In this document: piece after piece, positions 1-64,000 of the stretch | How positions within the stretch are numbered: position 1 is the first letter of the stretch | Layout: every line of letters starts with the position of its first letter | Assembly: GCA_008690995.1 (NCBI GenBank) | Contig: VRMN01000002.1 | Location: 310,001-374,000, forward strand | DNA: 64,000 bases | Reading direction: 5' to 3' | Source of the DNA: Porphyridium purpureum | Taxonomy: Eukaryota | Translations under genes and position numbers: made by a program | The notes under the pieces: generated by a model | What the model saw: the letters and a program-made list of their open reading frames with translations, nothing else | What the model was told of the DNA's origin: nothing | Databases searched by the model: none

Positions 1-494
1 CCGAGCAGCTACACTGCCTGTACGACCGCATAGGGTGTGACCAGGTTGCGCGCATGGAGCTGTATTATCTCAACTGCCAGCGGTTACGCGCCGAGTTCTA
101 CCGGCGGGAACGCGTGGACCTGTGGAAGTATGCGTCGCGGCGCGGGCGGTACCGCGGTGAGGAGCCGCAAGTGGCAGGGCCCGTGGAGGCCAAAGTACAG
201 GATATCATTGCGCAGAACCGGATGCGCATCAACATTGCTCACGAGCGGATAAAGCAAGGCGCGCTGCTGCGCGAGGTGATGCTGACACTGTACACGCTCA
301 GCGACCAGCAGTTGCGCGGGGACTACATGCGCGCGCTGGACTATGAAATGGAGCGCCTGGACCGCCGCATCATTCGCGGCATCTTTGCACTCGGCGTGCT
401 GCTCCTGGCGCTCGCCACCTACTCTCTCCTCCGGTTTCCACCCACGGGCTTTGGCTTGTCCCGCAAGTTTGTCGAGTTCAACAAGAGCGCATGA
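1..494 (+). CDS. Hypothetical protein with a C-terminal hydrophobic segment; probably 5'-truncated by the window
   Basis: The frame of ORF 54..494 is open back to the window start (EQLHCLYDRIGCDQVARM...). It has a C-terminal TM-like stretch IFALGVLLLALATYSLL. No family recognised. Confidence 0.55.
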   Translation, partial: EQLHCLYDRIGCDQVARMELYYLNCQRLRAEFYRRERVDLWKYASRRGRYRGEEPQVAGPVEAKVQDIIAQNRMRINIAHERIKQGALLREVMLTLYTLSDQQLRGDYMRALDYEMERLDRRIIRGIFALGVLLLALATYSLLRFPPTGFGLSRKFVEFNKSA

Positions 495-685
495 CGCGCT
501 GACGAAGTAGGGTTCTGCATTTCATAATAAAAGTGAGTTGTTTTGATAGGAAGATTCGCACTGTGACGCAGCGTGCAGGAATTGGAGCGCGACGCGGGCG
601 AGTGAGTTGAGCGGAACAGAGGCAGGGGAGGAATAAGATTGTACGTTGGAGACGGTTTGCTGCGGTGGATGCGTGAGCTTGAATA

Positions 686-1789
686 ATGCCTGGTCGCGGC
701 GAGGTGGACGCAGGTACTAGGCATGGTGATTCGGGCAGGCAGGCAAAGAAGATGCGCGGCGCGGAGCAGCAGCCATGCGGACCGCAAGTAGTGCAGCTCA
801 ACTCGTTCTTGTGCGCGGGTCAGCTGTTCGCCGGCACGCAGAATATCAACAAGCAGGGCCCGCTGCTCTCTCCGCGCTCGGCCTCGCCAGCGCACTTTTA
901 CAGCCACATCGAGCGCCATTTCCAGCTCGCGCATTTCCAGTCCCCGCGTTCCGTGCTCGCCGCGGCCGCAGCCCGCCGCGCTGATCCGCGCCGTCTGCCG
1001 CGCAGACTCTCGCCTGAGCTGCTGGACGATATACGTGCGCCTTGGAGCCAGCGATATCCGGGAGGATATCCTGGCTCGTCGGAGGTGATTGGTCATCCGC
1101 GAAACTGGGCCCCGCCACCAAACCCCTGGCGCGCGTCGCGTGCCGGAAGCCGCGGCACCGGGACCGGAACCGGGACCGGCAATGTGGCGCGCGCCATTCT
1201 CGAGAATGCGAACGGCGCAGTAGCCGCAAGAGCAGACGCAGGCGTGTCGGACGAGATGTTCAATGATGGCGACGAAGTAATGACATCGAGCGAATGGGCG
1301 GTGAACGTTCGGATTCTGTCCACTGACTACGCGCGCGGAACGCTGTGCGGAGTCATGGAGGCTGTCAACGTTCCAAAGACGCCGTCCCCAGTGCTCACGT
1401 TCTGGGAAGGTGAGATTATTGATAATCGTAATGCCTTCTTTCACACGGGCCGCTGGGACGCGTCGCGTGAGCATGATCTCCAGCACTGGTCCAAGTTTGA
1501 TGCGTTCGCACCGCTGCGCAGCCGCGTGATGCGCGATGGTGGCGTGAATATCGACCTCAGCGACTCGCGTCACGTGTTCATGCGATGGAAAGAAGAATTC
1601 TTTGTGAACGTCGGCCCGGACTGCGGTCTCACGATTGACGGCTTTTATTATCTGTGTCTGGATCGCGAGACTGGCTTTCTGGAAGGGTACTACCACGACC
1701 CGGGCAGCGCACCCTTCCAACGACTGCAGCTGCAGGCCTCCTCAACCGGTCGCGGCGGGTTCGCGTGGGGTGACTTTGAGTTTCTCTAG
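686..1789 (+). CDS. GID4: GID/CTLH E3 ligase substrate receptor GID4 (Vid24 family)
   Basis: Motifs FLCAGQLFAGTQ, VLTFWEGEIID, HWSKF, FMRWKEEFFV, GLTIDGFYY, EGYYHDP and PFQRLQL are characteristic of Vid24/GID4. Confidence 0.9.
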   Translation: MPGRGEVDAGTRHGDSGRQAKKMRGAEQQPCGPQVVQLNSFLCAGQLFAGTQNINKQGPLLSPRSASPAHFYSHIERHFQLAHFQSPRSVLAAAAARRADPRRLPRRLSPELLDDIRAPWSQRYPGGYPGSSEVIGHPRNWAPPPNPWRASRAGSRGTGTGTGTGNVARAILENANGAVAARADAGVSDEMFNDGDEVMTSSEWAVNVRILSTDYARGTLCGVMEAVNVPKTPSPVLTFWEGEIIDNRNAFFHTGRWDASREHDLQHWSKFDAFAPLRSRVMRDGGVNIDLSDSRHVFMRWKEEFFVNVGPDCGLTIDGFYYLCLDRETGFLEGYYHDPGSAPFQRLQLQASSTGRGGFAWGDFEFL

Positions 1790-1860
1790 GTAAAGTCGAG
1801 ACGAGTAAATGCATGCACAAGGAGGAACGATTCTGCGAGCGAGCAGCATAGCGCCAAGGT

Positions 1861-4203
1861 TTATCGCTTGCGTAATTTTCTATCAGAGTTGCCAGTTGGC
1901 GCGCGAGCTTTCTTCGCTTTCCGCTGAAGACTAAAGTCATGCTCACGCTGCGCCAGCTCCTCCTTTCGAGCTTCTTCACGCTGGCGCTTTCCGCGCTCAA
2001 TCTTCTTTAGCTTCTTGTCCGATACATTCGCGCCATTCTTGCTTCCACCCCCAACACTTGACTTTCCGTCACTGCTTTTGCCCGAGGCTGATGCGGGAGC
2101 GCCGCGAGTCAGCGCGTGCTGTTTGGTTAAACTGCGCACCTCGTCCTTTTGTTTCTTGGTCTGGAACCACGTGCGCGCGGGTCGGGATGCAATTTCTTCT
2201 TGATGGACCATCAGGTTGCTAGCCTTGGCGACTTCCATTTCGGCCAGGCGCAACTGCTTTTCATCACGTTCTTCTCTCAGGACTTCGGCCAGCTGCGCAC
2301 CGGCCGCGTCGATCCTTTCGCGCCACTTGTTGGTAACGCTCACCGGCACCGTGCGCTGCGTGAGCTTCTCCAGCGCTCGCTTGTGAATGTCATTCAGCAG
2401 TTTGCGCTCCGAATCCATAATGAGACTCACCGCTCGCCCGCCGCGACCCGCACGGGCCGTTCGGCCAACGCGATGCACGTACTCCTTCACCGTTCTGGGC
2501 ATGTCGTAGTTGATCACAGTTTCGATGCCCACAATATCCAGGCCACGCGCCGCGAGATCTGTACAAAGCAGAAAATCGACATTGCCGTCGCGAAAATTTT
2601 CCAACGACTCGAGCCGCTGCACTTGCGCCAGATTTCCGTGCAGCTCACCTGCCTTGAGTCCAAACAGGCCGAACAAAATTTTGAAGCGGTGCGCCTTGTG
2701 CTTCTGGGCAAAGAAAATGATTGTTTTGGTCCTGAAACTGCGGGAAACAAGAGCCAGCAGAATGGCATCGCGATTCTGCTCATTCTTGCCTCGGATGCGC
2801 ACAAACTCCTGATCTAGCGAGCTGGCCACGTCCATGATTGGGTCCGCAGCGATGCGAATTGGATTATCTAGCGACATGTTCACCAGCCACTCCACCTGTC
2901 CCGTCAGCGTGGCACTGAACAACAAAGTCTGACGCTTCTTTGGGAGGAATCGCAACAGCTCGTCCATCTCGTCCTTGAATCCCATTTCCAGCATTCGGTC
3001 GGCCTCGTCAATCACCAAGACTTCCACGTCTTCCAATGAAAAGCCCTGCGTATTGCGCAAGTGGTCGATGAGCCGACCGGGCGTCGCAACAACAATATCG
3101 GGCTTGCTGCGAAGCTGAACCTCTTGCTCCTTCGACGACAGTCCGCCTACGGTCAGTGCTGCGCGAAGCGCAGTGAATTTGAGCAGGCTCGAGACCACTG
3201 CATGACACTGAATGGCCAGCTCACGACTGGGCAAGAGCATAATCACACGAGTCGCGAGCATGTTTGCCCTAGCACCTTTGGATGCTTGATTCAGTTGAAT
3301 TAGTCGCTCGATGATCGGCAACGCAAATGCGCCGGTCTTTCCTGACCCTGTGACCGCGCTTCCGCACACATCGCGCCCTTCAAGGGCAATGGGAAGCGTT
3401 TTGAGCTGAATGGGGGTCGGCACGTGCCAACCCATCAGCTCGATGGCCTTCAGCAAAGGTTTTGACATCTTCAAATCTGCAAAGGACCGACGCTTCTGCA
3501 TTTGCTTCTTTGCTTCGGCAAGAAGATGCTCCGGGCGTTTATATCGCTCTCGAAATGCATCGTGCGGCTCAGTGTCCTGCTCCGCATCAGATTGGGCGCC
3601 ACTTCCTTCTGTTTGGGCTGTGGTCACGTGGTCAGCGCGCGAGAGCCCTGTGTTTTGCTTGTGTTTGAGGGGCGCTTCATCCGCTTCTCCAGCGTCGTCG
3701 CTATCGCTCTGTGATTCAGATTCTGAGCGGTCCGAGCCACTTTCCGAGTCGTCCTCACTCTCACCACCACTGCTGGTTGTATCCTCTTCGCTATCTGTCG
3801 GTGCGTGCGCCGGGTCCTCGTCTTCAGATGCTGGTCTCTTCCGCCTTTTAGCCGCGGCGTCTGACCCATTCAGCGCCCTCTGAATCTTCTCATCGACGGT
3901 GCTCTGCTTCGCGGACACCGGCAATGCCCACTGCTTCGCTTGTGTCAGATCCCACGCCTTGAGCAGGACCGGGTCGTCTGCTTCCGCAAACGCCAACTCA
4001 TCCGGCGCCTGCGATCCGTCACTCCCTGCGTCAGAACGACTACTCACACTGTGGTCCGACTCATTGCCACCCGCGCCCAGCTCGGGCAGCACCACAAACC
4101 CATCGACTTCTTTGTAAGTCATTGCCGCTGCCGCTGCCGCCGTCGCCAATACCGTCGCGTGTGCCGCTTCCGCTGATGCTCTAGCTACTGCTGCAGTCGC
4201 CAT
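1861..4203 (-). CDS. DDX27: DEAD-box RNA helicase DDX27/DRS1 (60S biogenesis)
   Basis: Motifs PTPIQ, AVTGSGKT, PSRELA, TPGRLIDH, DEAD, SAT, ARGLD and HRVGRTARAG; DRS1-type C-terminal RPARTWFQ; acidic N-terminus. The first ATG is at 4203 (the ORF track starts at a GTG at 4227). Confidence 0.9.
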   Translation of the reverse strand: MATAAVARASAEAAHATVLATAAAAAAMTYKEVDGFVVLPELGAGGNESDHSVSSRSDAGSDGSQAPDELAFAEADDPVLLKAWDLTQAKQWALPVSAKQSTVDEKIQRALNGSDAAAKRRKRPASEDEDPAHAPTDSEEDTTSSGGESEDDSESGSDRSESESQSDSDDAGEADEAPLKHKQNTGLSRADHVTTAQTEGSGAQSDAEQDTEPHDAFRERYKRPEHLLAEAKKQMQKRRSFADLKMSKPLLKAIELMGWHVPTPIQLKTLPIALEGRDVCGSAVTGSGKTGAFALPIIERLIQLNQASKGARANMLATRVIMLLPSRELAIQCHAVVSSLLKFTALRAALTVGGLSSKEQEVQLRSKPDIVVATPGRLIDHLRNTQGFSLEDVEVLVIDEADRMLEMGFKDEMDELLRFLPKKRQTLLFSATLTGQVEWLVNMSLDNPIRIAADPIMDVASSLDQEFVRIRGKNEQNRDAILLALVSRSFRTKTIIFFAQKHKAHRFKILFGLFGLKAGELHGNLAQVQRLESLENFRDGNVDFLLCTDLAARGLDIVGIETVINYDMPRTVKEYVHRVGRTARAGRGGRAVSLIMDSERKLLNDIHKRALEKLTQRTVPVSVTNKWRERIDAAGAQLAEVLREERDEKQLRLAEMEVAKASNLMVHQEEIASRPARTWFQTKKQKDEVRSLTKQHALTRGAPASASGKSSDGKSSVGGGSKNGANVSDKKLKKIERGKRQREEARKEELAQREHDFSLQRKAKKARAPTGNSDRKLRKR

Positions 4204-4257
4204 TCGCTCTTCGTCCTGCCTCTGCACACGCCGCCACGTCCCCCGCGCACGACGTCA

Positions 4258-4571
4258 CGTGGGAACGATGAGGTCCCGCTGAACCGCGGACTCCCGTGTT
4301 CACTTGGCCGGCGGTGCGGCATAAGTACGTTCTGTGGAGCGGCCGGGTCCCGGCCGGATAACTAGCGAAGGTAAGAGACTCTTTAGCGTGGTGAGGTAAA
4401 GGTTCGTCGTTTATTCGGAGCGATAGGGAGCCGGCGCAGAATCGTCTGCGCGCCTCGAAGAGTCCGCCATATTAGTGGCCCACGTGTTGCACGTTTCGCC
4501 GTGCGCACCCGCACCCCTTTCGGGCGTAGCATCGATCTTTCTCGGCCGATCCCTTGGAGCACCTCTCCAAG
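4258..4571 (+). repeat. 5' LTR (314 bp, CG...AG termini)
   Basis: Direct repeat of 9507-9820; left boundary set by the TSD CGTCA, right boundary by the PBS. Confidence 0.93.
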
Positions 4572-4586
4572 GGTTATGAGCCCAGC
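4572..4586 (+). promoter_or_regulatory. Primer-binding site for a half initiator-Met tRNA (Hemivirus/Ty5/copia type)
   Basis: GGTTATGAGCCCAGC directly abuts the LTR. It is complementary to the tRNAiMet anticodon arm (GCUGGGCUCAUAACC), as in yeast Ty5 and Drosophila copia. Confidence 0.85.
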
Positions 4587-4868
4587 GGCGGAAGCCGTCT
4601 GCGCGGATATTGATCACATGCTTAACTTCGTGTTCGCTTGATCGGTCGTGGGTTTATTTGGTTTGTATCATCTTTGCTTCGGGGAGTTGGCTCGTGTGGA
4701 ACGTCGGGTGTCAACTTCGGACGCGGTCGTTGTGTCTCGCTTGACATCGACCCCAACCGCGATACGGAGCTCGTGAGTGATAGAATCAAGAAGCGAAACA
4801 GTCCATCGCCGGGACCATCACGAGATCGTCGCGCCAGGAGGCGGACCTCGTGATCACGACTGTCGGTC

Positions 4869-7800
4869 ATGGACGACCGTGAGCAGGAGCAGTCACGTCT
4901 GCGCGCAATTATGGCAGCGAGACAGCAATCGTTGGAAGCACAACCTCTGCAGCAGGGTGGAGGTACGCAAGGCAATGCACAGGCTGGTCCATCGCCGACC
5001 GAGTTTGACATGTTGATGGCCAGGGTGAGAGCGGAATTATCCGCCGACTTACGCATGGCACAGCAGCGCATTGAGGGTCTGGAGAGCGATTTGGCGCACG
5101 AAAGAGCAGCGCGATCGGCTTTGGCGTCCGCGGGCGCGGGGCAGGTGGTTCATCAGCGGGGAAAGTTGCTTGAACCTGCACGTATGCCGGCGTATGACGG
5201 GAAAAGAGACCTAGTAAAGATCCTGACGTGGATTTCGGCGGCTCGCGACCGAGTGGTTGAGCCGTACAAGGACGAAGTCGCGGCGGTTGGCGAATCTTGG
5301 GACGACGCAGCCGAAAAGAGGGTCGTTCGAAACCTCGCTGGGTTCCTGACGGATGACGCGCAGTTGTGGTGGATTCGCCTGAGGGAGCAGCCGTTCACGG
5401 TTGAAGCATTTCTAGCCGCGCTCGAGATGCGGTTCGCCCCGGTGAACCCAGGCGCTCGGGCTAGAGATGAGCTGTTCGCGTTGGAGCAGAATGGCACGAG
5501 CGTGGAAGAGTATACAAATACTTTCTCCTCGCTCTGTCTGCGCATTGAAGACGCCACAGAGTCTGAATTGTTCGACAAGTACAAGCGAGGGCTTGACAAG
5601 GACATTAGGGTGCAAACCGAACTTAAGGGCACATCCAGCTTGGAAGAAGTTATCCGCGTAGCTTCGGAGATCGATGCCATCATGCACCCGGAACGCGCCC
5701 GGACTGCCAAGAAAGGGCAGACGCCCTACGGGGACGGACCGGCTCCCATGGAGCTGGGCTCCGCTGAGCGCGGCGGGAAAAGCGTAGGTGCTGGCAGCGG
5801 CGGTAAAAGAAAGAGTGGTCGAAAGAAGTGGAAGGCTCGGGACAGCGGGAGGAGAGATGGTCTGAAAAAGGATCAATGCGCCAACTGCAAACGCATAGGG
5901 CATTGGAAAAAGGATTGCCCGGAGCTCGCCGCACAGGCGGCTGAGCTGGAACTACTCACTGCGAGCACCAGACCAAAAGTCGAGAGGCTTGTGAAGAGAA
6001 AAATGTGGGTGAATGGTCACCAAGTCGACGCAGTGTTTGATACAGGCGCGACGAACACATATGCTTCGCTCGCTTTCTGTGAGAAAATTGGTGTGGCGGT
6101 GGACCGGCGCGCTGCCGTGGGAGGAGTTCGCTTGGCGGATGGTACCATGTGCAGGCCCGAAGGGACCGCGCGCCTGACGTTGAGAATGCATGGGGCTCGG
6201 GATGCAAAGTTGTCCGCGGTGGTACACAGAGCGCGTCACGAGCTCATAGTGGGCCTGGACTGGCTGAGGGCGCAGAAGGCGCATTTGTCCGTGGGAGGCA
6301 TGGAACTACTCAGCACGGATGCGGAGAAAATCAATGAGAAGCCCAATGAGCCAATTAGAGCCACAGAGCCGGTGAGGGTTCTAGACCACGACCTTTTGCA
6401 TATGCCTGCGAAGGAAGATTGTGGGATTTGTGCCCTGGGCAAAATACAGAGAGTGCGCGCGGTGCGTCGCAAAGAGAGTGACTCCAATGCAATCATCGGC
6501 TTTAATGAGGCCGTCTCCATTGATCTCGTGGACCCCTCCTCGGTTGGTGTGGATGGGACGAGATGGGTTCTGGTACACAAAGACATCGGAACGGGCTGGG
6601 TCTCTGTGACGGGCCTGAGGAATAAACTCGCCGACACGGCCTCGTTCGCGTTTCGAGAGATACAGCGGGGCCGCGGTTGGCCTCGGCTGGTGAAAAGCGA
6701 TGGCGGCGGAGAATTTGGAGGTGTTTTCGAAGACATGCTCCGAGACCACCTGGTTGCCCACGAAAAGGGCATAGCGAGGCGTTCAAACACGCATGCCAGT
6801 CAAGAGAGGCTTCACAGGGACATGAATGCGACGGTGAGGGCGCTTCTGATCCAGTCCGGGTTGCCATCGTCATGGTTCTGCTTCGCGGCTCGGTATTGGG
6901 CGGATGCTCGAAATCTCGTTTGGGCTGGGCGCGGAGGCGGTGCCACCGCGTACGAGAAACGATTCAATACTAAATGGAAATTGGAGCTGCCTGCGTTTGG
7001 CCGGGGCGTCGTAGTTTACGACGAGGCTTCCGACAAGAATGAACCGAAGGGCTCTGTCGCAATCGTGGTCGGTTTTCGGATACCAGAATCAGCAGTCATC
7101 AAACAACGACTGAATTGCCTGGTGATCCCTGTTTCAGATATGAGGCCGGCAGCGGCGCGATGGGTACAAGAATGGAAACTGCTCAAAGAAAAGTATCCCG
7201 TCGTAAGAAAACAGCTCAGGCCCGTTGAAGAAGAATTCGCCCGCCCGCCGGACCCTAAACCAGTTGCTGACGACGAGGGGCAGCAGTACCCTGGAAGCGG
7301 TAGGAATGATAAGAGCGACGAGACCGGCGAGACCTCGGAAACCGAGACGCCGGCCGACCCAAGAGAGAAAAGTAATGAGATTGAAACAGGTTTCAAAGAA
7401 TGCGTACGTGCAAACGGAACAGAAGCGCCTCCGACGGGGCCGCTCGCGACAGTAGACGGTCGATCGCGAAAGGGCTCGTGGAGCAGCGAGCAAATTGCGG
7501 CTATTTCGGGCGGCTTCACACGACTGGGTCCAAAGTGGTCGCAAATTATCAAAGAGAGTAAGGCCGCCTTGGCTGGTAAAACAGCGAAAGACGTGCGCTC
7601 GAAAGCGCAGGCGCTCGGATTGCTCGGCTCACAAGCCCAAGGTCTTGGCGAACACAGGCGCGGGAGGAGCGGGGCCTTGCGGCGCGCGAGGGTGAAGTTC
7701 GTAGAAGTTGCGGAAAAAGGGGTGTCGGCGCGGGCAGAGAAGGTCAGCGTGCCTCTTGCCGGAGCGACGGCCTTAGTTCAAGAGCTGCTGGTAACGCAGG

Positions 7801-9461
7801 TGATCGAATCCAAGAGTGCCATGGCCTCGAGTGCCGGTCGCGATGCTTTTGTCCGCGAGTTGACCGCGTTGAGAAGCGTCGGCGCGCTTCCGCTGGAGAA
7901 AGCGGTCGAGCGCAGAACGGCGACGCGAACGCCGCACGCACAGTTTGTGAAGCTGAAGGCCGTGTTCGGAATCAAAAATGCCGAACTAGGGCCCAGCGCG
8001 TGGAAACACAAGTGCCGACTTGTGTGTCAAGGGTGCGTGGTTAGAGACGCAACCGGAACCCTGGTTGTGAACCCATTTGATTGGGAGAAGCCGCCTGGTT
8101 TAGTAGCCATCAGGGCCGCATTAAGCGCAGCGCTGTTGGAGCACGGAGAACACGCTGACGCTGCGTTCTTCGACGTGGACAACGCATACGTACACGCGCC
8201 CCTCGGGGGTCCTCCGACATTCGTCGAATTAGCCGGTCTTACTCGCTGGTTGAGAGGTTGCATACCGTCCAGTCTGTCGTCAAAGCTCGAAGCCATGGAG
8301 AGGCCCGTCGTCAGGCTGCCCATGGCGCTGTATGGCTTGCCACGCAGCGGAAGCGACTTTGGAGCTCACGCACGGTCAAGACTTGAAGGTCTGGGTTGGA
8401 AAGAATCCGCCTCAGATAAGAACGTATACTGGAGAAAGCGTCTGGGTAAGACGGAATGGACAGTCCTATACGTTGATGATGGGGCGGTTTTCGGTGACAG
8501 TGGGGCAATACGGGAGGCGGTTGCGGAGATGAAAAAGGAGTTCTCCATCACCCGCGCGGTTGAATACATGCGCGAAGCGACAAAAGAAAACCCTGTGCGG
8601 TTCCTGGGCATCGGGTTCTATGTCGACAAAGACATGGACGGTGCCTGGGTGATGAGTTCACGAGAGTATGCACGGCATATGCTAGCAGACGGTCAAGAGA
8701 GGCAGGCGCGAAAGACTCCGATGTCTTGTAAGCCTGAGCCCGACAGAGATGGCGAGGTCTGTGACAAGAGCGTAAGACGCACCTTGGGGCGTATTTTGTG
8801 GCTGGTTCGGACAACCAGGCCAGATCTGGCATTCGCAGTTGGTACGGTAGCGCGCTGCACGGATCGCTGGGGTGAAGAAGCCGAAAAGGGCCTGAACGAC
8901 ATCATGCGGTACCTGCAGGGCAGTGCCGATGCGGTGTTGGTGTTTCGCGTGCCACCTCTTTCGGGTGCCGGCAGGGCCTTGCCTGTGTCTGTATCTTGTT
9001 ATACTGACGCAGACTTCAGCGCAGAGAGGTCGACTAGCGGCGTGTGCACTTTTTTTGTTGGTAAGAATACGAGACACCTTGTGGACTGGTCAAGTGGGCG
9101 GCAACGCCGGACCGCGACCTCAACCGCCGAGGCGGAACTGATCGCTGCACATACAGCAGTGCAGTATCGTGTCTTTCCGCTGGGCGTGTTTATCGAAGAA
9201 TGGCACAATGCATGGCCAAAGGTGGCCATGTATGTCGACAATGAGACCGCGCTAAACGCGATCAACAAGGGATGGAGCGACAAGATGTTGCATCTTCACA
9301 AGATGCAGAAAATCAGCCTGAAATGGCTGAACGAAGTGTCCAAGGACGGCCTGGCAGACTTCGTGCACGTGAACAGCAAAGACAATCTTGCAGACGGTTT
9401 GACGAAGAATCTCGCAGTCGACTCGTTCCAAAAGCAACGCCATGGTTGGTGCGTCGTCTGA
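4869..9461 (+). CDS. Gag-Pol polyprotein: Gag, CCHC knuckle, protease, integrase, Myb-like domain, RT, RNase H
   Basis: Knuckle CANCKRIGHWKKDC; protease FDTGAT; zinc motif HDLLHMPAKEDCGIC; integrase D (SIDL), D (KSDGGGEF), E (SQERLH); RT FDVDNAY, ALYGLPRSG, YVDD; RNase H YTDADF, STAEAE, YVDN, NLADGLTK. Confidence 0.95.
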   Translation: MDDREQEQSRLRAIMAARQQSLEAQPLQQGGGTQGNAQAGPSPTEFDMLMARVRAELSADLRMAQQRIEGLESDLAHERAARSALASAGAGQVVHQRGKLLEPARMPAYDGKRDLVKILTWISAARDRVVEPYKDEVAAVGESWDDAAEKRVVRNLAGFLTDDAQLWWIRLREQPFTVEAFLAALEMRFAPVNPGARARDELFALEQNGTSVEEYTNTFSSLCLRIEDATESELFDKYKRGLDKDIRVQTELKGTSSLEEVIRVASEIDAIMHPERARTAKKGQTPYGDGPAPMELGSAERGGKSVGAGSGGKRKSGRKKWKARDSGRRDGLKKDQCANCKRIGHWKKDCPELAAQAAELELLTASTRPKVERLVKRKMWVNGHQVDAVFDTGATNTYASLAFCEKIGVAVDRRAAVGGVRLADGTMCRPEGTARLTLRMHGARDAKLSAVVHRARHELIVGLDWLRAQKAHLSVGGMELLSTDAEKINEKPNEPIRATEPVRVLDHDLLHMPAKEDCGICALGKIQRVRAVRRKESDSNAIIGFNEAVSIDLVDPSSVGVDGTRWVLVHKDIGTGWVSVTGLRNKLADTASFAFREIQRGRGWPRLVKSDGGGEFGGVFEDMLRDHLVAHEKGIARRSNTHASQERLHRDMNATVRALLIQSGLPSSWFCFAARYWADARNLVWAGRGGGATAYEKRFNTKWKLELPAFGRGVVVYDEASDKNEPKGSVAIVVGFRIPESAVIKQRLNCLVIPVSDMRPAAARWVQEWKLLKEKYPVVRKQLRPVEEEFARPPDPKPVADDEGQQYPGSGRNDKSDETGETSETETPADPREKSNEIETGFKECVRANGTEAPPTGPLATVDGRSRKGSWSSEQIAAISGGFTRLGPKWSQIIKESKAALAGKTAKDVRSKAQALGLLGSQAQGLGEHRRGRSGALRRARVKFVEVAEKGVSARAEKVSVPLAGATALVQELLVTQVIESKSAMASSAGRDAFVRELTALRSVGALPLEKAVERRTATRTPHAQFVKLKAVFGIKNAELGPSAWKHKCRLVCQGCVVRDATGTLVVNPFDWEKPPGLVAIRAALSAALLEHGEHADAAFFDVDNAYVHAPLGGPPTFVELAGLTRWLRGCIPSSLSSKLEAMERPVVRLPMALYGLPRSGSDFGAHARSRLEGLGWKESASDKNVYWRKRLGKTEWTVLYVDDGAVFGDSGAIREAVAEMKKEFSITRAVEYMREATKENPVRFLGIGFYVDKDMDGAWVMSSREYARHMLADGQERQARKTPMSCKPEPDRDGEVCDKSVRRTLGRILWLVRTTRPDLAFAVGTVARCTDRWGEEAEKGLNDIMRYLQGSADAVLVFRVPPLSGAGRALPVSVSCYTDADFSAERSTSGVCTFFVGKNTRHLVDWSSGRQRRTATSTAEAELIAAHTAVQYRVFPLGVFIEEWHNAWPKVAMYVDNETALNAINKGWSDKMLHLHKMQKISLKWLNEVSKDGLADFVHVNSKDNLADGLTKNLAVDSFQKQRHGWCVV

Positions 9462-9506
9462 ACCTCGAGACAGATTGGAGTCCGGCGATTTGCGCGTGAG
9501 GAGGCG

Positions 9507-20382: not shown

Positions 20383-21112
20383 CGTTTTTCCAAACTCCAC
20401 ACGGAGATGACTCTGTTCTCTCTCAGCCTTGGAGGGTCTCTGTCTGGCGCAGCCCGTGCTAGCCACACTCACGCGCGCATTTACACCGCGAGCTGCCGAC
20501 ACGCCCCGCGCACGTTCAGTGTATCTGCAGAAAACGCGCGGCCGCGACGCCACCTTTTTCTGCGTGGATTTGCCAACCGCCAGTGCCATTCCGAATCACA
20601 TGGACGCGCAACCTATCTCTGCACCACGCGCAATCATCCTCATCAGGCTGCGCACACGCATCCATGTGAGCAGCATCGTTTCCACACTCAAGCTGAGCGC
20701 CTTGCGCACTGCGGCGATTCTCAGACACGCCATTTGTAAGGAGCACAAAGTACAGTGAGGCCGATGCGGCTGTACATAAATCGTATGAAACGTGTGTGTT
20801 TTGATAGAAAAGGTCTCTCGAGGAAAACGGAACTTTGGTAAAAGAGCGAGAGAGAGGGGAAATGGGAAAAAGGGATGAGCGCGCGAGTGGGACAGTCGCG
20901 TCTCGGTGTGAGCGAGGGGTGAAAAGGGGGTTGTCGCTGAGCGTGGATGCGGCGGCGCGCTCGAGGTTTGGGCCGGCGGTAGGTTGGAGGGTGACGAGCG
21001 TGCGGGCCGCGTGAGTTGGGGAGCGCGAGAGTGTGCGGGAGCGGACCGGGAACGCTGGGGCGCTGTGGACGGAGAGGGGGGAGGGCGATAGGGATTGCGC
21101 GTCGAGTGCAGC

Positions 21113-22480
21113 ATGCAGCTGCGCGCGTCGCCGTGGGACAAGACGCAGCAAGGGCGAGCAGGCACGGGCGCGGGGAGGGAGGCAGTGGGGTGGGCGGCGG
21201 TGTCTCCGACGGTGCAGGAAGCGGCCAGGCTCGGCGTGGGTACCGGCGAGGTCCTCTCGGCGCCGCAGGAGGTTGTGCACGAGCGGGAAGAGGCGGCGAC
21301 GTTGCCGTCCATGGACGAACAGGATGACCAACCGGTGCCGATGAGGGACGTGGAGACGCCGGCGGCTGCCGCTGCTGAACCAGCCGCTGCTGCGAGTCGA
21401 GGCCTGCGGCTGGACGACGAGCGCAATGACTCGGTCGTGATGGATGTTGATGCGGCATCTGGTCAGCACTCGATGAGCTCGTCCTTGGACGACGCCCAGG
21501 CGCCACGTCGTTCGGTGACCTGGGCGTCCCAGCACGCCGTGCCCCGCAGCGCAAGGGCCCCGGAATCTTCCGCCGCGGATGACTCGGTCGAAAAGCTCGC
21601 CGGAGAGCTGCAGAACCTTTTGGATTACGTGAAATCCAAGCCATCTTTCACACACGCGTCGGCGTCATTCATTCGCGACCATCTCCGCACGTTGTTGGTG
21701 CTCTCAGCTGCCGGGGCGCAGCGGGTATACGAGCAGCAGGAGAAGGAGCGGCTAGAAAGCATGCTGGCCTCCTCGTCACTCGTTCCGGGCTCGCTGGTCC
21801 CGCGGCTCATGCGCTCAAGTTCGTCCAACCAGGGCTGGTTCCAAATGCTGCCGAACGACCTAGCTAGACTCATTTTTTGTTTTCTAGACGGCCCGGACCT
21901 TGCGCACGTGCGGCTGGTGTGCAAGCAGTGGGACGCGTTCGGCAAGGAGGAACATCTATGGCAACGGCTTTGCACGCGCAACTGGCGAGCACTGGACCAC
22001 GACCACAGCCTGTGGAAGCTTTTGGGCTCGAGCGCGCTTCTAGACGACCCGCAGCGCTGGCGCAAGATATACGCAAAAGTGCGCGCGCGCAAGCACTTTC
22101 GGTGTCGCTTGCAGAAGACGGGCCGCTTCATTTGCCACCTGGTTGCGCACCATGTGAAGGGCGGAGAACTGGGCAAGAATGGGCTCCCGGAGACGTTGAT
22201 CGTCGAACGCCGATTTAGTATCTCGCACCTGGAAACGTTTGTGCTGCCGGACGCCTCGGTGCTTTATTTTGAGCCGGAGACCGATGCAGATCGCCCGGGC
22301 TTTGAGGAATTTATCGAGTATCTGCTCAAACGGGAGCGAGCAGGCCTAGCGCTCGATGACGAGCGCAGAATCATCTTTATTCCGCCGTGCGAATTTTCGA
22401 AGCAGATGGGCTACGACGGACCGAACCTGCTCGGCATTGTCCAGTTCCAGTATCCGCCGCTTGCAAATCATCACTCGTAA
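21113..22480 (+). CDS. F-box + SPOC-like domain protein, paralog 1
   Basis: F-box LPNDLARLIFCFLDGPDLAHVRLVCKQW; C-terminal SPOC-like region (FEEFIEYLLKRERAGLA...IFIPP...LLGIV). Start codon uncertain. Confidence 0.82.
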   Translation: MQLRASPWDKTQQGRAGTGAGREAVGWAAVSPTVQEAARLGVGTGEVLSAPQEVVHEREEAATLPSMDEQDDQPVPMRDVETPAAAAAEPAAAASRGLRLDDERNDSVVMDVDAASGQHSMSSSLDDAQAPRRSVTWASQHAVPRSARAPESSAADDSVEKLAGELQNLLDYVKSKPSFTHASASFIRDHLRTLLVLSAAGAQRVYEQQEKERLESMLASSSLVPGSLVPRLMRSSSSNQGWFQMLPNDLARLIFCFLDGPDLAHVRLVCKQWDAFGKEEHLWQRLCTRNWRALDHDHSLWKLLGSSALLDDPQRWRKIYAKVRARKHFRCRLQKTGRFICHLVAHHVKGGELGKNGLPETLIVERRFSISHLETFVLPDASVLYFEPETDADRPGFEEFIEYLLKRERAGLALDDERRIIFIPPCEFSKQMGYDGPNLLGIVQFQYPPLANHHS

Positions 22481-23519
22481 AAGAGCTGCATGCGTGTCTT
22501 TCAGGCGCACGTTGCGCTTTGAGGAAATGAACATACTCTGGCATGGAGCCTACCACGGCGCCCTCTGGATCATTTCTTTGGAAGGTGCCACCTCGCAGGC
22601 TTTTTGCGGAAGCCGATCCGGATCGTGGCTGGGAAGCGTGCGCGGCCCTCTGCCACGGCCACACGAGCCGCTTGATAAAAGAATGCAGCGTAACTCTGTT
22701 GATATTCAGCTGTGTTGAAGCTGCGCATGCAGTGTTGCTCGTGCCGCAGCCGGGAACGATTTGTTCCTTTTCATTTAATGCGCGTCCATGTGGACGCCCA
22801 TGGATGTGTGTGACGGTTTGTGCAAATGGTGCCGCGCGGGCAGAAACCTATCTCCCACCGGTCTGCGCAAGTTCCCTACTAGCTTGTGTGTGCATACTGA
22901 GCCTCCGCACAAGCATCCACTGTGGAAGCCGGGGCATCACCCCAGGCGTACCCACAACACCCAGGCGCTGCGCGTCTTTGCTGCCGCAGCTCCCCCTCAT
23001 TCCGAGTTTCTACGGCATGCCACTGTACCTCTACCGTTTACACGCTGCCGCAGCGCGTGTACAGTGACACTTCTACGAACTCTATCCGTTCAAATAGGAA
23101 CCCTCCGAATCAGCCCGAAAGCCCAGATCAACGAAACCTGCAATGCGCGTGCGCGGCGTTTGTTGTGCCTTTTGTTGTTAAACGCATCAAGTCCTCGGGC
23201 AATCTCACTCCGTACACCGCCATCACACCCTACTCCTCAGCCAAAGACCACGACCACGGGCTGTCGTCGTCGAAGTCACCACAGTCGCCGTCGCAGTTCT
23301 AGCCGTGGCTGCCGTCCAAGCTGTGGCGCGCGACGACGCGCTTGATCGTGGTGAAGAGACCGCGAGGCGCCGTGGTTGTTCAGAGCGGCGTTCCCAACGT
23401 GCGTGAGTGTGCGTGTGAGCGTGAGAAAGCGGCAATGGATGACATGGGTACCGAATCGCGATGAAAGCACTGTAAAGGCGTCTGTTTCTCCGGGTTTTCG
23501 GGCAGTAGGGTTTTGTGTA

Positions 23520-23830
23520 GGGTTGTGTGTGTGTGTTTCTGGTGATGAGGATGATTGCGGGTATCAAAGAGAGAGGCGGAGGAGAAGGAGGAGGGAAGTG
23601 TACCCACGGAGGTTCATTGTCTGTAATGGATTGGATTGGATTTTGTGTGTGTGTGTGCAGGGGTGTGTGTGTGTGTGTGTGTGGGTGACAGGGAGAAAGA
23701 GCGAGGGAGAAAGGGAGAGGAAGAGAAGGGAGAGAAGCGAGAGAAGGGAGAGAAGGGAGAGAGAAGAGAAGACGCTGTGGGAAGAGTGGTGGGTTGGAGA
23801 AAGGTAGGGTGGAGAGGGAGGGAGGAGGTG
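23520..23830 (+). repeat. GT/GA low-complexity microsatellite tract upstream of F-box paralog 2
   Basis: (GT)n runs followed by purine-only GA/GGA runs. Confidence 0.75.
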
Positions 23831-23839
23831 GTAGAGTGG

Positions 23840-26371
23840 ATGAACGTGGGCGTGTTTGAGCACGGGCGAGTGGGGCCTGCGGACGAGGGGCGAGGGGAGG
23901 CGCGCGCGAGCAGTAAGGCGGCGTGCTTGCCCGAGATGGACGCGACGCCCGCGGCGTGTGAGGCGCCCGGGGAGAGGAGCGCGTGTGATGGAGAGGGGGG
24001 TGCGAGGGGCCGTGAACCGCGGAGGGCCGCGGGCGACGGGATATGGGTGCCGCGGGACGCGCCGAGCGCGCCGGAGCCGCATGACGACGACGACGATGAG
24101 AACATGCTGCGCGCGCAAGACGTGCAGAGCATACCGCCACGCGAGGAGCACAGCGGGTCCTTGCGTGGCGCTGCAATCGGGATTGGCCGGTTGTTTCATG
24201 CGCAGCAGAGCCAGCCGAGTGACTCCTCGCTGCAAGCCGTCATGCCGTCGTCGCCGAGCACGCGCTGCGCCTCGCCGGGCGAGACGATTTCTCCTCGCCT
24301 ACCGGCAAACCAGCAAACTGCCGGCTCGGCGACGGCGGCGGCGGCAGCGGCGGGTTGTAGCGACGGCAGCGGCCCGGGCACAAGCCTTGCAGGCGGGCTG
24401 GTGGGCACCGGCGATCATTCCTGCACTGTACACCCTGCGGCGCTGCTCCATCAGGACGTGCGTCCGGTCGCAGCGCCGTCAGCGCTCGCTCCTCATGTGG
24501 ACATTATGGCTATCATGTCTCAGGGACACGTCACGGAAACAACACCGGCGCACACGCAGTGTGCCTGCTGCAAGGCGCGAGTCGCTGCGGCGGGGGTCTC
24601 GAGTGCGCGAAAAAACACCTCGAAAGCTGCAGTAGTCACCGCGGATACCGCGACATACGCGGACCCGACGCAGCCAAGCACAGCGAACAATGTAGGATCG
24701 GCGGCTGCTGTGGCACACCCATCGGGGGCCGTTGAGGAGGCCTCGGTCCACGCGAGCCGTGCAGAACACGCAGAGTCTGGCCGGATCTCAGACTCAGAGT
24801 GGAAGCTCATCTCGGCGCTGCGCGACGCGGTGCATGGTGCGATGATGGGTGGCGACGGAAGTCGTCAAGGCGGCATACGGTCTGATACCCCGGCTTCCAG
24901 CGCGGGAGCAGGCGACGTGTCAATAAGAGAAAGGACGCTGATCACGGCGTTACGAGAAACGGTGGACTCCGCTATTGGCGGAAGGCTTTTGTCTGGAGGG
25001 GCTCCCGCGACAGGTTCCGCCACGCCTTCTGGTGCGTGCGCCTCACCATTTAAGTACAAGAACGATACGGAGATGGATGCTCCAGGTGCCGTCGATTCGA
25101 ATGCCGGCTCTCTGAAGCGCAAATCAACACCGACAAGGTACAGCGTGCAGCCAAGTAGCGCGGCGGCTCGGCAATCGAAAATAGAAGGCCCTGCTAGTGC
25201 ACCAGCGGGGGCACCTGCCACCATGACCGCAGGGAGATCCGTGTTTGGGGCGATGGGAAGCAGCGGCGCGGCGACCGTGACCACGACGAGCTCAGAAGCA
25301 GAGGAATCAGACCTTGCCATGCGCTCTGCACCGGCGCTCAAACGCCAGAGACGCGGAGACCCGAATGAAAACCATCAAATCAGCCCCCTAGGAGATGAAA
25401 ACAGTAATATATCGAAAGTGCCGGCATGGCAGCAGGGCGGTTCTGCAGTGGCGTACTTCCCAAGTGCGTTGGATCTGCTCAAAGCAGCATTCGAAGGACT
25501 TGGCGAGGAGCTCGCCATCGATGAGAAGGACGATACCGTATGGCGTCTCATGTCCCAGCTGATCGGCGTGTTGGAGTATGTGTCGGTGAAGCCCACGCTG
25601 ATCGGCGGGCCGGCTTCCTTTTTGCGCGATTATTTACGCACGCTGCTGGTGGGGTCCGCGTCGGAAGGCCAGCGCGAGATTGTGCGGCGGGAGATCGTCA
25701 GTGCCGATTTGTATCCGCAGCGGCGGGCAAATCTCTTCAACGCGCTGCCGCACGAGCTGACCAAGCACATTTTGTCGTTTTTGGATGGGCGAAACATGGC
25801 GCGCGCACGGCAGGTGTGCCAAACGTGGCGCGAGATCGCGTGCGACGAGGAGATATGGAAGCAGTTGTGCATCAAGGAGTGGCGCTCGCTTGCCGCGGAT
25901 CCTGATGCATGGCCACTGGCTAATCCGCTGGTGAGCCACGAGGATCCGAACCGCTGGAGAAAGATCTATCCGAGTCTGGTCACAGGGAAGAGCTGGCGCT
26001 GCCGGCTACAGAAAACAGGCCGCTTCATTTGCCACATGATCGCACACCAGGTGAATGGATCGTCGCTGGGCGAGCGCGGACTTCCTGACACGCTCGTTGT
26101 AGAACGCCGCTTCAATATTCTCCACCTCCAGACCTTCGTACTTCCGGACGCAGCCGTGCTTTATTTTGAGCCGGAATCCGAAGCTGACCGTAGCGGCTTT
26201 GAAGACTTTATCGAGTACCTCACGCGGCGCACGCGCGCGGGGCTTGCGCTCGACGAGCAGCGACGCTTCATCTTCATTCCGCCCTGCGAGTATTCAAAGG
26301 ACACACTCAACTACCGCGGCAAAAGCTTACTAGGCGTGGTGCAGAATGCATTTCCGCCATTGCAGGGCTGA
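23840..26371 (+). CDS. F-box + SPOC-like domain protein, paralog 2, with a long disordered N-terminus
   Basis: F-box LPHELTKHILSFLDGRNMARARQVCQTW; C-terminus highly similar to paralog 1. Start is ATG 23840 or 23936 (uncertain). Confidence 0.82.
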   Translation: MNVGVFEHGRVGPADEGRGEARASSKAACLPEMDATPAACEAPGERSACDGEGGARGREPRRAAGDGIWVPRDAPSAPEPHDDDDDENMLRAQDVQSIPPREEHSGSLRGAAIGIGRLFHAQQSQPSDSSLQAVMPSSPSTRCASPGETISPRLPANQQTAGSATAAAAAAGCSDGSGPGTSLAGGLVGTGDHSCTVHPAALLHQDVRPVAAPSALAPHVDIMAIMSQGHVTETTPAHTQCACCKARVAAAGVSSARKNTSKAAVVTADTATYADPTQPSTANNVGSAAAVAHPSGAVEEASVHASRAEHAESGRISDSEWKLISALRDAVHGAMMGGDGSRQGGIRSDTPASSAGAGDVSIRERTLITALRETVDSAIGGRLLSGGAPATGSATPSGACASPFKYKNDTEMDAPGAVDSNAGSLKRKSTPTRYSVQPSSAAARQSKIEGPASAPAGAPATMTAGRSVFGAMGSSGAATVTTTSSEAEESDLAMRSAPALKRQRRGDPNENHQISPLGDENSNISKVPAWQQGGSAVAYFPSALDLLKAAFEGLGEELAIDEKDDTVWRLMSQLIGVLEYVSVKPTLIGGPASFLRDYLRTLLVGSASEGQREIVRREIVSADLYPQRRANLFNALPHELTKHILSFLDGRNMARARQVCQTWREIACDEEIWKQLCIKEWRSLAADPDAWPLANPLVSHEDPNRWRKIYPSLVTGKSWRCRLQKTGRFICHMIAHQVNGSSLGERGLPDTLVVERRFNILHLQTFVLPDAAVLYFEPESEADRSGFEDFIEYLTRRTRAGLALDEQRRFIFIPPCEYSKDTLNYRGKSLLGVVQNAFPPLQG

Positions 26372-26745
26372 CTTTTGGAATGAGCATCATCATGAGTAGG
26401 CTCCCTCGTGACCAACTTGTTTGTTCCGTCCTCAGTCGGTCTTTATTTCTGCTTTCATTTTCTTAATGAACATGTACATTCTTGTTCAGGCGCCGGCCAG
26501 AGTGCATGGGTAAACACGGCGCGGCTAACCTCGGCCCCGTGCAGCAGCAAATATGACTGATGATTCCCCAAATCTACTGTTTTCCTCCGCTCTTCCCAGG
26601 CCTGCGGTTCTGTCATTCGCTAGAGAAACAAGGTCCGCGAGGTTGACTCACGACCACGACGGGTTTACACGACTTTCGCGATAAATTTTGTAGAGTTTGC
26701 GTTCGTTTCGTCCACGGCACGTGGGGCAGAGGAAGCTGCGGCGCG

Positions 26746-27693
26746 ATGCAGCGCTCCCGCGTGAGTCTCGGAAAGACGGGCCTGCAAGTCAGCCCGCTGG
26801 GCTTTGGTGCGTCGCCTCTGGGAGGCGTGTTTCGTCCGATTGACGAGGAAGACGGCGTACGCGCGGTGGTCGAGGCATTCAAAAGCGGCATCAACTACTT
26901 TGATGTATCGCCGTATTATGGTAACACGCGCGCCGAGACTGTGCTGGGCCGCGGCCTGCGGCAGCTACCGCGCGATGAGATCGTCGTGGGCACCAAGGTC
27001 GGCAGGTACGGTAACGAGTTTGACTTTTCGGCAGAGCGCGTGACGCGGTCGATTGACGAGTCGTGCGCTCGACTGGGCGTCGACACGCTGGATATCGTCC
27101 TTTGCCACGATATTGAGTTTGCGCAGAATATCGAACAGATCGTGTCCGAGACCATCCCGGCGCTGCATAAGTTCAAGGAAAGCGGCAAAATCCGCGCCAT
27201 TGGTGTGAGTGGCTACCCGCTGTCGGTATACAAGTATGTCATGAGCAGCACGTCCATCCCGACTGATCTGATTTTGAGCTACTGCCACTACAACTTGCAT
27301 GATGATTCGCTCATCGACATGGCGTCGCGAATGAAAGCCCAGTCGGGCATTGGCGTCGTCAACGCCTCGGTGCTAAGCATGGGGCTTCTCACGCAGAGCG
27401 GCTGTCCCGATTGGCATCCGGCGCCTGCGGAACTCAAGGCCGCAGCAAGTAAAGCCGCGCAGATCTGCGCCGAGGCGGGCGAAGATCTCGCGTCGGTGGC
27501 CCTGCGTTTTGCGTTTAGTGGCGCCAAGGATGTCATTGATGCCACGCTGCTGGGCATCGATAGCACCGCGACGCTGGAGAAAAACCTTACCACTCTGAAT
27601 GAGCAGGGTGATATCGATCCGGCCCTGTTGGAAAAGGTGCTTGCTGTTTTCAAACCCGTGCACAACATGACTTGGAAGTCAGGCCAAAGATAA
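26746..27693 (+). CDS. GalDH: L-galactose dehydrogenase (aldo-keto reductase family; ascorbate pathway)
   Basis: Motifs LGKTGLQVSPLGFGASPLGGVF, GINYFDVSPYYG, TKVGRY, CHDIEF, LSYCHY and MGLLT...PDWHPA. Confidence 0.85.
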   Translation: MQRSRVSLGKTGLQVSPLGFGASPLGGVFRPIDEEDGVRAVVEAFKSGINYFDVSPYYGNTRAETVLGRGLRQLPRDEIVVGTKVGRYGNEFDFSAERVTRSIDESCARLGVDTLDIVLCHDIEFAQNIEQIVSETIPALHKFKESGKIRAIGVSGYPLSVYKYVMSSTSIPTDLILSYCHYNLHDDSLIDMASRMKAQSGIGVVNASVLSMGLLTQSGCPDWHPAPAELKAAASKAAQICAEAGEDLASVALRFAFSGAKDVIDATLLGIDSTATLEKNLTTLNEQGDIDPALLEKVLAVFKPVHNMTWKSGQR

Positions 27694-27945
27694 AACGCGC
27701 GTTTCGTCCGTCCGGTGCTACGCTCAAGAGTTCTTGATCGTGAAATAGATCCGACCAACTTGTGGGCTCGAAGTTGTCCGGGCATGGGCCGCGGTTTCGA
27801 CGGAGCGTGGGGAGGACAAAAGCAGTTACGCGGGCGAGTCAAATAAAATCAGGTATATCTGTCTGTATCACTAAAGAGCTCCGAATCGACATCTAATCGA
27901 TCGAAGGAAATTATTAGAGACGTCCTGCTTCACTTCCAACCTATC

Positions 27946-29193
27946 CTAGATTCCTGTAAATCGGAGCAGCAGACCGTTGCCGCCCAACACAAAGCCCTTG
28001 TCCTTGCCGAAAAACTTGATGTCATAGAGGATTCCTCCTGTCTTGCCGACCAAATCGTCGCGCTTCCAGGTCTTGCCGTGATCTTTGCTGAACCACAGCG
28101 TACCTCCTCCAACTGACGCCCACACATCCTCGGTGTCTGGTCGGAACGCCACGTTGAGAATGGCGTACCCGCCCGTCTTAATCTTGATGTCATCAAAGTC
28201 CAGTGCCGAGGTCGTAAGCAGGTCGACACCCGGTTTGGTGAACCCTAGCCCGCCACCGCGCGTCGCCATCCAAAGCCCCTTGGAGAGCTCATTGTCAATG
28301 AAACCCATCGCCTGAATTCGGCGGGACGAGTCTCGCGCATGCGGAATCCAAAAGTCCTGGCCTTTCTCCCACGTCAAGTAGAAGTTTCCGCGCGACGAGA
28401 TGGCCAGGTAGGAGCCGGTGACGTCGCGGAGCACCGACACGATTGAGCCCGTGAAGTACGACGCGCCGCTCACTCCGGACGATACGGTTCTGTTGAGGGT
28501 TGCGTCGATCGTTTCCTTGACTTGCGCTTTCCAGTTGCGCCCGCCGTTCGTCGTGGTGTACACCGCACCCGCCGTGGTGCACAGTTCCGCGGTGTTGGGT
28601 GACAGCGCCGTGATGATCACTGGATCACCTGGCAGCTTCGGAGAGAGCGGCACGCGCTCCCATGACTTGCCTGCATCGCGGGTGTGGAGCAGAATCGACG
28701 GTTTGCCGATAACCCAGCCCTCGTCGCCCACAAAGGACACCTTCTGGAAACGGTAGTTGATCTCCTCTTCTGGGTCGAGATTCTGGAAGGAGCGCGCCTG
28801 CCAGGTCTTCCCGCCATCCGAGCTTTCCGCAATGGAGCCTCGCGAGCCAACGAGCCATCCCCGATTGCTTCCCTTGACAAAGTCGAGATCGAACACGGTC
28901 GCGTCCGACGGCAAATCGACCTTCTCCCAATTCTTCGAGACGGCGACGTCCGCTGCCTCGGCGCCTTCGCTCTTGCTGATGGCCGCCATAAGCGAAGCGT
29001 ACATTGCCGAGGTCAGCACGTTCCTCCTGGACACCGGCGCGACGGCGTGCGCGTCCGCATCGCCGCGCGGCGCCGAGCCTCCCGCGTCGCACATGCAGAT
29101 CGCCGCGGCGGATCCCGCGCGCACCGACGCGCCCGCTGCGACCGCTGCGCGGCCGCGCACCGGCACAACCGGAAGCACAAACGCGCTCTCCAT
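27946..29193 (-). CDS. HCF136: Photosystem II stability/assembly factor HCF136/Ycf48, nuclear-encoded
   Basis: Motifs YRFQKVSF, WERVPLSPKLPG, SSRGNFYLTW and RRIQAMGF. Bipartite leader: MESAFV plastid transit peptide plus VSRRNVL twin-arginine signal. Confidence 0.93.
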   Translation of the reverse strand: MESAFVLPVVPVRGRAAVAAGASVRAGSAAAICMCDAGGSAPRGDADAHAVAPVSRRNVLTSAMYASLMAAISKSEGAEAADVAVSKNWEKVDLPSDATVFDLDFVKGSNRGWLVGSRGSIAESSDGGKTWQARSFQNLDPEEEINYRFQKVSFVGDEGWVIGKPSILLHTRDAGKSWERVPLSPKLPGDPVIITALSPNTAELCTTAGAVYTTTNGGRNWKAQVKETIDATLNRTVSSGVSGASYFTGSIVSVLRDVTGSYLAISSRGNFYLTWEKGQDFWIPHARDSSRRIQAMGFIDNELSKGLWMATRGGGLGFTKPGVDLLTTSALDFDDIKIKTGGYAILNVAFRPDTEDVWASVGGGTLWFSKDHGKTWKRDDLVGKTGGILYDIKFFGKDKGFVLGGNGLLLRFTGI

Positions 29194-29449
29194 CACCCAC
29201 ACGCTGCTCCTCTCTCTCTCTCCCTCTCTCTCCTTCCTCACACGTCTCTCTCACACCCACCGCATGCGTCGCTCTCTCTCACTCTTTTTCTTCCGTGCAC
29301 AACATCTCAACTTCCACTCACTTGGCGAGATCACATTCGACCCAACCAGAGGTACAGTCACACGTCTATTCAAACATGCCCTGATTTGATCATTTTGTGC
29401 CGCAATCGAAACTGGGGTCGCCCACTGTACCCACAGCACTCACCCACAC

Positions 29450-29548
29450 GAACCGGTTGAAGCGGTTGAAGCGGTTGAAGCGGTTGAAGCGGTTGAAGCG
29501 GTTGAAGCGGTTGAAGCGGTTGAAGCGGTTGAAGCGGTTGAAGCAGTT
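29450..29548. repeat. 9-bp minisatellite (GAAGCGGTT)x11 in the HCF136/ELP1 divergent spacer
   Basis: Nine perfect units at 29459-29539, flanked by the variants GAACCGGTT and GAAGCAGTT. Confidence 0.95.
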
Positions 29549-29648
29549 CCCTTAAATGAATCTCGGTTTATCGGTTTAATGGGTTATTGGTTAGGAGCGA
29601 TGAACCGATTGGCGCGTGTGCCGCGCGTGGTCGCGACGGGATGGAAAT

Positions 29649-29684
<36 letters not shown>

Positions 29685-29707
29685 GAGAGAGAGACACGTA
29701 TGCAGGA

Positions 29708-32700
29708 ATGGATAGTAGGAACCTGGCTGTGGCGAGGATCCGTGAGTGGCGCGCGCGATGTCAAGATGAGGCAGAGGTGGTGGCATCGTTGGTCGTGAGC
29801 GAGTGGGGAGTTGTGGCGCTTGCTGTGCGTGTGCGTCCGGAGCGGCAACGCGAGCCGTCGCCGCCGTCGTCGACGTCGCCGCGACAGCTTGTGCAGCTGC
29901 TGGTGGTGCGCACGGGTGAGGAGGATACAGCCATGTATGGGTCTGAGGCTAGTGGCGCGCAGTCTCAGCACGTCTTGGCCGAGCTGAGCGCCGATATGTT
30001 TGAGGATCAAGAGCAAGACGACATGGACGATGCACCACAGGGCCGCGCCGCACTGCAGGTGGCAGGACTTTGTGCGATTGTGGACCGCGAAGTGTTCGTG
30101 GTCGTGTTTACCCAGGGCTACATCGTGGAAGTGGCTCTCAACTCGGGCGCCGTGGAGCAGGTCGGCTTCATGCACGAGGCCGTGCTCAGCGTCTCGCAGA
30201 GTCCTGATGGCGACGTCCTTAGTCTCGTCACCGAGTGCGCCACAGAGCACGAGACCCAGCAGAGAAAAGTAACACTTATGACTGCCGACTGGGAGCCCAT
30301 GGCAGAATGCCGCGTCGATCTGTCGGTGGAGCTGCAGACCGCAAATGGCTACTGGGATGCTCGCGCTTGGTGGAATCCACAGCAGAGCTGGCGCGGCGAC
30401 GGGAATTTTGTGGTCATCACATTCACGTCCAGCCACGCCGTTGTATTTTCTCGTGAGGGTGAAATTCATGCCACTCTTAATTATGCGGACGCCGCGGACG
30501 CGCCGCTCGCGCCTCGCGGACAGGCGTGCTCCTGGCAGCCACGCACGGGCGGAGTGATTGCGCTCGCTGCTTTGCACGACACCGCTCCCATACGATTCTT
30601 TGAGAGAAATGGCTTGCGACATCATCGCAATGATTTCGATCTCGCCACGGCGTCCGGGTTGCCGAATGTGCATGGCCGTGATGTATTGTGCCTCCAATTC
30701 AGCCCAGACAGTGAACTCCTTGCGGTGTGCGTCACCACAAAAGTCGAGTCGGTCGCAAAATCTGCAAATGATGAACCGAATGAAGGGACAAGGTCACAAA
30801 TACTCATCTACCACCGCGGAAATTATCACTGGTACCTCAAGCATGTTATTCGTGCTTCAGGGACTGAGGTTGAAAATTGCACTTTCTCGTGGATGCAGTG
30901 GGACGACGCTGTACACATGCGCCTGTGGCTGGGCAGCAAAAATGCTGCGCTGGCTTCTGTGGACCTGCGCTGGCTCCCTGGGTGCCTTGGCAGCGTGTCG
31001 GATCCTGTTGAGCATCATTTATTCATGTTGGACGGCACACGTGCTCTAGTTTCGCCCTTGAAGAAGGCCATGCCGCCACCGCCCATGTGTATGCTGGAAC
31101 TGAATCTGCGTGAGTGTACGTCCCAAGTCGTGGTTCCTTGGCCATCGTGTCTGCAAAGTGCTGGTGTCTTGATTTATTTGGTGGACGGAACGATCGCGCG
31201 CAGTAGGCGAGGCTCTGAAATATCGTACTATGATTCAGTGCGCTCGACTGCAGTGACAGACACAGCGCAACCTCCCGATTCTGCTTTATCTGCACGACCA
31301 AACATGGTGGTTTCGAATCGCGCCTTGTTTTGCTTCGCTGCTGATGCAGATCACTCGAGCGTGGTTATCGTCGAGCAGGCGCTCGGCACATCAGCGGCAT
31401 GCACAGTTGGTGTCTTTACACTTGATGACCAGTCTTTTCGAGTTCAACGGCAGCGTACGATTGATTTAGGCGGCGCATTCGTCGAGTTTGCCACGCGCAG
31501 TGCAGCAGAGCCCCATGTACTGTTCGTTATTACTCTTGATCAGCAAGCAGAAGGGAGCAGCACCAGAGCAAAGCGCAATCTTACTCGTGTAGATTTCGCC
31601 CAATGCAGCGTGACAAATCTTGGCGATCTGCCTGAGCTCAGCGTTGATGTGCCGGTTAACCAATTTGAGTCATTCAAGGCTCGGCATGAGCACAATGCGT
31701 CTGTATCTGAGCATCTGCACCTTGCCGTCCTCTTGAAAAGTGGAGCGCTGATTCTGCTGGACGTGACCGCCACTCTAGCCGCTCGCGATAGATTGCAGTC
31801 GATCAACGGAGACGCAGGAGTAGTCAGGCGTGTGCAGGCAGCTCAGCTTAGTGCCGAATGCACATCTTTTGCGATCTCTGATGCCTTTTTGGTGTTTACA
31901 ACACGTTCTCACACCATTTCGACGCTCGCACTCCACCCGTTCCAGCATGTTTCAACGTTGATTACGGACAGACCAGACGCGTCGAGCGAGGACTTGTTAA
32001 CATCTCCACTCGTGCTCAAGCCTCACGAGACGTGCTCGAGTATAGCAGATGTGTTCCAGAAGGAATCGCAGACCTTTTCATTGAACTGTGCTGCTCGCCC
32101 AATTGATCGCGGCTCAATGCTTGTGTCGGCGTTCGCGGATGACGTTCGCGTGGTTCTGATCGCTCCACGAGGAAATTTTGAATGCATCTGTCCTCGGCCG
32201 ATTGCTGTGGCACGTCTTTTGCACAAAGTGCGTGTGGAGCGAGACTTTTCGGCTGCATTTTCGCTCTGCCGAGCGCAACGCCTGGACGCAGAATTACTCG
32301 TGCGCGCTGCATCGTACTTTGGAGGCGAAGCACTCGCGGAGAAATTCATTGGTCAGATCGGTGATGATCAGAAGCTGAGTGTTTTCGTAAGCCTTTATGC
32401 CGACGCCGCAAGCACAAGTAGTGAGTCAAAGGTCGCGAATATTGTCTTGAACCGAATTCATCACGCTTGCGAGGTGCTTGGGTCTCAATTTCTATACACG
32501 TCGCTGACAGCCCTTACATTACAAACACCGCCGCAGTACGCGGCGGCTCTCAAACGCGTGTTGCAGATGGACTCGAGGAAAAATATCGAGGCCGCCGTGG
32601 ACTACATCATTGTGTTGGCCAGCAGCGATGCCGAGCTGGTTTACACCGAGGCACTGGGCACCTATGATCTTCGCATTGCGGCAATGGTTGCTGCGCGTTC

Positions 32701-34102
32701 GCAGTTGGATCCGAAAGAGTTCGGTGAGCAACTCAAGTGGCTTCACCAGCTGCCGGAACATCGACGCAAGTTTGAGATTGACTGCATTTGTAAACGCTAC
32801 GCGTCGGCTCTCGAGCATCTGGTGCAGGACGAGGCGACTGCCCAAAATCGTGAGTCCTGCGTGGCCTTTGCAGTGCGCCACCATCTGTATAGCCAAGCCA
32901 TGCGCCTTTTCGCGAAGAGTGACAGCGATACAGACAAGTACAGCCTGTATTGCGTGAGGGAGGCTTATGCGGCCTACCTCCTGGATCATGACGGGCAGCC
33001 GTTTGCCGCCGGGAGCATGTACCTCGTGAACGGACAGCTACATGAAGCCGCGCGCGCGTTTCGTGATGGCTGCGACTTTGAAATGGCGCTAGACGTGGCT
33101 CGACGTGTTCCTAGTTTGATGGATGCATCTCCAACGCATCGCGATTTCGTAACTTCGGTTGCAGACACACTGTTGGAACATGGCCGGATTGCCGACTGTG
33201 CGAATGTGCGCGTGACGCATTTAAAGGACGGCTGGGGTGCACTCGAGCTCGTGTTGGAGCACGAGCTTTGGCTAGACGCAGTGCGAATCATCGCTGAGCT
33301 AGGAAGTGATGAAACGTTCGGCAAGACCGCTCGCGAGCGCCTTGAATCGTGTGTACATGCGGCACACGATAAGTGGATGGACCTTCTCCGCAGCAATTTG
33401 TCCAAGACTCAAGAGCGTCACGAAAGGCTTCTTCACGTGCGACGCATGCAAGCTGACCTAAGGGAGCGCCTCGCGCGTGAGGCAGAATTGCAGACGGAAG
33501 GTGGCAATGACGCGAGCTCAGATGTTTTCAGCGACACGACCGCGAACAGTTCAATCGCGTCGAACTTTACGTTCGCGTCGCAGAGCACTGCGGCCAGCCT
33601 AGGTGGTGGGTCGACGATAGCAATGATGAGCGAGGGGGAAAGCTCAGCTTCCGATTCTGCGGCAAGCAAGGCAGCCAAGGTGCATCTTGGCCGTGAGAAT
33701 GGCAGCAGCACGTCCAAGAAGGCCACTTACAAGGCGAAGAAAAAGCGTATTAAGCCCGGACACCCGCAAGAGGAGACCTACCTCGCGCAGTACCTGCAGA
33801 ACTTTATTCCCTCTGCGGGCATGGCGCTCAGTGTCGGTGCACTCATCAATGTGTGCCTGTATCTCGGCGACATCCGCCGGGCGTCTGCGGTCTACTCACT
33901 GTTCACCACATTCTGTGAAGGCATCTGCGCGCTTCCTGACGATGTGGTGGAAGGCAGCCGGGCGACGCGCCCTTCAGGTGAGCAGTCCCGCACAGGTACG
34001 GCTCCGCGCGGCTCCAGTGAAACCCGGCTGAGTGGAATTCTTCTTACGGCATATCCGAACGGGGTACCCAAGCTGTGCGTTCCGTTGCTCGATGCTTTGT
34101 AA
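29708..34102 (+). CDS. ELP1: Elongator complex subunit 1 (IKI3/IKAP)
   Basis: Motifs SWRGDG, FFERNGLRH, NYHWYLK, PRGNFECICPR, ALGTYDL and SQLDPKEF; C-terminal basic KKKRIKPG. Start uncertain. Confidence 0.92.
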   Translation: MDSRNLAVARIREWRARCQDEAEVVASLVVSEWGVVALAVRVRPERQREPSPPSSTSPRQLVQLLVVRTGEEDTAMYGSEASGAQSQHVLAELSADMFEDQEQDDMDDAPQGRAALQVAGLCAIVDREVFVVVFTQGYIVEVALNSGAVEQVGFMHEAVLSVSQSPDGDVLSLVTECATEHETQQRKVTLMTADWEPMAECRVDLSVELQTANGYWDARAWWNPQQSWRGDGNFVVITFTSSHAVVFSREGEIHATLNYADAADAPLAPRGQACSWQPRTGGVIALAALHDTAPIRFFERNGLRHHRNDFDLATASGLPNVHGRDVLCLQFSPDSELLAVCVTTKVESVAKSANDEPNEGTRSQILIYHRGNYHWYLKHVIRASGTEVENCTFSWMQWDDAVHMRLWLGSKNAALASVDLRWLPGCLGSVSDPVEHHLFMLDGTRALVSPLKKAMPPPPMCMLELNLRECTSQVVVPWPSCLQSAGVLIYLVDGTIARSRRGSEISYYDSVRSTAVTDTAQPPDSALSARPNMVVSNRALFCFAADADHSSVVIVEQALGTSAACTVGVFTLDDQSFRVQRQRTIDLGGAFVEFATRSAAEPHVLFVITLDQQAEGSSTRAKRNLTRVDFAQCSVTNLGDLPELSVDVPVNQFESFKARHEHNASVSEHLHLAVLLKSGALILLDVTATLAARDRLQSINGDAGVVRRVQAAQLSAECTSFAISDAFLVFTTRSHTISTLALHPFQHVSTLITDRPDASSEDLLTSPLVLKPHETCSSIADVFQKESQTFSLNCAARPIDRGSMLVSAFADDVRVVLIAPRGNFECICPRPIAVARLLHKVRVERDFSAAFSLCRAQRLDAELLVRAASYFGGEALAEKFIGQIGDDQKLSVFVSLYADAASTSSESKVANIVLNRIHHACEVLGSQFLYTSLTALTLQTPPQYAAALKRVLQMDSRKNIEAAVDYIIVLASSDAELVYTEALGTYDLRIAAMVAARSQLDPKEFGEQLKWLHQLPEHRRKFEIDCICKRYASALEHLVQDEATAQNRESCVAFAVRHHLYSQAMRLFAKSDSDTDKYSLYCVREAYAAYLLDHDGQPFAAGSMYLVNGQLHEAARAFRDGCDFEMALDVARRVPSLMDASPTHRDFVTSVADTLLEHGRIADCANVRVTHLKDGWGALELVLEHELWLDAVRIIAELGSDETFGKTARERLESCVHAAHDKWMDLLRSNLSKTQERHERLLHVRRMQADLRERLAREAELQTEGGNDASSDVFSDTTANSSIASNFTFASQSTAASLGGGSTIAMMSEGESSASDSAASKAAKVHLGRENGSSTSKKATYKAKKKRIKPGHPQEETYLAQYLQNFIPSAGMALSVGALINVCLYLGDIRRASAVYSLFTTFCEGICALPDDVVEGSRATRPSGEQSRTGTAPRGSSETRLSGILLTAYPNGVPKLCVPLLDAL

Positions 34103-34222
34103 ACAGTCTGCACAGACGCACACACACAGGGAGAGAATAAACATTTCAGCAACACGCCCACGAACGTGCAAGTGAGCGCATCGGCAAGAGACCGGAGCGT
34201 CGTCCAGGTGTCAGGGCGGATC

Positions 34223-36421
34223 ATGGAGCCGCAGACTGCGGGGATGGTGCCCCAAGGAGAGGCGAGGGCAGTGGCGAGTACCGAGTCTGGGTGGGCGGTG
34301 GTAAAAGCGCGCGAGGTCATGCAGAGCATGGCCCTGGTGGACTCGCCGGGCGTCCTGACGGCGCTGCAGGAGATTCAGCAGTTCGTCAACGTCAACTCGC
34401 GCGAGGCACGGCTTTCGCTCAAGTCGGAATTGGAGCGTCGCGCAATCCACTGCAGCGCCGACATGATGCTGTCATTTTTCTCCACGCAGCAGACGCTGCA
34501 GCGACTCCACGCAGAGATCGGCAACATGCAGCAGGAAATCGACCAAATCAGTTCCCGGCTGAGCGACGCGCGGCTGGGCGCATCCATGGTAGTCAAGCAG
34601 ACAATGGAGATTAAGGACAAGCTGCACGAGTCGCGACTTCAGGCGAGTGTGGCCGAACGCTTTAGCGCCGCATTTTTGCTCAATGACGAAGAGGAGCGGG
34701 CGCTCGAGGGTGTTGTGACGCCCGCGTTTCTCAACGCGCTGCGACGGCTGGAGGAAATCCATGAAAATGCCCGCATTCTCTTGAGAAATCACAACCAGCG
34801 CACAGGGCTTGAAATTCTGGAGATGGCTGCCGCCAAGCGCGAGGATGCCTACGAAAAACTTTACCGCTTTGTGCACGCGCAATGTGGACCGGTGGACGTC
34901 GACAACAACGATAACGACGAAGAGGCATCTCACTTGCTTAGGGAATCGATTCGGCTCCTACGAGCCAGACCCGTGCTGCTCAAATACTGCGCGGACGAGG
35001 TGGGCGCGGCGCGTCGTGCCATTCTGGTCGAGCGCTTTGTTGCGGCGCTCACGAAGGGCGGACCGGGCGGGATACCCAAACCGATCGAGTTGCAAGCTCA
35101 CGATATTCTGCGTTACACGAACGATATGCTCGCATGGGTTCACCAGGCTTTGGCGTCCGAGCGCGAGCTCATGCGCAGGTTGTTCGGCAGCGACCATGAA
35201 GATTTCGATCATTCGTCACGGTCCATTGCCACAGCGGCAGAAAGCAACCGCGGCGGCGAAGACGGTGCAGATGAGGGCGAGCGCACGCAGACATTCTCAA
35301 AAAGCTTAGAGGAAAAGGATGGCACCGTGCCGTCTCCGTCCGACGACCTGCAGCCAGCCGGAACCACGGATGGGCAAGATGAAAGGTCGGGTCCGCTCAC
35401 GCTCCAAAATTCAGACTCTGAGATGCTAAAGGGCTCCAACTTGGCAATGCGGGTCCTCAACACGACCTTTGATGCGCTGTGCCGACCGTTCCGAGTGCGG
35501 TACGAACAGGCGCTCGAGCCGCTGCCCCCCGTTGTGACGCTGTACAAGCTTGCCAGCCTGTTGGAGTTTTACGCAAATATGATGCGCTCGCTTTTGGGCG
35601 AGAACGCAGCCTTCCCGGATATGCTGCTCGAGTGTAACACGGTGGCTATGTACGCATTTTTCTCTACCTGGAAAAGCAAGATGGACGAGTTTCGGAACTC
35701 GGGCGTGCGGGTAGCGGACGACCTGTCGCCGCCCATGGCGGTACTTCAGTCGATGTCGCGGCTTGCGGAGATCATGAACACGCTGGAGTCGAGCCTTGCG
35801 CCCGCGGAAGAGCGAGAGTCGCAGATTCATGCGGTGGTGGAGGTGATTCTGATCCCGCTCGAAATGATGTGTCAACAAATGAGCAAGAAGTCATTGCCAC
35901 CCATTGAGCAGAACATTTTCCTGGCGAACTGCCTGGATGCGCTTCGCCAGCCGCTGCAGCCACACGCATTTGCCGCAGCGCGCGTGGAAAAGCTCATTGA
36001 GCAGGCGGACGAGTACATCGATGCGTACACGCAGCTCGCGACCGCGGCGATCCTGCGGCGCTGCGGGCTGGTGGACCGTCTGCGGCAGCTGAGCTCGCGC
36101 GCCGAGGACGTTCCGCTGGCGTGCGTGCCCGGCATGGACCTCGAGTCGCTGTCGATCTCGATGAAGAACTTTTACTCGCTGGTGTTTGGCGGGGGCGCGG
36201 TGGGGCTGATGGCGCTGGCGCCGCCCAAGGTGAACCTGGTGCAGAACGTGCGCATGCGGAACCGCGCCAAAGTGAGCGTGGCGGAGCTACTCTCCGAGGC
36301 GCACGCCGCGCTGTACAACGCCGTCATCGACCCGAAGAACGAGTATGGCCCCGACGCAGCGGCAGCCGTCGGTCTGCGCACTCCAGACATGGTCAGCCTC
36401 GTCCTCCAAGGCCAGGTCTAA
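34223..36421 (+). CDS. COG6: Conserved oligomeric Golgi complex subunit 6
   Basis: Motifs FVAALTKGGPGGIPKPIELQAHDILRYTNDMLAWVHQA and RPFRVRYEQ. Confidence 0.92.
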   Translation: MEPQTAGMVPQGEARAVASTESGWAVVKAREVMQSMALVDSPGVLTALQEIQQFVNVNSREARLSLKSELERRAIHCSADMMLSFFSTQQTLQRLHAEIGNMQQEIDQISSRLSDARLGASMVVKQTMEIKDKLHESRLQASVAERFSAAFLLNDEEERALEGVVTPAFLNALRRLEEIHENARILLRNHNQRTGLEILEMAAAKREDAYEKLYRFVHAQCGPVDVDNNDNDEEASHLLRESIRLLRARPVLLKYCADEVGAARRAILVERFVAALTKGGPGGIPKPIELQAHDILRYTNDMLAWVHQALASERELMRRLFGSDHEDFDHSSRSIATAAESNRGGEDGADEGERTQTFSKSLEEKDGTVPSPSDDLQPAGTTDGQDERSGPLTLQNSDSEMLKGSNLAMRVLNTTFDALCRPFRVRYEQALEPLPPVVTLYKLASLLEFYANMMRSLLGENAAFPDMLLECNTVAMYAFFSTWKSKMDEFRNSGVRVADDLSPPMAVLQSMSRLAEIMNTLESSLAPAEERESQIHAVVEVILIPLEMMCQQMSKKSLPPIEQNIFLANCLDALRQPLQPHAFAAARVEKLIEQADEYIDAYTQLATAAILRRCGLVDRLRQLSSRAEDVPLACVPGMDLESLSISMKNFYSLVFGGGAVGLMALAPPKVNLVQNVRMRNRAKVSVAELLSEAHAALYNAVIDPKNEYGPDAAAAVGLRTPDMVSLVLQGQV

Positions 36422-36629
36422 ACCCAACCTCGCGCGCATCACTGTACCCACACTGTACCGACTGAACACGCGCCTCGCCCGGATTTACTAGGAAGCGCGC
36501 CCAGTTTGATATGAAGCCGCGCGCTCGTGGCGCAGGGGGGCAGCGGAGTGGTCGTGGGGAAGACGCGGAAGAGTCGGAAAGGGAAAGCGCGTGTGGGAGA
36601 TCGGAGCGCGTGCGCGGCGAGCAGAGCAG

Positions 36630-37175
36630 ATGAATTTGATCGCGAGGGCCATGTCCGCCGCCGAGGGCGCGCCGGGTGCCGGGCTGCTGGCCGCGGTCGC
36701 GGAGCCGGCGCGCACTATCGCGCTCGTCGGCGGCGCGTTCGGGCTGGCGTTTGTGTTCCCGCGCGTCGTGCCCACCGGCCCAAACCCGGCCACCGACGAC
36801 TGGTACAGGGCGTTGAAGAAGCCCGTCTGGCAGCCGCCCAGCTGGGTGTTCCCGGCCGTGTGGATCCCGCTCAAGATCTTGCAGACCGCCGCGCTCACGC
36901 TCGTCTGGAAGTTTACCGAGAAACCGCTCGTGCCGACGCTGTGCTATATTGTGCATGTTGGGTTGGGCTCGCTGTGGAATTACGTCTTTTTCGGCAGAAG
37001 GAACATGAAGGCGAGCATCGGCGTGATGGCCACCTTCTGGGTCAGCCTGATTGTGACAGCCGTCAGCTACGGCCTGGCGGGCGCCGACGTCGCAGCCTAC
37101 CTCTTGATTCCTACAGGCATCTGGGTGACTATTGCCGGCGCCCTCAATACTCACACGTACATTTTGAACAAATAA
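36630..37175 (+). CDS. TSPO: TspO/MBR translocator protein
   Basis: WYRALKKPVWQPPSWVFPAVW and LWNYVFFG; about five hydrophobic helices. Confidence 0.88.
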   Translation: MNLIARAMSAAEGAPGAGLLAAVAEPARTIALVGGAFGLAFVFPRVVPTGPNPATDDWYRALKKPVWQPPSWVFPAVWIPLKILQTAALTLVWKFTEKPLVPTLCYIVHVGLGSLWNYVFFGRRNMKASIGVMATFWVSLIVTAVSYGLAGADVAAYLLIPTGIWVTIAGALNTHTYILNK

Positions 37176-37366
37176 GAAAGTCGTAAAGTAAGACCGAAGA
37201 AGAAGAAGAACCACGACGAAAGCACCACCATTTTGACACGGGCCTGCAGTCCCAGCTCATCGAGTTGCACGTGCAGGAGCCTCGCTCGGCTCAGGAGGTT
37301 TGGCCATCCACGTACGTGACGTAAGCTTTACATGGAATTCTTTACGCGCAACGTCGCTCGCTCCAG

Positions 37367-38680
37367 CTACAAGGCCGCAGGGGTTCCCAAACTGCCCTTG
37401 AGCTTGGGCCCCAGAGGGTTCGGCGCGCTTGCGCTGTCGAGCGGCATAATGTTGCATTGCGCAATGTGCATCATGACGTGGTCGGCAAGCACAAGCGCGA
37501 CCATGCTCTCTACCATGGGCACGGCGCGCGGCAGCACGCACGGATCGTGGCGGCCCTTGCCGCGCAGTTCGCTCTCGTGGCCTTCGCGCGTGACTGTCTT
37601 TTGGAGCTTGCCAATCGTGCTCGTGGGCTTGAATGCCACGCGCAAAATAATATTTTCTCCGTTTGAGATGCCGCCCTGGATGCCTCCACTGCGGTTCGAC
37701 ACGGTACGCGTGCGCCCGTCATCGTCAATGTAGAAGGGATCGTTGTGCTCCAGCCCAGTCAAAAAGGTACCGGCGAAGCCCGAGCCGACTTCAAAGCCCT
37801 TCGAAGCCGGCAGCGACATGCACGCCTTGGCCAGGTCGGCCTCGAGCTTATCAAACACGGGGCTGCCGAGACCCGCGGGGACGTTGCGAACCACCACCTC
37901 GACCACACCTCCGATCGAGTTGCCGGTTTTGCGAATTTCGTCTACTTTGGCAATCATGCGCTCTGCGCTCGCGGCATCTGGTGCGCGCACAATGTTGCTC
38001 TCCACATCGCTTTGCGTGACCTTGTCGTGGTCGACCGGAGAAGCTTCCACGTCGCCAACGCGCTGAACGTAGCCCACAATCTCCACTCCGCTGTACTCAG
38101 AGAGTAGTCGCCGAGCAATCGCTCCACCCGCCACTCGCCCAATGGTCTCTCGGGCAGAAGAGCGCCCTCCGCCAGCCACGGAGCGAATGCCGTACTTTGC
38201 GTCGTAGGTGGCATCGGCGTGCGACGGGCGATAGCTGACGGCGTTTGTGTCGTAGTCCTGTGATCGCTGGTCCTTATTTCTGACCAAAATAGCAATCGGC
38301 GTGCCCATGGTCACGTCATCGACGACGCCCGACAGAATCTCCGCGGCGTCAGGCTCATTTCGTGGCGTGACAATACGCGACTGTCCCGGGCGGCGACGGT
38401 CCAGCTCCATCTGAATATCTTCGCGCGTCAACTTCATACGCGGCGGCACGCCGTCCACGGTCACGCCCACGCCCGAGCCGTGAGACTCCCCCCACGTCGA
38501 AATCCTGAACAGCCTGCCAAACGAGTTGCCCATGCCCATCACAACCTGTGCGCGGCGCGTGTGCGCGCGCGCGCCCGCACTTCGCGCAAGTACCGCGGCA
38601 TCAGCGCTTCGCCACGCGCATATCTCCCGAGCTTGCTCACGGCCACTGAACGCGCCTCCCGACAAGCCCACAAACGCCAT
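37367..38680 (-). CDS. aroC: Chorismate synthase, plastid-targeted
   Basis: Motifs [40 protein letters not shown] and [15 protein letters not shown] transit peptide. Confidence 0.97.
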
Positions 38681-38909
38681 GGCTGCCTGTCACGCAAAGC
38701 TCACACCCACATCCACCTTCTCCTCGCCACGCCCCGCGCTTGCGCACGCCCGCCAGAGCCTCCCGCCAACAGAACACAGAGGTACAGTTGTCACCCATCG
38801 CTACCCTACCCTACTGTAAGCAAATCTCCGTTTAAGAAACATGCGGTACAGCAGCAGCTGTACACAAAACTGTGGGTACAGTGAAGTACAGTGAAGTGCA
38901 GTGCAGAGA

Positions 38910-40367
38910 TTAGGGTTTCAGTGCGATGCAGTGCATGTAGCCGCCAGAGACGGCGCGGGCGCGGAGAGGAGGGAAGGTGTGTTGGTGTTCGGTGAGGTAT
39001 TGCGTGGTGGCTTGGTGTTCAGGGATGAGCGACGAGTCGCGAACGAGTTCCGGCGTTCGCGCACTGTACCCGAAGCCGATGCCGCGCGCGCCAGACTCGC
39101 CACACCCCCAGCTGTACACCTGGCCCTGAGAGACCGCCGCGGAAAACCGGAAGCCGGCGTGGAAGTGGCTGGTGTCTGGCAGCGACTCGAGATGGATGGG
39201 CTCGCTGTGGCGCACAGATGCGAGCCTGTCTTCGTCGATACCCAGGCAATTGTTCATGTTCGAGCCCCACATAAGTAGCCGGCCACTGGCCGTCACCGCG
39301 CCGTGGTGCGAGCCGCTCGATGAGAACCCACACACCTCAACGCCGTCCAACGCGCGCACTTGCTGCGGTTCGGCGTGGTCGAGTTCATGCCGATCTCCGT
39401 GGAAAAAGTCAATCCCCCGGCCCCACGAAAACGTCTTCCGGTCCGTCGAACTCGACGCGTACGCGCCCCACGGCCCCGCCCAGATACGGTCAATGCGCTT
39501 GTCCTTCAGCGCCACGATGAGGCGCGGCAGCGGCTCGTTGGTTGCCGAGGTCCGGAATACCGTGGCCATCGAGCGAAACATCTGCTTGTGCGGTAGCTCA
39601 TTATGGCCGAGGCGGTCGAGCACACCGAATGAAAACACCTTTCCGGTGGCCGACTCTAATGCGAGGCTGAAATTGTCACCCGCAGCCACCATATCAATGC
39701 GCACTTTGGCGTCGCACAGTGCGTCGATCCTCGTTGGTATCACAACGAGTAGGTCGCGCAGCCCTCGGCTCGCATCTGGAGGTCGGATACCCAGCTGGCC
39801 ATGATGACCCAGTCCGCAGCTATACACCTCGCCGTTCTCAAGCACAAACAGAGAATGCGAGTGGCCTGCCGCCACGGCGACCACGCGCGGTGCGCCACGG
39901 TCAAATGTTACAGGAAGTGGGTGGAAAATACAGTCACCCGCAAAGCCCAGCCCCAATTGGCCGTACGCATTGTCTCCGCACGCGAATACACGTCCCTGAG
40001 AGTCCAGCAGCAGTGTGTGGGATGGCCCACACGAGACCTGATCGTACACAACAGGGAGCGCATCCTCGCCAATGTCGCCGACGCACTTGGGCGTATGGAC
40101 CGTCGAGCTATCGTTTATGAATGGGTTATCGAAAACCTCGTGCGGCCGAAGCAGCAGCTGCGATACTCGGTCAATGAGTCGCGTGCTTCGCGTGCGCACG
40201 TACTCGACTCCCAGCGCACACGCGATGCCCAACCGACCGTCATCATTCGCACCCCAAGCCACTGCGTTTGAGCTCGCCAGACGACGTGCGTGAGCCACGT
40301 GCTTGAAGCTATGGCAGCTCCGCGCCAAGTGCCGCCGCACCAAATCGCCCGCGCCTGCTAACCGCAT
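38910..40367 (-). CDS. RCC1-repeat protein with a mitochondrial-like leader
   Basis: Repeats WGANDDGRLG, CGDNAYGQLG and CGLGHHGQLG; Arg-rich, nearly acid-free N-terminus. Confidence 0.82.
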   Translation of the reverse strand: MRLAGAGDLVRRHLARSCHSFKHVAHARRLASSNAVAWGANDDGRLGIACALGVEYVRTRSTRLIDRVSQLLLRPHEVFDNPFINDSSTVHTPKCVGDIGEDALPVVYDQVSCGPSHTLLLDSQGRVFACGDNAYGQLGLGFAGDCIFHPLPVTFDRGAPRVVAVAAGHSHSLFVLENGEVYSCGLGHHGQLGIRPPDASRGLRDLLVVIPTRIDALCDAKVRIDMVAAGDNFSLALESATGKVFSFGVLDRLGHNELPHKQMFRSMATVFRTSATNEPLPRLIVALKDKRIDRIWAGPWGAYASSSTDRKTFSWGRGIDFFHGDRHELDHAEPQQVRALDGVEVCGFSSSGSHHGAVTASGRLLMWGSNMNNCLGIDEDRLASVRHSEPIHLESLPDTSHFHAGFRFSAAVSQGQVYSWGCGESGARGIGFGYSARTPELVRDSSLIPEHQATTQYLTEHQHTFPPLRARAVSGGYMHCIALKP

Positions 40368-40414
40368 ACTCTTGGCACCACCGAGCTCGACATTCTACGA
40401 CGTGTGCCGCGAAC

Positions 40415-41932
40415 GTGTCAACAAGGCCACGCGACGAGGAAGGGGCGGCGGGGAACATGGACCCCGTCGACGCTGCCGACCCGGGCCATTCAAGCGGTGA
40501 GCGTATGGATGCGGCGGACGACCCGCCTCGGCCGCGCGCGGAGACAGACGCAGAGAAGGCATCCGCGTCCGAAGGGGAAGATCTCGAGGACGACGAAGGC
40601 CGAGATGTGAACAAGCACGTATATGTGGGCTTTACGGCGCCCGTGCAGGATGCAGAGGAACGCGCACTTTTGGGATCCGCACGGATGTTTGCGTCCAAAG
40701 TGGGCGGCCGACCGGCCTGGTTGGTACCAGAAGCGGACAAGATTCCAAGCGCAAGCTCCCTGGTGTGCGAGTCGTGCAGCGGAGCTGACGGCTTGGACAC
40801 TGATCTTGAGCGTGAGCCTATGCGCATGTTACTGCAGATTTACGCTCCGCTGGATGACGCGGCGTTTCATCGGATCCTCTACTTATTTGTGTGCCGACGA
40901 GCTGGCTGCCAGAGAGGCCGAGGTAGTTTTAAAGTTTTTCGGCAGCAGTTGCCGCGCAGGAATCCGTTCTATGCGTTTGATTACGAGCCGCCGTCCGTGC
41001 AGGACGTGCTTGCAGAGAATCAACAACGGGAGGGTAGGAATGTTCATCTGTGTTGCGTCTGTGGAATTCTCGCGCGCTCGAAATGCGCGCTGTGCAAGCG
41101 GGCTTGGTACTGCTCAAAGTTCTGCCAGCTGGACGACTGGAAAAGATTAGGACACAAGGAGCTCTGTGGTAAAGAAGCAGATCCGCAGTCTTCTTGTAAA
41201 GATGCGCGAGCCGAGATCTTGTCCGAGAGACTCTTTCCGTTGTTGAGAATTGAAGTTGAGCAGGCATTCTCGGCACTTCCGCTCGCGAGCGCGGCCCCCG
41301 TAGGCACAATGCAAGACGCAGATGACAATGAGTTTCTGAACAAAGAGGAAGCAAAGTCCCACTCTGCTCCATCCCGGGACGCCGAATCAAACCAAGCGAG
41401 CAAAAACAACGACGTCGGTGCGCAAGCCACACCGATCGCAGCCGATTCACACATGGTGCGCTTTCAGCAGGCAGTTGAAAGCGATCCGGACCAAGCCATT
41501 CGGTACTACTCCTGGTCATCCATCGACAACGAGGATAAAGATGGCCCTGACGTGTATCCTGTGGAGCCACTATGGATGCACACGGAGCACGTGCTCAACT
41601 TTTTGCCGCCGGCATGTGAGAGATGTACAGGATCGCGCCGGCTTGAATTCCAAGTCATGCCCCAGCTCATTTACTTTATAGAAGAAAGCGTCGAGCTCCC
41701 AGAGAAGCGCAGTGAAGATGAACATGATCAAGTACTCTGCACAAACGCAGAAGAAGATCCGGATGCGAGCCAGCAGGCCGCATTGTACAGTATGGCGAGT
41801 GCGTTGAGCAAGCAAGGCGTCATTGAGTTTGGCACACTGGTCGTCTACACTTGTGCAAACAGCTGCACTGGTGACGGCCTTGCCCCGGAATATGTTTTCC
41901 ATCAACCGCCACCCAGCCATCTGCCGTTCTGA
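40415..41932 (+). CDS. PDCD2: PDCD2/TSR4-like protein with MYND zinc finger
   Basis: SKVGGRPAWL, LLQIYAP, MYND finger CCVCG..C..C..YCS..CQ..DW..H...C, C-terminal EFQVMPQL and FGTLVVYTC. Confidence 0.9.
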   Translation: MSTRPRDEEGAAGNMDPVDAADPGHSSGERMDAADDPPRPRAETDAEKASASEGEDLEDDEGRDVNKHVYVGFTAPVQDAEERALLGSARMFASKVGGRPAWLVPEADKIPSASSLVCESCSGADGLDTDLEREPMRMLLQIYAPLDDAAFHRILYLFVCRRAGCQRGRGSFKVFRQQLPRRNPFYAFDYEPPSVQDVLAENQQREGRNVHLCCVCGILARSKCALCKRAWYCSKFCQLDDWKRLGHKELCGKEADPQSSCKDARAEILSERLFPLLRIEVEQAFSALPLASAAPVGTMQDADDNEFLNKEEAKSHSAPSRDAESNQASKNNDVGAQATPIAADSHMVRFQQAVESDPDQAIRYYSWSSIDNEDKDGPDVYPVEPLWMHTEHVLNFLPPACERCTGSRRLEFQVMPQLIYFIEESVELPEKRSEDEHDQVLCTNAEEDPDASQQAALYSMASALSKQGVIEFGTLVVYTCANSCTGDGLAPEYVFHQPPPSHLPF

Positions 41933-41958
41933 GGCCAAAGTAAACTGACGGATCAAAG

Positions 41959-42660
41959 ATGCGCCTTTTCGTGGGCGTCACGCTGAGCGCAGAGGCGCGC
42001 GCGTTTGTCGACGGTGTGCGCGCGAATGCATGCAGTAGGTTGCCGTCCCTGCCCGCACCGACGCATGCAGCGGCGGGCGGATCGTCGATCAAGTGGGTTC
42101 CGGCGGCGGATTTTCACGTCACGCTGCAATACATAGGTGCGCAGCCCGAGTCGGCGTTGCCCGGAATGTGCGCGGCATTACGCGCACAAGCCGAGCAGAT
42201 GACAAGTTTTGATCTGCAGCTTGAAGGGATCACCTGCACGTTTCGGCATACGCGCAAGCCAACCCAAAAGCCCCCTCCGCCGCGTGTGCTCTTCGTGCCA
42301 CTGGTAGAAGACGACGGGAGCAAGCAATTGTGCGCGCTGGCCGGTCGAGTCACGGCAGCATTGAAGGAGGGCGGCTTTCTGCGCGACTTGAAAAAGCGCG
42401 ACCTGGAAAAGGCGTTCACACCGCACGTGACCATTGCACGAGTAACGCAAAGCTCTAGCGCCGTGGAGACTGAGGCACTGCTTGAGCTACTCAAGCAGGA
42501 CCAGGCAACGACCAAGGAAGACGTGGCGCCCGCGCGAGCGTCTTTCGGAGTGGACTCCATCATTCTGTACGAGACAGTCAAACTGGAGCAAGGCCAAGAG
42601 TACCAGATGCGGGAGGTCTTCCGATTCCCGCAATCGAGCCACCAGCTGGCCGAGACTTAG
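41959..42660 (+). CDS. 2H phosphoesterase (LigT/ThpR, 2',3'-cyclic phosphodiesterase)
   Basis: N-terminal MRLFVGV and two HxT motifs (FHVTL, PHVTIAR). Confidence 0.85.
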   Translation: MRLFVGVTLSAEARAFVDGVRANACSRLPSLPAPTHAAAGGSSIKWVPAADFHVTLQYIGAQPESALPGMCAALRAQAEQMTSFDLQLEGITCTFRHTRKPTQKPPPPRVLFVPLVEDDGSKQLCALAGRVTAALKEGGFLRDLKKRDLEKAFTPHVTIARVTQSSSAVETEALLELLKQDQATTKEDVAPARASFGVDSIILYETVKLEQGQEYQMREVFRFPQSSHQLAET

Positions 42661-43230
42661 TGTGTGCCATCTGCGACTGAAGCTTTGATCTGGTGACAAC
42701 AGGGCGCCCGGAGAATTGATGAGAGCCTTTTTGCACAGACCTTGCTCTTGAGGCGAAAGGTCAACGACGCATCATCTTCACCGCCATGCTAGAGCAGAAT
42801 ATCTTTATCTCTAGTGCACTTTCATCGCCTCTTTCTGTAAGTCTCACTCGTCTACGATGTGTATGAATGCATTTCTCGGCGCGCTACGGAAAGTGTCACG
42901 CCTTGAAACGGAGAGAGATTCACGGCATTGTTGCAGAAATTATATGATGCTCTGGCCAAATTAGTTCAAAACTTACATCAATCGCTGACCAGCTCCGTCT
43001 GAGAGACCAAGCAAACAATGTCTTTGAATCTCCAGCAGCGTGCCTCGAAGTAGCCCGTCCATCTAGCAGCAGACAAACAGAGTTCATACTTGCGTGACTG
43101 AGTTGCACGTGGCCGCTCAGCATTATTCTGCCCGAAAAAGATCAGCTTTAAGGCAAGCTCAAGAAGGCGACTTCCGTGCCGTGGGACACCAGGCACGTCA
43201 AAGGCATACAGTGCTAGGCAAGCTGAAAAT

Positions 43231-45636
43231 TCATGAAGCGAGGCTTGCCATCCATCGAACAAAGACGCACTGCGATGACTCTACACGATGGTCGCACGAC
43301 CGATCGGTGCTCGCGCTGGACGCGGGACATGCATGTGACTCACAAAAGGGATGGAAAATATCAACATGCGGATGGTGGCGTATCATGCGTCCTCGCACCG
43401 CACTCAGCGTTCCATCGAGTGGAAGCGTGAAACCATTGAGCAAATATTCAGCGAGCACAATTTCGGCCAGCCACGAGATCATGTTCAGGATGACGGCGTC
43501 GGCGCCGAACATTTGCGTTTGCATCACGCCGCCTCTGCTCTGGCGAACGTCCAGATCGCGAAAAAGCATGGCCTTTGCCTTGCCATCGACTCGCATGGAG
43601 ACCCGCCGCCGCGCACTAAGGCTGAAGAATCGGCGGAACATATGGTTGCGAAGCATTGCATCGCTGGATGGGGCCAACAAGGCACTGGGCTCTTTGTACA
43701 AGCACGGGTATGATGCATCTACAAAGACAAAATGGGTCGTTGAAAACGGGTTTTGTCGCGCTGTACGAGCAAGCAAATGGAGTCGCGTGTGGGTATTCAG
43801 AGCTCGCTTATCTATCCCTTGCGAATCCTCGAGTTGCTGGATGACAGACCGAACATCCTCGAAACGAAAGGCCATTGTTCTTTCGAGGCCTGGATCATAA
43901 TCAATCAACTCGCAAGCGTGAGAGGCGCCGTCGCAAGAGCCTTCACCAAAGCCGGACATGCGAGCCTTAAGGTGGGAGGATACATACAACACCTTTGGAT
44001 ACGATAACAAACGCCACTTCTGTAGAAATGCATCCAGCCCGCCGTCGACACCGCCTATGGTCTGTTCGTCAAGAATGGTCACAATCGTGATGTTTGAGTC
44101 TTGCGGCATGGGCGCCTCGTAAGCCAACAGCGTATCGACGACCCATCTTCCATGAATGTACAGTAATTGTCCGATCTTGCTTTCCAGCTTGACCTGCGCA
44201 AATTTCCTCTGGATTTCATCCGTCTGGTCAAGTATCGGCTTGGCGTTGCGCTCCGTCCAAGCATAAGGAGCGAGCTGTCGGAGCCATTCTGGAGCGCGAT
44301 CCTTCGGATGCTTGAGGCTCACATATCCGGCCTGAGGTGATCTCATGGTGAGGGGCGTCAGACCTCGGGGGTCGATCACGTACCCAAACTCATCCTTCAA
44401 TCCCTGAACTTCAGCAAAGTCTCTACGCCACACGTACCAGCGCTCGTCGAATCGGGACTCCTTCAACTCGACGTGCGAGAAAAGCCCGCCACCTAACGCG
44501 ACGGTCACGTTGAGCGTGGCCCATTTCAGCTGCGCGCTATTGGCCCAAGACTCAAAGTCGGAGGACGAAGAATTCCAGGCCTTCATGTAAGGCAGTGCCA
44601 TGGTACGCAGAAACCACGAGCGGCGGAACATGGACGGATTGTTTGTCCACTGACAGAACTTGGCGGGGGCGCAGAAGTAGAGCTCAGGGTCTGGATCCGG
44701 CTCTGAGCCTGGCTGCTCGAGCGGTGGAGGCTCGGCACGCGGAACAGCACACTGGGTGATCATGTGCTGCGGGAAGTGCTGATCGGGTCTGGGAAGCCAG
44801 TGATGCGCGTAACACAGCAAGTCTGACTGTTCAGCAAGAATGAATGCTTCCCTTCCTTCGTACATCATGGACGCGTAGTTCGGATGACCCGGCTGGTATC
44901 GATGCCTGAAACGCACAATGTCCGCACGCCCATCAACTAGAAAGCGTTTGGCTGCATCGAGTCGCTGCACGGTGCGCGTGGCGCTCTCCACCAGCTGAAA
45001 ATCCTTTTCCACAAATAGAATGAGTTCGGTCTGCGCAAAAGCCACGGCCCACGAAATGGCCTGACCAATGAGCGCATTCTTTGGGTGCTTGAGCAGCAGC
45101 ATCTTGTCCTGGAGTTGGCGGGGAAGAAGTCGCAAAGACGATCCCTCATCATCATCAAAAAAGAGTGATGACGGCGCCTCATTCTGAAATAAAATGATGC
45201 GGTCTACGTACGAAATCAACCCATTCTCCAGCCAAGTGACAGATGCAGCGAGCAGGGAGTTGAATTCCTTGTGACATAGCACGATCATGGTGACGAGCAC
45301 ACGATCGTTTTGCGTTTCTTGCGTCGGCTTCTCCGACAGGCTTGCTTGCGTTAACGCTCCGGGCATCTCAAGTATCGACGGCTCAAGTAACTGCACTGAC
45401 TTCGGAACCCAAAGTGCTTGAACTCTTCCCCCAAACCTGCCTAACAGGTACATGTCGCTCCACTGCGGCTGCGCCAACATTCGCCTCAGGGCGAACAAGG
45501 CTGTTGACACGCCCCATCCTAGCCGCAACAATAAGAGCAGAGCTACGAATACAAACACGCCAGCGGCGACAGTCGCCGCGGGCCCACGCGCGCGTTTCCA
45601 TCGCGCGACCCTTTTCGCCGGCGAGTCAGCTCTCAT
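43231..45636 (-). CDS. Type II membrane glycosyltransferase-like protein with a C-terminal HtrL-like segment
   Basis: N-terminal TM anchor; LFVEKDF DxD-like motif; C-terminal ITIVT...QNPFSTTHFVFVDAS resembles the HtrL/YibB family (inference). Confidence 0.6.
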   Translation of the reverse strand: MRADSPAKRVARWKRARGPAATVAAGVFVFVALLLLLRLGWGVSTALFALRRMLAQPQWSDMYLLGRFGGRVQALWVPKSVQLLEPSILEMPGALTQASLSEKPTQETQNDRVLVTMIVLCHKEFNSLLAASVTWLENGLISYVDRIILFQNEAPSSLFFDDDEGSSLRLLPRQLQDKMLLLKHPKNALIGQAISWAVAFAQTELILFVEKDFQLVESATRTVQRLDAAKRFLVDGRADIVRFRHRYQPGHPNYASMMYEGREAFILAEQSDLLCYAHHWLPRPDQHFPQHMITQCAVPRAEPPPLEQPGSEPDPDPELYFCAPAKFCQWTNNPSMFRRSWFLRTMALPYMKAWNSSSSDFESWANSAQLKWATLNVTVALGGGLFSHVELKESRFDERWYVWRRDFAEVQGLKDEFGYVIDPRGLTPLTMRSPQAGYVSLKHPKDRAPEWLRQLAPYAWTERNAKPILDQTDEIQRKFAQVKLESKIGQLLYIHGRWVVDTLLAYEAPMPQDSNITIVTILDEQTIGGVDGGLDAFLQKWRLLSYPKVLYVSSHLKARMSGFGEGSCDGASHACELIDYDPGLERTMAFRFEDVRSVIQQLEDSQGIDKRALNTHTRLHLLARTARQNPFSTTHFVFVDASYPCLYKEPSALLAPSSDAMLRNHMFRRFFSLSARRRVSMRVDGKAKAMLFRDLDVRQSRGGVMQTQMFGADAVILNMISWLAEIVLAEYLLNGFTLPLDGTLSAVRGRMIRHHPHVDIFHPFCESHACPASSASTDRSCDHRVESSQCVFVRWMASLAS

Positions 45637-45753
45637 CCAGCGGTTTGGTTCTCTATCGCTGACCTTGAATTCTCGCAGAGCTGTGCAGCGCTCGCGGGAG
45701 GACCGGCGTGCGTGTCTAAGCGACGGACAACAACGACCGCGGCGTCGCGCGTG

Positions 45754-45993
45754 ATGTTCTTGGCGGACTCACCCGACGGAGTGCCGGCCTTGTACTGGAA
45801 CCTGTTTCTTTGTGCAGTCACGCTGCTCGTCTTTGTGTTTTTGTCGCTGCTGTGCGTATTGCTGAAGGAGCTCTGCGGGATCGGGCTGGGCTTCGGCTAT
45901 GAGGCGCTACATGTGGCTTCGTCCATGAGTGTGCGAAGTAGACTAGCTTTGGACGGCGTTCGTGATCGACCTGGCGCCGAACGCGAACTGTAA
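45754..45993 (+). CDS. Possible small single-TM protein (79 aa)
   Basis: ATG-initiated ORF with a long hydrophobic stretch, divergent from the 45636 gene. No homology recognised. Confidence 0.25.
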   Translation: MFLADSPDGVPALYWNLFLCAVTLLVFVFLSLLCVLLKELCGIGLGFGYEALHVASSMSVRSRLALDGVRDRPGAEREL

Positions 45994-46287
45994 TTATAAA
46001 CCTTATCGACGGGTAGTTTACCCAGAAGGAAGAATGACGCATCAACGGAGCAGCGAGTTCAGACATGCGACCAGTACCACGCGGTGCTGCCGGAACAGGT
46101 CGATGAGGTGCGCGAGCTGATAGACGCCGACGGCGTAGACGTAAAACTGTGAAAGATGATGACAGTAAGAGCGTCCTTTTTTCTGTCGGGGGGGTTGCGA
46201 CCAAGGAGATGTTGATTGATGCGCATGAAAAAGCGGGACACAGACGCGGAGATATCCGAGTCGAATCGGTACAGCTTACGAGATCAA

Positions 46288-46692
46288 ATGGACATTGTTA
46301 GGATGATAATCCAAACGAGCCCGCACGTATACGATCTGAATCCAGTATCCCATATCGCATAGGTGCCCGTAAACGGGCGCATCACAACCGTATGCGAGAC
46401 GCGACCTATTAAGAGGCTCACGGAGCTTCTCATTGAGACCGGTGGCGACGACATCAAACTCGATGCAGACGCCTTTTCTGCCTTGTTCTGCATCGCGGCA
46501 AGCATCGGCGAGCGTGATTACTCGGACGATCTCAAGGCGCTGATTGGTGGAGGACTTCTTGCAAATGCTGGTGATGAAGATCGGCTGACGGCGCTCCCGG
46601 ATGCGTGCCACACCGCGCAATCTCAGAATGTGTCCGTACTACTACACATCGGCTCCAGAGCACTGCACTGCAGAGCATTTCAAGCCCAGTAG
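46288..46692 (+). pseudogene. Decayed ankyrin-repeat gene fragment
   Basis: In-frame TAG at ~46360; ankyrin-like DEDRLTALPDACH...NVSVLL. Confidence 0.35.
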
Positions 46693-46847
46693 GCACGTTG
46701 CGCGACATCACCGCGACGCAGGCGGAGGTCGGCGCGAATCTTCTATGCTGCAAACAAATTGGGTTTGAAGAGGGATCCATAGTGCCAGAAAAACGTGATC
46801 CAGACGAAGAAGAACATTCGCTTGGACTCCCACGGTTGCCTGACACT

Positions 46848-47843
46848 TCAAGGTTTGGCCCGTGAACTCCTGCTGATGATTTGAGCTTCGATCTTACGCA
46901 TATCCTCCCACGAGAGGCTACACTTGTGGAAGCACAAATCTGTCTCCGCAAACTTTAAAAAGTCGACGAACACAAAAATAATGTGCATGCAGGGCTCAAA
47001 GTTCCGCGAGTACTGGATTTTGAAGTCTATACAAGAGCATTTGATGCCTTTTTCAACACTGAGCGACACTTCAAAAGGATTTTCGAAAGGATCTGGAGAA
47101 TCCAATAGCGCTGCCGCCATTTCGTGCAAGCAATACACGTGTTCCCAATGAGGAGACCACCCCCGCTGACCTAAGGACACAAGCCGGAGATTTCTCGCTT
47201 TGACTTGATCCAGCGTGGACGTGATGTATTCTTGTTTTGCCAAGTCCTGCTCTTCGAGAGGAACCATCGCATTTTTTTTGCTAGGGCTTGGTGATGCTTG
47301 AAGCTCGCTCCGCATCGCCACGGCGATGTGATCTGCCACCTCAGCGCATGGCACTTTTCTCGACTGCTTGCGATGCGACGAATCGATAGCATTCAGTGCC
47401 TGCTGCTCGCGAAGTCCGTATATTTCTTCAAGCATACTTTCATCTGGTACGAGGCGCCCTAGCTCAATCTGACTGGACCGACGGATCAGGTCTTGAACGG
47501 CTTTGTTGTCCCACGAGGCCTTGCTGCAAAATCCGTGCTCGGTAAGTACGGCGTGCATCGGCAAGGCCAGCGCACGCACCATGACAAACAGCATGTGCTT
47601 ACACGGTGCCATCGCGTTTTGCACGCGGCCGCCGCGCTTGCGAAAATCCGGGCACGAGCAGTACGGGTGCGCGGCGAGCAGCACCTTGTACGGCTCGGTA
47701 GCGTCGCTGCTGCTGGCGCCTTGCACGCTGAACTCTGCAGACATCGCGCCCTCGTCCAGCAGCACGCCGAGCACCTGCATATCTTCGGATGCCGCGCGTT
47801 CCAGTCGCTTCAGCACCACACCAAGCCATTCTTCCTCGCCCAT
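46848..47843 (-). CDS. Protein with two SWIM zinc fingers
   Basis: CSCPDF...PCKHMLFV and CSCIDF...PCMHIIFV. Confidence 0.85.
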   Translation of the reverse strand: MGEEEWLGVVLKRLERAASEDMQVLGVLLDEGAMSAEFSVQGASSSDATEPYKVLLAAHPYCSCPDFRKRGGRVQNAMAPCKHMLFVMVRALALPMHAVLTEHGFCSKASWDNKAVQDLIRRSSQIELGRLVPDESMLEEIYGLREQQALNAIDSSHRKQSRKVPCAEVADHIAVAMRSELQASPSPSKKNAMVPLEEQDLAKQEYITSTLDQVKARNLRLVSLGQRGWSPHWEHVYCLHEMAAALLDSPDPFENPFEVSLSVEKGIKCSCIDFKIQYSRNFEPCMHIIFVFVDFLKFAETDLCFHKCSLSWEDMRKIEAQIISRSSRAKP

Positions 47844-48053
47844 CTCATCGTCTACCTTTTTCCCGGCTTCTTCCTCTTTCCGGTCTCACTCGCCCAGACG
47901 CCCCAGTCTGTCGCGCATCTTACTATGAAGCTGATTCAGTTTAGTATGAAAAGCTCGTGGGCAACGATCGAGGTTCGATTCGAACTGGCAAGCAACAGAT
48001 GCACGAGCGGCAGGAGACTCAGGAGGAGCAGGAACAGCAGGAGGAGTAGCAGC

Positions 48054-49376
48054 ATGACATGGGTTTCTGCAGCTGTCAGAAGACAGCTGCGCTCACTGCG
48101 AATCAGTCGTGGTGATGTGCGCGCATTTGCAAGCCATGGAGCAGATGTGAATGTTCGAGACGTGGCGTCGTTGGGCGCATGTAAGATCGGACCTGATGGC
48201 ATGAAGAATGGAAATTGGCGTTTTCCGTATCAAGAGCACACTCTCAAGCAGTCAGTCGCGCTACCGCCAGAAGTGTACGCGGCGCGAGAGGTCTTTGAGA
48301 TCGAGAAGCAGACGCTGTGGCGGAACGCGTGGCAATTTGTGACCCATGAGTCCGAGTTGTTGCCATCGGAGGATGAAGCGTCCACAGAGTCTTCGACGTT
48401 CAAGACATTCGAGCTGCTAGGATATCCTTTAGTTGCGGTGCGGGATGGGCGGTCCAAGACATACTCGGCATTCCATAATGTCTGTCGGCACCGGGCAGGA
48501 CCGCTGGAATGGCCAGGATCAGCAGGATGCCTCGGGCAGCACGGCCTGCGATGTAAATACCACGGCTGGATGTACGATCTCAACGGCCAACTCCGAGCCG
48601 CACCAAACTTTGGTGACGCCGCAGGGTTTAGAAAGTCAGACTACCCTCTTTTACGCGTCGACATGGAGCAGTTCCGCGGCTTTCTACTGATGCGCCTCAT
48701 TGGTGCCGCTGCGGCCGAATCGGCAAGTGTTGGACACTCCGCAAAGTCTTCGTTTCGGGACCAGTACAGGGACCTCGTGGCATATGTCGCTGAGCTTTCT
48801 CTCGAACGATTCAAGCTGCACGGCCATACGTCTCATCATGTTGCATGCAACTGGAAAGTGATGGCCGAGAACTATTTGGAAGGCTACCACATTCCAACAA
48901 TCCACCCGGCGCTGAGCAAGGAAATGGGCGGGAGCCTGGACCACTACGAGGTCAAGGTGCACGACGGCTTTGTCACGCACCACATAAAGAGCGATACAAG
49001 TATGGCACACACCGGGCTCTGGGTTTACATTTGGCCCAATGCCGCGATCAATATGTACAAATCCGGATTATCGCTCGAGCGCTGGATCCCTGTCGACGAA
49101 AAGAACATGCGTGTCGAATACCTCAATTTTTTTGATGAAACAGCTAGCAGCGAGGAAATTTCCGCCGCTCAGGCAGGCACCGGTACACTTACCCAAGAGG
49201 ACGCCAACATTTGCGAGGCAGTCCAGCAAAACCTCAATTCTTCTGGGGTATATTCAGCCGGCCGACTGTCTCCTCGTCACGAAATGGGCGTCCACTACTT
49301 TCAGTCGCTATATAGAGCGAACGTCCCGATGGAGTCCGTGTACGCATCTTCTAGCACCGTTCGAGCAGAAGCTTGA
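48054..49376 (+). CDS. Rieske non-heme iron oxygenase, choline monooxygenase-like
   Basis: Rieske motif CRHR...CKYHGW; mononuclear Fe motif ENYLEGYHIPTIH...QED. Likely start at ATG 48054. Confidence 0.85.
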   Translation: MTWVSAAVRRQLRSLRISRGDVRAFASHGADVNVRDVASLGACKIGPDGMKNGNWRFPYQEHTLKQSVALPPEVYAAREVFEIEKQTLWRNAWQFVTHESELLPSEDEASTESSTFKTFELLGYPLVAVRDGRSKTYSAFHNVCRHRAGPLEWPGSAGCLGQHGLRCKYHGWMYDLNGQLRAAPNFGDAAGFRKSDYPLLRVDMEQFRGFLLMRLIGAAAAESASVGHSAKSSFRDQYRDLVAYVAELSLERFKLHGHTSHHVACNWKVMAENYLEGYHIPTIHPALSKEMGGSLDHYEVKVHDGFVTHHIKSDTSMAHTGLWVYIWPNAAINMYKSGLSLERWIPVDEKNMRVEYLNFFDETASSEEISAAQAGTGTLTQEDANICEAVQQNLNSSGVYSAGRLSPRHEMGVHYFQSLYRANVPMESVYASSSTVRAEA

Positions 49377-52299
49377 CAGAAGCAAGAGTGCCACGGCTTG
49401 AGCAGCGATCTCCGGTCCTTCAGCATTCGATACAATCGGGCTGGTGGCATGCACGGGCTCGCGCTGTATGACGAATTGTCATTCTTTGCATACTTTTTCA
49501 AGTCCCTTCAACTCTGAAGCAGAATTTTGCCCTTCCTTCTTGTCCTTCATGCATTGATGCCGACGCACGGCAGTCCTGTGGTGTTCAGCGCAAGCTTGAC
49601 AGTCTCTGTGAGCGACTTTAAAAATTGTATCATCTTCGTCCCGACGCTCAAGGAGTTACGGCAGACACATAATGCGACTAACTTGGTGCCGTGAGATCAG
49701 TATTGACTTGTTGGGCTCAAGCGGACTCGAAAAGCGCCACATTCTGACGTTGATCCGTTCGAAGCGCATGGTCCAGTCGAAGGCTAGGAGTCGCCATTCA
49801 ATAGTCGAGATGACACCGGACCGAGCGAGCTACTTGGAGTGGTTGACCGTCGGGATGTAAACGAAGAAATACGCGTCGTCGCGCAGATGCCCTGAGCCCC
49901 GTTTTTTCTTCGAGTCCAGGCGTTCTACCAGTCGAAAATGCAATCCGCAAGACGAGAATGTTCGCATTCATGGACGTGTGAACAACCGCAACCGATGCGC
50001 CCCGCGTCAGTGCAGAACCTTTGAATATTGGTTTTCGCCATTCTATGACTGGGACCGACCTGAGCAAGTGTAATGAAGAAAATTTGCTTGTGCGACCATT
50101 CGTGTTTCTATGCACCGGCAAAAGGCCTGGATGCCTCGTATGGTCCACCACTCTCGCGTCATGATGATCTTCTTGCGAAGGGCAAGCGTTCCGAGCAACG
50201 GCTAGACGCCACAAGCAACTTTTCGACCGCCACCAACTCGGAATCTCTGCATAAGGGGCCACGCTCTGGGCCAGCAATCTACTCGTCATCTGAAACCCCT
50301 GCGCACATGAGTCAAGCACCGCGCGCATGCGTCCGACGTCGAATCCGCGTCATCGCGCTGTCGCGTGCTTCACGACGCGCTACATCCGCACCGGCTCGGC
50401 AAAGTCTCGCATGGCTCATGTTCGCGGCGTACAGGCAAACCAGAATTGTACATTTCAACGGCAGAGCCATTTTGTGAGGCAGCTACAAGCTACGCTGCCC
50501 TGTCGACAAGTGGACCAGTATTTCCTGAAGCGGAAATTCCGGTAGCCACGCAAGACAGCCACCATTGTTGATACGGATGAGCCGTTTCAAATGGCAAGCG
50601 TAAACCACAGCAAACGGCGGCTTTCGACCCCTTCTGCAGACGAAAATCAGCCGACCAGTCCGAATACTGCGCATTCAAAGCGATCGACGCCCGCCACTCT
50701 CCATCGCAGTGAAAGATGCGTGACGACGCGTTGTGCGCTCAAGCATGCCGAAATCTCTTGCCCCTTCCTTTCGCCCAACGTGACCTCACGAAACATGATC
50801 TGGACGTGCGATGCCAGACTGCTGTAGCCTTTCCCTAGTGAGAGACGACGACGCTCGACGTGCATGCGCTCCAAGACCTGAATCTTATATCCAAGAGAAA
50901 CCTCAATTTCTCCAACAAATTCATTCGCTTGACTTCAAGCCTGGACGGAACAAAACGAGAGCAGCTGTTCACAATTGTGTCGTTATTTGAGATATTCGCT
51001 GCATACAACAAACACTTTATACTCTCTAGTGTAAAGTTACGCGTCCACTCCCTCAATTCTTAGACGCGCTTTCCATTCACGCCGCCTCCGGCCCGGGCTT
51101 CAAGTCACATTATTACACTAACAGCTGCGCGCTTATCCACACAATATTGCCTTCCTTGGGCACACGAGCGCCTACCGCGTGCAGACAATTACACCGGTAT
51201 CGGCTTTTAGAATATTCCGACACCAAAAGTTTCAAGAAAACGGGAGCCAAGTCTGTCATACGACACAGCTCCTAGGCCTTTGACTTGTTGGCTTCCGTGA
51301 AAAACCCACAGCAGAAGTTCAACCTGCAAAAACAAGCTACTTGCCATTCTGCTTTTATACCCCACTCCCTGGCCTCTCAAAATCGAAGCATGTAGTTGAA
51401 ACCGTCACCGCGACACCAAGTTCCAAGCAGGAGTCGCAACAAGAATTGCAACCGTTTCAATTATCCCTTGCCAGCGCCGGAGTAGCACTCGTAACAGGCC
51501 TGTGGTACTGACGGCCTTTTGGGAACACCTGGCCGGCACACTGTAACGGGCAGCGCGGCTTCGCGGAATAGCGCCGCAGAATGGGAGCATCACTGGAGCG
51601 GACACAAGCTGAGCAGCGGCGGGTATAGAAGCGCGAGCCTTTCGACTAGTTTTCGGAGATGGCCTGGACAATTTAAGAAGCAAGGAGCTTTAAAGATATA
51701 CGAGAGTTGCTTTCAGAAATCTGTCCCCGAGAAGCCCAAATTAGGACTCAGCTACCTTCTGGTCAACTCCTCCAACACCAGAAGAGCGAATTTTGCTCTA
51801 CCAAAAAGAAATGAAGCCGCGCCCGCAGCAGCGGACAGGTGCCCGCGCAGGGTCCCTGGCTTCAACTCATGTGATATTGAAATCCATTTTCAGCTTTATA
51901 AAGGTCTACGCTTGGCATAGTTAAATGTAACTACAGGAGTTAAGGGGATCGGCGGCTCGGCCATCCCGGCAGCGGCGCCTGTGCAAGCACCTGCTGTTTC
52001 CTTGTCACGCGGTTCAGCTCTCGGTGGCTATACCGCCGGATTCTTCAACACTAGGAGTGGCAAACTGCAACCTTTCGCTCTCGAAACCCCCATTCCGAAA
52101 ATCGCTAAGGTTTCCAACGCTGCTCGCGCATGCGAAGGGTCAAGCCCCAAACCCTGAGAAAGACTGCCTTGCTACTACATTAGGCCACAGCAAGGTCGTC
52201 ACCTTGAGAGTGCGAAGGCTAGGAATTGCAGTACCCCACACTTTTAAACGAACTCAACACGAAAAACGAAGTCAAACAAGGGTTGGGTCAAATCACTCC

Positions 52300-55200
52300 T
52301 GCTTTTTATAATCCTTGCTTGACCTCGAACTCAACATGTTTAAGTCATTTTCTGACCTCAGGAAATGTGTCAGTGTCTTGTTGCTTTTCGCTTTGGTGAA
52401 AGCGTCTGCCAGATTATCTTCACCCTGATCCAACAGTTTCTGCCTCTGGAATGCTTCTCGGACGACTGCTAGATCCAATGCCAGCCGCTTCTCTGAGGTG
52501 ACTCGGCTTGTGGTCACCGAATCAAAGATGCATTTGCTATCTGTGAATGAGTGCAGCTCCACTTATTGTTTGAGGCTGTGCAATAGAGCCTTGGCATATA
52601 AGCTTGCGCCCAAAGCGTCGCTTAGGGCTGGCACGTTGGCACCTAAAACACTTCCCATAATTCTGCGAGTCTTTTTGATGTCCACATGAAAGACGCGCCA
52701 TTCCCATCTTCTTCGTACAACATTACGCAGCAGCCAACTTGCGAAGGCAAGTCTTCGCTGTTCCCGAAGGCGGCATCCGAGTATTTTCTGAGTGCCACCG
52801 CTGAGCCCAATTTCGGGACCATGAGCTCAGCGTCAGCACTTAGAGGGCTTCGCGCCATCGATATCAAGTGATTAGTCTTGTTATTGTCAACTGTTTGTTC
52901 CGTAATCTGCATCAATTGTCCCGTCATGTACGTTGTTTGTGGGCTGGTAAGGGCACCAAACCACGCCCACGTGCCTATGATTGTTTGCAATTCTACATAG
53001 TTATCCACGATCACATTTTGGTTGAGTAGCGTCTTGAAGAACGCCTGCTGGTCCAGCTACAGAAATCCTTGCACAAGCCGCATTGTTTGTCCCGCGAACT
53101 GCAGAGGAGGACCTTCGTCCACCAAACAGTGTCTCTCTTTCACGTCAAACCTTTTCTCAAAGGTTTCTAAATATCGCTCAATTGATCTCCGCCGCCGGCA
53201 AAAATGTTATCGACATAAATTCCGAGTAATTCATCCTTACCAATCGTGAAGGCGCATGCATCCACTGCTTGTTCTAGGTTTCGGTCTTTCAAATCATTGA
53301 GTACCGTTTTAGACCAGTGCGTGGGGGCATCAACCAATCCGTTCAAAGGTTTCACCAATTTCCAGTATTTCATTTCACCGTTTGGGTTGTACTTAGCAGG
53401 CGACATGACGAATTTAGCTCTGCTCAAGCTGTCGCTTCGTAAAAGCACTTGCTTAACGTCCTATGAGCGCAATTGTAGACGACGGTTTCGAGCCAATGCA
53501 AGTATCGCTTTCAAGGTTTAAAAGTGCAGCGTGGGTGGTTCCGGAATTTGCTCTTCTGTGTTGCGATCTACACGGCCCAGAATGGTAAGTCTTGCTTCCG
53601 GTGGTCCGTCAGGCTTGATTGTGAAGACCCACTCAGTCCGTAGTAGGTTCGCATTTGGTGGCACATTTACCACGTCTTCAAAACCATTTCTTTTGTTTAA
53701 ATCTTGAAATTTAGCTTCGCTTCGTCAAACATCGTGCCAGATTCACCCTCAAGGCAGTATAAGTCTGGCGTAGCCAGGCCGGACGTCCCCTCACGAAATG
53801 GTCTGATAACGGCAATTGATACTGTTATCTGACTGCAGCTTTTGTTTCCTCGTAAAAGAGCTAGATTCTGATCATAATCTTTGCTGACCAGCGTCATAGG
53901 ACCTTCCCAGAGTTTCCTCTTTGAGCGATAAACCTTGACTGAATTACCTGCTTTCATTGCAATGTCCATTGGGTACCTTCCGCTAAGGGCACGGTGCAGT
54001 CTTTCCTTTGCTACAAGACCTTCATACATGTAACGATCCACCCCTTTGTCCACCTGCAGCTTTTTTCTAATCGCCTCTTTAATCTTTTTGTTACAGTCTA
54101 AAGTCTATTCTAATGGGCACTGTACCACTCGGTACAGTGCATCGGCCCCCAAAATAACTGGGCGGTCCGGTTAGCTTTAGGGTCTAGTTGTAGGGTATTT
54201 AAGCTCTGCCGCTTCACGGCGGGGATTGGAGAAGGAGAGAGAGAGAGAGAAGAGGAGAGAGAGTAAAAGACGTTGGTTTTGAACGCTTGGGGTCTGGGAC
54301 ACGAGCGGACGATTGGCGTAACCCCCCAAATCGTGGCATACCCTTTCCTGGTTGCCCGCGCCGCGTGCTTTCTCGTGCGCAAATCCAACGATGCCATCAT
54401 ATCATTGCCTAGAATAATACGTGGTGTTACTCCAAAGACAAGTAGAGTTGGTATAAAGCGACTTGGGTTCATCGTGCCGTTTAAGACTTTAACACACAGG
54501 TCAAGGAGCAGACTTTCCGATAATGTATTGCTATCTGGTTCAGCTGTTAAACGATTATGTACGCGTCTGAGAAGTCCATGCACTTGCTCCCCAGTCCTAA
54601 TTGCCAAAGGGCCTCCACGCTAATGGGCACTACACTTATGCCATGTGATTGGGCTGTTGAGGTGAACCCCATAACTATGAATTCCGAACCTTGGTCTACC
54701 CGAAGCTCACGAGATAACCCGCTCGTCGTACAAAACCACGTCGAGACAAAAGCGTCCCACACTGATTTGTTTGATTTGTCCTTCGAAAAGGTTGCTCGTC
54801 GGTATCCGGTGTCTACACACACAGATTGCAGAACCGGTTTGTTGTTAAGGTAGAAGACATTCATCGGAACCGTATGATGAAACGATATTTTATCTGGACA
54901 GTGTGATCTATCACTTGAGCGCAGGGGCTTACCTGCTTCTTCTTCGCAAACTTTGCATCCCTTGCGAGCTTGGCGCAATTCCTTGGCCAGGGCTCGCTGG
55001 TCTTTGTTGCTCATGGGCTCAGCTCTCTGCAGCATTGTCAGTCGACGAGGCGCTGGCAAATGATCAAGCCTGCGGTGTACTCTCTCTACTTCAGTCTGTG
55101 TATAGAATGGTTCAACTTCACAGCTAGCTTCCAAATGTGCTCCATTCGTCTCAAAAGGTAGCACAGACCCGTACTGAAACCGCACGCTAGAGTTTTCCAA

Positions 55201-56450
55201 ATCTACGTATGCATTCTGTAGAGCATCCAATCTCAATAGATATGATAGTGGCTTCAGCAAAGCTTTTTCGTTCACAACATAGCTGTCGTACCCATAAAAA
55301 TAGAAGCGGTCGTCTCCCATCGGCAAGCGTACTTTAGCTATGTGATCAACGGTCAGAAGGGAAGCGCCAAATCCAAACTTAACCGGCGAGCAAGCTGTGA
55401 ACTTAATGTGCTTATTCTTGCCGACAAAGTCCTTCAAAGCCTTCCCTCCCACATCCGACCTCGGAGCACCAGTGTTGATGCATACGTTGAGCTGTGGCTT
55501 TTGCTCGCTGTGACCTTCACTCGCAGTAGCGAGGAAAACTTCCACCTCATGGACTTCATCGTCCATTTGAACCTCGTCAACAAACCTCACCTCCTCTTAT
55601 TCAGTATCACTTTTTTGTTTGTGCTCCACTTCCTGAGTTACGACCTCTGCCGCTGTAAACATCTCAACAAAACTGATGTCACCTGCTTCGTCCACTTTTC
55701 GGCATTCGCGGAAAAGGTGGTAAAGTGAATTGTACTTGAGGTAACGCAAAGTTTTTCCGTCGCGTCCCTTCCTGTTCATGCGTTTCGAATACTTGATAGT
55801 AGCAAAGAATGTTGCGTTCGCTTTTTCTGCAGCTGGCACGTTCATTATCTCTAAGCGGCAGTGCTGCACGAATAGCTGCAGACTGTTGGTGGGTCGTTCG
55901 GTACGTTGGATGCCCAAGACTATCATATTGCTGCTCCCTGAAGCGTGGTCACAAGCACCTCCTCGCATTGCATTTCCACGGACAGCCGCCTCTGAAGCCT
56001 CTGTGCTTTTGCAATTAGTGGTTTGAAGGCTTCAAGTGTTGTACCACGCATGCTGTCATCAAACCGAAGCATTCTGAACTCACTCATTCTCAACTGTTCA
56101 CCAGCCAAACCATGAAGGTGATTCCTTAAGACCGTAAACACTATCGGTGAGGTGTAGTCCGCTCCTTTCATTGCGGTTGTCCACATACACGGTGCGTATC
56201 CTCTCAGTGTTAAAATTGTGCATTCGATTTGGGCCTCCCTGGGACCTTGCACCACCCTGCAAGCATTCTGGCAGAAGATCAGTCTTTCCTCCGGGTCGTC
56301 GCTGTCCTCGCCCGTAAGCCGTGGCGCCTTGTTCAACATCTTGCTGAGTGCATCTGGTATCTTGCCCGCAGGAGTAGCCTGCGGCCCGCCCTGCAAGCCT
56401 TATGTAGATGCTAAGTTAGTCTGCGCCAGCTGCGCAGACGCTGATCTTTC
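52300..56450 (-). mobile_element. Decayed Ty1/Copia retrotransposon (gag-PR-IN-RT-RH pseudogene)
   Basis: Fragmented ORFs in Copia order: gag-like (56396-55600); protease INTGAPRS; HRRLDH...CKVC and RVDQGSEF integrase; RT KPLNGLVDAP and YVDN; RNase H YSDAAF, TDSKC and NLADAFTK. Many stops and frameshifts; no LTR pair found. Confidence 0.85.
54089..54323 (+). mobile_element. Solo-LTR-like insertion (~235 bp) inside the decayed Copia integrase
   Basis: Begins TGTTAC and ends CGTAAC(C). It has GGGTATTTAAG followed by a GA tract and GAGTAAAAG, the same layout as the Gypsy LTR sense strand. It interrupts coding between ...GYATIW and KIKEAIRKKL. No TSD visible. Confidence 0.55.
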
Positions 56451-57738
56451 TTGACGTCCGACCGAACGCCCTTACATCACGAAATCGCTTCGGACTTGCT
56501 CGCTTTGAGCAAGTGTCTCCAGTAATGCGCCACGAAGACTCAAGTCACCGGACCTGGATATTGTCACCCCACGGGTCTCGAGGGACTGCTTGATTTCCTT
56601 GCGCTGAATGGGTGACAAGTTGTCAACAGTTTCGCCCGTCATCAGCTCTCTGGATTCCTCCTCGAGTTCACGCCCTGCTGTGTACTACACCCGCAGCCAC
56701 TACAACCCCTCTCTTACCTACAGGCACCCGCCCGGATCGAACCCCGACACCAACAGCACACCAACCTCTCCTCGCACTTCGATACCTCCTTTACTTTTCG
56801 TTTAGCTCGGGCCGCACGGCGGCGAGGATTATATACTGCCGCAAAGCCCTGGATCTAACTCAGTGGTGGGTTTGGATGGGGTTTTGGAGGGTGGACTGTA
56901 CTATGGAGTACAGGTGCTACATGTGTACAGTGCATGGGGTGTACAGCATAGCAGCCCCTGCAGCTTTTGCAGGCTACTCTTCATCTCCATCCAATAGTGA
57001 TAGAAATTGTTCATTGCCTGTCCGTTTCCTCTTGCTGCAGCTATCGCTGTCCCAGAGTTCTGCAAGAAAGCCCGTCCAGCCTCAGACGCAGAATGACTCT
57101 CACTTCCTGTAGCCACTGTCGCGCATTCTTGCCCTGGTGCTTCGTGTGTTACCCGTGTTGCTATGCCATGTGTCACCCGCTCATTCACCCGGTCGGACAT
57201 TGCCGTTCAGGCTTTTGATTCATGAATGTTGTAGCCGTTTCTTGTGAGAAGTGCAGATGCGCACTGCGCCCGTGCCTCCAGAAATCAATCCTACTCAGCC
57301 GAAAACTCAATTTCTCCAACAAATTCCTTTGTTTTACTCCACATCTCTATCGAACAAAACTAGAGCAGAAGTTAAACCGAACTACTTGTCATTCTTCTTT
57401 TATACTTGGCTCACCGTTCTCTCGAAACCTGGCCAGGCACGCCGAAATGCACCCCTGAGCTTTAGCAACCCTCATTCTGAAAATCCAACAGAATTCCCAG
57501 AACTGCTTTCGCAAGTGACGTGCCTACGCCCAAAGCTTGACAAAGACTGCCTAGCTGAAGTGCGTCTCAAACGGTTTGCACACTGCAAAATTTGTCCATT
57601 TTCATAGCACATTATGGAATTTTACTATGAAGACGTGTTTTGGAGGGGGAAACAGGATGCTCAAACAAATAGGGCACAAGCGTTTTGGCGCGCCCGGCGG
57701 CGGCCAGTCAACAAGAAGAGGGCGATTTCGGGCGGGAA

Positions 57739-58727
57739 ATGGGGCGCGCGGGTGCGTTGACCGAGGCGGAGAAGCGTGTCATCTGGGGATGGCGCGCGGA
57801 GGGGCTGAAATTGTCCGATATAGCCACGCGCGCGGATCGGTCCAGAAATGCCGTAAAACGCTTTCTGGACCAGCCCGACGCGGCCCCAGGCTACGTCGGC
57901 AATCCGAATGCCCGTACATTCACAGGACCCGCTCAAACGCGCGTTTTGAATAAACTTAGAGCGGCTCCTAGGAGCCCTCTAAAGGCTCTCACAATGCAGG
58001 TCAATACCGGCAGGTCCCAAAGGAAGCCGGTAATCCGTGAGACAGTGAGGCGCAATATGGCCGATGATCTGTTCTTTCGGCGTGCCATCGTCAGGCAGCC
58101 TCTTTCCCGTGAGAATCGGCTGCGTCACGTGGCATTTGCCATGCAAAATCTGAATAAAATTGAAGACCCTAGAAAAGTCATCTTTACGGATGAAAAGAAG
58201 TTCAATTTAGATGGCCCTGATGGGTATTCTGGTCAGTGGGTCCGGACAGGAGAGCTCCCGGATCGAGTCCGCCGTCATACGGGCGGCGGAAGTGTGATGT
58301 TTTGGATGGCAATTTCTTCCGCTGGGAAGATGGCGCTCCTGAAGACCCCAGCAAGGATCACTTCAGAAAAGTATGTGGCTATGCTGGAGTCCTCTCGAGT
58401 GGTGACCATCTTTGGTGAATCCCATCCAGGTGGATGGACATTCAAGCAGGACAAGGCCCCTGCTCATGCGGCGCGGAATACAAAGTCCTTCGCGCGCGAA
58501 GGATGGCATGTAATGGATTGGCCAGCGTACTAACCGGACCTGAATCCGGTGGAGAACGTGTGAAGCATCATGTCGCGCCGAATTTACGCGGGAAACAGGC
58601 AGTATGAGTCTCTCTCAGAGCTGGAGGCTAGAATCATGGAAGTCTGGGCGTCAATCACGAACGCAGAGGTTCGGAGCCTTCTGACGGGGTGGAATGCACG
58701 TCTACACCGCTGCATGAACATGGAGGG
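57739..58727 (+). pseudogene. Tc1/mariner (Tc3-like) transposase pseudogene, interrupted by the Gypsy element
   Basis: N-terminal HTH region MGRAGALTEAEK; FTDEKKFNLDGPDG; FKQDKAPAH; WPAY*PDLNPVENV*. Stops at 58531 and 58561; the frame runs into the LTR at 58728. Confidence 0.9.
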
Positions 58728-59021
58728 TGTTACCAATGCTGTGCCTTTTACTCTCTCTTCTTCTTCCCTCTTCTGTCTCCGAGCAAGACCTGACCGGCTA
58801 GTCCGGGCAGGCGCGTCGCCTTTTTATACCCTTACTTCCGCTAGGGACAGCAAGGCGCCAAGAGAAATGACAATGCAAACCATTGGCATTTCTGCGCGCG
58901 TCTAGAAGTTTGTGGAACGTCTAGAAGCTTCTAGAAACGGTTAAACGGTCTAACGGTTTAACGGCTTACCGGTTTTGGATTAACCGAACCGTTCTAGGTG
59001 ACTGGGGTCGAACGGATAACA
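58728..59021 (-). repeat. Gypsy 3' LTR (294 bp)
   Basis: TGTTA...TAACA termini; sense-strand GGGTATAAAAAG TATA box; adjacent polypurine tract AAGAGGGGGGGAGA. Confidence 0.93.
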
Positions 59022-59140
59022 TCTCCCCCCCTCTTGGCTCGACGTCTCGGCGAGACTCCAAACTAAGTTGCATTCTTGGCTCGAGGAACCCGCGCTCCGG
59101 GAGAAAACCTCTGCCTAGCAAACTTCTCACAATTCCCAAG

Positions 59141-62100
59141 TCATTCAGAGTCAGACTCTTCGATAATTTTCAACAAGTCTGGCTCAGAATCGGACGCTGG
59201 CAGGTCGTCGGGTACTTCTTCTTCATTTTTCCCTGCCATGTAGTCTTCGCGTCCATAGTATGGCTTCAGATGTTGGATCGGAAAAACATCATGACAAGCC
59301 ACACCCTCAGGCAAATCACTCGGTAAGCATGCGAGCTCACCTTCTCAATGACAGGCACCGGACCAAGAAACTTTGGTGCCGCCAAATCACTCTTGTTCGG
59401 CCGCAGTTGCGGCGCCGTGATCAACACTTGATCACCAACTTGAAACTCCCGGGCATCCTTGCGTCGATCGAAGAACTTCTGCATTCTCCCCTGGGCTTCG
59501 ATCAAATTGTCGCGGACTTCTTCATGGACTTTGCACAGGCGAAACCAGTGCTCCACCATGTCCTTCGTCTGTCCGTCGCGCGCAGGCCTCCACCCTTCGC
59601 TCGGTGGAAACCAAGGATTCCTTCCATACACCACTTTGAACGGCGCGAATCCAGTGGCACTGCTTGGTGCAGAGTTGTACGCAAACTCGTACAACGGCAA
59701 GTCTCGCACCCAGCCACTATTCGTCGCCATCAACTTGAGCATTTCCCGAATCACGCGGTTCACTCGCTCAGTTTGGCCATCTGTCTGCGGGTGGTTGGCA
59801 GTAGACATTGCCAACTTCATACCCACCCGCTTGCTCAACTGCTGCCAAAACGTTGACGTAAACAGCGGATCTCGGTCCGACACAATTGACTTGGGGTATC
59901 CGAAACGGCTCACGACGTGCTTCACGAACAAGTCAGCACAACGCTTTGCTGTCAAGTCCTTGCGCGTCGGGATAAACAGCGCCATCTTCGAATAGCGATC
60001 CACCACAGTCATGATTGCATCACAGCTGCCTTCGCTCCGAGGCAGCTCTGTCACAAAGTCCATCGAGATGTCGACCCAAGGTCCTTCTGGGATCGACAAG
60101 GGCTTCAGCTTTCCAAACGACCGATTCGCTGACTTTGTCACTTGGCACGCGTGACAAGTCTTCACAAAACGGCTCACGTCTCGCTTCATCTTTGGCCAGT
60201 AGAAGCGAGTGATCAAAGATGCATACGTCGTGTCCGCTCCACGGTGCCCCGCTGTCGGGATATCGTGGTGGAGTTGCATGACACGCTCTCTGAACTTCCT
60301 CGGCACGCAAACACGATTCCTCAAGTACAAGAGCCCAGCTTCGGTTCGAAAACCTTGGTGGGTCGGTAAGTCTTCCATCAAAGTACCAAAGTCTGGGTCA
60401 CTCGAGTACGAACCCACGAATGCCTGGAAACCCGCACCAAATTCCTCACATCGAACCTGGTACTCTAGCGCGTGCAGCTCTGGCTTCCTCGACAAAGCAT
60501 CGGCTACCACGTTCGACTTTCCCTTCACATAGTCGATTGTGATATCAAACTCGGCTAAAAAGTCCAGCCACCGTGCCTGCCGGCCACTCAGCTCCTTCTG
60601 CGTCATCAGATGTTTCAACGCCTCATGATCCGTATGAAGCACAAACTTTGCCCCGTACAGATAAGGTCGAAACTCTCGCAGACAGTGAATGACGGCCATG
60701 AGCTCACCTTCATAGCTGCTGTACCTGGTCTCTCGATCCAGCAGCTTCCTCGACGTAAACGCGACCGGTCTGCCTTCCTGTGCCAGCCATCCCCCCACCG
60801 CGACTTCGGAGCGGTCCGTGTACACCTCGAATGGCTTTTCAGGGTCTGGCAAGGCCAACACCGGCGCTTCCGTCAACATCCCCACAATCTTCTCGAAGGC
60901 CGACTTGCCTTCATCTCCCAGTTCGATCAGCTGCTTCTTCGACTTTGCGTTCTGCAACAGCGAAGTCAGCGGCGCCACGACGGTAGAGTATCCTTTGACA
61001 AACCTGCGAAACCAGTTTGTCATTCCCAAAAAGGACCTCAACTCTGTCACCGTCTTTGGCACCGGCCAATCTCTCAAAGCTTCCACCTTCCGTGGATCCA
61101 TCTTCACGCAACCGTTGCCGACAATGTTCCCCAGGTATTCGACTTCAGAAACGAAAAAGCTGCACTTCTTGCGCTTCAAACGATACCCTGCCTTTTGCAA
61201 GCGCGACAACACTTCCTTCAGGACCTCGCCGTGCGACTGCCTATCCTTGGTAAAGACCAAAATATCGTCCAAGTAGACAATGACGGTCTTGTCCAGCAGA
61301 TCTGCAAACAGCTCGTTCATGGCCCTCTGAAAAGTTGCCGGCGCGTTGCAAAGACCAAACGGCATCACACGGAACTCGAACTGTCCGTACCTGGTCTGGA
61401 ACGCGGTCTTCGGCACGTCCTCTCTCCGAACACGCAACTGGTGGTACCCCGATGCCAAATCCAACTTTGAGAAACAGTGAGCGGCTCCCAGTCGATCCAG
61501 CAACTCATCCATGTTCGGCAACGGATACCGGTCCTTCACGGTTGCGTCGTTCAACGCCCGATAATCCACGCACATCCTCATGCTGCCGTCTTTCTTCTTC
61601 ACGAACAGCACGGGTGCTCCAAAGGGGCTCTGACTCGGCTGGACGAATCCCTTGTCCAGCAAGTCATCCAAAGTCTCTCGGAGGACTTTCAACTCCGCAG
61701 GGCTCAGTCGGTAGACCCTGCCCACTCTCACAGGCTTCTCATCTTTCAGCCTAATCACATGCTCCACTGTTTGGCTCTCAGGCAGCCCTCGCGGCTCCTC
61801 GAACAGACTTTCGAAATCTTTGAGCATCTTTCTCACAGAGTCAGCTTCTTTGCGCTCCACTGAACAGGGCTCCTCCCTTCCTTTCAGCACGCCGAGGTAG
61901 CACTCTTCTACCTCCTGACTCTTCAACAGCCGACGGAGCTCTTTCCGTGGCACCAGCATCTGCGTCATGCCCCAGGCCTTCTTCTCTCCGTAGGCCAACA
62001 TGCCAGACTGCCAATCAATCACTGGGTTCTCCCGCTTCAGCCACTCCATGCCCAGAATTGCGTCTTGTCCCGCAATCCGGCAAATGGCAAAGTTAGCGGC

Positions 62101-62538
62101 CCCTGAGTACCCATCGCTCAGTTCAAACTTGACATTGGAAACTTCTCCGGCTGTTTCCAATACTGACCCGTCCGCCAGGGTCACTCTATCTCTCTTCCAC
62201 GACGCCTTCTGCTTCAGGCCGTCGGATTTCTGCACAAAGTCCACGCTCATGAAGTTGTCCGTCGCGCCACTGTCAATCAAAAACGTGGCCTCTCCGTCGG
62301 ACTTGTGCACTTTTCCTCGAACTCGAAGAAGCATGGCAGCTCCCATCCCTCCAAGTTCCTTGATCACGGGCTGATTTGCGCTCGAGTTTCGCCCACAAGG
62401 TGTCGGACAGCCAGACCTTGGCTTACCAAGGCCACCACAGCGGTCTTCATTGCCGCCCCTAGAGGTCTCGTAACGTGTGCGAGCCTCCTTTCCCTCTGAC
62501 TGTCCGAGGAACCTCTCTACTCGAGCTCCTCGTTTTTT
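59141..62538 (-). CDS. Gypsy Pol (PR-RT-RH-IN), entered by a -1 frameshift; a 1-nt lesion near 59318 truncates the integrase tail
   Basis: Motifs LIDSGAT, CVDYRALN, MPFGLCNAP, YLDD, YTD, NVVADALSR, HHCC, SMDF, SDRD and DGQTER. Confidence 0.9.
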
Positions 62539-63323
62539 GACTCCAGCGAGTCTCCCTCCAGCTGCTGGATAGTCTTCCTTGCCTCGGGACACTTCCTGGC
62601 GATGTGTCCCGGCCTTCCACAATTCCAGCATTTGAGCTCGCTTCGAACACGCCTCTGACCCTGCACATGTCCCAGCTCCATCGGGACGGGTCCTTCCTGC
62701 GCTGCAGGACCGAAAAATGGCGTCCTCACACTTGAATCACGCACGCCGCGGGTCGCATGAATGGCGTCGTCCACGACCACCGCCACCTGCGCAGCCTCCG
62801 CAAACGTGCTCACTCCTCGCTTGTACACTTCCAAGCGGACCTCGGGCTTCAGACCCCTCACAAAGCGGTCCATCATTTCTGCGTCCGACAAGTCCGGAAT
62901 CACAAGTGCCGCGTCCTGAAAAGCCGCCACATACGCATGGGCCGGGCCTTTCTGCGAAAGACGCGTCAACTTGTCCCTTGCACGCCTGATCGAATCCTGC
63001 GGCGTGAACCGAGCACTCACGAGGGCAGCAAAATCATTCCACGTCGTGGGGATCTCCTGCGGGTAGCGCTCGCAGTTCAGAACCCACCAATGAAGCGCCT
63101 CTCCCTCGAAGTAGTCTGATGCCAAGTCCACAGCACGCCTCTCCGCAAGCAGACGTTTGTCCAAATCGTCCGGGTGGATGCTCTCCAACAGCCGGCCCAA
63201 GATCTTCTTTCTCGCCTGGAACAACCACGTCTTCACAACCAGAAGGTCCCTCTTCCCGTCGAACCTCATCAGACGGGCCTCCTTCGGGCCACGTGGTCCC
63301 AGCGTCTCCGAATCAATCTCCAT
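62517..63323 (-). CDS. Gypsy Gag with CCHC zinc knuckle
   Basis: FDGKRD, ALHWW, FVRGLKPE, GPVPMELG and CWNCGRPGHIARKC. Confidence 0.92.
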   Translation of the reverse strand: MEIDSETLGPRGPKEARLMRFDGKRDLLVVKTWLFQARKKILGRLLESIHPDDLDKRLLAERRAVDLASDYFEGEALHWWVLNCERYPQEIPTTWNDFAALVSARFTPQDSIRRARDKLTRLSQKGPAHAYVAAFQDAALVIPDLSDAEMMDRFVRGLKPEVRLEVYKRGVSTFAEAAQVAVVVDDAIHATRGVRDSSVRTPFFGPAAQEGPVPMELGHVQGQRRVRSELKCWNCGRPGHIARKCPEARKTIQQLEGDSLESKNEELE

Positions 63324-63890
63324 GCTTTCTGGACTAAAGCACGCTCAACGATCACGACAACTCGAACAGCAAGCCTCCGATGCTCACTTTCTCCAACAGC
63401 TGCGCGCAACACGAACGGGCTCGGTCGCCCTCACGACCACAAATCGACACACGAAGCGGTCCTCTCACTCACACACACGCACAGCAAGCCTCTCACGCAC
63501 ACACAACAAAGCACACAGCAATCCTCCTCTGTTGCGCTGGATGGGGAGCGGCCCGGGCCTTTGCACTGGGGCGGGGATTATAGATGCGATCTTGTATGGA
63601 GGTGTTCGGCGCCTACCTTCGCAAAGGTGGTCGTGCGACACTAGGATAAATCCTAATGAAGGCTGACCGTTACGGCTCTTGCCTACTAATACGTGCTAAG
63701 GCAGAGAGCGAGTCCGCCGTCAAGGCCTAGGCCTATCGTACAGCCAAGACTGAGACCCGCTTCCACCCGTCGCACCCTCCTAATCGACTTACTCGAACCC
63801 CCTTACCCGCAGACTCTCCCACCCAGGCAACCCCAGAGAAACTCTAAGAGAACCTTAGAGCAATCCCAGGTAACCAGCGATGATACCAAA

Positions 63891-64000
63891 TGTTACCAAT
63901 GCTGTGCCTTTTACTCTCTCTTCTTCTTCCCTCTTCTGTCTCCGAGCAAGACCTGACCGGCTAGTCCGGGCAGGCGCGTCGCCTTTTTATACCCTTACTT
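63891..64000 (-). repeat. Gypsy 5' LTR (partial)
   Basis: Identical to 58728-58837. Confidence 0.93.

Follow-up and report, generated by a model that had tools for sequence, protein, structure and literature searches.

An intact LTR retrotransposon of the single-celled red alga Porphyridium purpureum, located at 4258-9820 of the window (the whole 64,000-nucleotide stretch analyzed) and encoding one ORF of 1530 aa, is a multi-copy Porphyridium element that combines a Gypsy-type capsid and protease (PR) with a putative Copia-type primer-binding site (PBS) and a Copia-type integrase (IN), reverse transcriptase (RT), and RNase H (RH), very probably because a Gypsy gag-protease block took the place of the original one in an ancient Copia element. 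A sequence-only reading had proposed module exchange between Metaviridae and Pseudoviridae, and such a Gypsy/Copia exchange is supported as the putative origin of the element by profile comparisons and separate trees. The features of the element, its flanks, and the ordinary Gypsy element of the window are as follows.

4253..4257, no strand: target-site duplication, left copy, CGTCA, 5 bp
4258..4571, + strand: 5' LTR, 314 bp, with ends CGTG...CAAG, not TG...CA (same ends at other insertions)
4572..4583, + strand: primer-binding site GGTTATGAGCCC, directly abutting the 5' LTR
4869..9461, + strand: single reading frame Gag-PR-IN-RT-RH, 1530 aa
5172..5762, + strand: Gypsy-type capsid domain, aa 102-298 (Pfam, BLASTP, fold, profiles)
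5874..5924, + strand: CCHC zinc knuckle, aa 336-352 (Pfam)
5976..6287, + strand: Gypsy-type aspartic protease, aa 370-473, DTGAT ... IVGLDW (Pfam, BLASTP, PR tree, profiles)
6288..6377, + strand: linker from Gypsy-type to Copia-type sequence, the putative crossover region (alignment; bridged by contigs)
6378..7079, + strand: Copia-type integrase, aa 504-737 (alignment, profiles, IN tree)
6387-6431, + strand: compact integrase zinc finger H-x3-H-x6-C-x2-C, also in sister elements (alignment)
7470..7616, + strand: integrase tail, Myb-like domain of three helices, about aa 868-916 (Pfam, phmmer, model, Foldseek)
7800..8861, + strand: Copia-type reverse transcriptase, YVDD at aa 1201 (Pfam, profiles, RT tree)
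8979..9455, + strand: Copia-type RNase H (alignment, profiles)
9498..9506, + strand: putative PPT, a purine-rich tract touching the 3' LTR (sequence)
9507..9820, + strand: 3' LTR, same sequence as the 5' LTR
9821..9825, no strand: target-site duplication, right copy, CGTCA, 5 bp
9827..9833, + strand: host word ACTGTAC, first base 7 out from the LTR end (contigs of other insertions)
58728..64000, - strand: ordinary Gypsy element of the window, outside the hybrid (Gag 62517-63344, pol 59266-62736)

The intact ORF and identical LTRs described from the sequence were both confirmed, the LTR pair (4258-4571 and 9507-9820) being identical at 314 of 314 positions. Loose contig ends fell at 4258/9507 and 4571/9820, and the CG...AG ends, found in both LTRs in place of the TG...CA usual for Ty1/Copia, were also identified at other insertions. 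The reverse complement of the PBS, GGGCTCATAACC, contains the CAT loop and, by comparison with a general tRNA consensus, is a putative initiator-tRNA anticodon arm (a half-tRNA type PBS). In a plant survey (PMC6317226), half-tRNA priming was confined to lineages of Copia. RNA cover of the element was very low, with just 50 reads over 4150-6750 in one RNA run and 0 spanning the junction. This insertion lies about 55 bp upstream of the start of a DEAD-box helicase.

The N-terminal third of the polyprotein contained the Pfam families Retrotrans_gag, Ty3_capsid, zf-CCHC, and gag-asp_proteas, and the Pfam scan of the ORF at 4869-9461 found no Copia Gag family and no Copia protease family. Homology of the Gag to that of the window's Gypsy element, as previously proposed, was borne out by BLASTP (pairwise E=1e-28, with 29% or 79 of 268 residues identical), with all six listed motif pairs lying in the alignment. 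The proteases could also be aligned (22%, E=0.007; weaker than the Gag pair) in the pairs DTGAT/DSGAT, VRLADG/VTLADG, and IVGLDWL/ILGMEWL, and the claimed match of the protease to the Gypsy one was upheld by the PR tree described below. Profiles built from the capsid and protease of the hybrids scored all 13 Gypsy-type rows that were shown, wherever a row has the domain in question, and not a single one of the 22 Copia-type rows (four sisters and 18 further Copia). Similarly, hhalign gave the hybrid Gag 99.95% against twelve Gypsy Gags and 0.16% against four Copia Gags, and profile-profile comparison gave the protease 99.85% against Gypsy and 37% against Copia proteases. The protease ends in IVGLDW, which is of the ILG type and not of the LLS type of Copia, a split that separates Copia proteases from other proteases (PMC2774666). 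The front end of the polyprotein has a Ty3-type capsid and an ILG-type protease, with no Copia-type Gag.

The capsid fold model, which is middling (pLDDT 66), had its best match in dArc1 (Z 10.3), ahead of a Ty1 capsid fragment (Z 7.2) and the Copia capsid (Z 6.3 and 6.0), and the protease fold was nearest to host Ddi1 and retroviral proteases. Searches with Gag-PR returned zinc knuckles, weak Ddi1 matches, and nothing else among PDB sequences, proteases only among the Foldseek matches listed, and the query itself plus one plant protein in a word-based search. Among the best 150 Gag-PR matches in 1.84 billion proteins, 20 continue into Gypsy RT, six into Copia IN or RT, and 124 into neither; of the six Copia-continuing matches, the five looked up (all but P0042) belong to P. 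purpureum by their clusters.

Downstream of Gag-PR, the element is of Copia type. The order of IN before RT and the Copia RT and RH motifs, both noted earlier, were borne out by alignment, profiles, and the RT tree, although the Pfam RVT_2 match was weak (E=0.001, below its own cut-off). Profiles of the hybrid RT and RNase H showed the reverse of the capsid pattern, matching Copia-type rows and not Gypsy-type rows. IN lies upstream of RT, as in Copia, and Gypsy RT, RNase H, and IN with IN after RH, the arrangement of Metaviridae, were not found in the element.

Separate trees, in which rows were called Copia or Gypsy by Pfam in place of named GyDB/REXdb references, placed Gag and PR apart from Copia, and RT and IN inside Copia. 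In the RT tree (P0005, P0022, and P0032 left out), the Copia side splits from ten Gypsy rows at 100/100, and the hybrids lie on the Copia side inside a 99/97 clade together with four sisters. The IN tree, which counted as hybrid P0003, P0004, and P0009, three rows that lack an N-terminus, split Copia from eight Gypsy rows at 100/99 and united hybrids and sisters at 97/92. By contrast, the PR tree separated hybrids and Gypsy from sisters and Copia at 95/99, with bootstrap unsettled, and holding hybrid and sister proteases together was rejected (p-AU 0.013) in an AU test that left out the long Copia row P0030, which fell with Gypsy. P0038 and P0036 served as hybrid rows in the PR and capsid+protease trees, yet show no pol. 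The proven P. purpureum Gypsy rows are the window's element and P0044 only; P0047 and P0060, which a quick Gag tree carried as Gypsy Gags, are not among them, and P0201, a cluster mate of P0060, is a third hybrid branch.

The metagenome sisters (P0010, P0012, P0014, and P0015) have the nearest IN and RT and the same compact zinc finger, and three of the four, like some hybrids, have clustered Cys/His residues in the tail of IN. They differ from the hybrids in an unrelated Gag and in a Copia-type protease, with the end (L/V)S(L/M)G at the same place. Since the Gag of the sisters matches neither Copia nor Gypsy profiles, the ancestral state is shown by their protease alone.

It is quite improbable that LTR elements began with a Gypsy-like Gag and protease, which this lineage would have kept while other Copia elements diverged. 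The lineage does form a deep, long branch among Copia, and its protease fold is of an old type, near those of Ddi1 and retroviruses. However, the hybrids are nested in Copia, with P0015 and its Copia protease branching below them, and P0044 outranks Gypsy polyproteins from other sources in the Gag-PR search. In addition, the Gag shares indel-level motifs as well as 29% identity with the same-host Gypsy Gag, a closeness too great for lineages that parted at the origin of LTR elements, and retention is already disfavored. Replacement of the gag-protease is the preferred reading. The window's own Gypsy element was ruled out as the donor; with this Gag identity, it is a relative of the donor.

The number of replacements is a separate matter, and the chance is only slightly short of even that the Copia lineage took Gypsy gag-protease two to three times (branches A, B, and C), or took it once, the sisters having later regained a block of Copia type, a variant of the main reading that does not deny it. 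The joint IN+RT tree with P0201, which took 8 of the 18 Copia rows besides the sisters, interleaves branches C, B, sisters, and A, so that three of the sisters, with their Copia-type protease, fall among the hybrids (89/97, unstarred). The capsid and protease of branch B join P. purpureum Gypsy at 95/92, away from branch A, and branch B appears to keep its Gag in a frame of its own that closes at a stop (P0208, P0046, and P0062), whereas branch A has one frame. On the other hand, single-domain trees without P0201 unite A and B (RT 96/88; IN 93/85), branches B and C are long, and a single hybrid clade was not rejected in the joint IN+RT tree (p-AU 0.25) or in the capsid+protease tree (p-AU 0.11), trees of the latter kind being poorly resolved.

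The hybrid build is old, and this copy alone is young. The sequence-only reading had concluded that the hybrid transposed recently, which holds for this copy with its identical LTRs but not for the exchange itself, since identical LTRs date this insertion and not the module exchange. The exchange is ancient because P. purpureum families with 30-47% RT-region identity carry the same hybrid build. Other scaffolds carry copies that are nearly identical, with 99.1-99.9% identity for three named cluster mates. These copies and the divergent families also answer the question of whether other copies share the build, and they argue against the hardly credible rival in which a Gypsy 5' half and a Copia 3' half were joined by a single recent fusion event or by faulty assembly. 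Both element types are present in the window. Nevertheless, the reading frame is uninterrupted, the LTRs are identical, and the target site is duplicated, and the junction at about 6290-6380 lies within single contigs in 7/7 contig runs (4/4 and 3/3; X1 and X7 are one sample); the misassembly proposed as a refuting outcome was not seen in these contigs. GC/GC3 values were 0.59/0.64 for Gag-PR, 0.56/0.60 for IN, and 0.57/0.63 for RT; they differ little, and composition bears no mark of a recent fusion.

Contig depth of the element relative to its flank ranged from about 1.4-fold (X6) to about 25-fold (X3), which is not a copy number, although the spread hints that copy number differs between samples. 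In X5 and X10, joints link the 3' end with the 5' LTR, maybe because of one-LTR circles or graph collapse. A decayed Copia-like remnant at 54547-56399 in the window showed no similarity to the hybrid element, and no related locus could be confirmed, either in two scans of metagenomes or in a viral one.

In 5 of 14 insertion flanks, the word ACTGTAC was separated from the LTR end by exactly 6 bp. Within 1-50000, 14 of its 18 occurrences lie outside the 20 listed ORFs, which cover 74% (one of the 14, at 287, lies in an unlisted ORF), and several occurrences lie upstream of genes. The Myb-like domain of the integrase tail stayed below the Pfam threshold (E 0.036 in this element and 9e-5 in P0011) and matched Myb by phmmer (E 5e-4). 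Its model has three helices (core pLDDT 81-91) with conserved Trp residues, and nearly all Foldseek matches listed were of Myb/SANT type (best E 0.26, none <= 0.001). The domain is kept in six aligned relatives, with Myb, Tbf1, and TRF domains as best matches, and no Myb-like match was found in P0004, P0009, P0013, and P0201.

The chances are about even that this Myb-like tail is the reader of ACTGTAC, which would imply targeting. Alternatively, a host promoter factor bound at the word may tether the integrase while the tail does something else, a reading to which we give a substantial chance, though below one half. It would fit the enrichment of the word outside reading frames, often upstream of genes, and the position of this copy relative to the helicase start; against it, the element has its own conserved Myb-like domain, whose best matches are sequence-specific domains.

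Under the preferred reading of gag-protease replacement, an ancient Copia element would have had its own block swapped for a Gypsy one, most likely through template switching between RNAs that were packaged together or nested. The present element would produce a single polyprotein, form its particle from the Gypsy-type capsid, and release its Copia enzymes with the Gypsy-type protease. RT would be primed at the PBS from a half initiator tRNA, and the cDNA would go in with its two outer bases untrimmed, giving the CG...AG LTR ends, plus a 5-bp duplication. Insertion would be set 6 bp from ACTGTAC, as seen in 5 of 14 flanks, with the Myb-like tail as putative reader.

Tentatively, the elements may constitute an undescribed genus-level LTR lineage whose particle module was exchanged across Metaviridae and Pseudoviridae, perhaps repeatedly, with a captured Myb domain in the integrase reading a 7-bp promoter-region word and untrimmed non-CA ends inserted at a fixed 6 bp. 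If true, this Copia integrase would be self-targeting and sequence-directed. Classification of LTR elements by RT and domain order presumes that Gag and PR go along, and a large plant survey dropped elements with chimeric signs as likely mispredictions (PMC6317226). A successful lineage with a Gypsy-type front end and Copia enzymes shows that a particle module (capsid and its protease) and a replication module (primer site, RT, and IN) are swappable between the two families, and offers natural material on what the modules must match, including RNA packaging, cleavage sites, and tRNA priming. The fixed spacing to the word and the Myb-like tail make sequence-directed LTR integration testable in a small culturable alga. 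An LTR first base that is always T was reported across 50 plant genomes (10.1101/137141); CG...AG ends break this pattern, so standard finders would miss such elements.

No published description of such a hybrid was found in the literature searched, which did not cover Repbase and GyDB. Peddigari in 2008 reportedly described, going by the title, a Copia element of Porphyra yezoensis (PyRE1G1) with a Gypsy-like integrase. By that title, it resembles the hybrid as a red-algal Copia with one Gypsy-type module; however, the integrase of the hybrid is of Copia type and groups with Copia, and its foreign block is Gag-PR. GalEa-like elements have been reported from Porphyridium cruentum (PMC3587641). 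Both records favor the idea that the hybrid belongs to a described mixed clade (GalEa, Gmr1-like, or PyRE1G1) or to a Repbase or GyDB entry under a Copia name, which we consider unlikely. In GalEa descriptions, the PBS pairs with the tRNA-Met 3' end and the IN zinc finger has a long H-to-C spacing, and the hybrid is set apart from them by GGTTATGAGCCC and H-x3-H-x6-C-x2-C. Gmr1-like Gypsy elements share a Gypsy-type front end and IN before RT, but their RT and IN are Gypsy, unlike the Copia-type RT and IN of the hybrid. The diatom Copia CoDi-A, as far as the part of its description consulted goes, also has an integrase with an extra putative targeting domain, which is a chromodomain and not Myb-like, and that part mentions no Gypsy Gag-PR.

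The P. purpureum Ty3/Gypsy elements, which are Tf2/chromovirus-like (58728-64000; P0044), have the same type of capsid, zinc knuckle, and protease as the hybrid, but differ in the order PR-RT-RH-IN, an RVT_1 RT, a tRNA-3'-end PBS, and TG...CA ends; the window's element has this order and PBS type, with an LTR ending in CA. Ty1/Copia elements (Pseudoviridae), including the half-tRNA-Met primed Ty5, Osser, and Bryco, resemble the hybrid in having Gag-PR-IN-RT-RH in one frame, an RVT_2-type RT, Copia-type IN and RNase H, and a 5-bp duplication. Ty5, Osser, and Bryco also resemble it in a PBS that abuts the LTR and, putatively in the hybrid, matches the initiator-tRNA anticodon arm. Unlike Ty1/Copia, the hybrid has a Gypsy-type capsid and protease (ILG, not LLS), a compact IN zinc finger, a Myb-like tail, and CG...AG LTR ends.

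The window DNA was dense in genes and nearly free of introns, and the following features were identified in it:

1861-4203, minus strand: DEAD-box RNA helicase gene, essential-looking (open reading frame)
4258-9820, plus strand: hybrid element (LTR pair and target duplication)
4869-9461, plus strand: polyprotein of 1530 aa in one frame (open reading frame)
54547-56399, minus strand: decayed remains of an LTR element, with segments resembling protease and integrase (weak rve match)
58728-64000, minus strand: Gypsy element of ordinary type, its gag and pol frames overlapping

The two LTRs of the hybrid element were alike at 314/314 positions, with a 5-bp duplication, CGTCA, on either side. The first third of the polyprotein gave Pfam matches to Retrotrans_gag, Ty3_capsid, a zinc knuckle, and gag-asp_proteas; weak Myb (aa 868-914) and RVT_2 matches were also present. 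The integrase (IN) was undetected by Pfam; its alignment with relatives starts at a compact H-x3-H-x6-C-x2-C finger and extends across the catalytic core. Every Gag motif pair that the sequence-only reading had matched between the hybrid and the Gypsy element of the window was present (29% identity, E=1e-28), and the claimed protease (PR) resemblance also aligned, though weakly.

At a cut-off of 8 bits, the capsid and protease profiles of the hybrid matched each of the 13 Gypsy-type rows shown, on whichever of these domains the row contains, but no Copia-type row out of 22; for the RT and RNase H (RH) profiles the pattern was the opposite. Profile-profile comparison gave 99.95% against Gypsy and 0.16% against Copia for Gag, and 99.85% and 37%, respectively, for the protease. 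Separate RT (40 rows) and IN (35 rows) trees grouped the hybrids with Copia, where they share a starred clade with four unnamed metagenome proteins, the sisters (P0010, P0012, P0014, and P0015). In the protease tree, built from 37 rows, the hybrids fell with Gypsy and the sisters with Copia (95/99); a long Copia row was out of place in this tree, and its bootstrap had not converged. Forcing both protease sets together was rejected in a quick tree of 36 rows (p-AU 0.013). These results confirm that Gypsy-type Gag-PR is joined to Copia-type IN-RT-RH, and support the proposed module exchange.

A Gag-PR profile built from five hybrid blocks was run against 1.84 billion proteins. Among the best 150 matches, 20 led to a Gypsy RT, 6 to a Copia IN or RT, and 124 to neither, the last being for the most part Gag alone and including P0035, which has a Copia IN by eye. 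The top true Gypsy match among those listed was the P. purpureum element P0044. The structure closest to the hybrid capsid model was dArc1 (Z 10.3, rmsd 6.7, 136 aligned), followed by PNMA2 and a Ty1 fragment (both Z 7.2) and a Copia capsid (Z 6.3); the modeled fold agrees with a Gypsy-type capsid, although alone it is not decisive.

Misassembly of the PR-IN junction is very unlikely, since a single contig crossed it in all four runs of the first set (X1, 5854-8731; X2, 4560-8963; X5, 4258-7953; X6, 4560-8951). Single contigs also crossed it in 3/3 contig runs of the second set, X1 and X7 among the seven runs being the same sample. The stretch, whole or in part, was present in 20 of the 24 runs listed, from seven studies. 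Three proteins named Porphyridium purpureum matched the polyprotein at 99.1-99.9% identity, which points to this red alga or a very close relative as the host. In the gene model P0185, a near-identical polyprotein copy is fused to about 790 extra residues, which probably belong to a neighboring host gene. The element has moved recently, as its LTRs are identical, its copies nearly so, and its flanks many and different. It was barely transcribed in the RNA sample examined: about a fifth of one RNA run yielded 50 reads on 4150-6750, mostly from one strand within the ORF, and none across the junction.

An RT-RH search with the hybrid element returned 33 proteins. The same Gypsy-type Gag and protease occurred in the P. 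purpureum families P0006, P0007, and P0008 (43-47% identity) and in P0011 (P. purpureum, 36%); P0013 (34%) carried the Gypsy-type protease, and P0201, a third branch, had the same build at 30% identity over RT-RH. The sisters (30-35%) shared the compact finger and had a Copia-type protease end; PMC2774666 describes the LLS/ILG motif as telling Copia proteases from the rest 'with a very few exceptions'. Thus, the hybrid transposed recently, as first proposed, but the exchange itself is ancient, given the divergent families of the same build. The polyprotein occupies a single frame in branch A (the hybrid of the window and near relatives). In branch B (P0011 and kin), Gag seems to be stop-terminated with pol in another frame (P0208, P0046, and P0062 versus P0011 and P0215); gag-to-pol passage is probably by frameshift, with gene models spanning the gap by false introns.

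Gag-PR may have been captured once or swapped in more than once along the Copia lineage. When P0201 was left out, branches A and B formed a single clade in the RT and IN trees; when it was included, the joint IN+RT tree (22 rows) placed three sisters beside A and within B and C (P0201), with unstarred support. In capsid+protease trees, branch A was coherent (100/99 and 100/100), and branch B lay apart, joining P. purpureum Gypsy rows (95/92; 88/77 with one such row in the second tree). Nevertheless, a single clade was not rejected for all hybrids in IN+RT (p-AU 0.25) or for A+B in capsid+protease (p-AU 0.11). Several tree rows bore wrong labels: P0036 and P0038, entered as hybrids in the protease and capsid+protease trees, show no pol, and P0003, P0004, and P0009, entered as hybrids in the IN tree, have no N-terminus.

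Flanks were read outward from the LTR end (n=14: two of the window and 12 distinct loose-end rows among those listed, four of the 12 being consensuses of several contigs or reads), after dropping three repeats, two element-interior rows, and seven rows off LTR ends; two further rows of the first set lay outside the listing. ACTGTAC began at +7, past the duplication and one base, in 5/14 flanks (p about 1e-10, corrected for any 7-mer at 30 offsets), or 4/13 excluding the 3' flank of the window (p about 3e-7). Two further flanks had one mismatch there, as did one merged row probably holding a counted flank; two had AGTAC, four had no match, and beyond the word the flanks were mutually dissimilar. 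Since one side per insertion suffices, near-universal targeting would leave the word in about half of the flanks. The window holds 11 copies per strand, enriched outside reading frames; a non-coding-only background would be about three times higher, leaving the conclusion unchanged. Copies of ACTGTAC/GTACAGT (9827, 9846, 16415, 20750, 23022, 23059, 29352, 29424, 36441, 36452, and 38782-38886) are frequently paired, non-coding, and upstream of genes, and the word is a candidate promoter word of P. purpureum. The insertion (gap 4203-4257) lies about 55 bp upstream of the helicase start codon and separates this gene from the words at 9827 and 9846.

The integrase tail resembled c-Myb (E 5e-4), Tbf1, and Trf1 in sequence, its model had three helices, and the tryptophans were invariant in seven aligned rows. 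The listed structural neighbors were nearly all Myb/SANT, none reaching E 0.001. This Myb-like tail is the obvious candidate reader of ACTGTAC; a host factor could instead tether the integrase there. A Cys/His-rich cluster occurs in the tails of P0004, P0006, P0009, P0010, P0012, P0014, and P0201; P0006 has this cluster plus the Myb-like segment, and the hybrid of the window only the latter.

Elsewhere in the window, the remnant at 54547-56399 was considered as kin of the hybrid and proved unrelated in sequence comparison. A 73-bp direct repeat brackets it (50897-50969 and 57301-57373; 78% alike, 6.4 kb apart), possibly as leftovers of its LTRs. The Gypsy element has apparently inserted where a Tc1/mariner-like transposase frame (57673-58533) ends, and stops interrupt this frame just past that point. 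Adjacent F-box-like genes (21092-22480 and 23627-26371) have similar C-terminal domains (73% over 155 nt), and a kinase (11453-14329) has a helical N-terminal region and C-terminal 111-bp repeats, Sel1-like by eye.

The primer-binding site (PBS) of the hybrid directly adjoins the LTR, and its reverse complement is GGGCTCATAACC, which we take to be the initiator-tRNA anticodon arm. The Gypsy element of the window has a PBS of the tRNA-3'-end type. Half-tRNA priming is described for Ty5 (PMC13017519), and a plant survey reports it in Copia lineages only (PMC6317226). Because the PBS upstream of gag and all parts downstream of PR are Copia-type, Gag-PR would be the replaced block and Copia the backbone. 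Joint transfer of capsid and protease would make sense, because the protease has to mature its own Gag. Priming, copying, and insertion would then be Copia-like and particle formation Gypsy-like, and the element falls outside full membership of both Copia and Gypsy on their defining tests.

Both LTRs read CGTG...CAAG, and the loose ends of further insertions start at precisely those bases. Since the customary TG and CA sit two bases inside, the cDNA may be joined untrimmed, leaving CG...AG ends. According to a survey of 50 plant genomes, non-canonical LTR ends begin with T without exception (10.1101/137141), whereas the LTR of the hybrid begins with C.

The literature searched, which lay outside Repbase, GyDB, and Dfam, yielded no account of a Copia element whose Gag and protease are of Gypsy type; supplements may list more. 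Precedents include recombination among Copia lineages (PMC6317226), the Gmr1 domain order (PMC3587641), and the CoDi-A chromodomain. A red-algal Copia element with a Gypsy-like integrase, known from a title, is a further precedent; there the foreign module is the integrase, whereas in the hybrid element it is Gag-PR.
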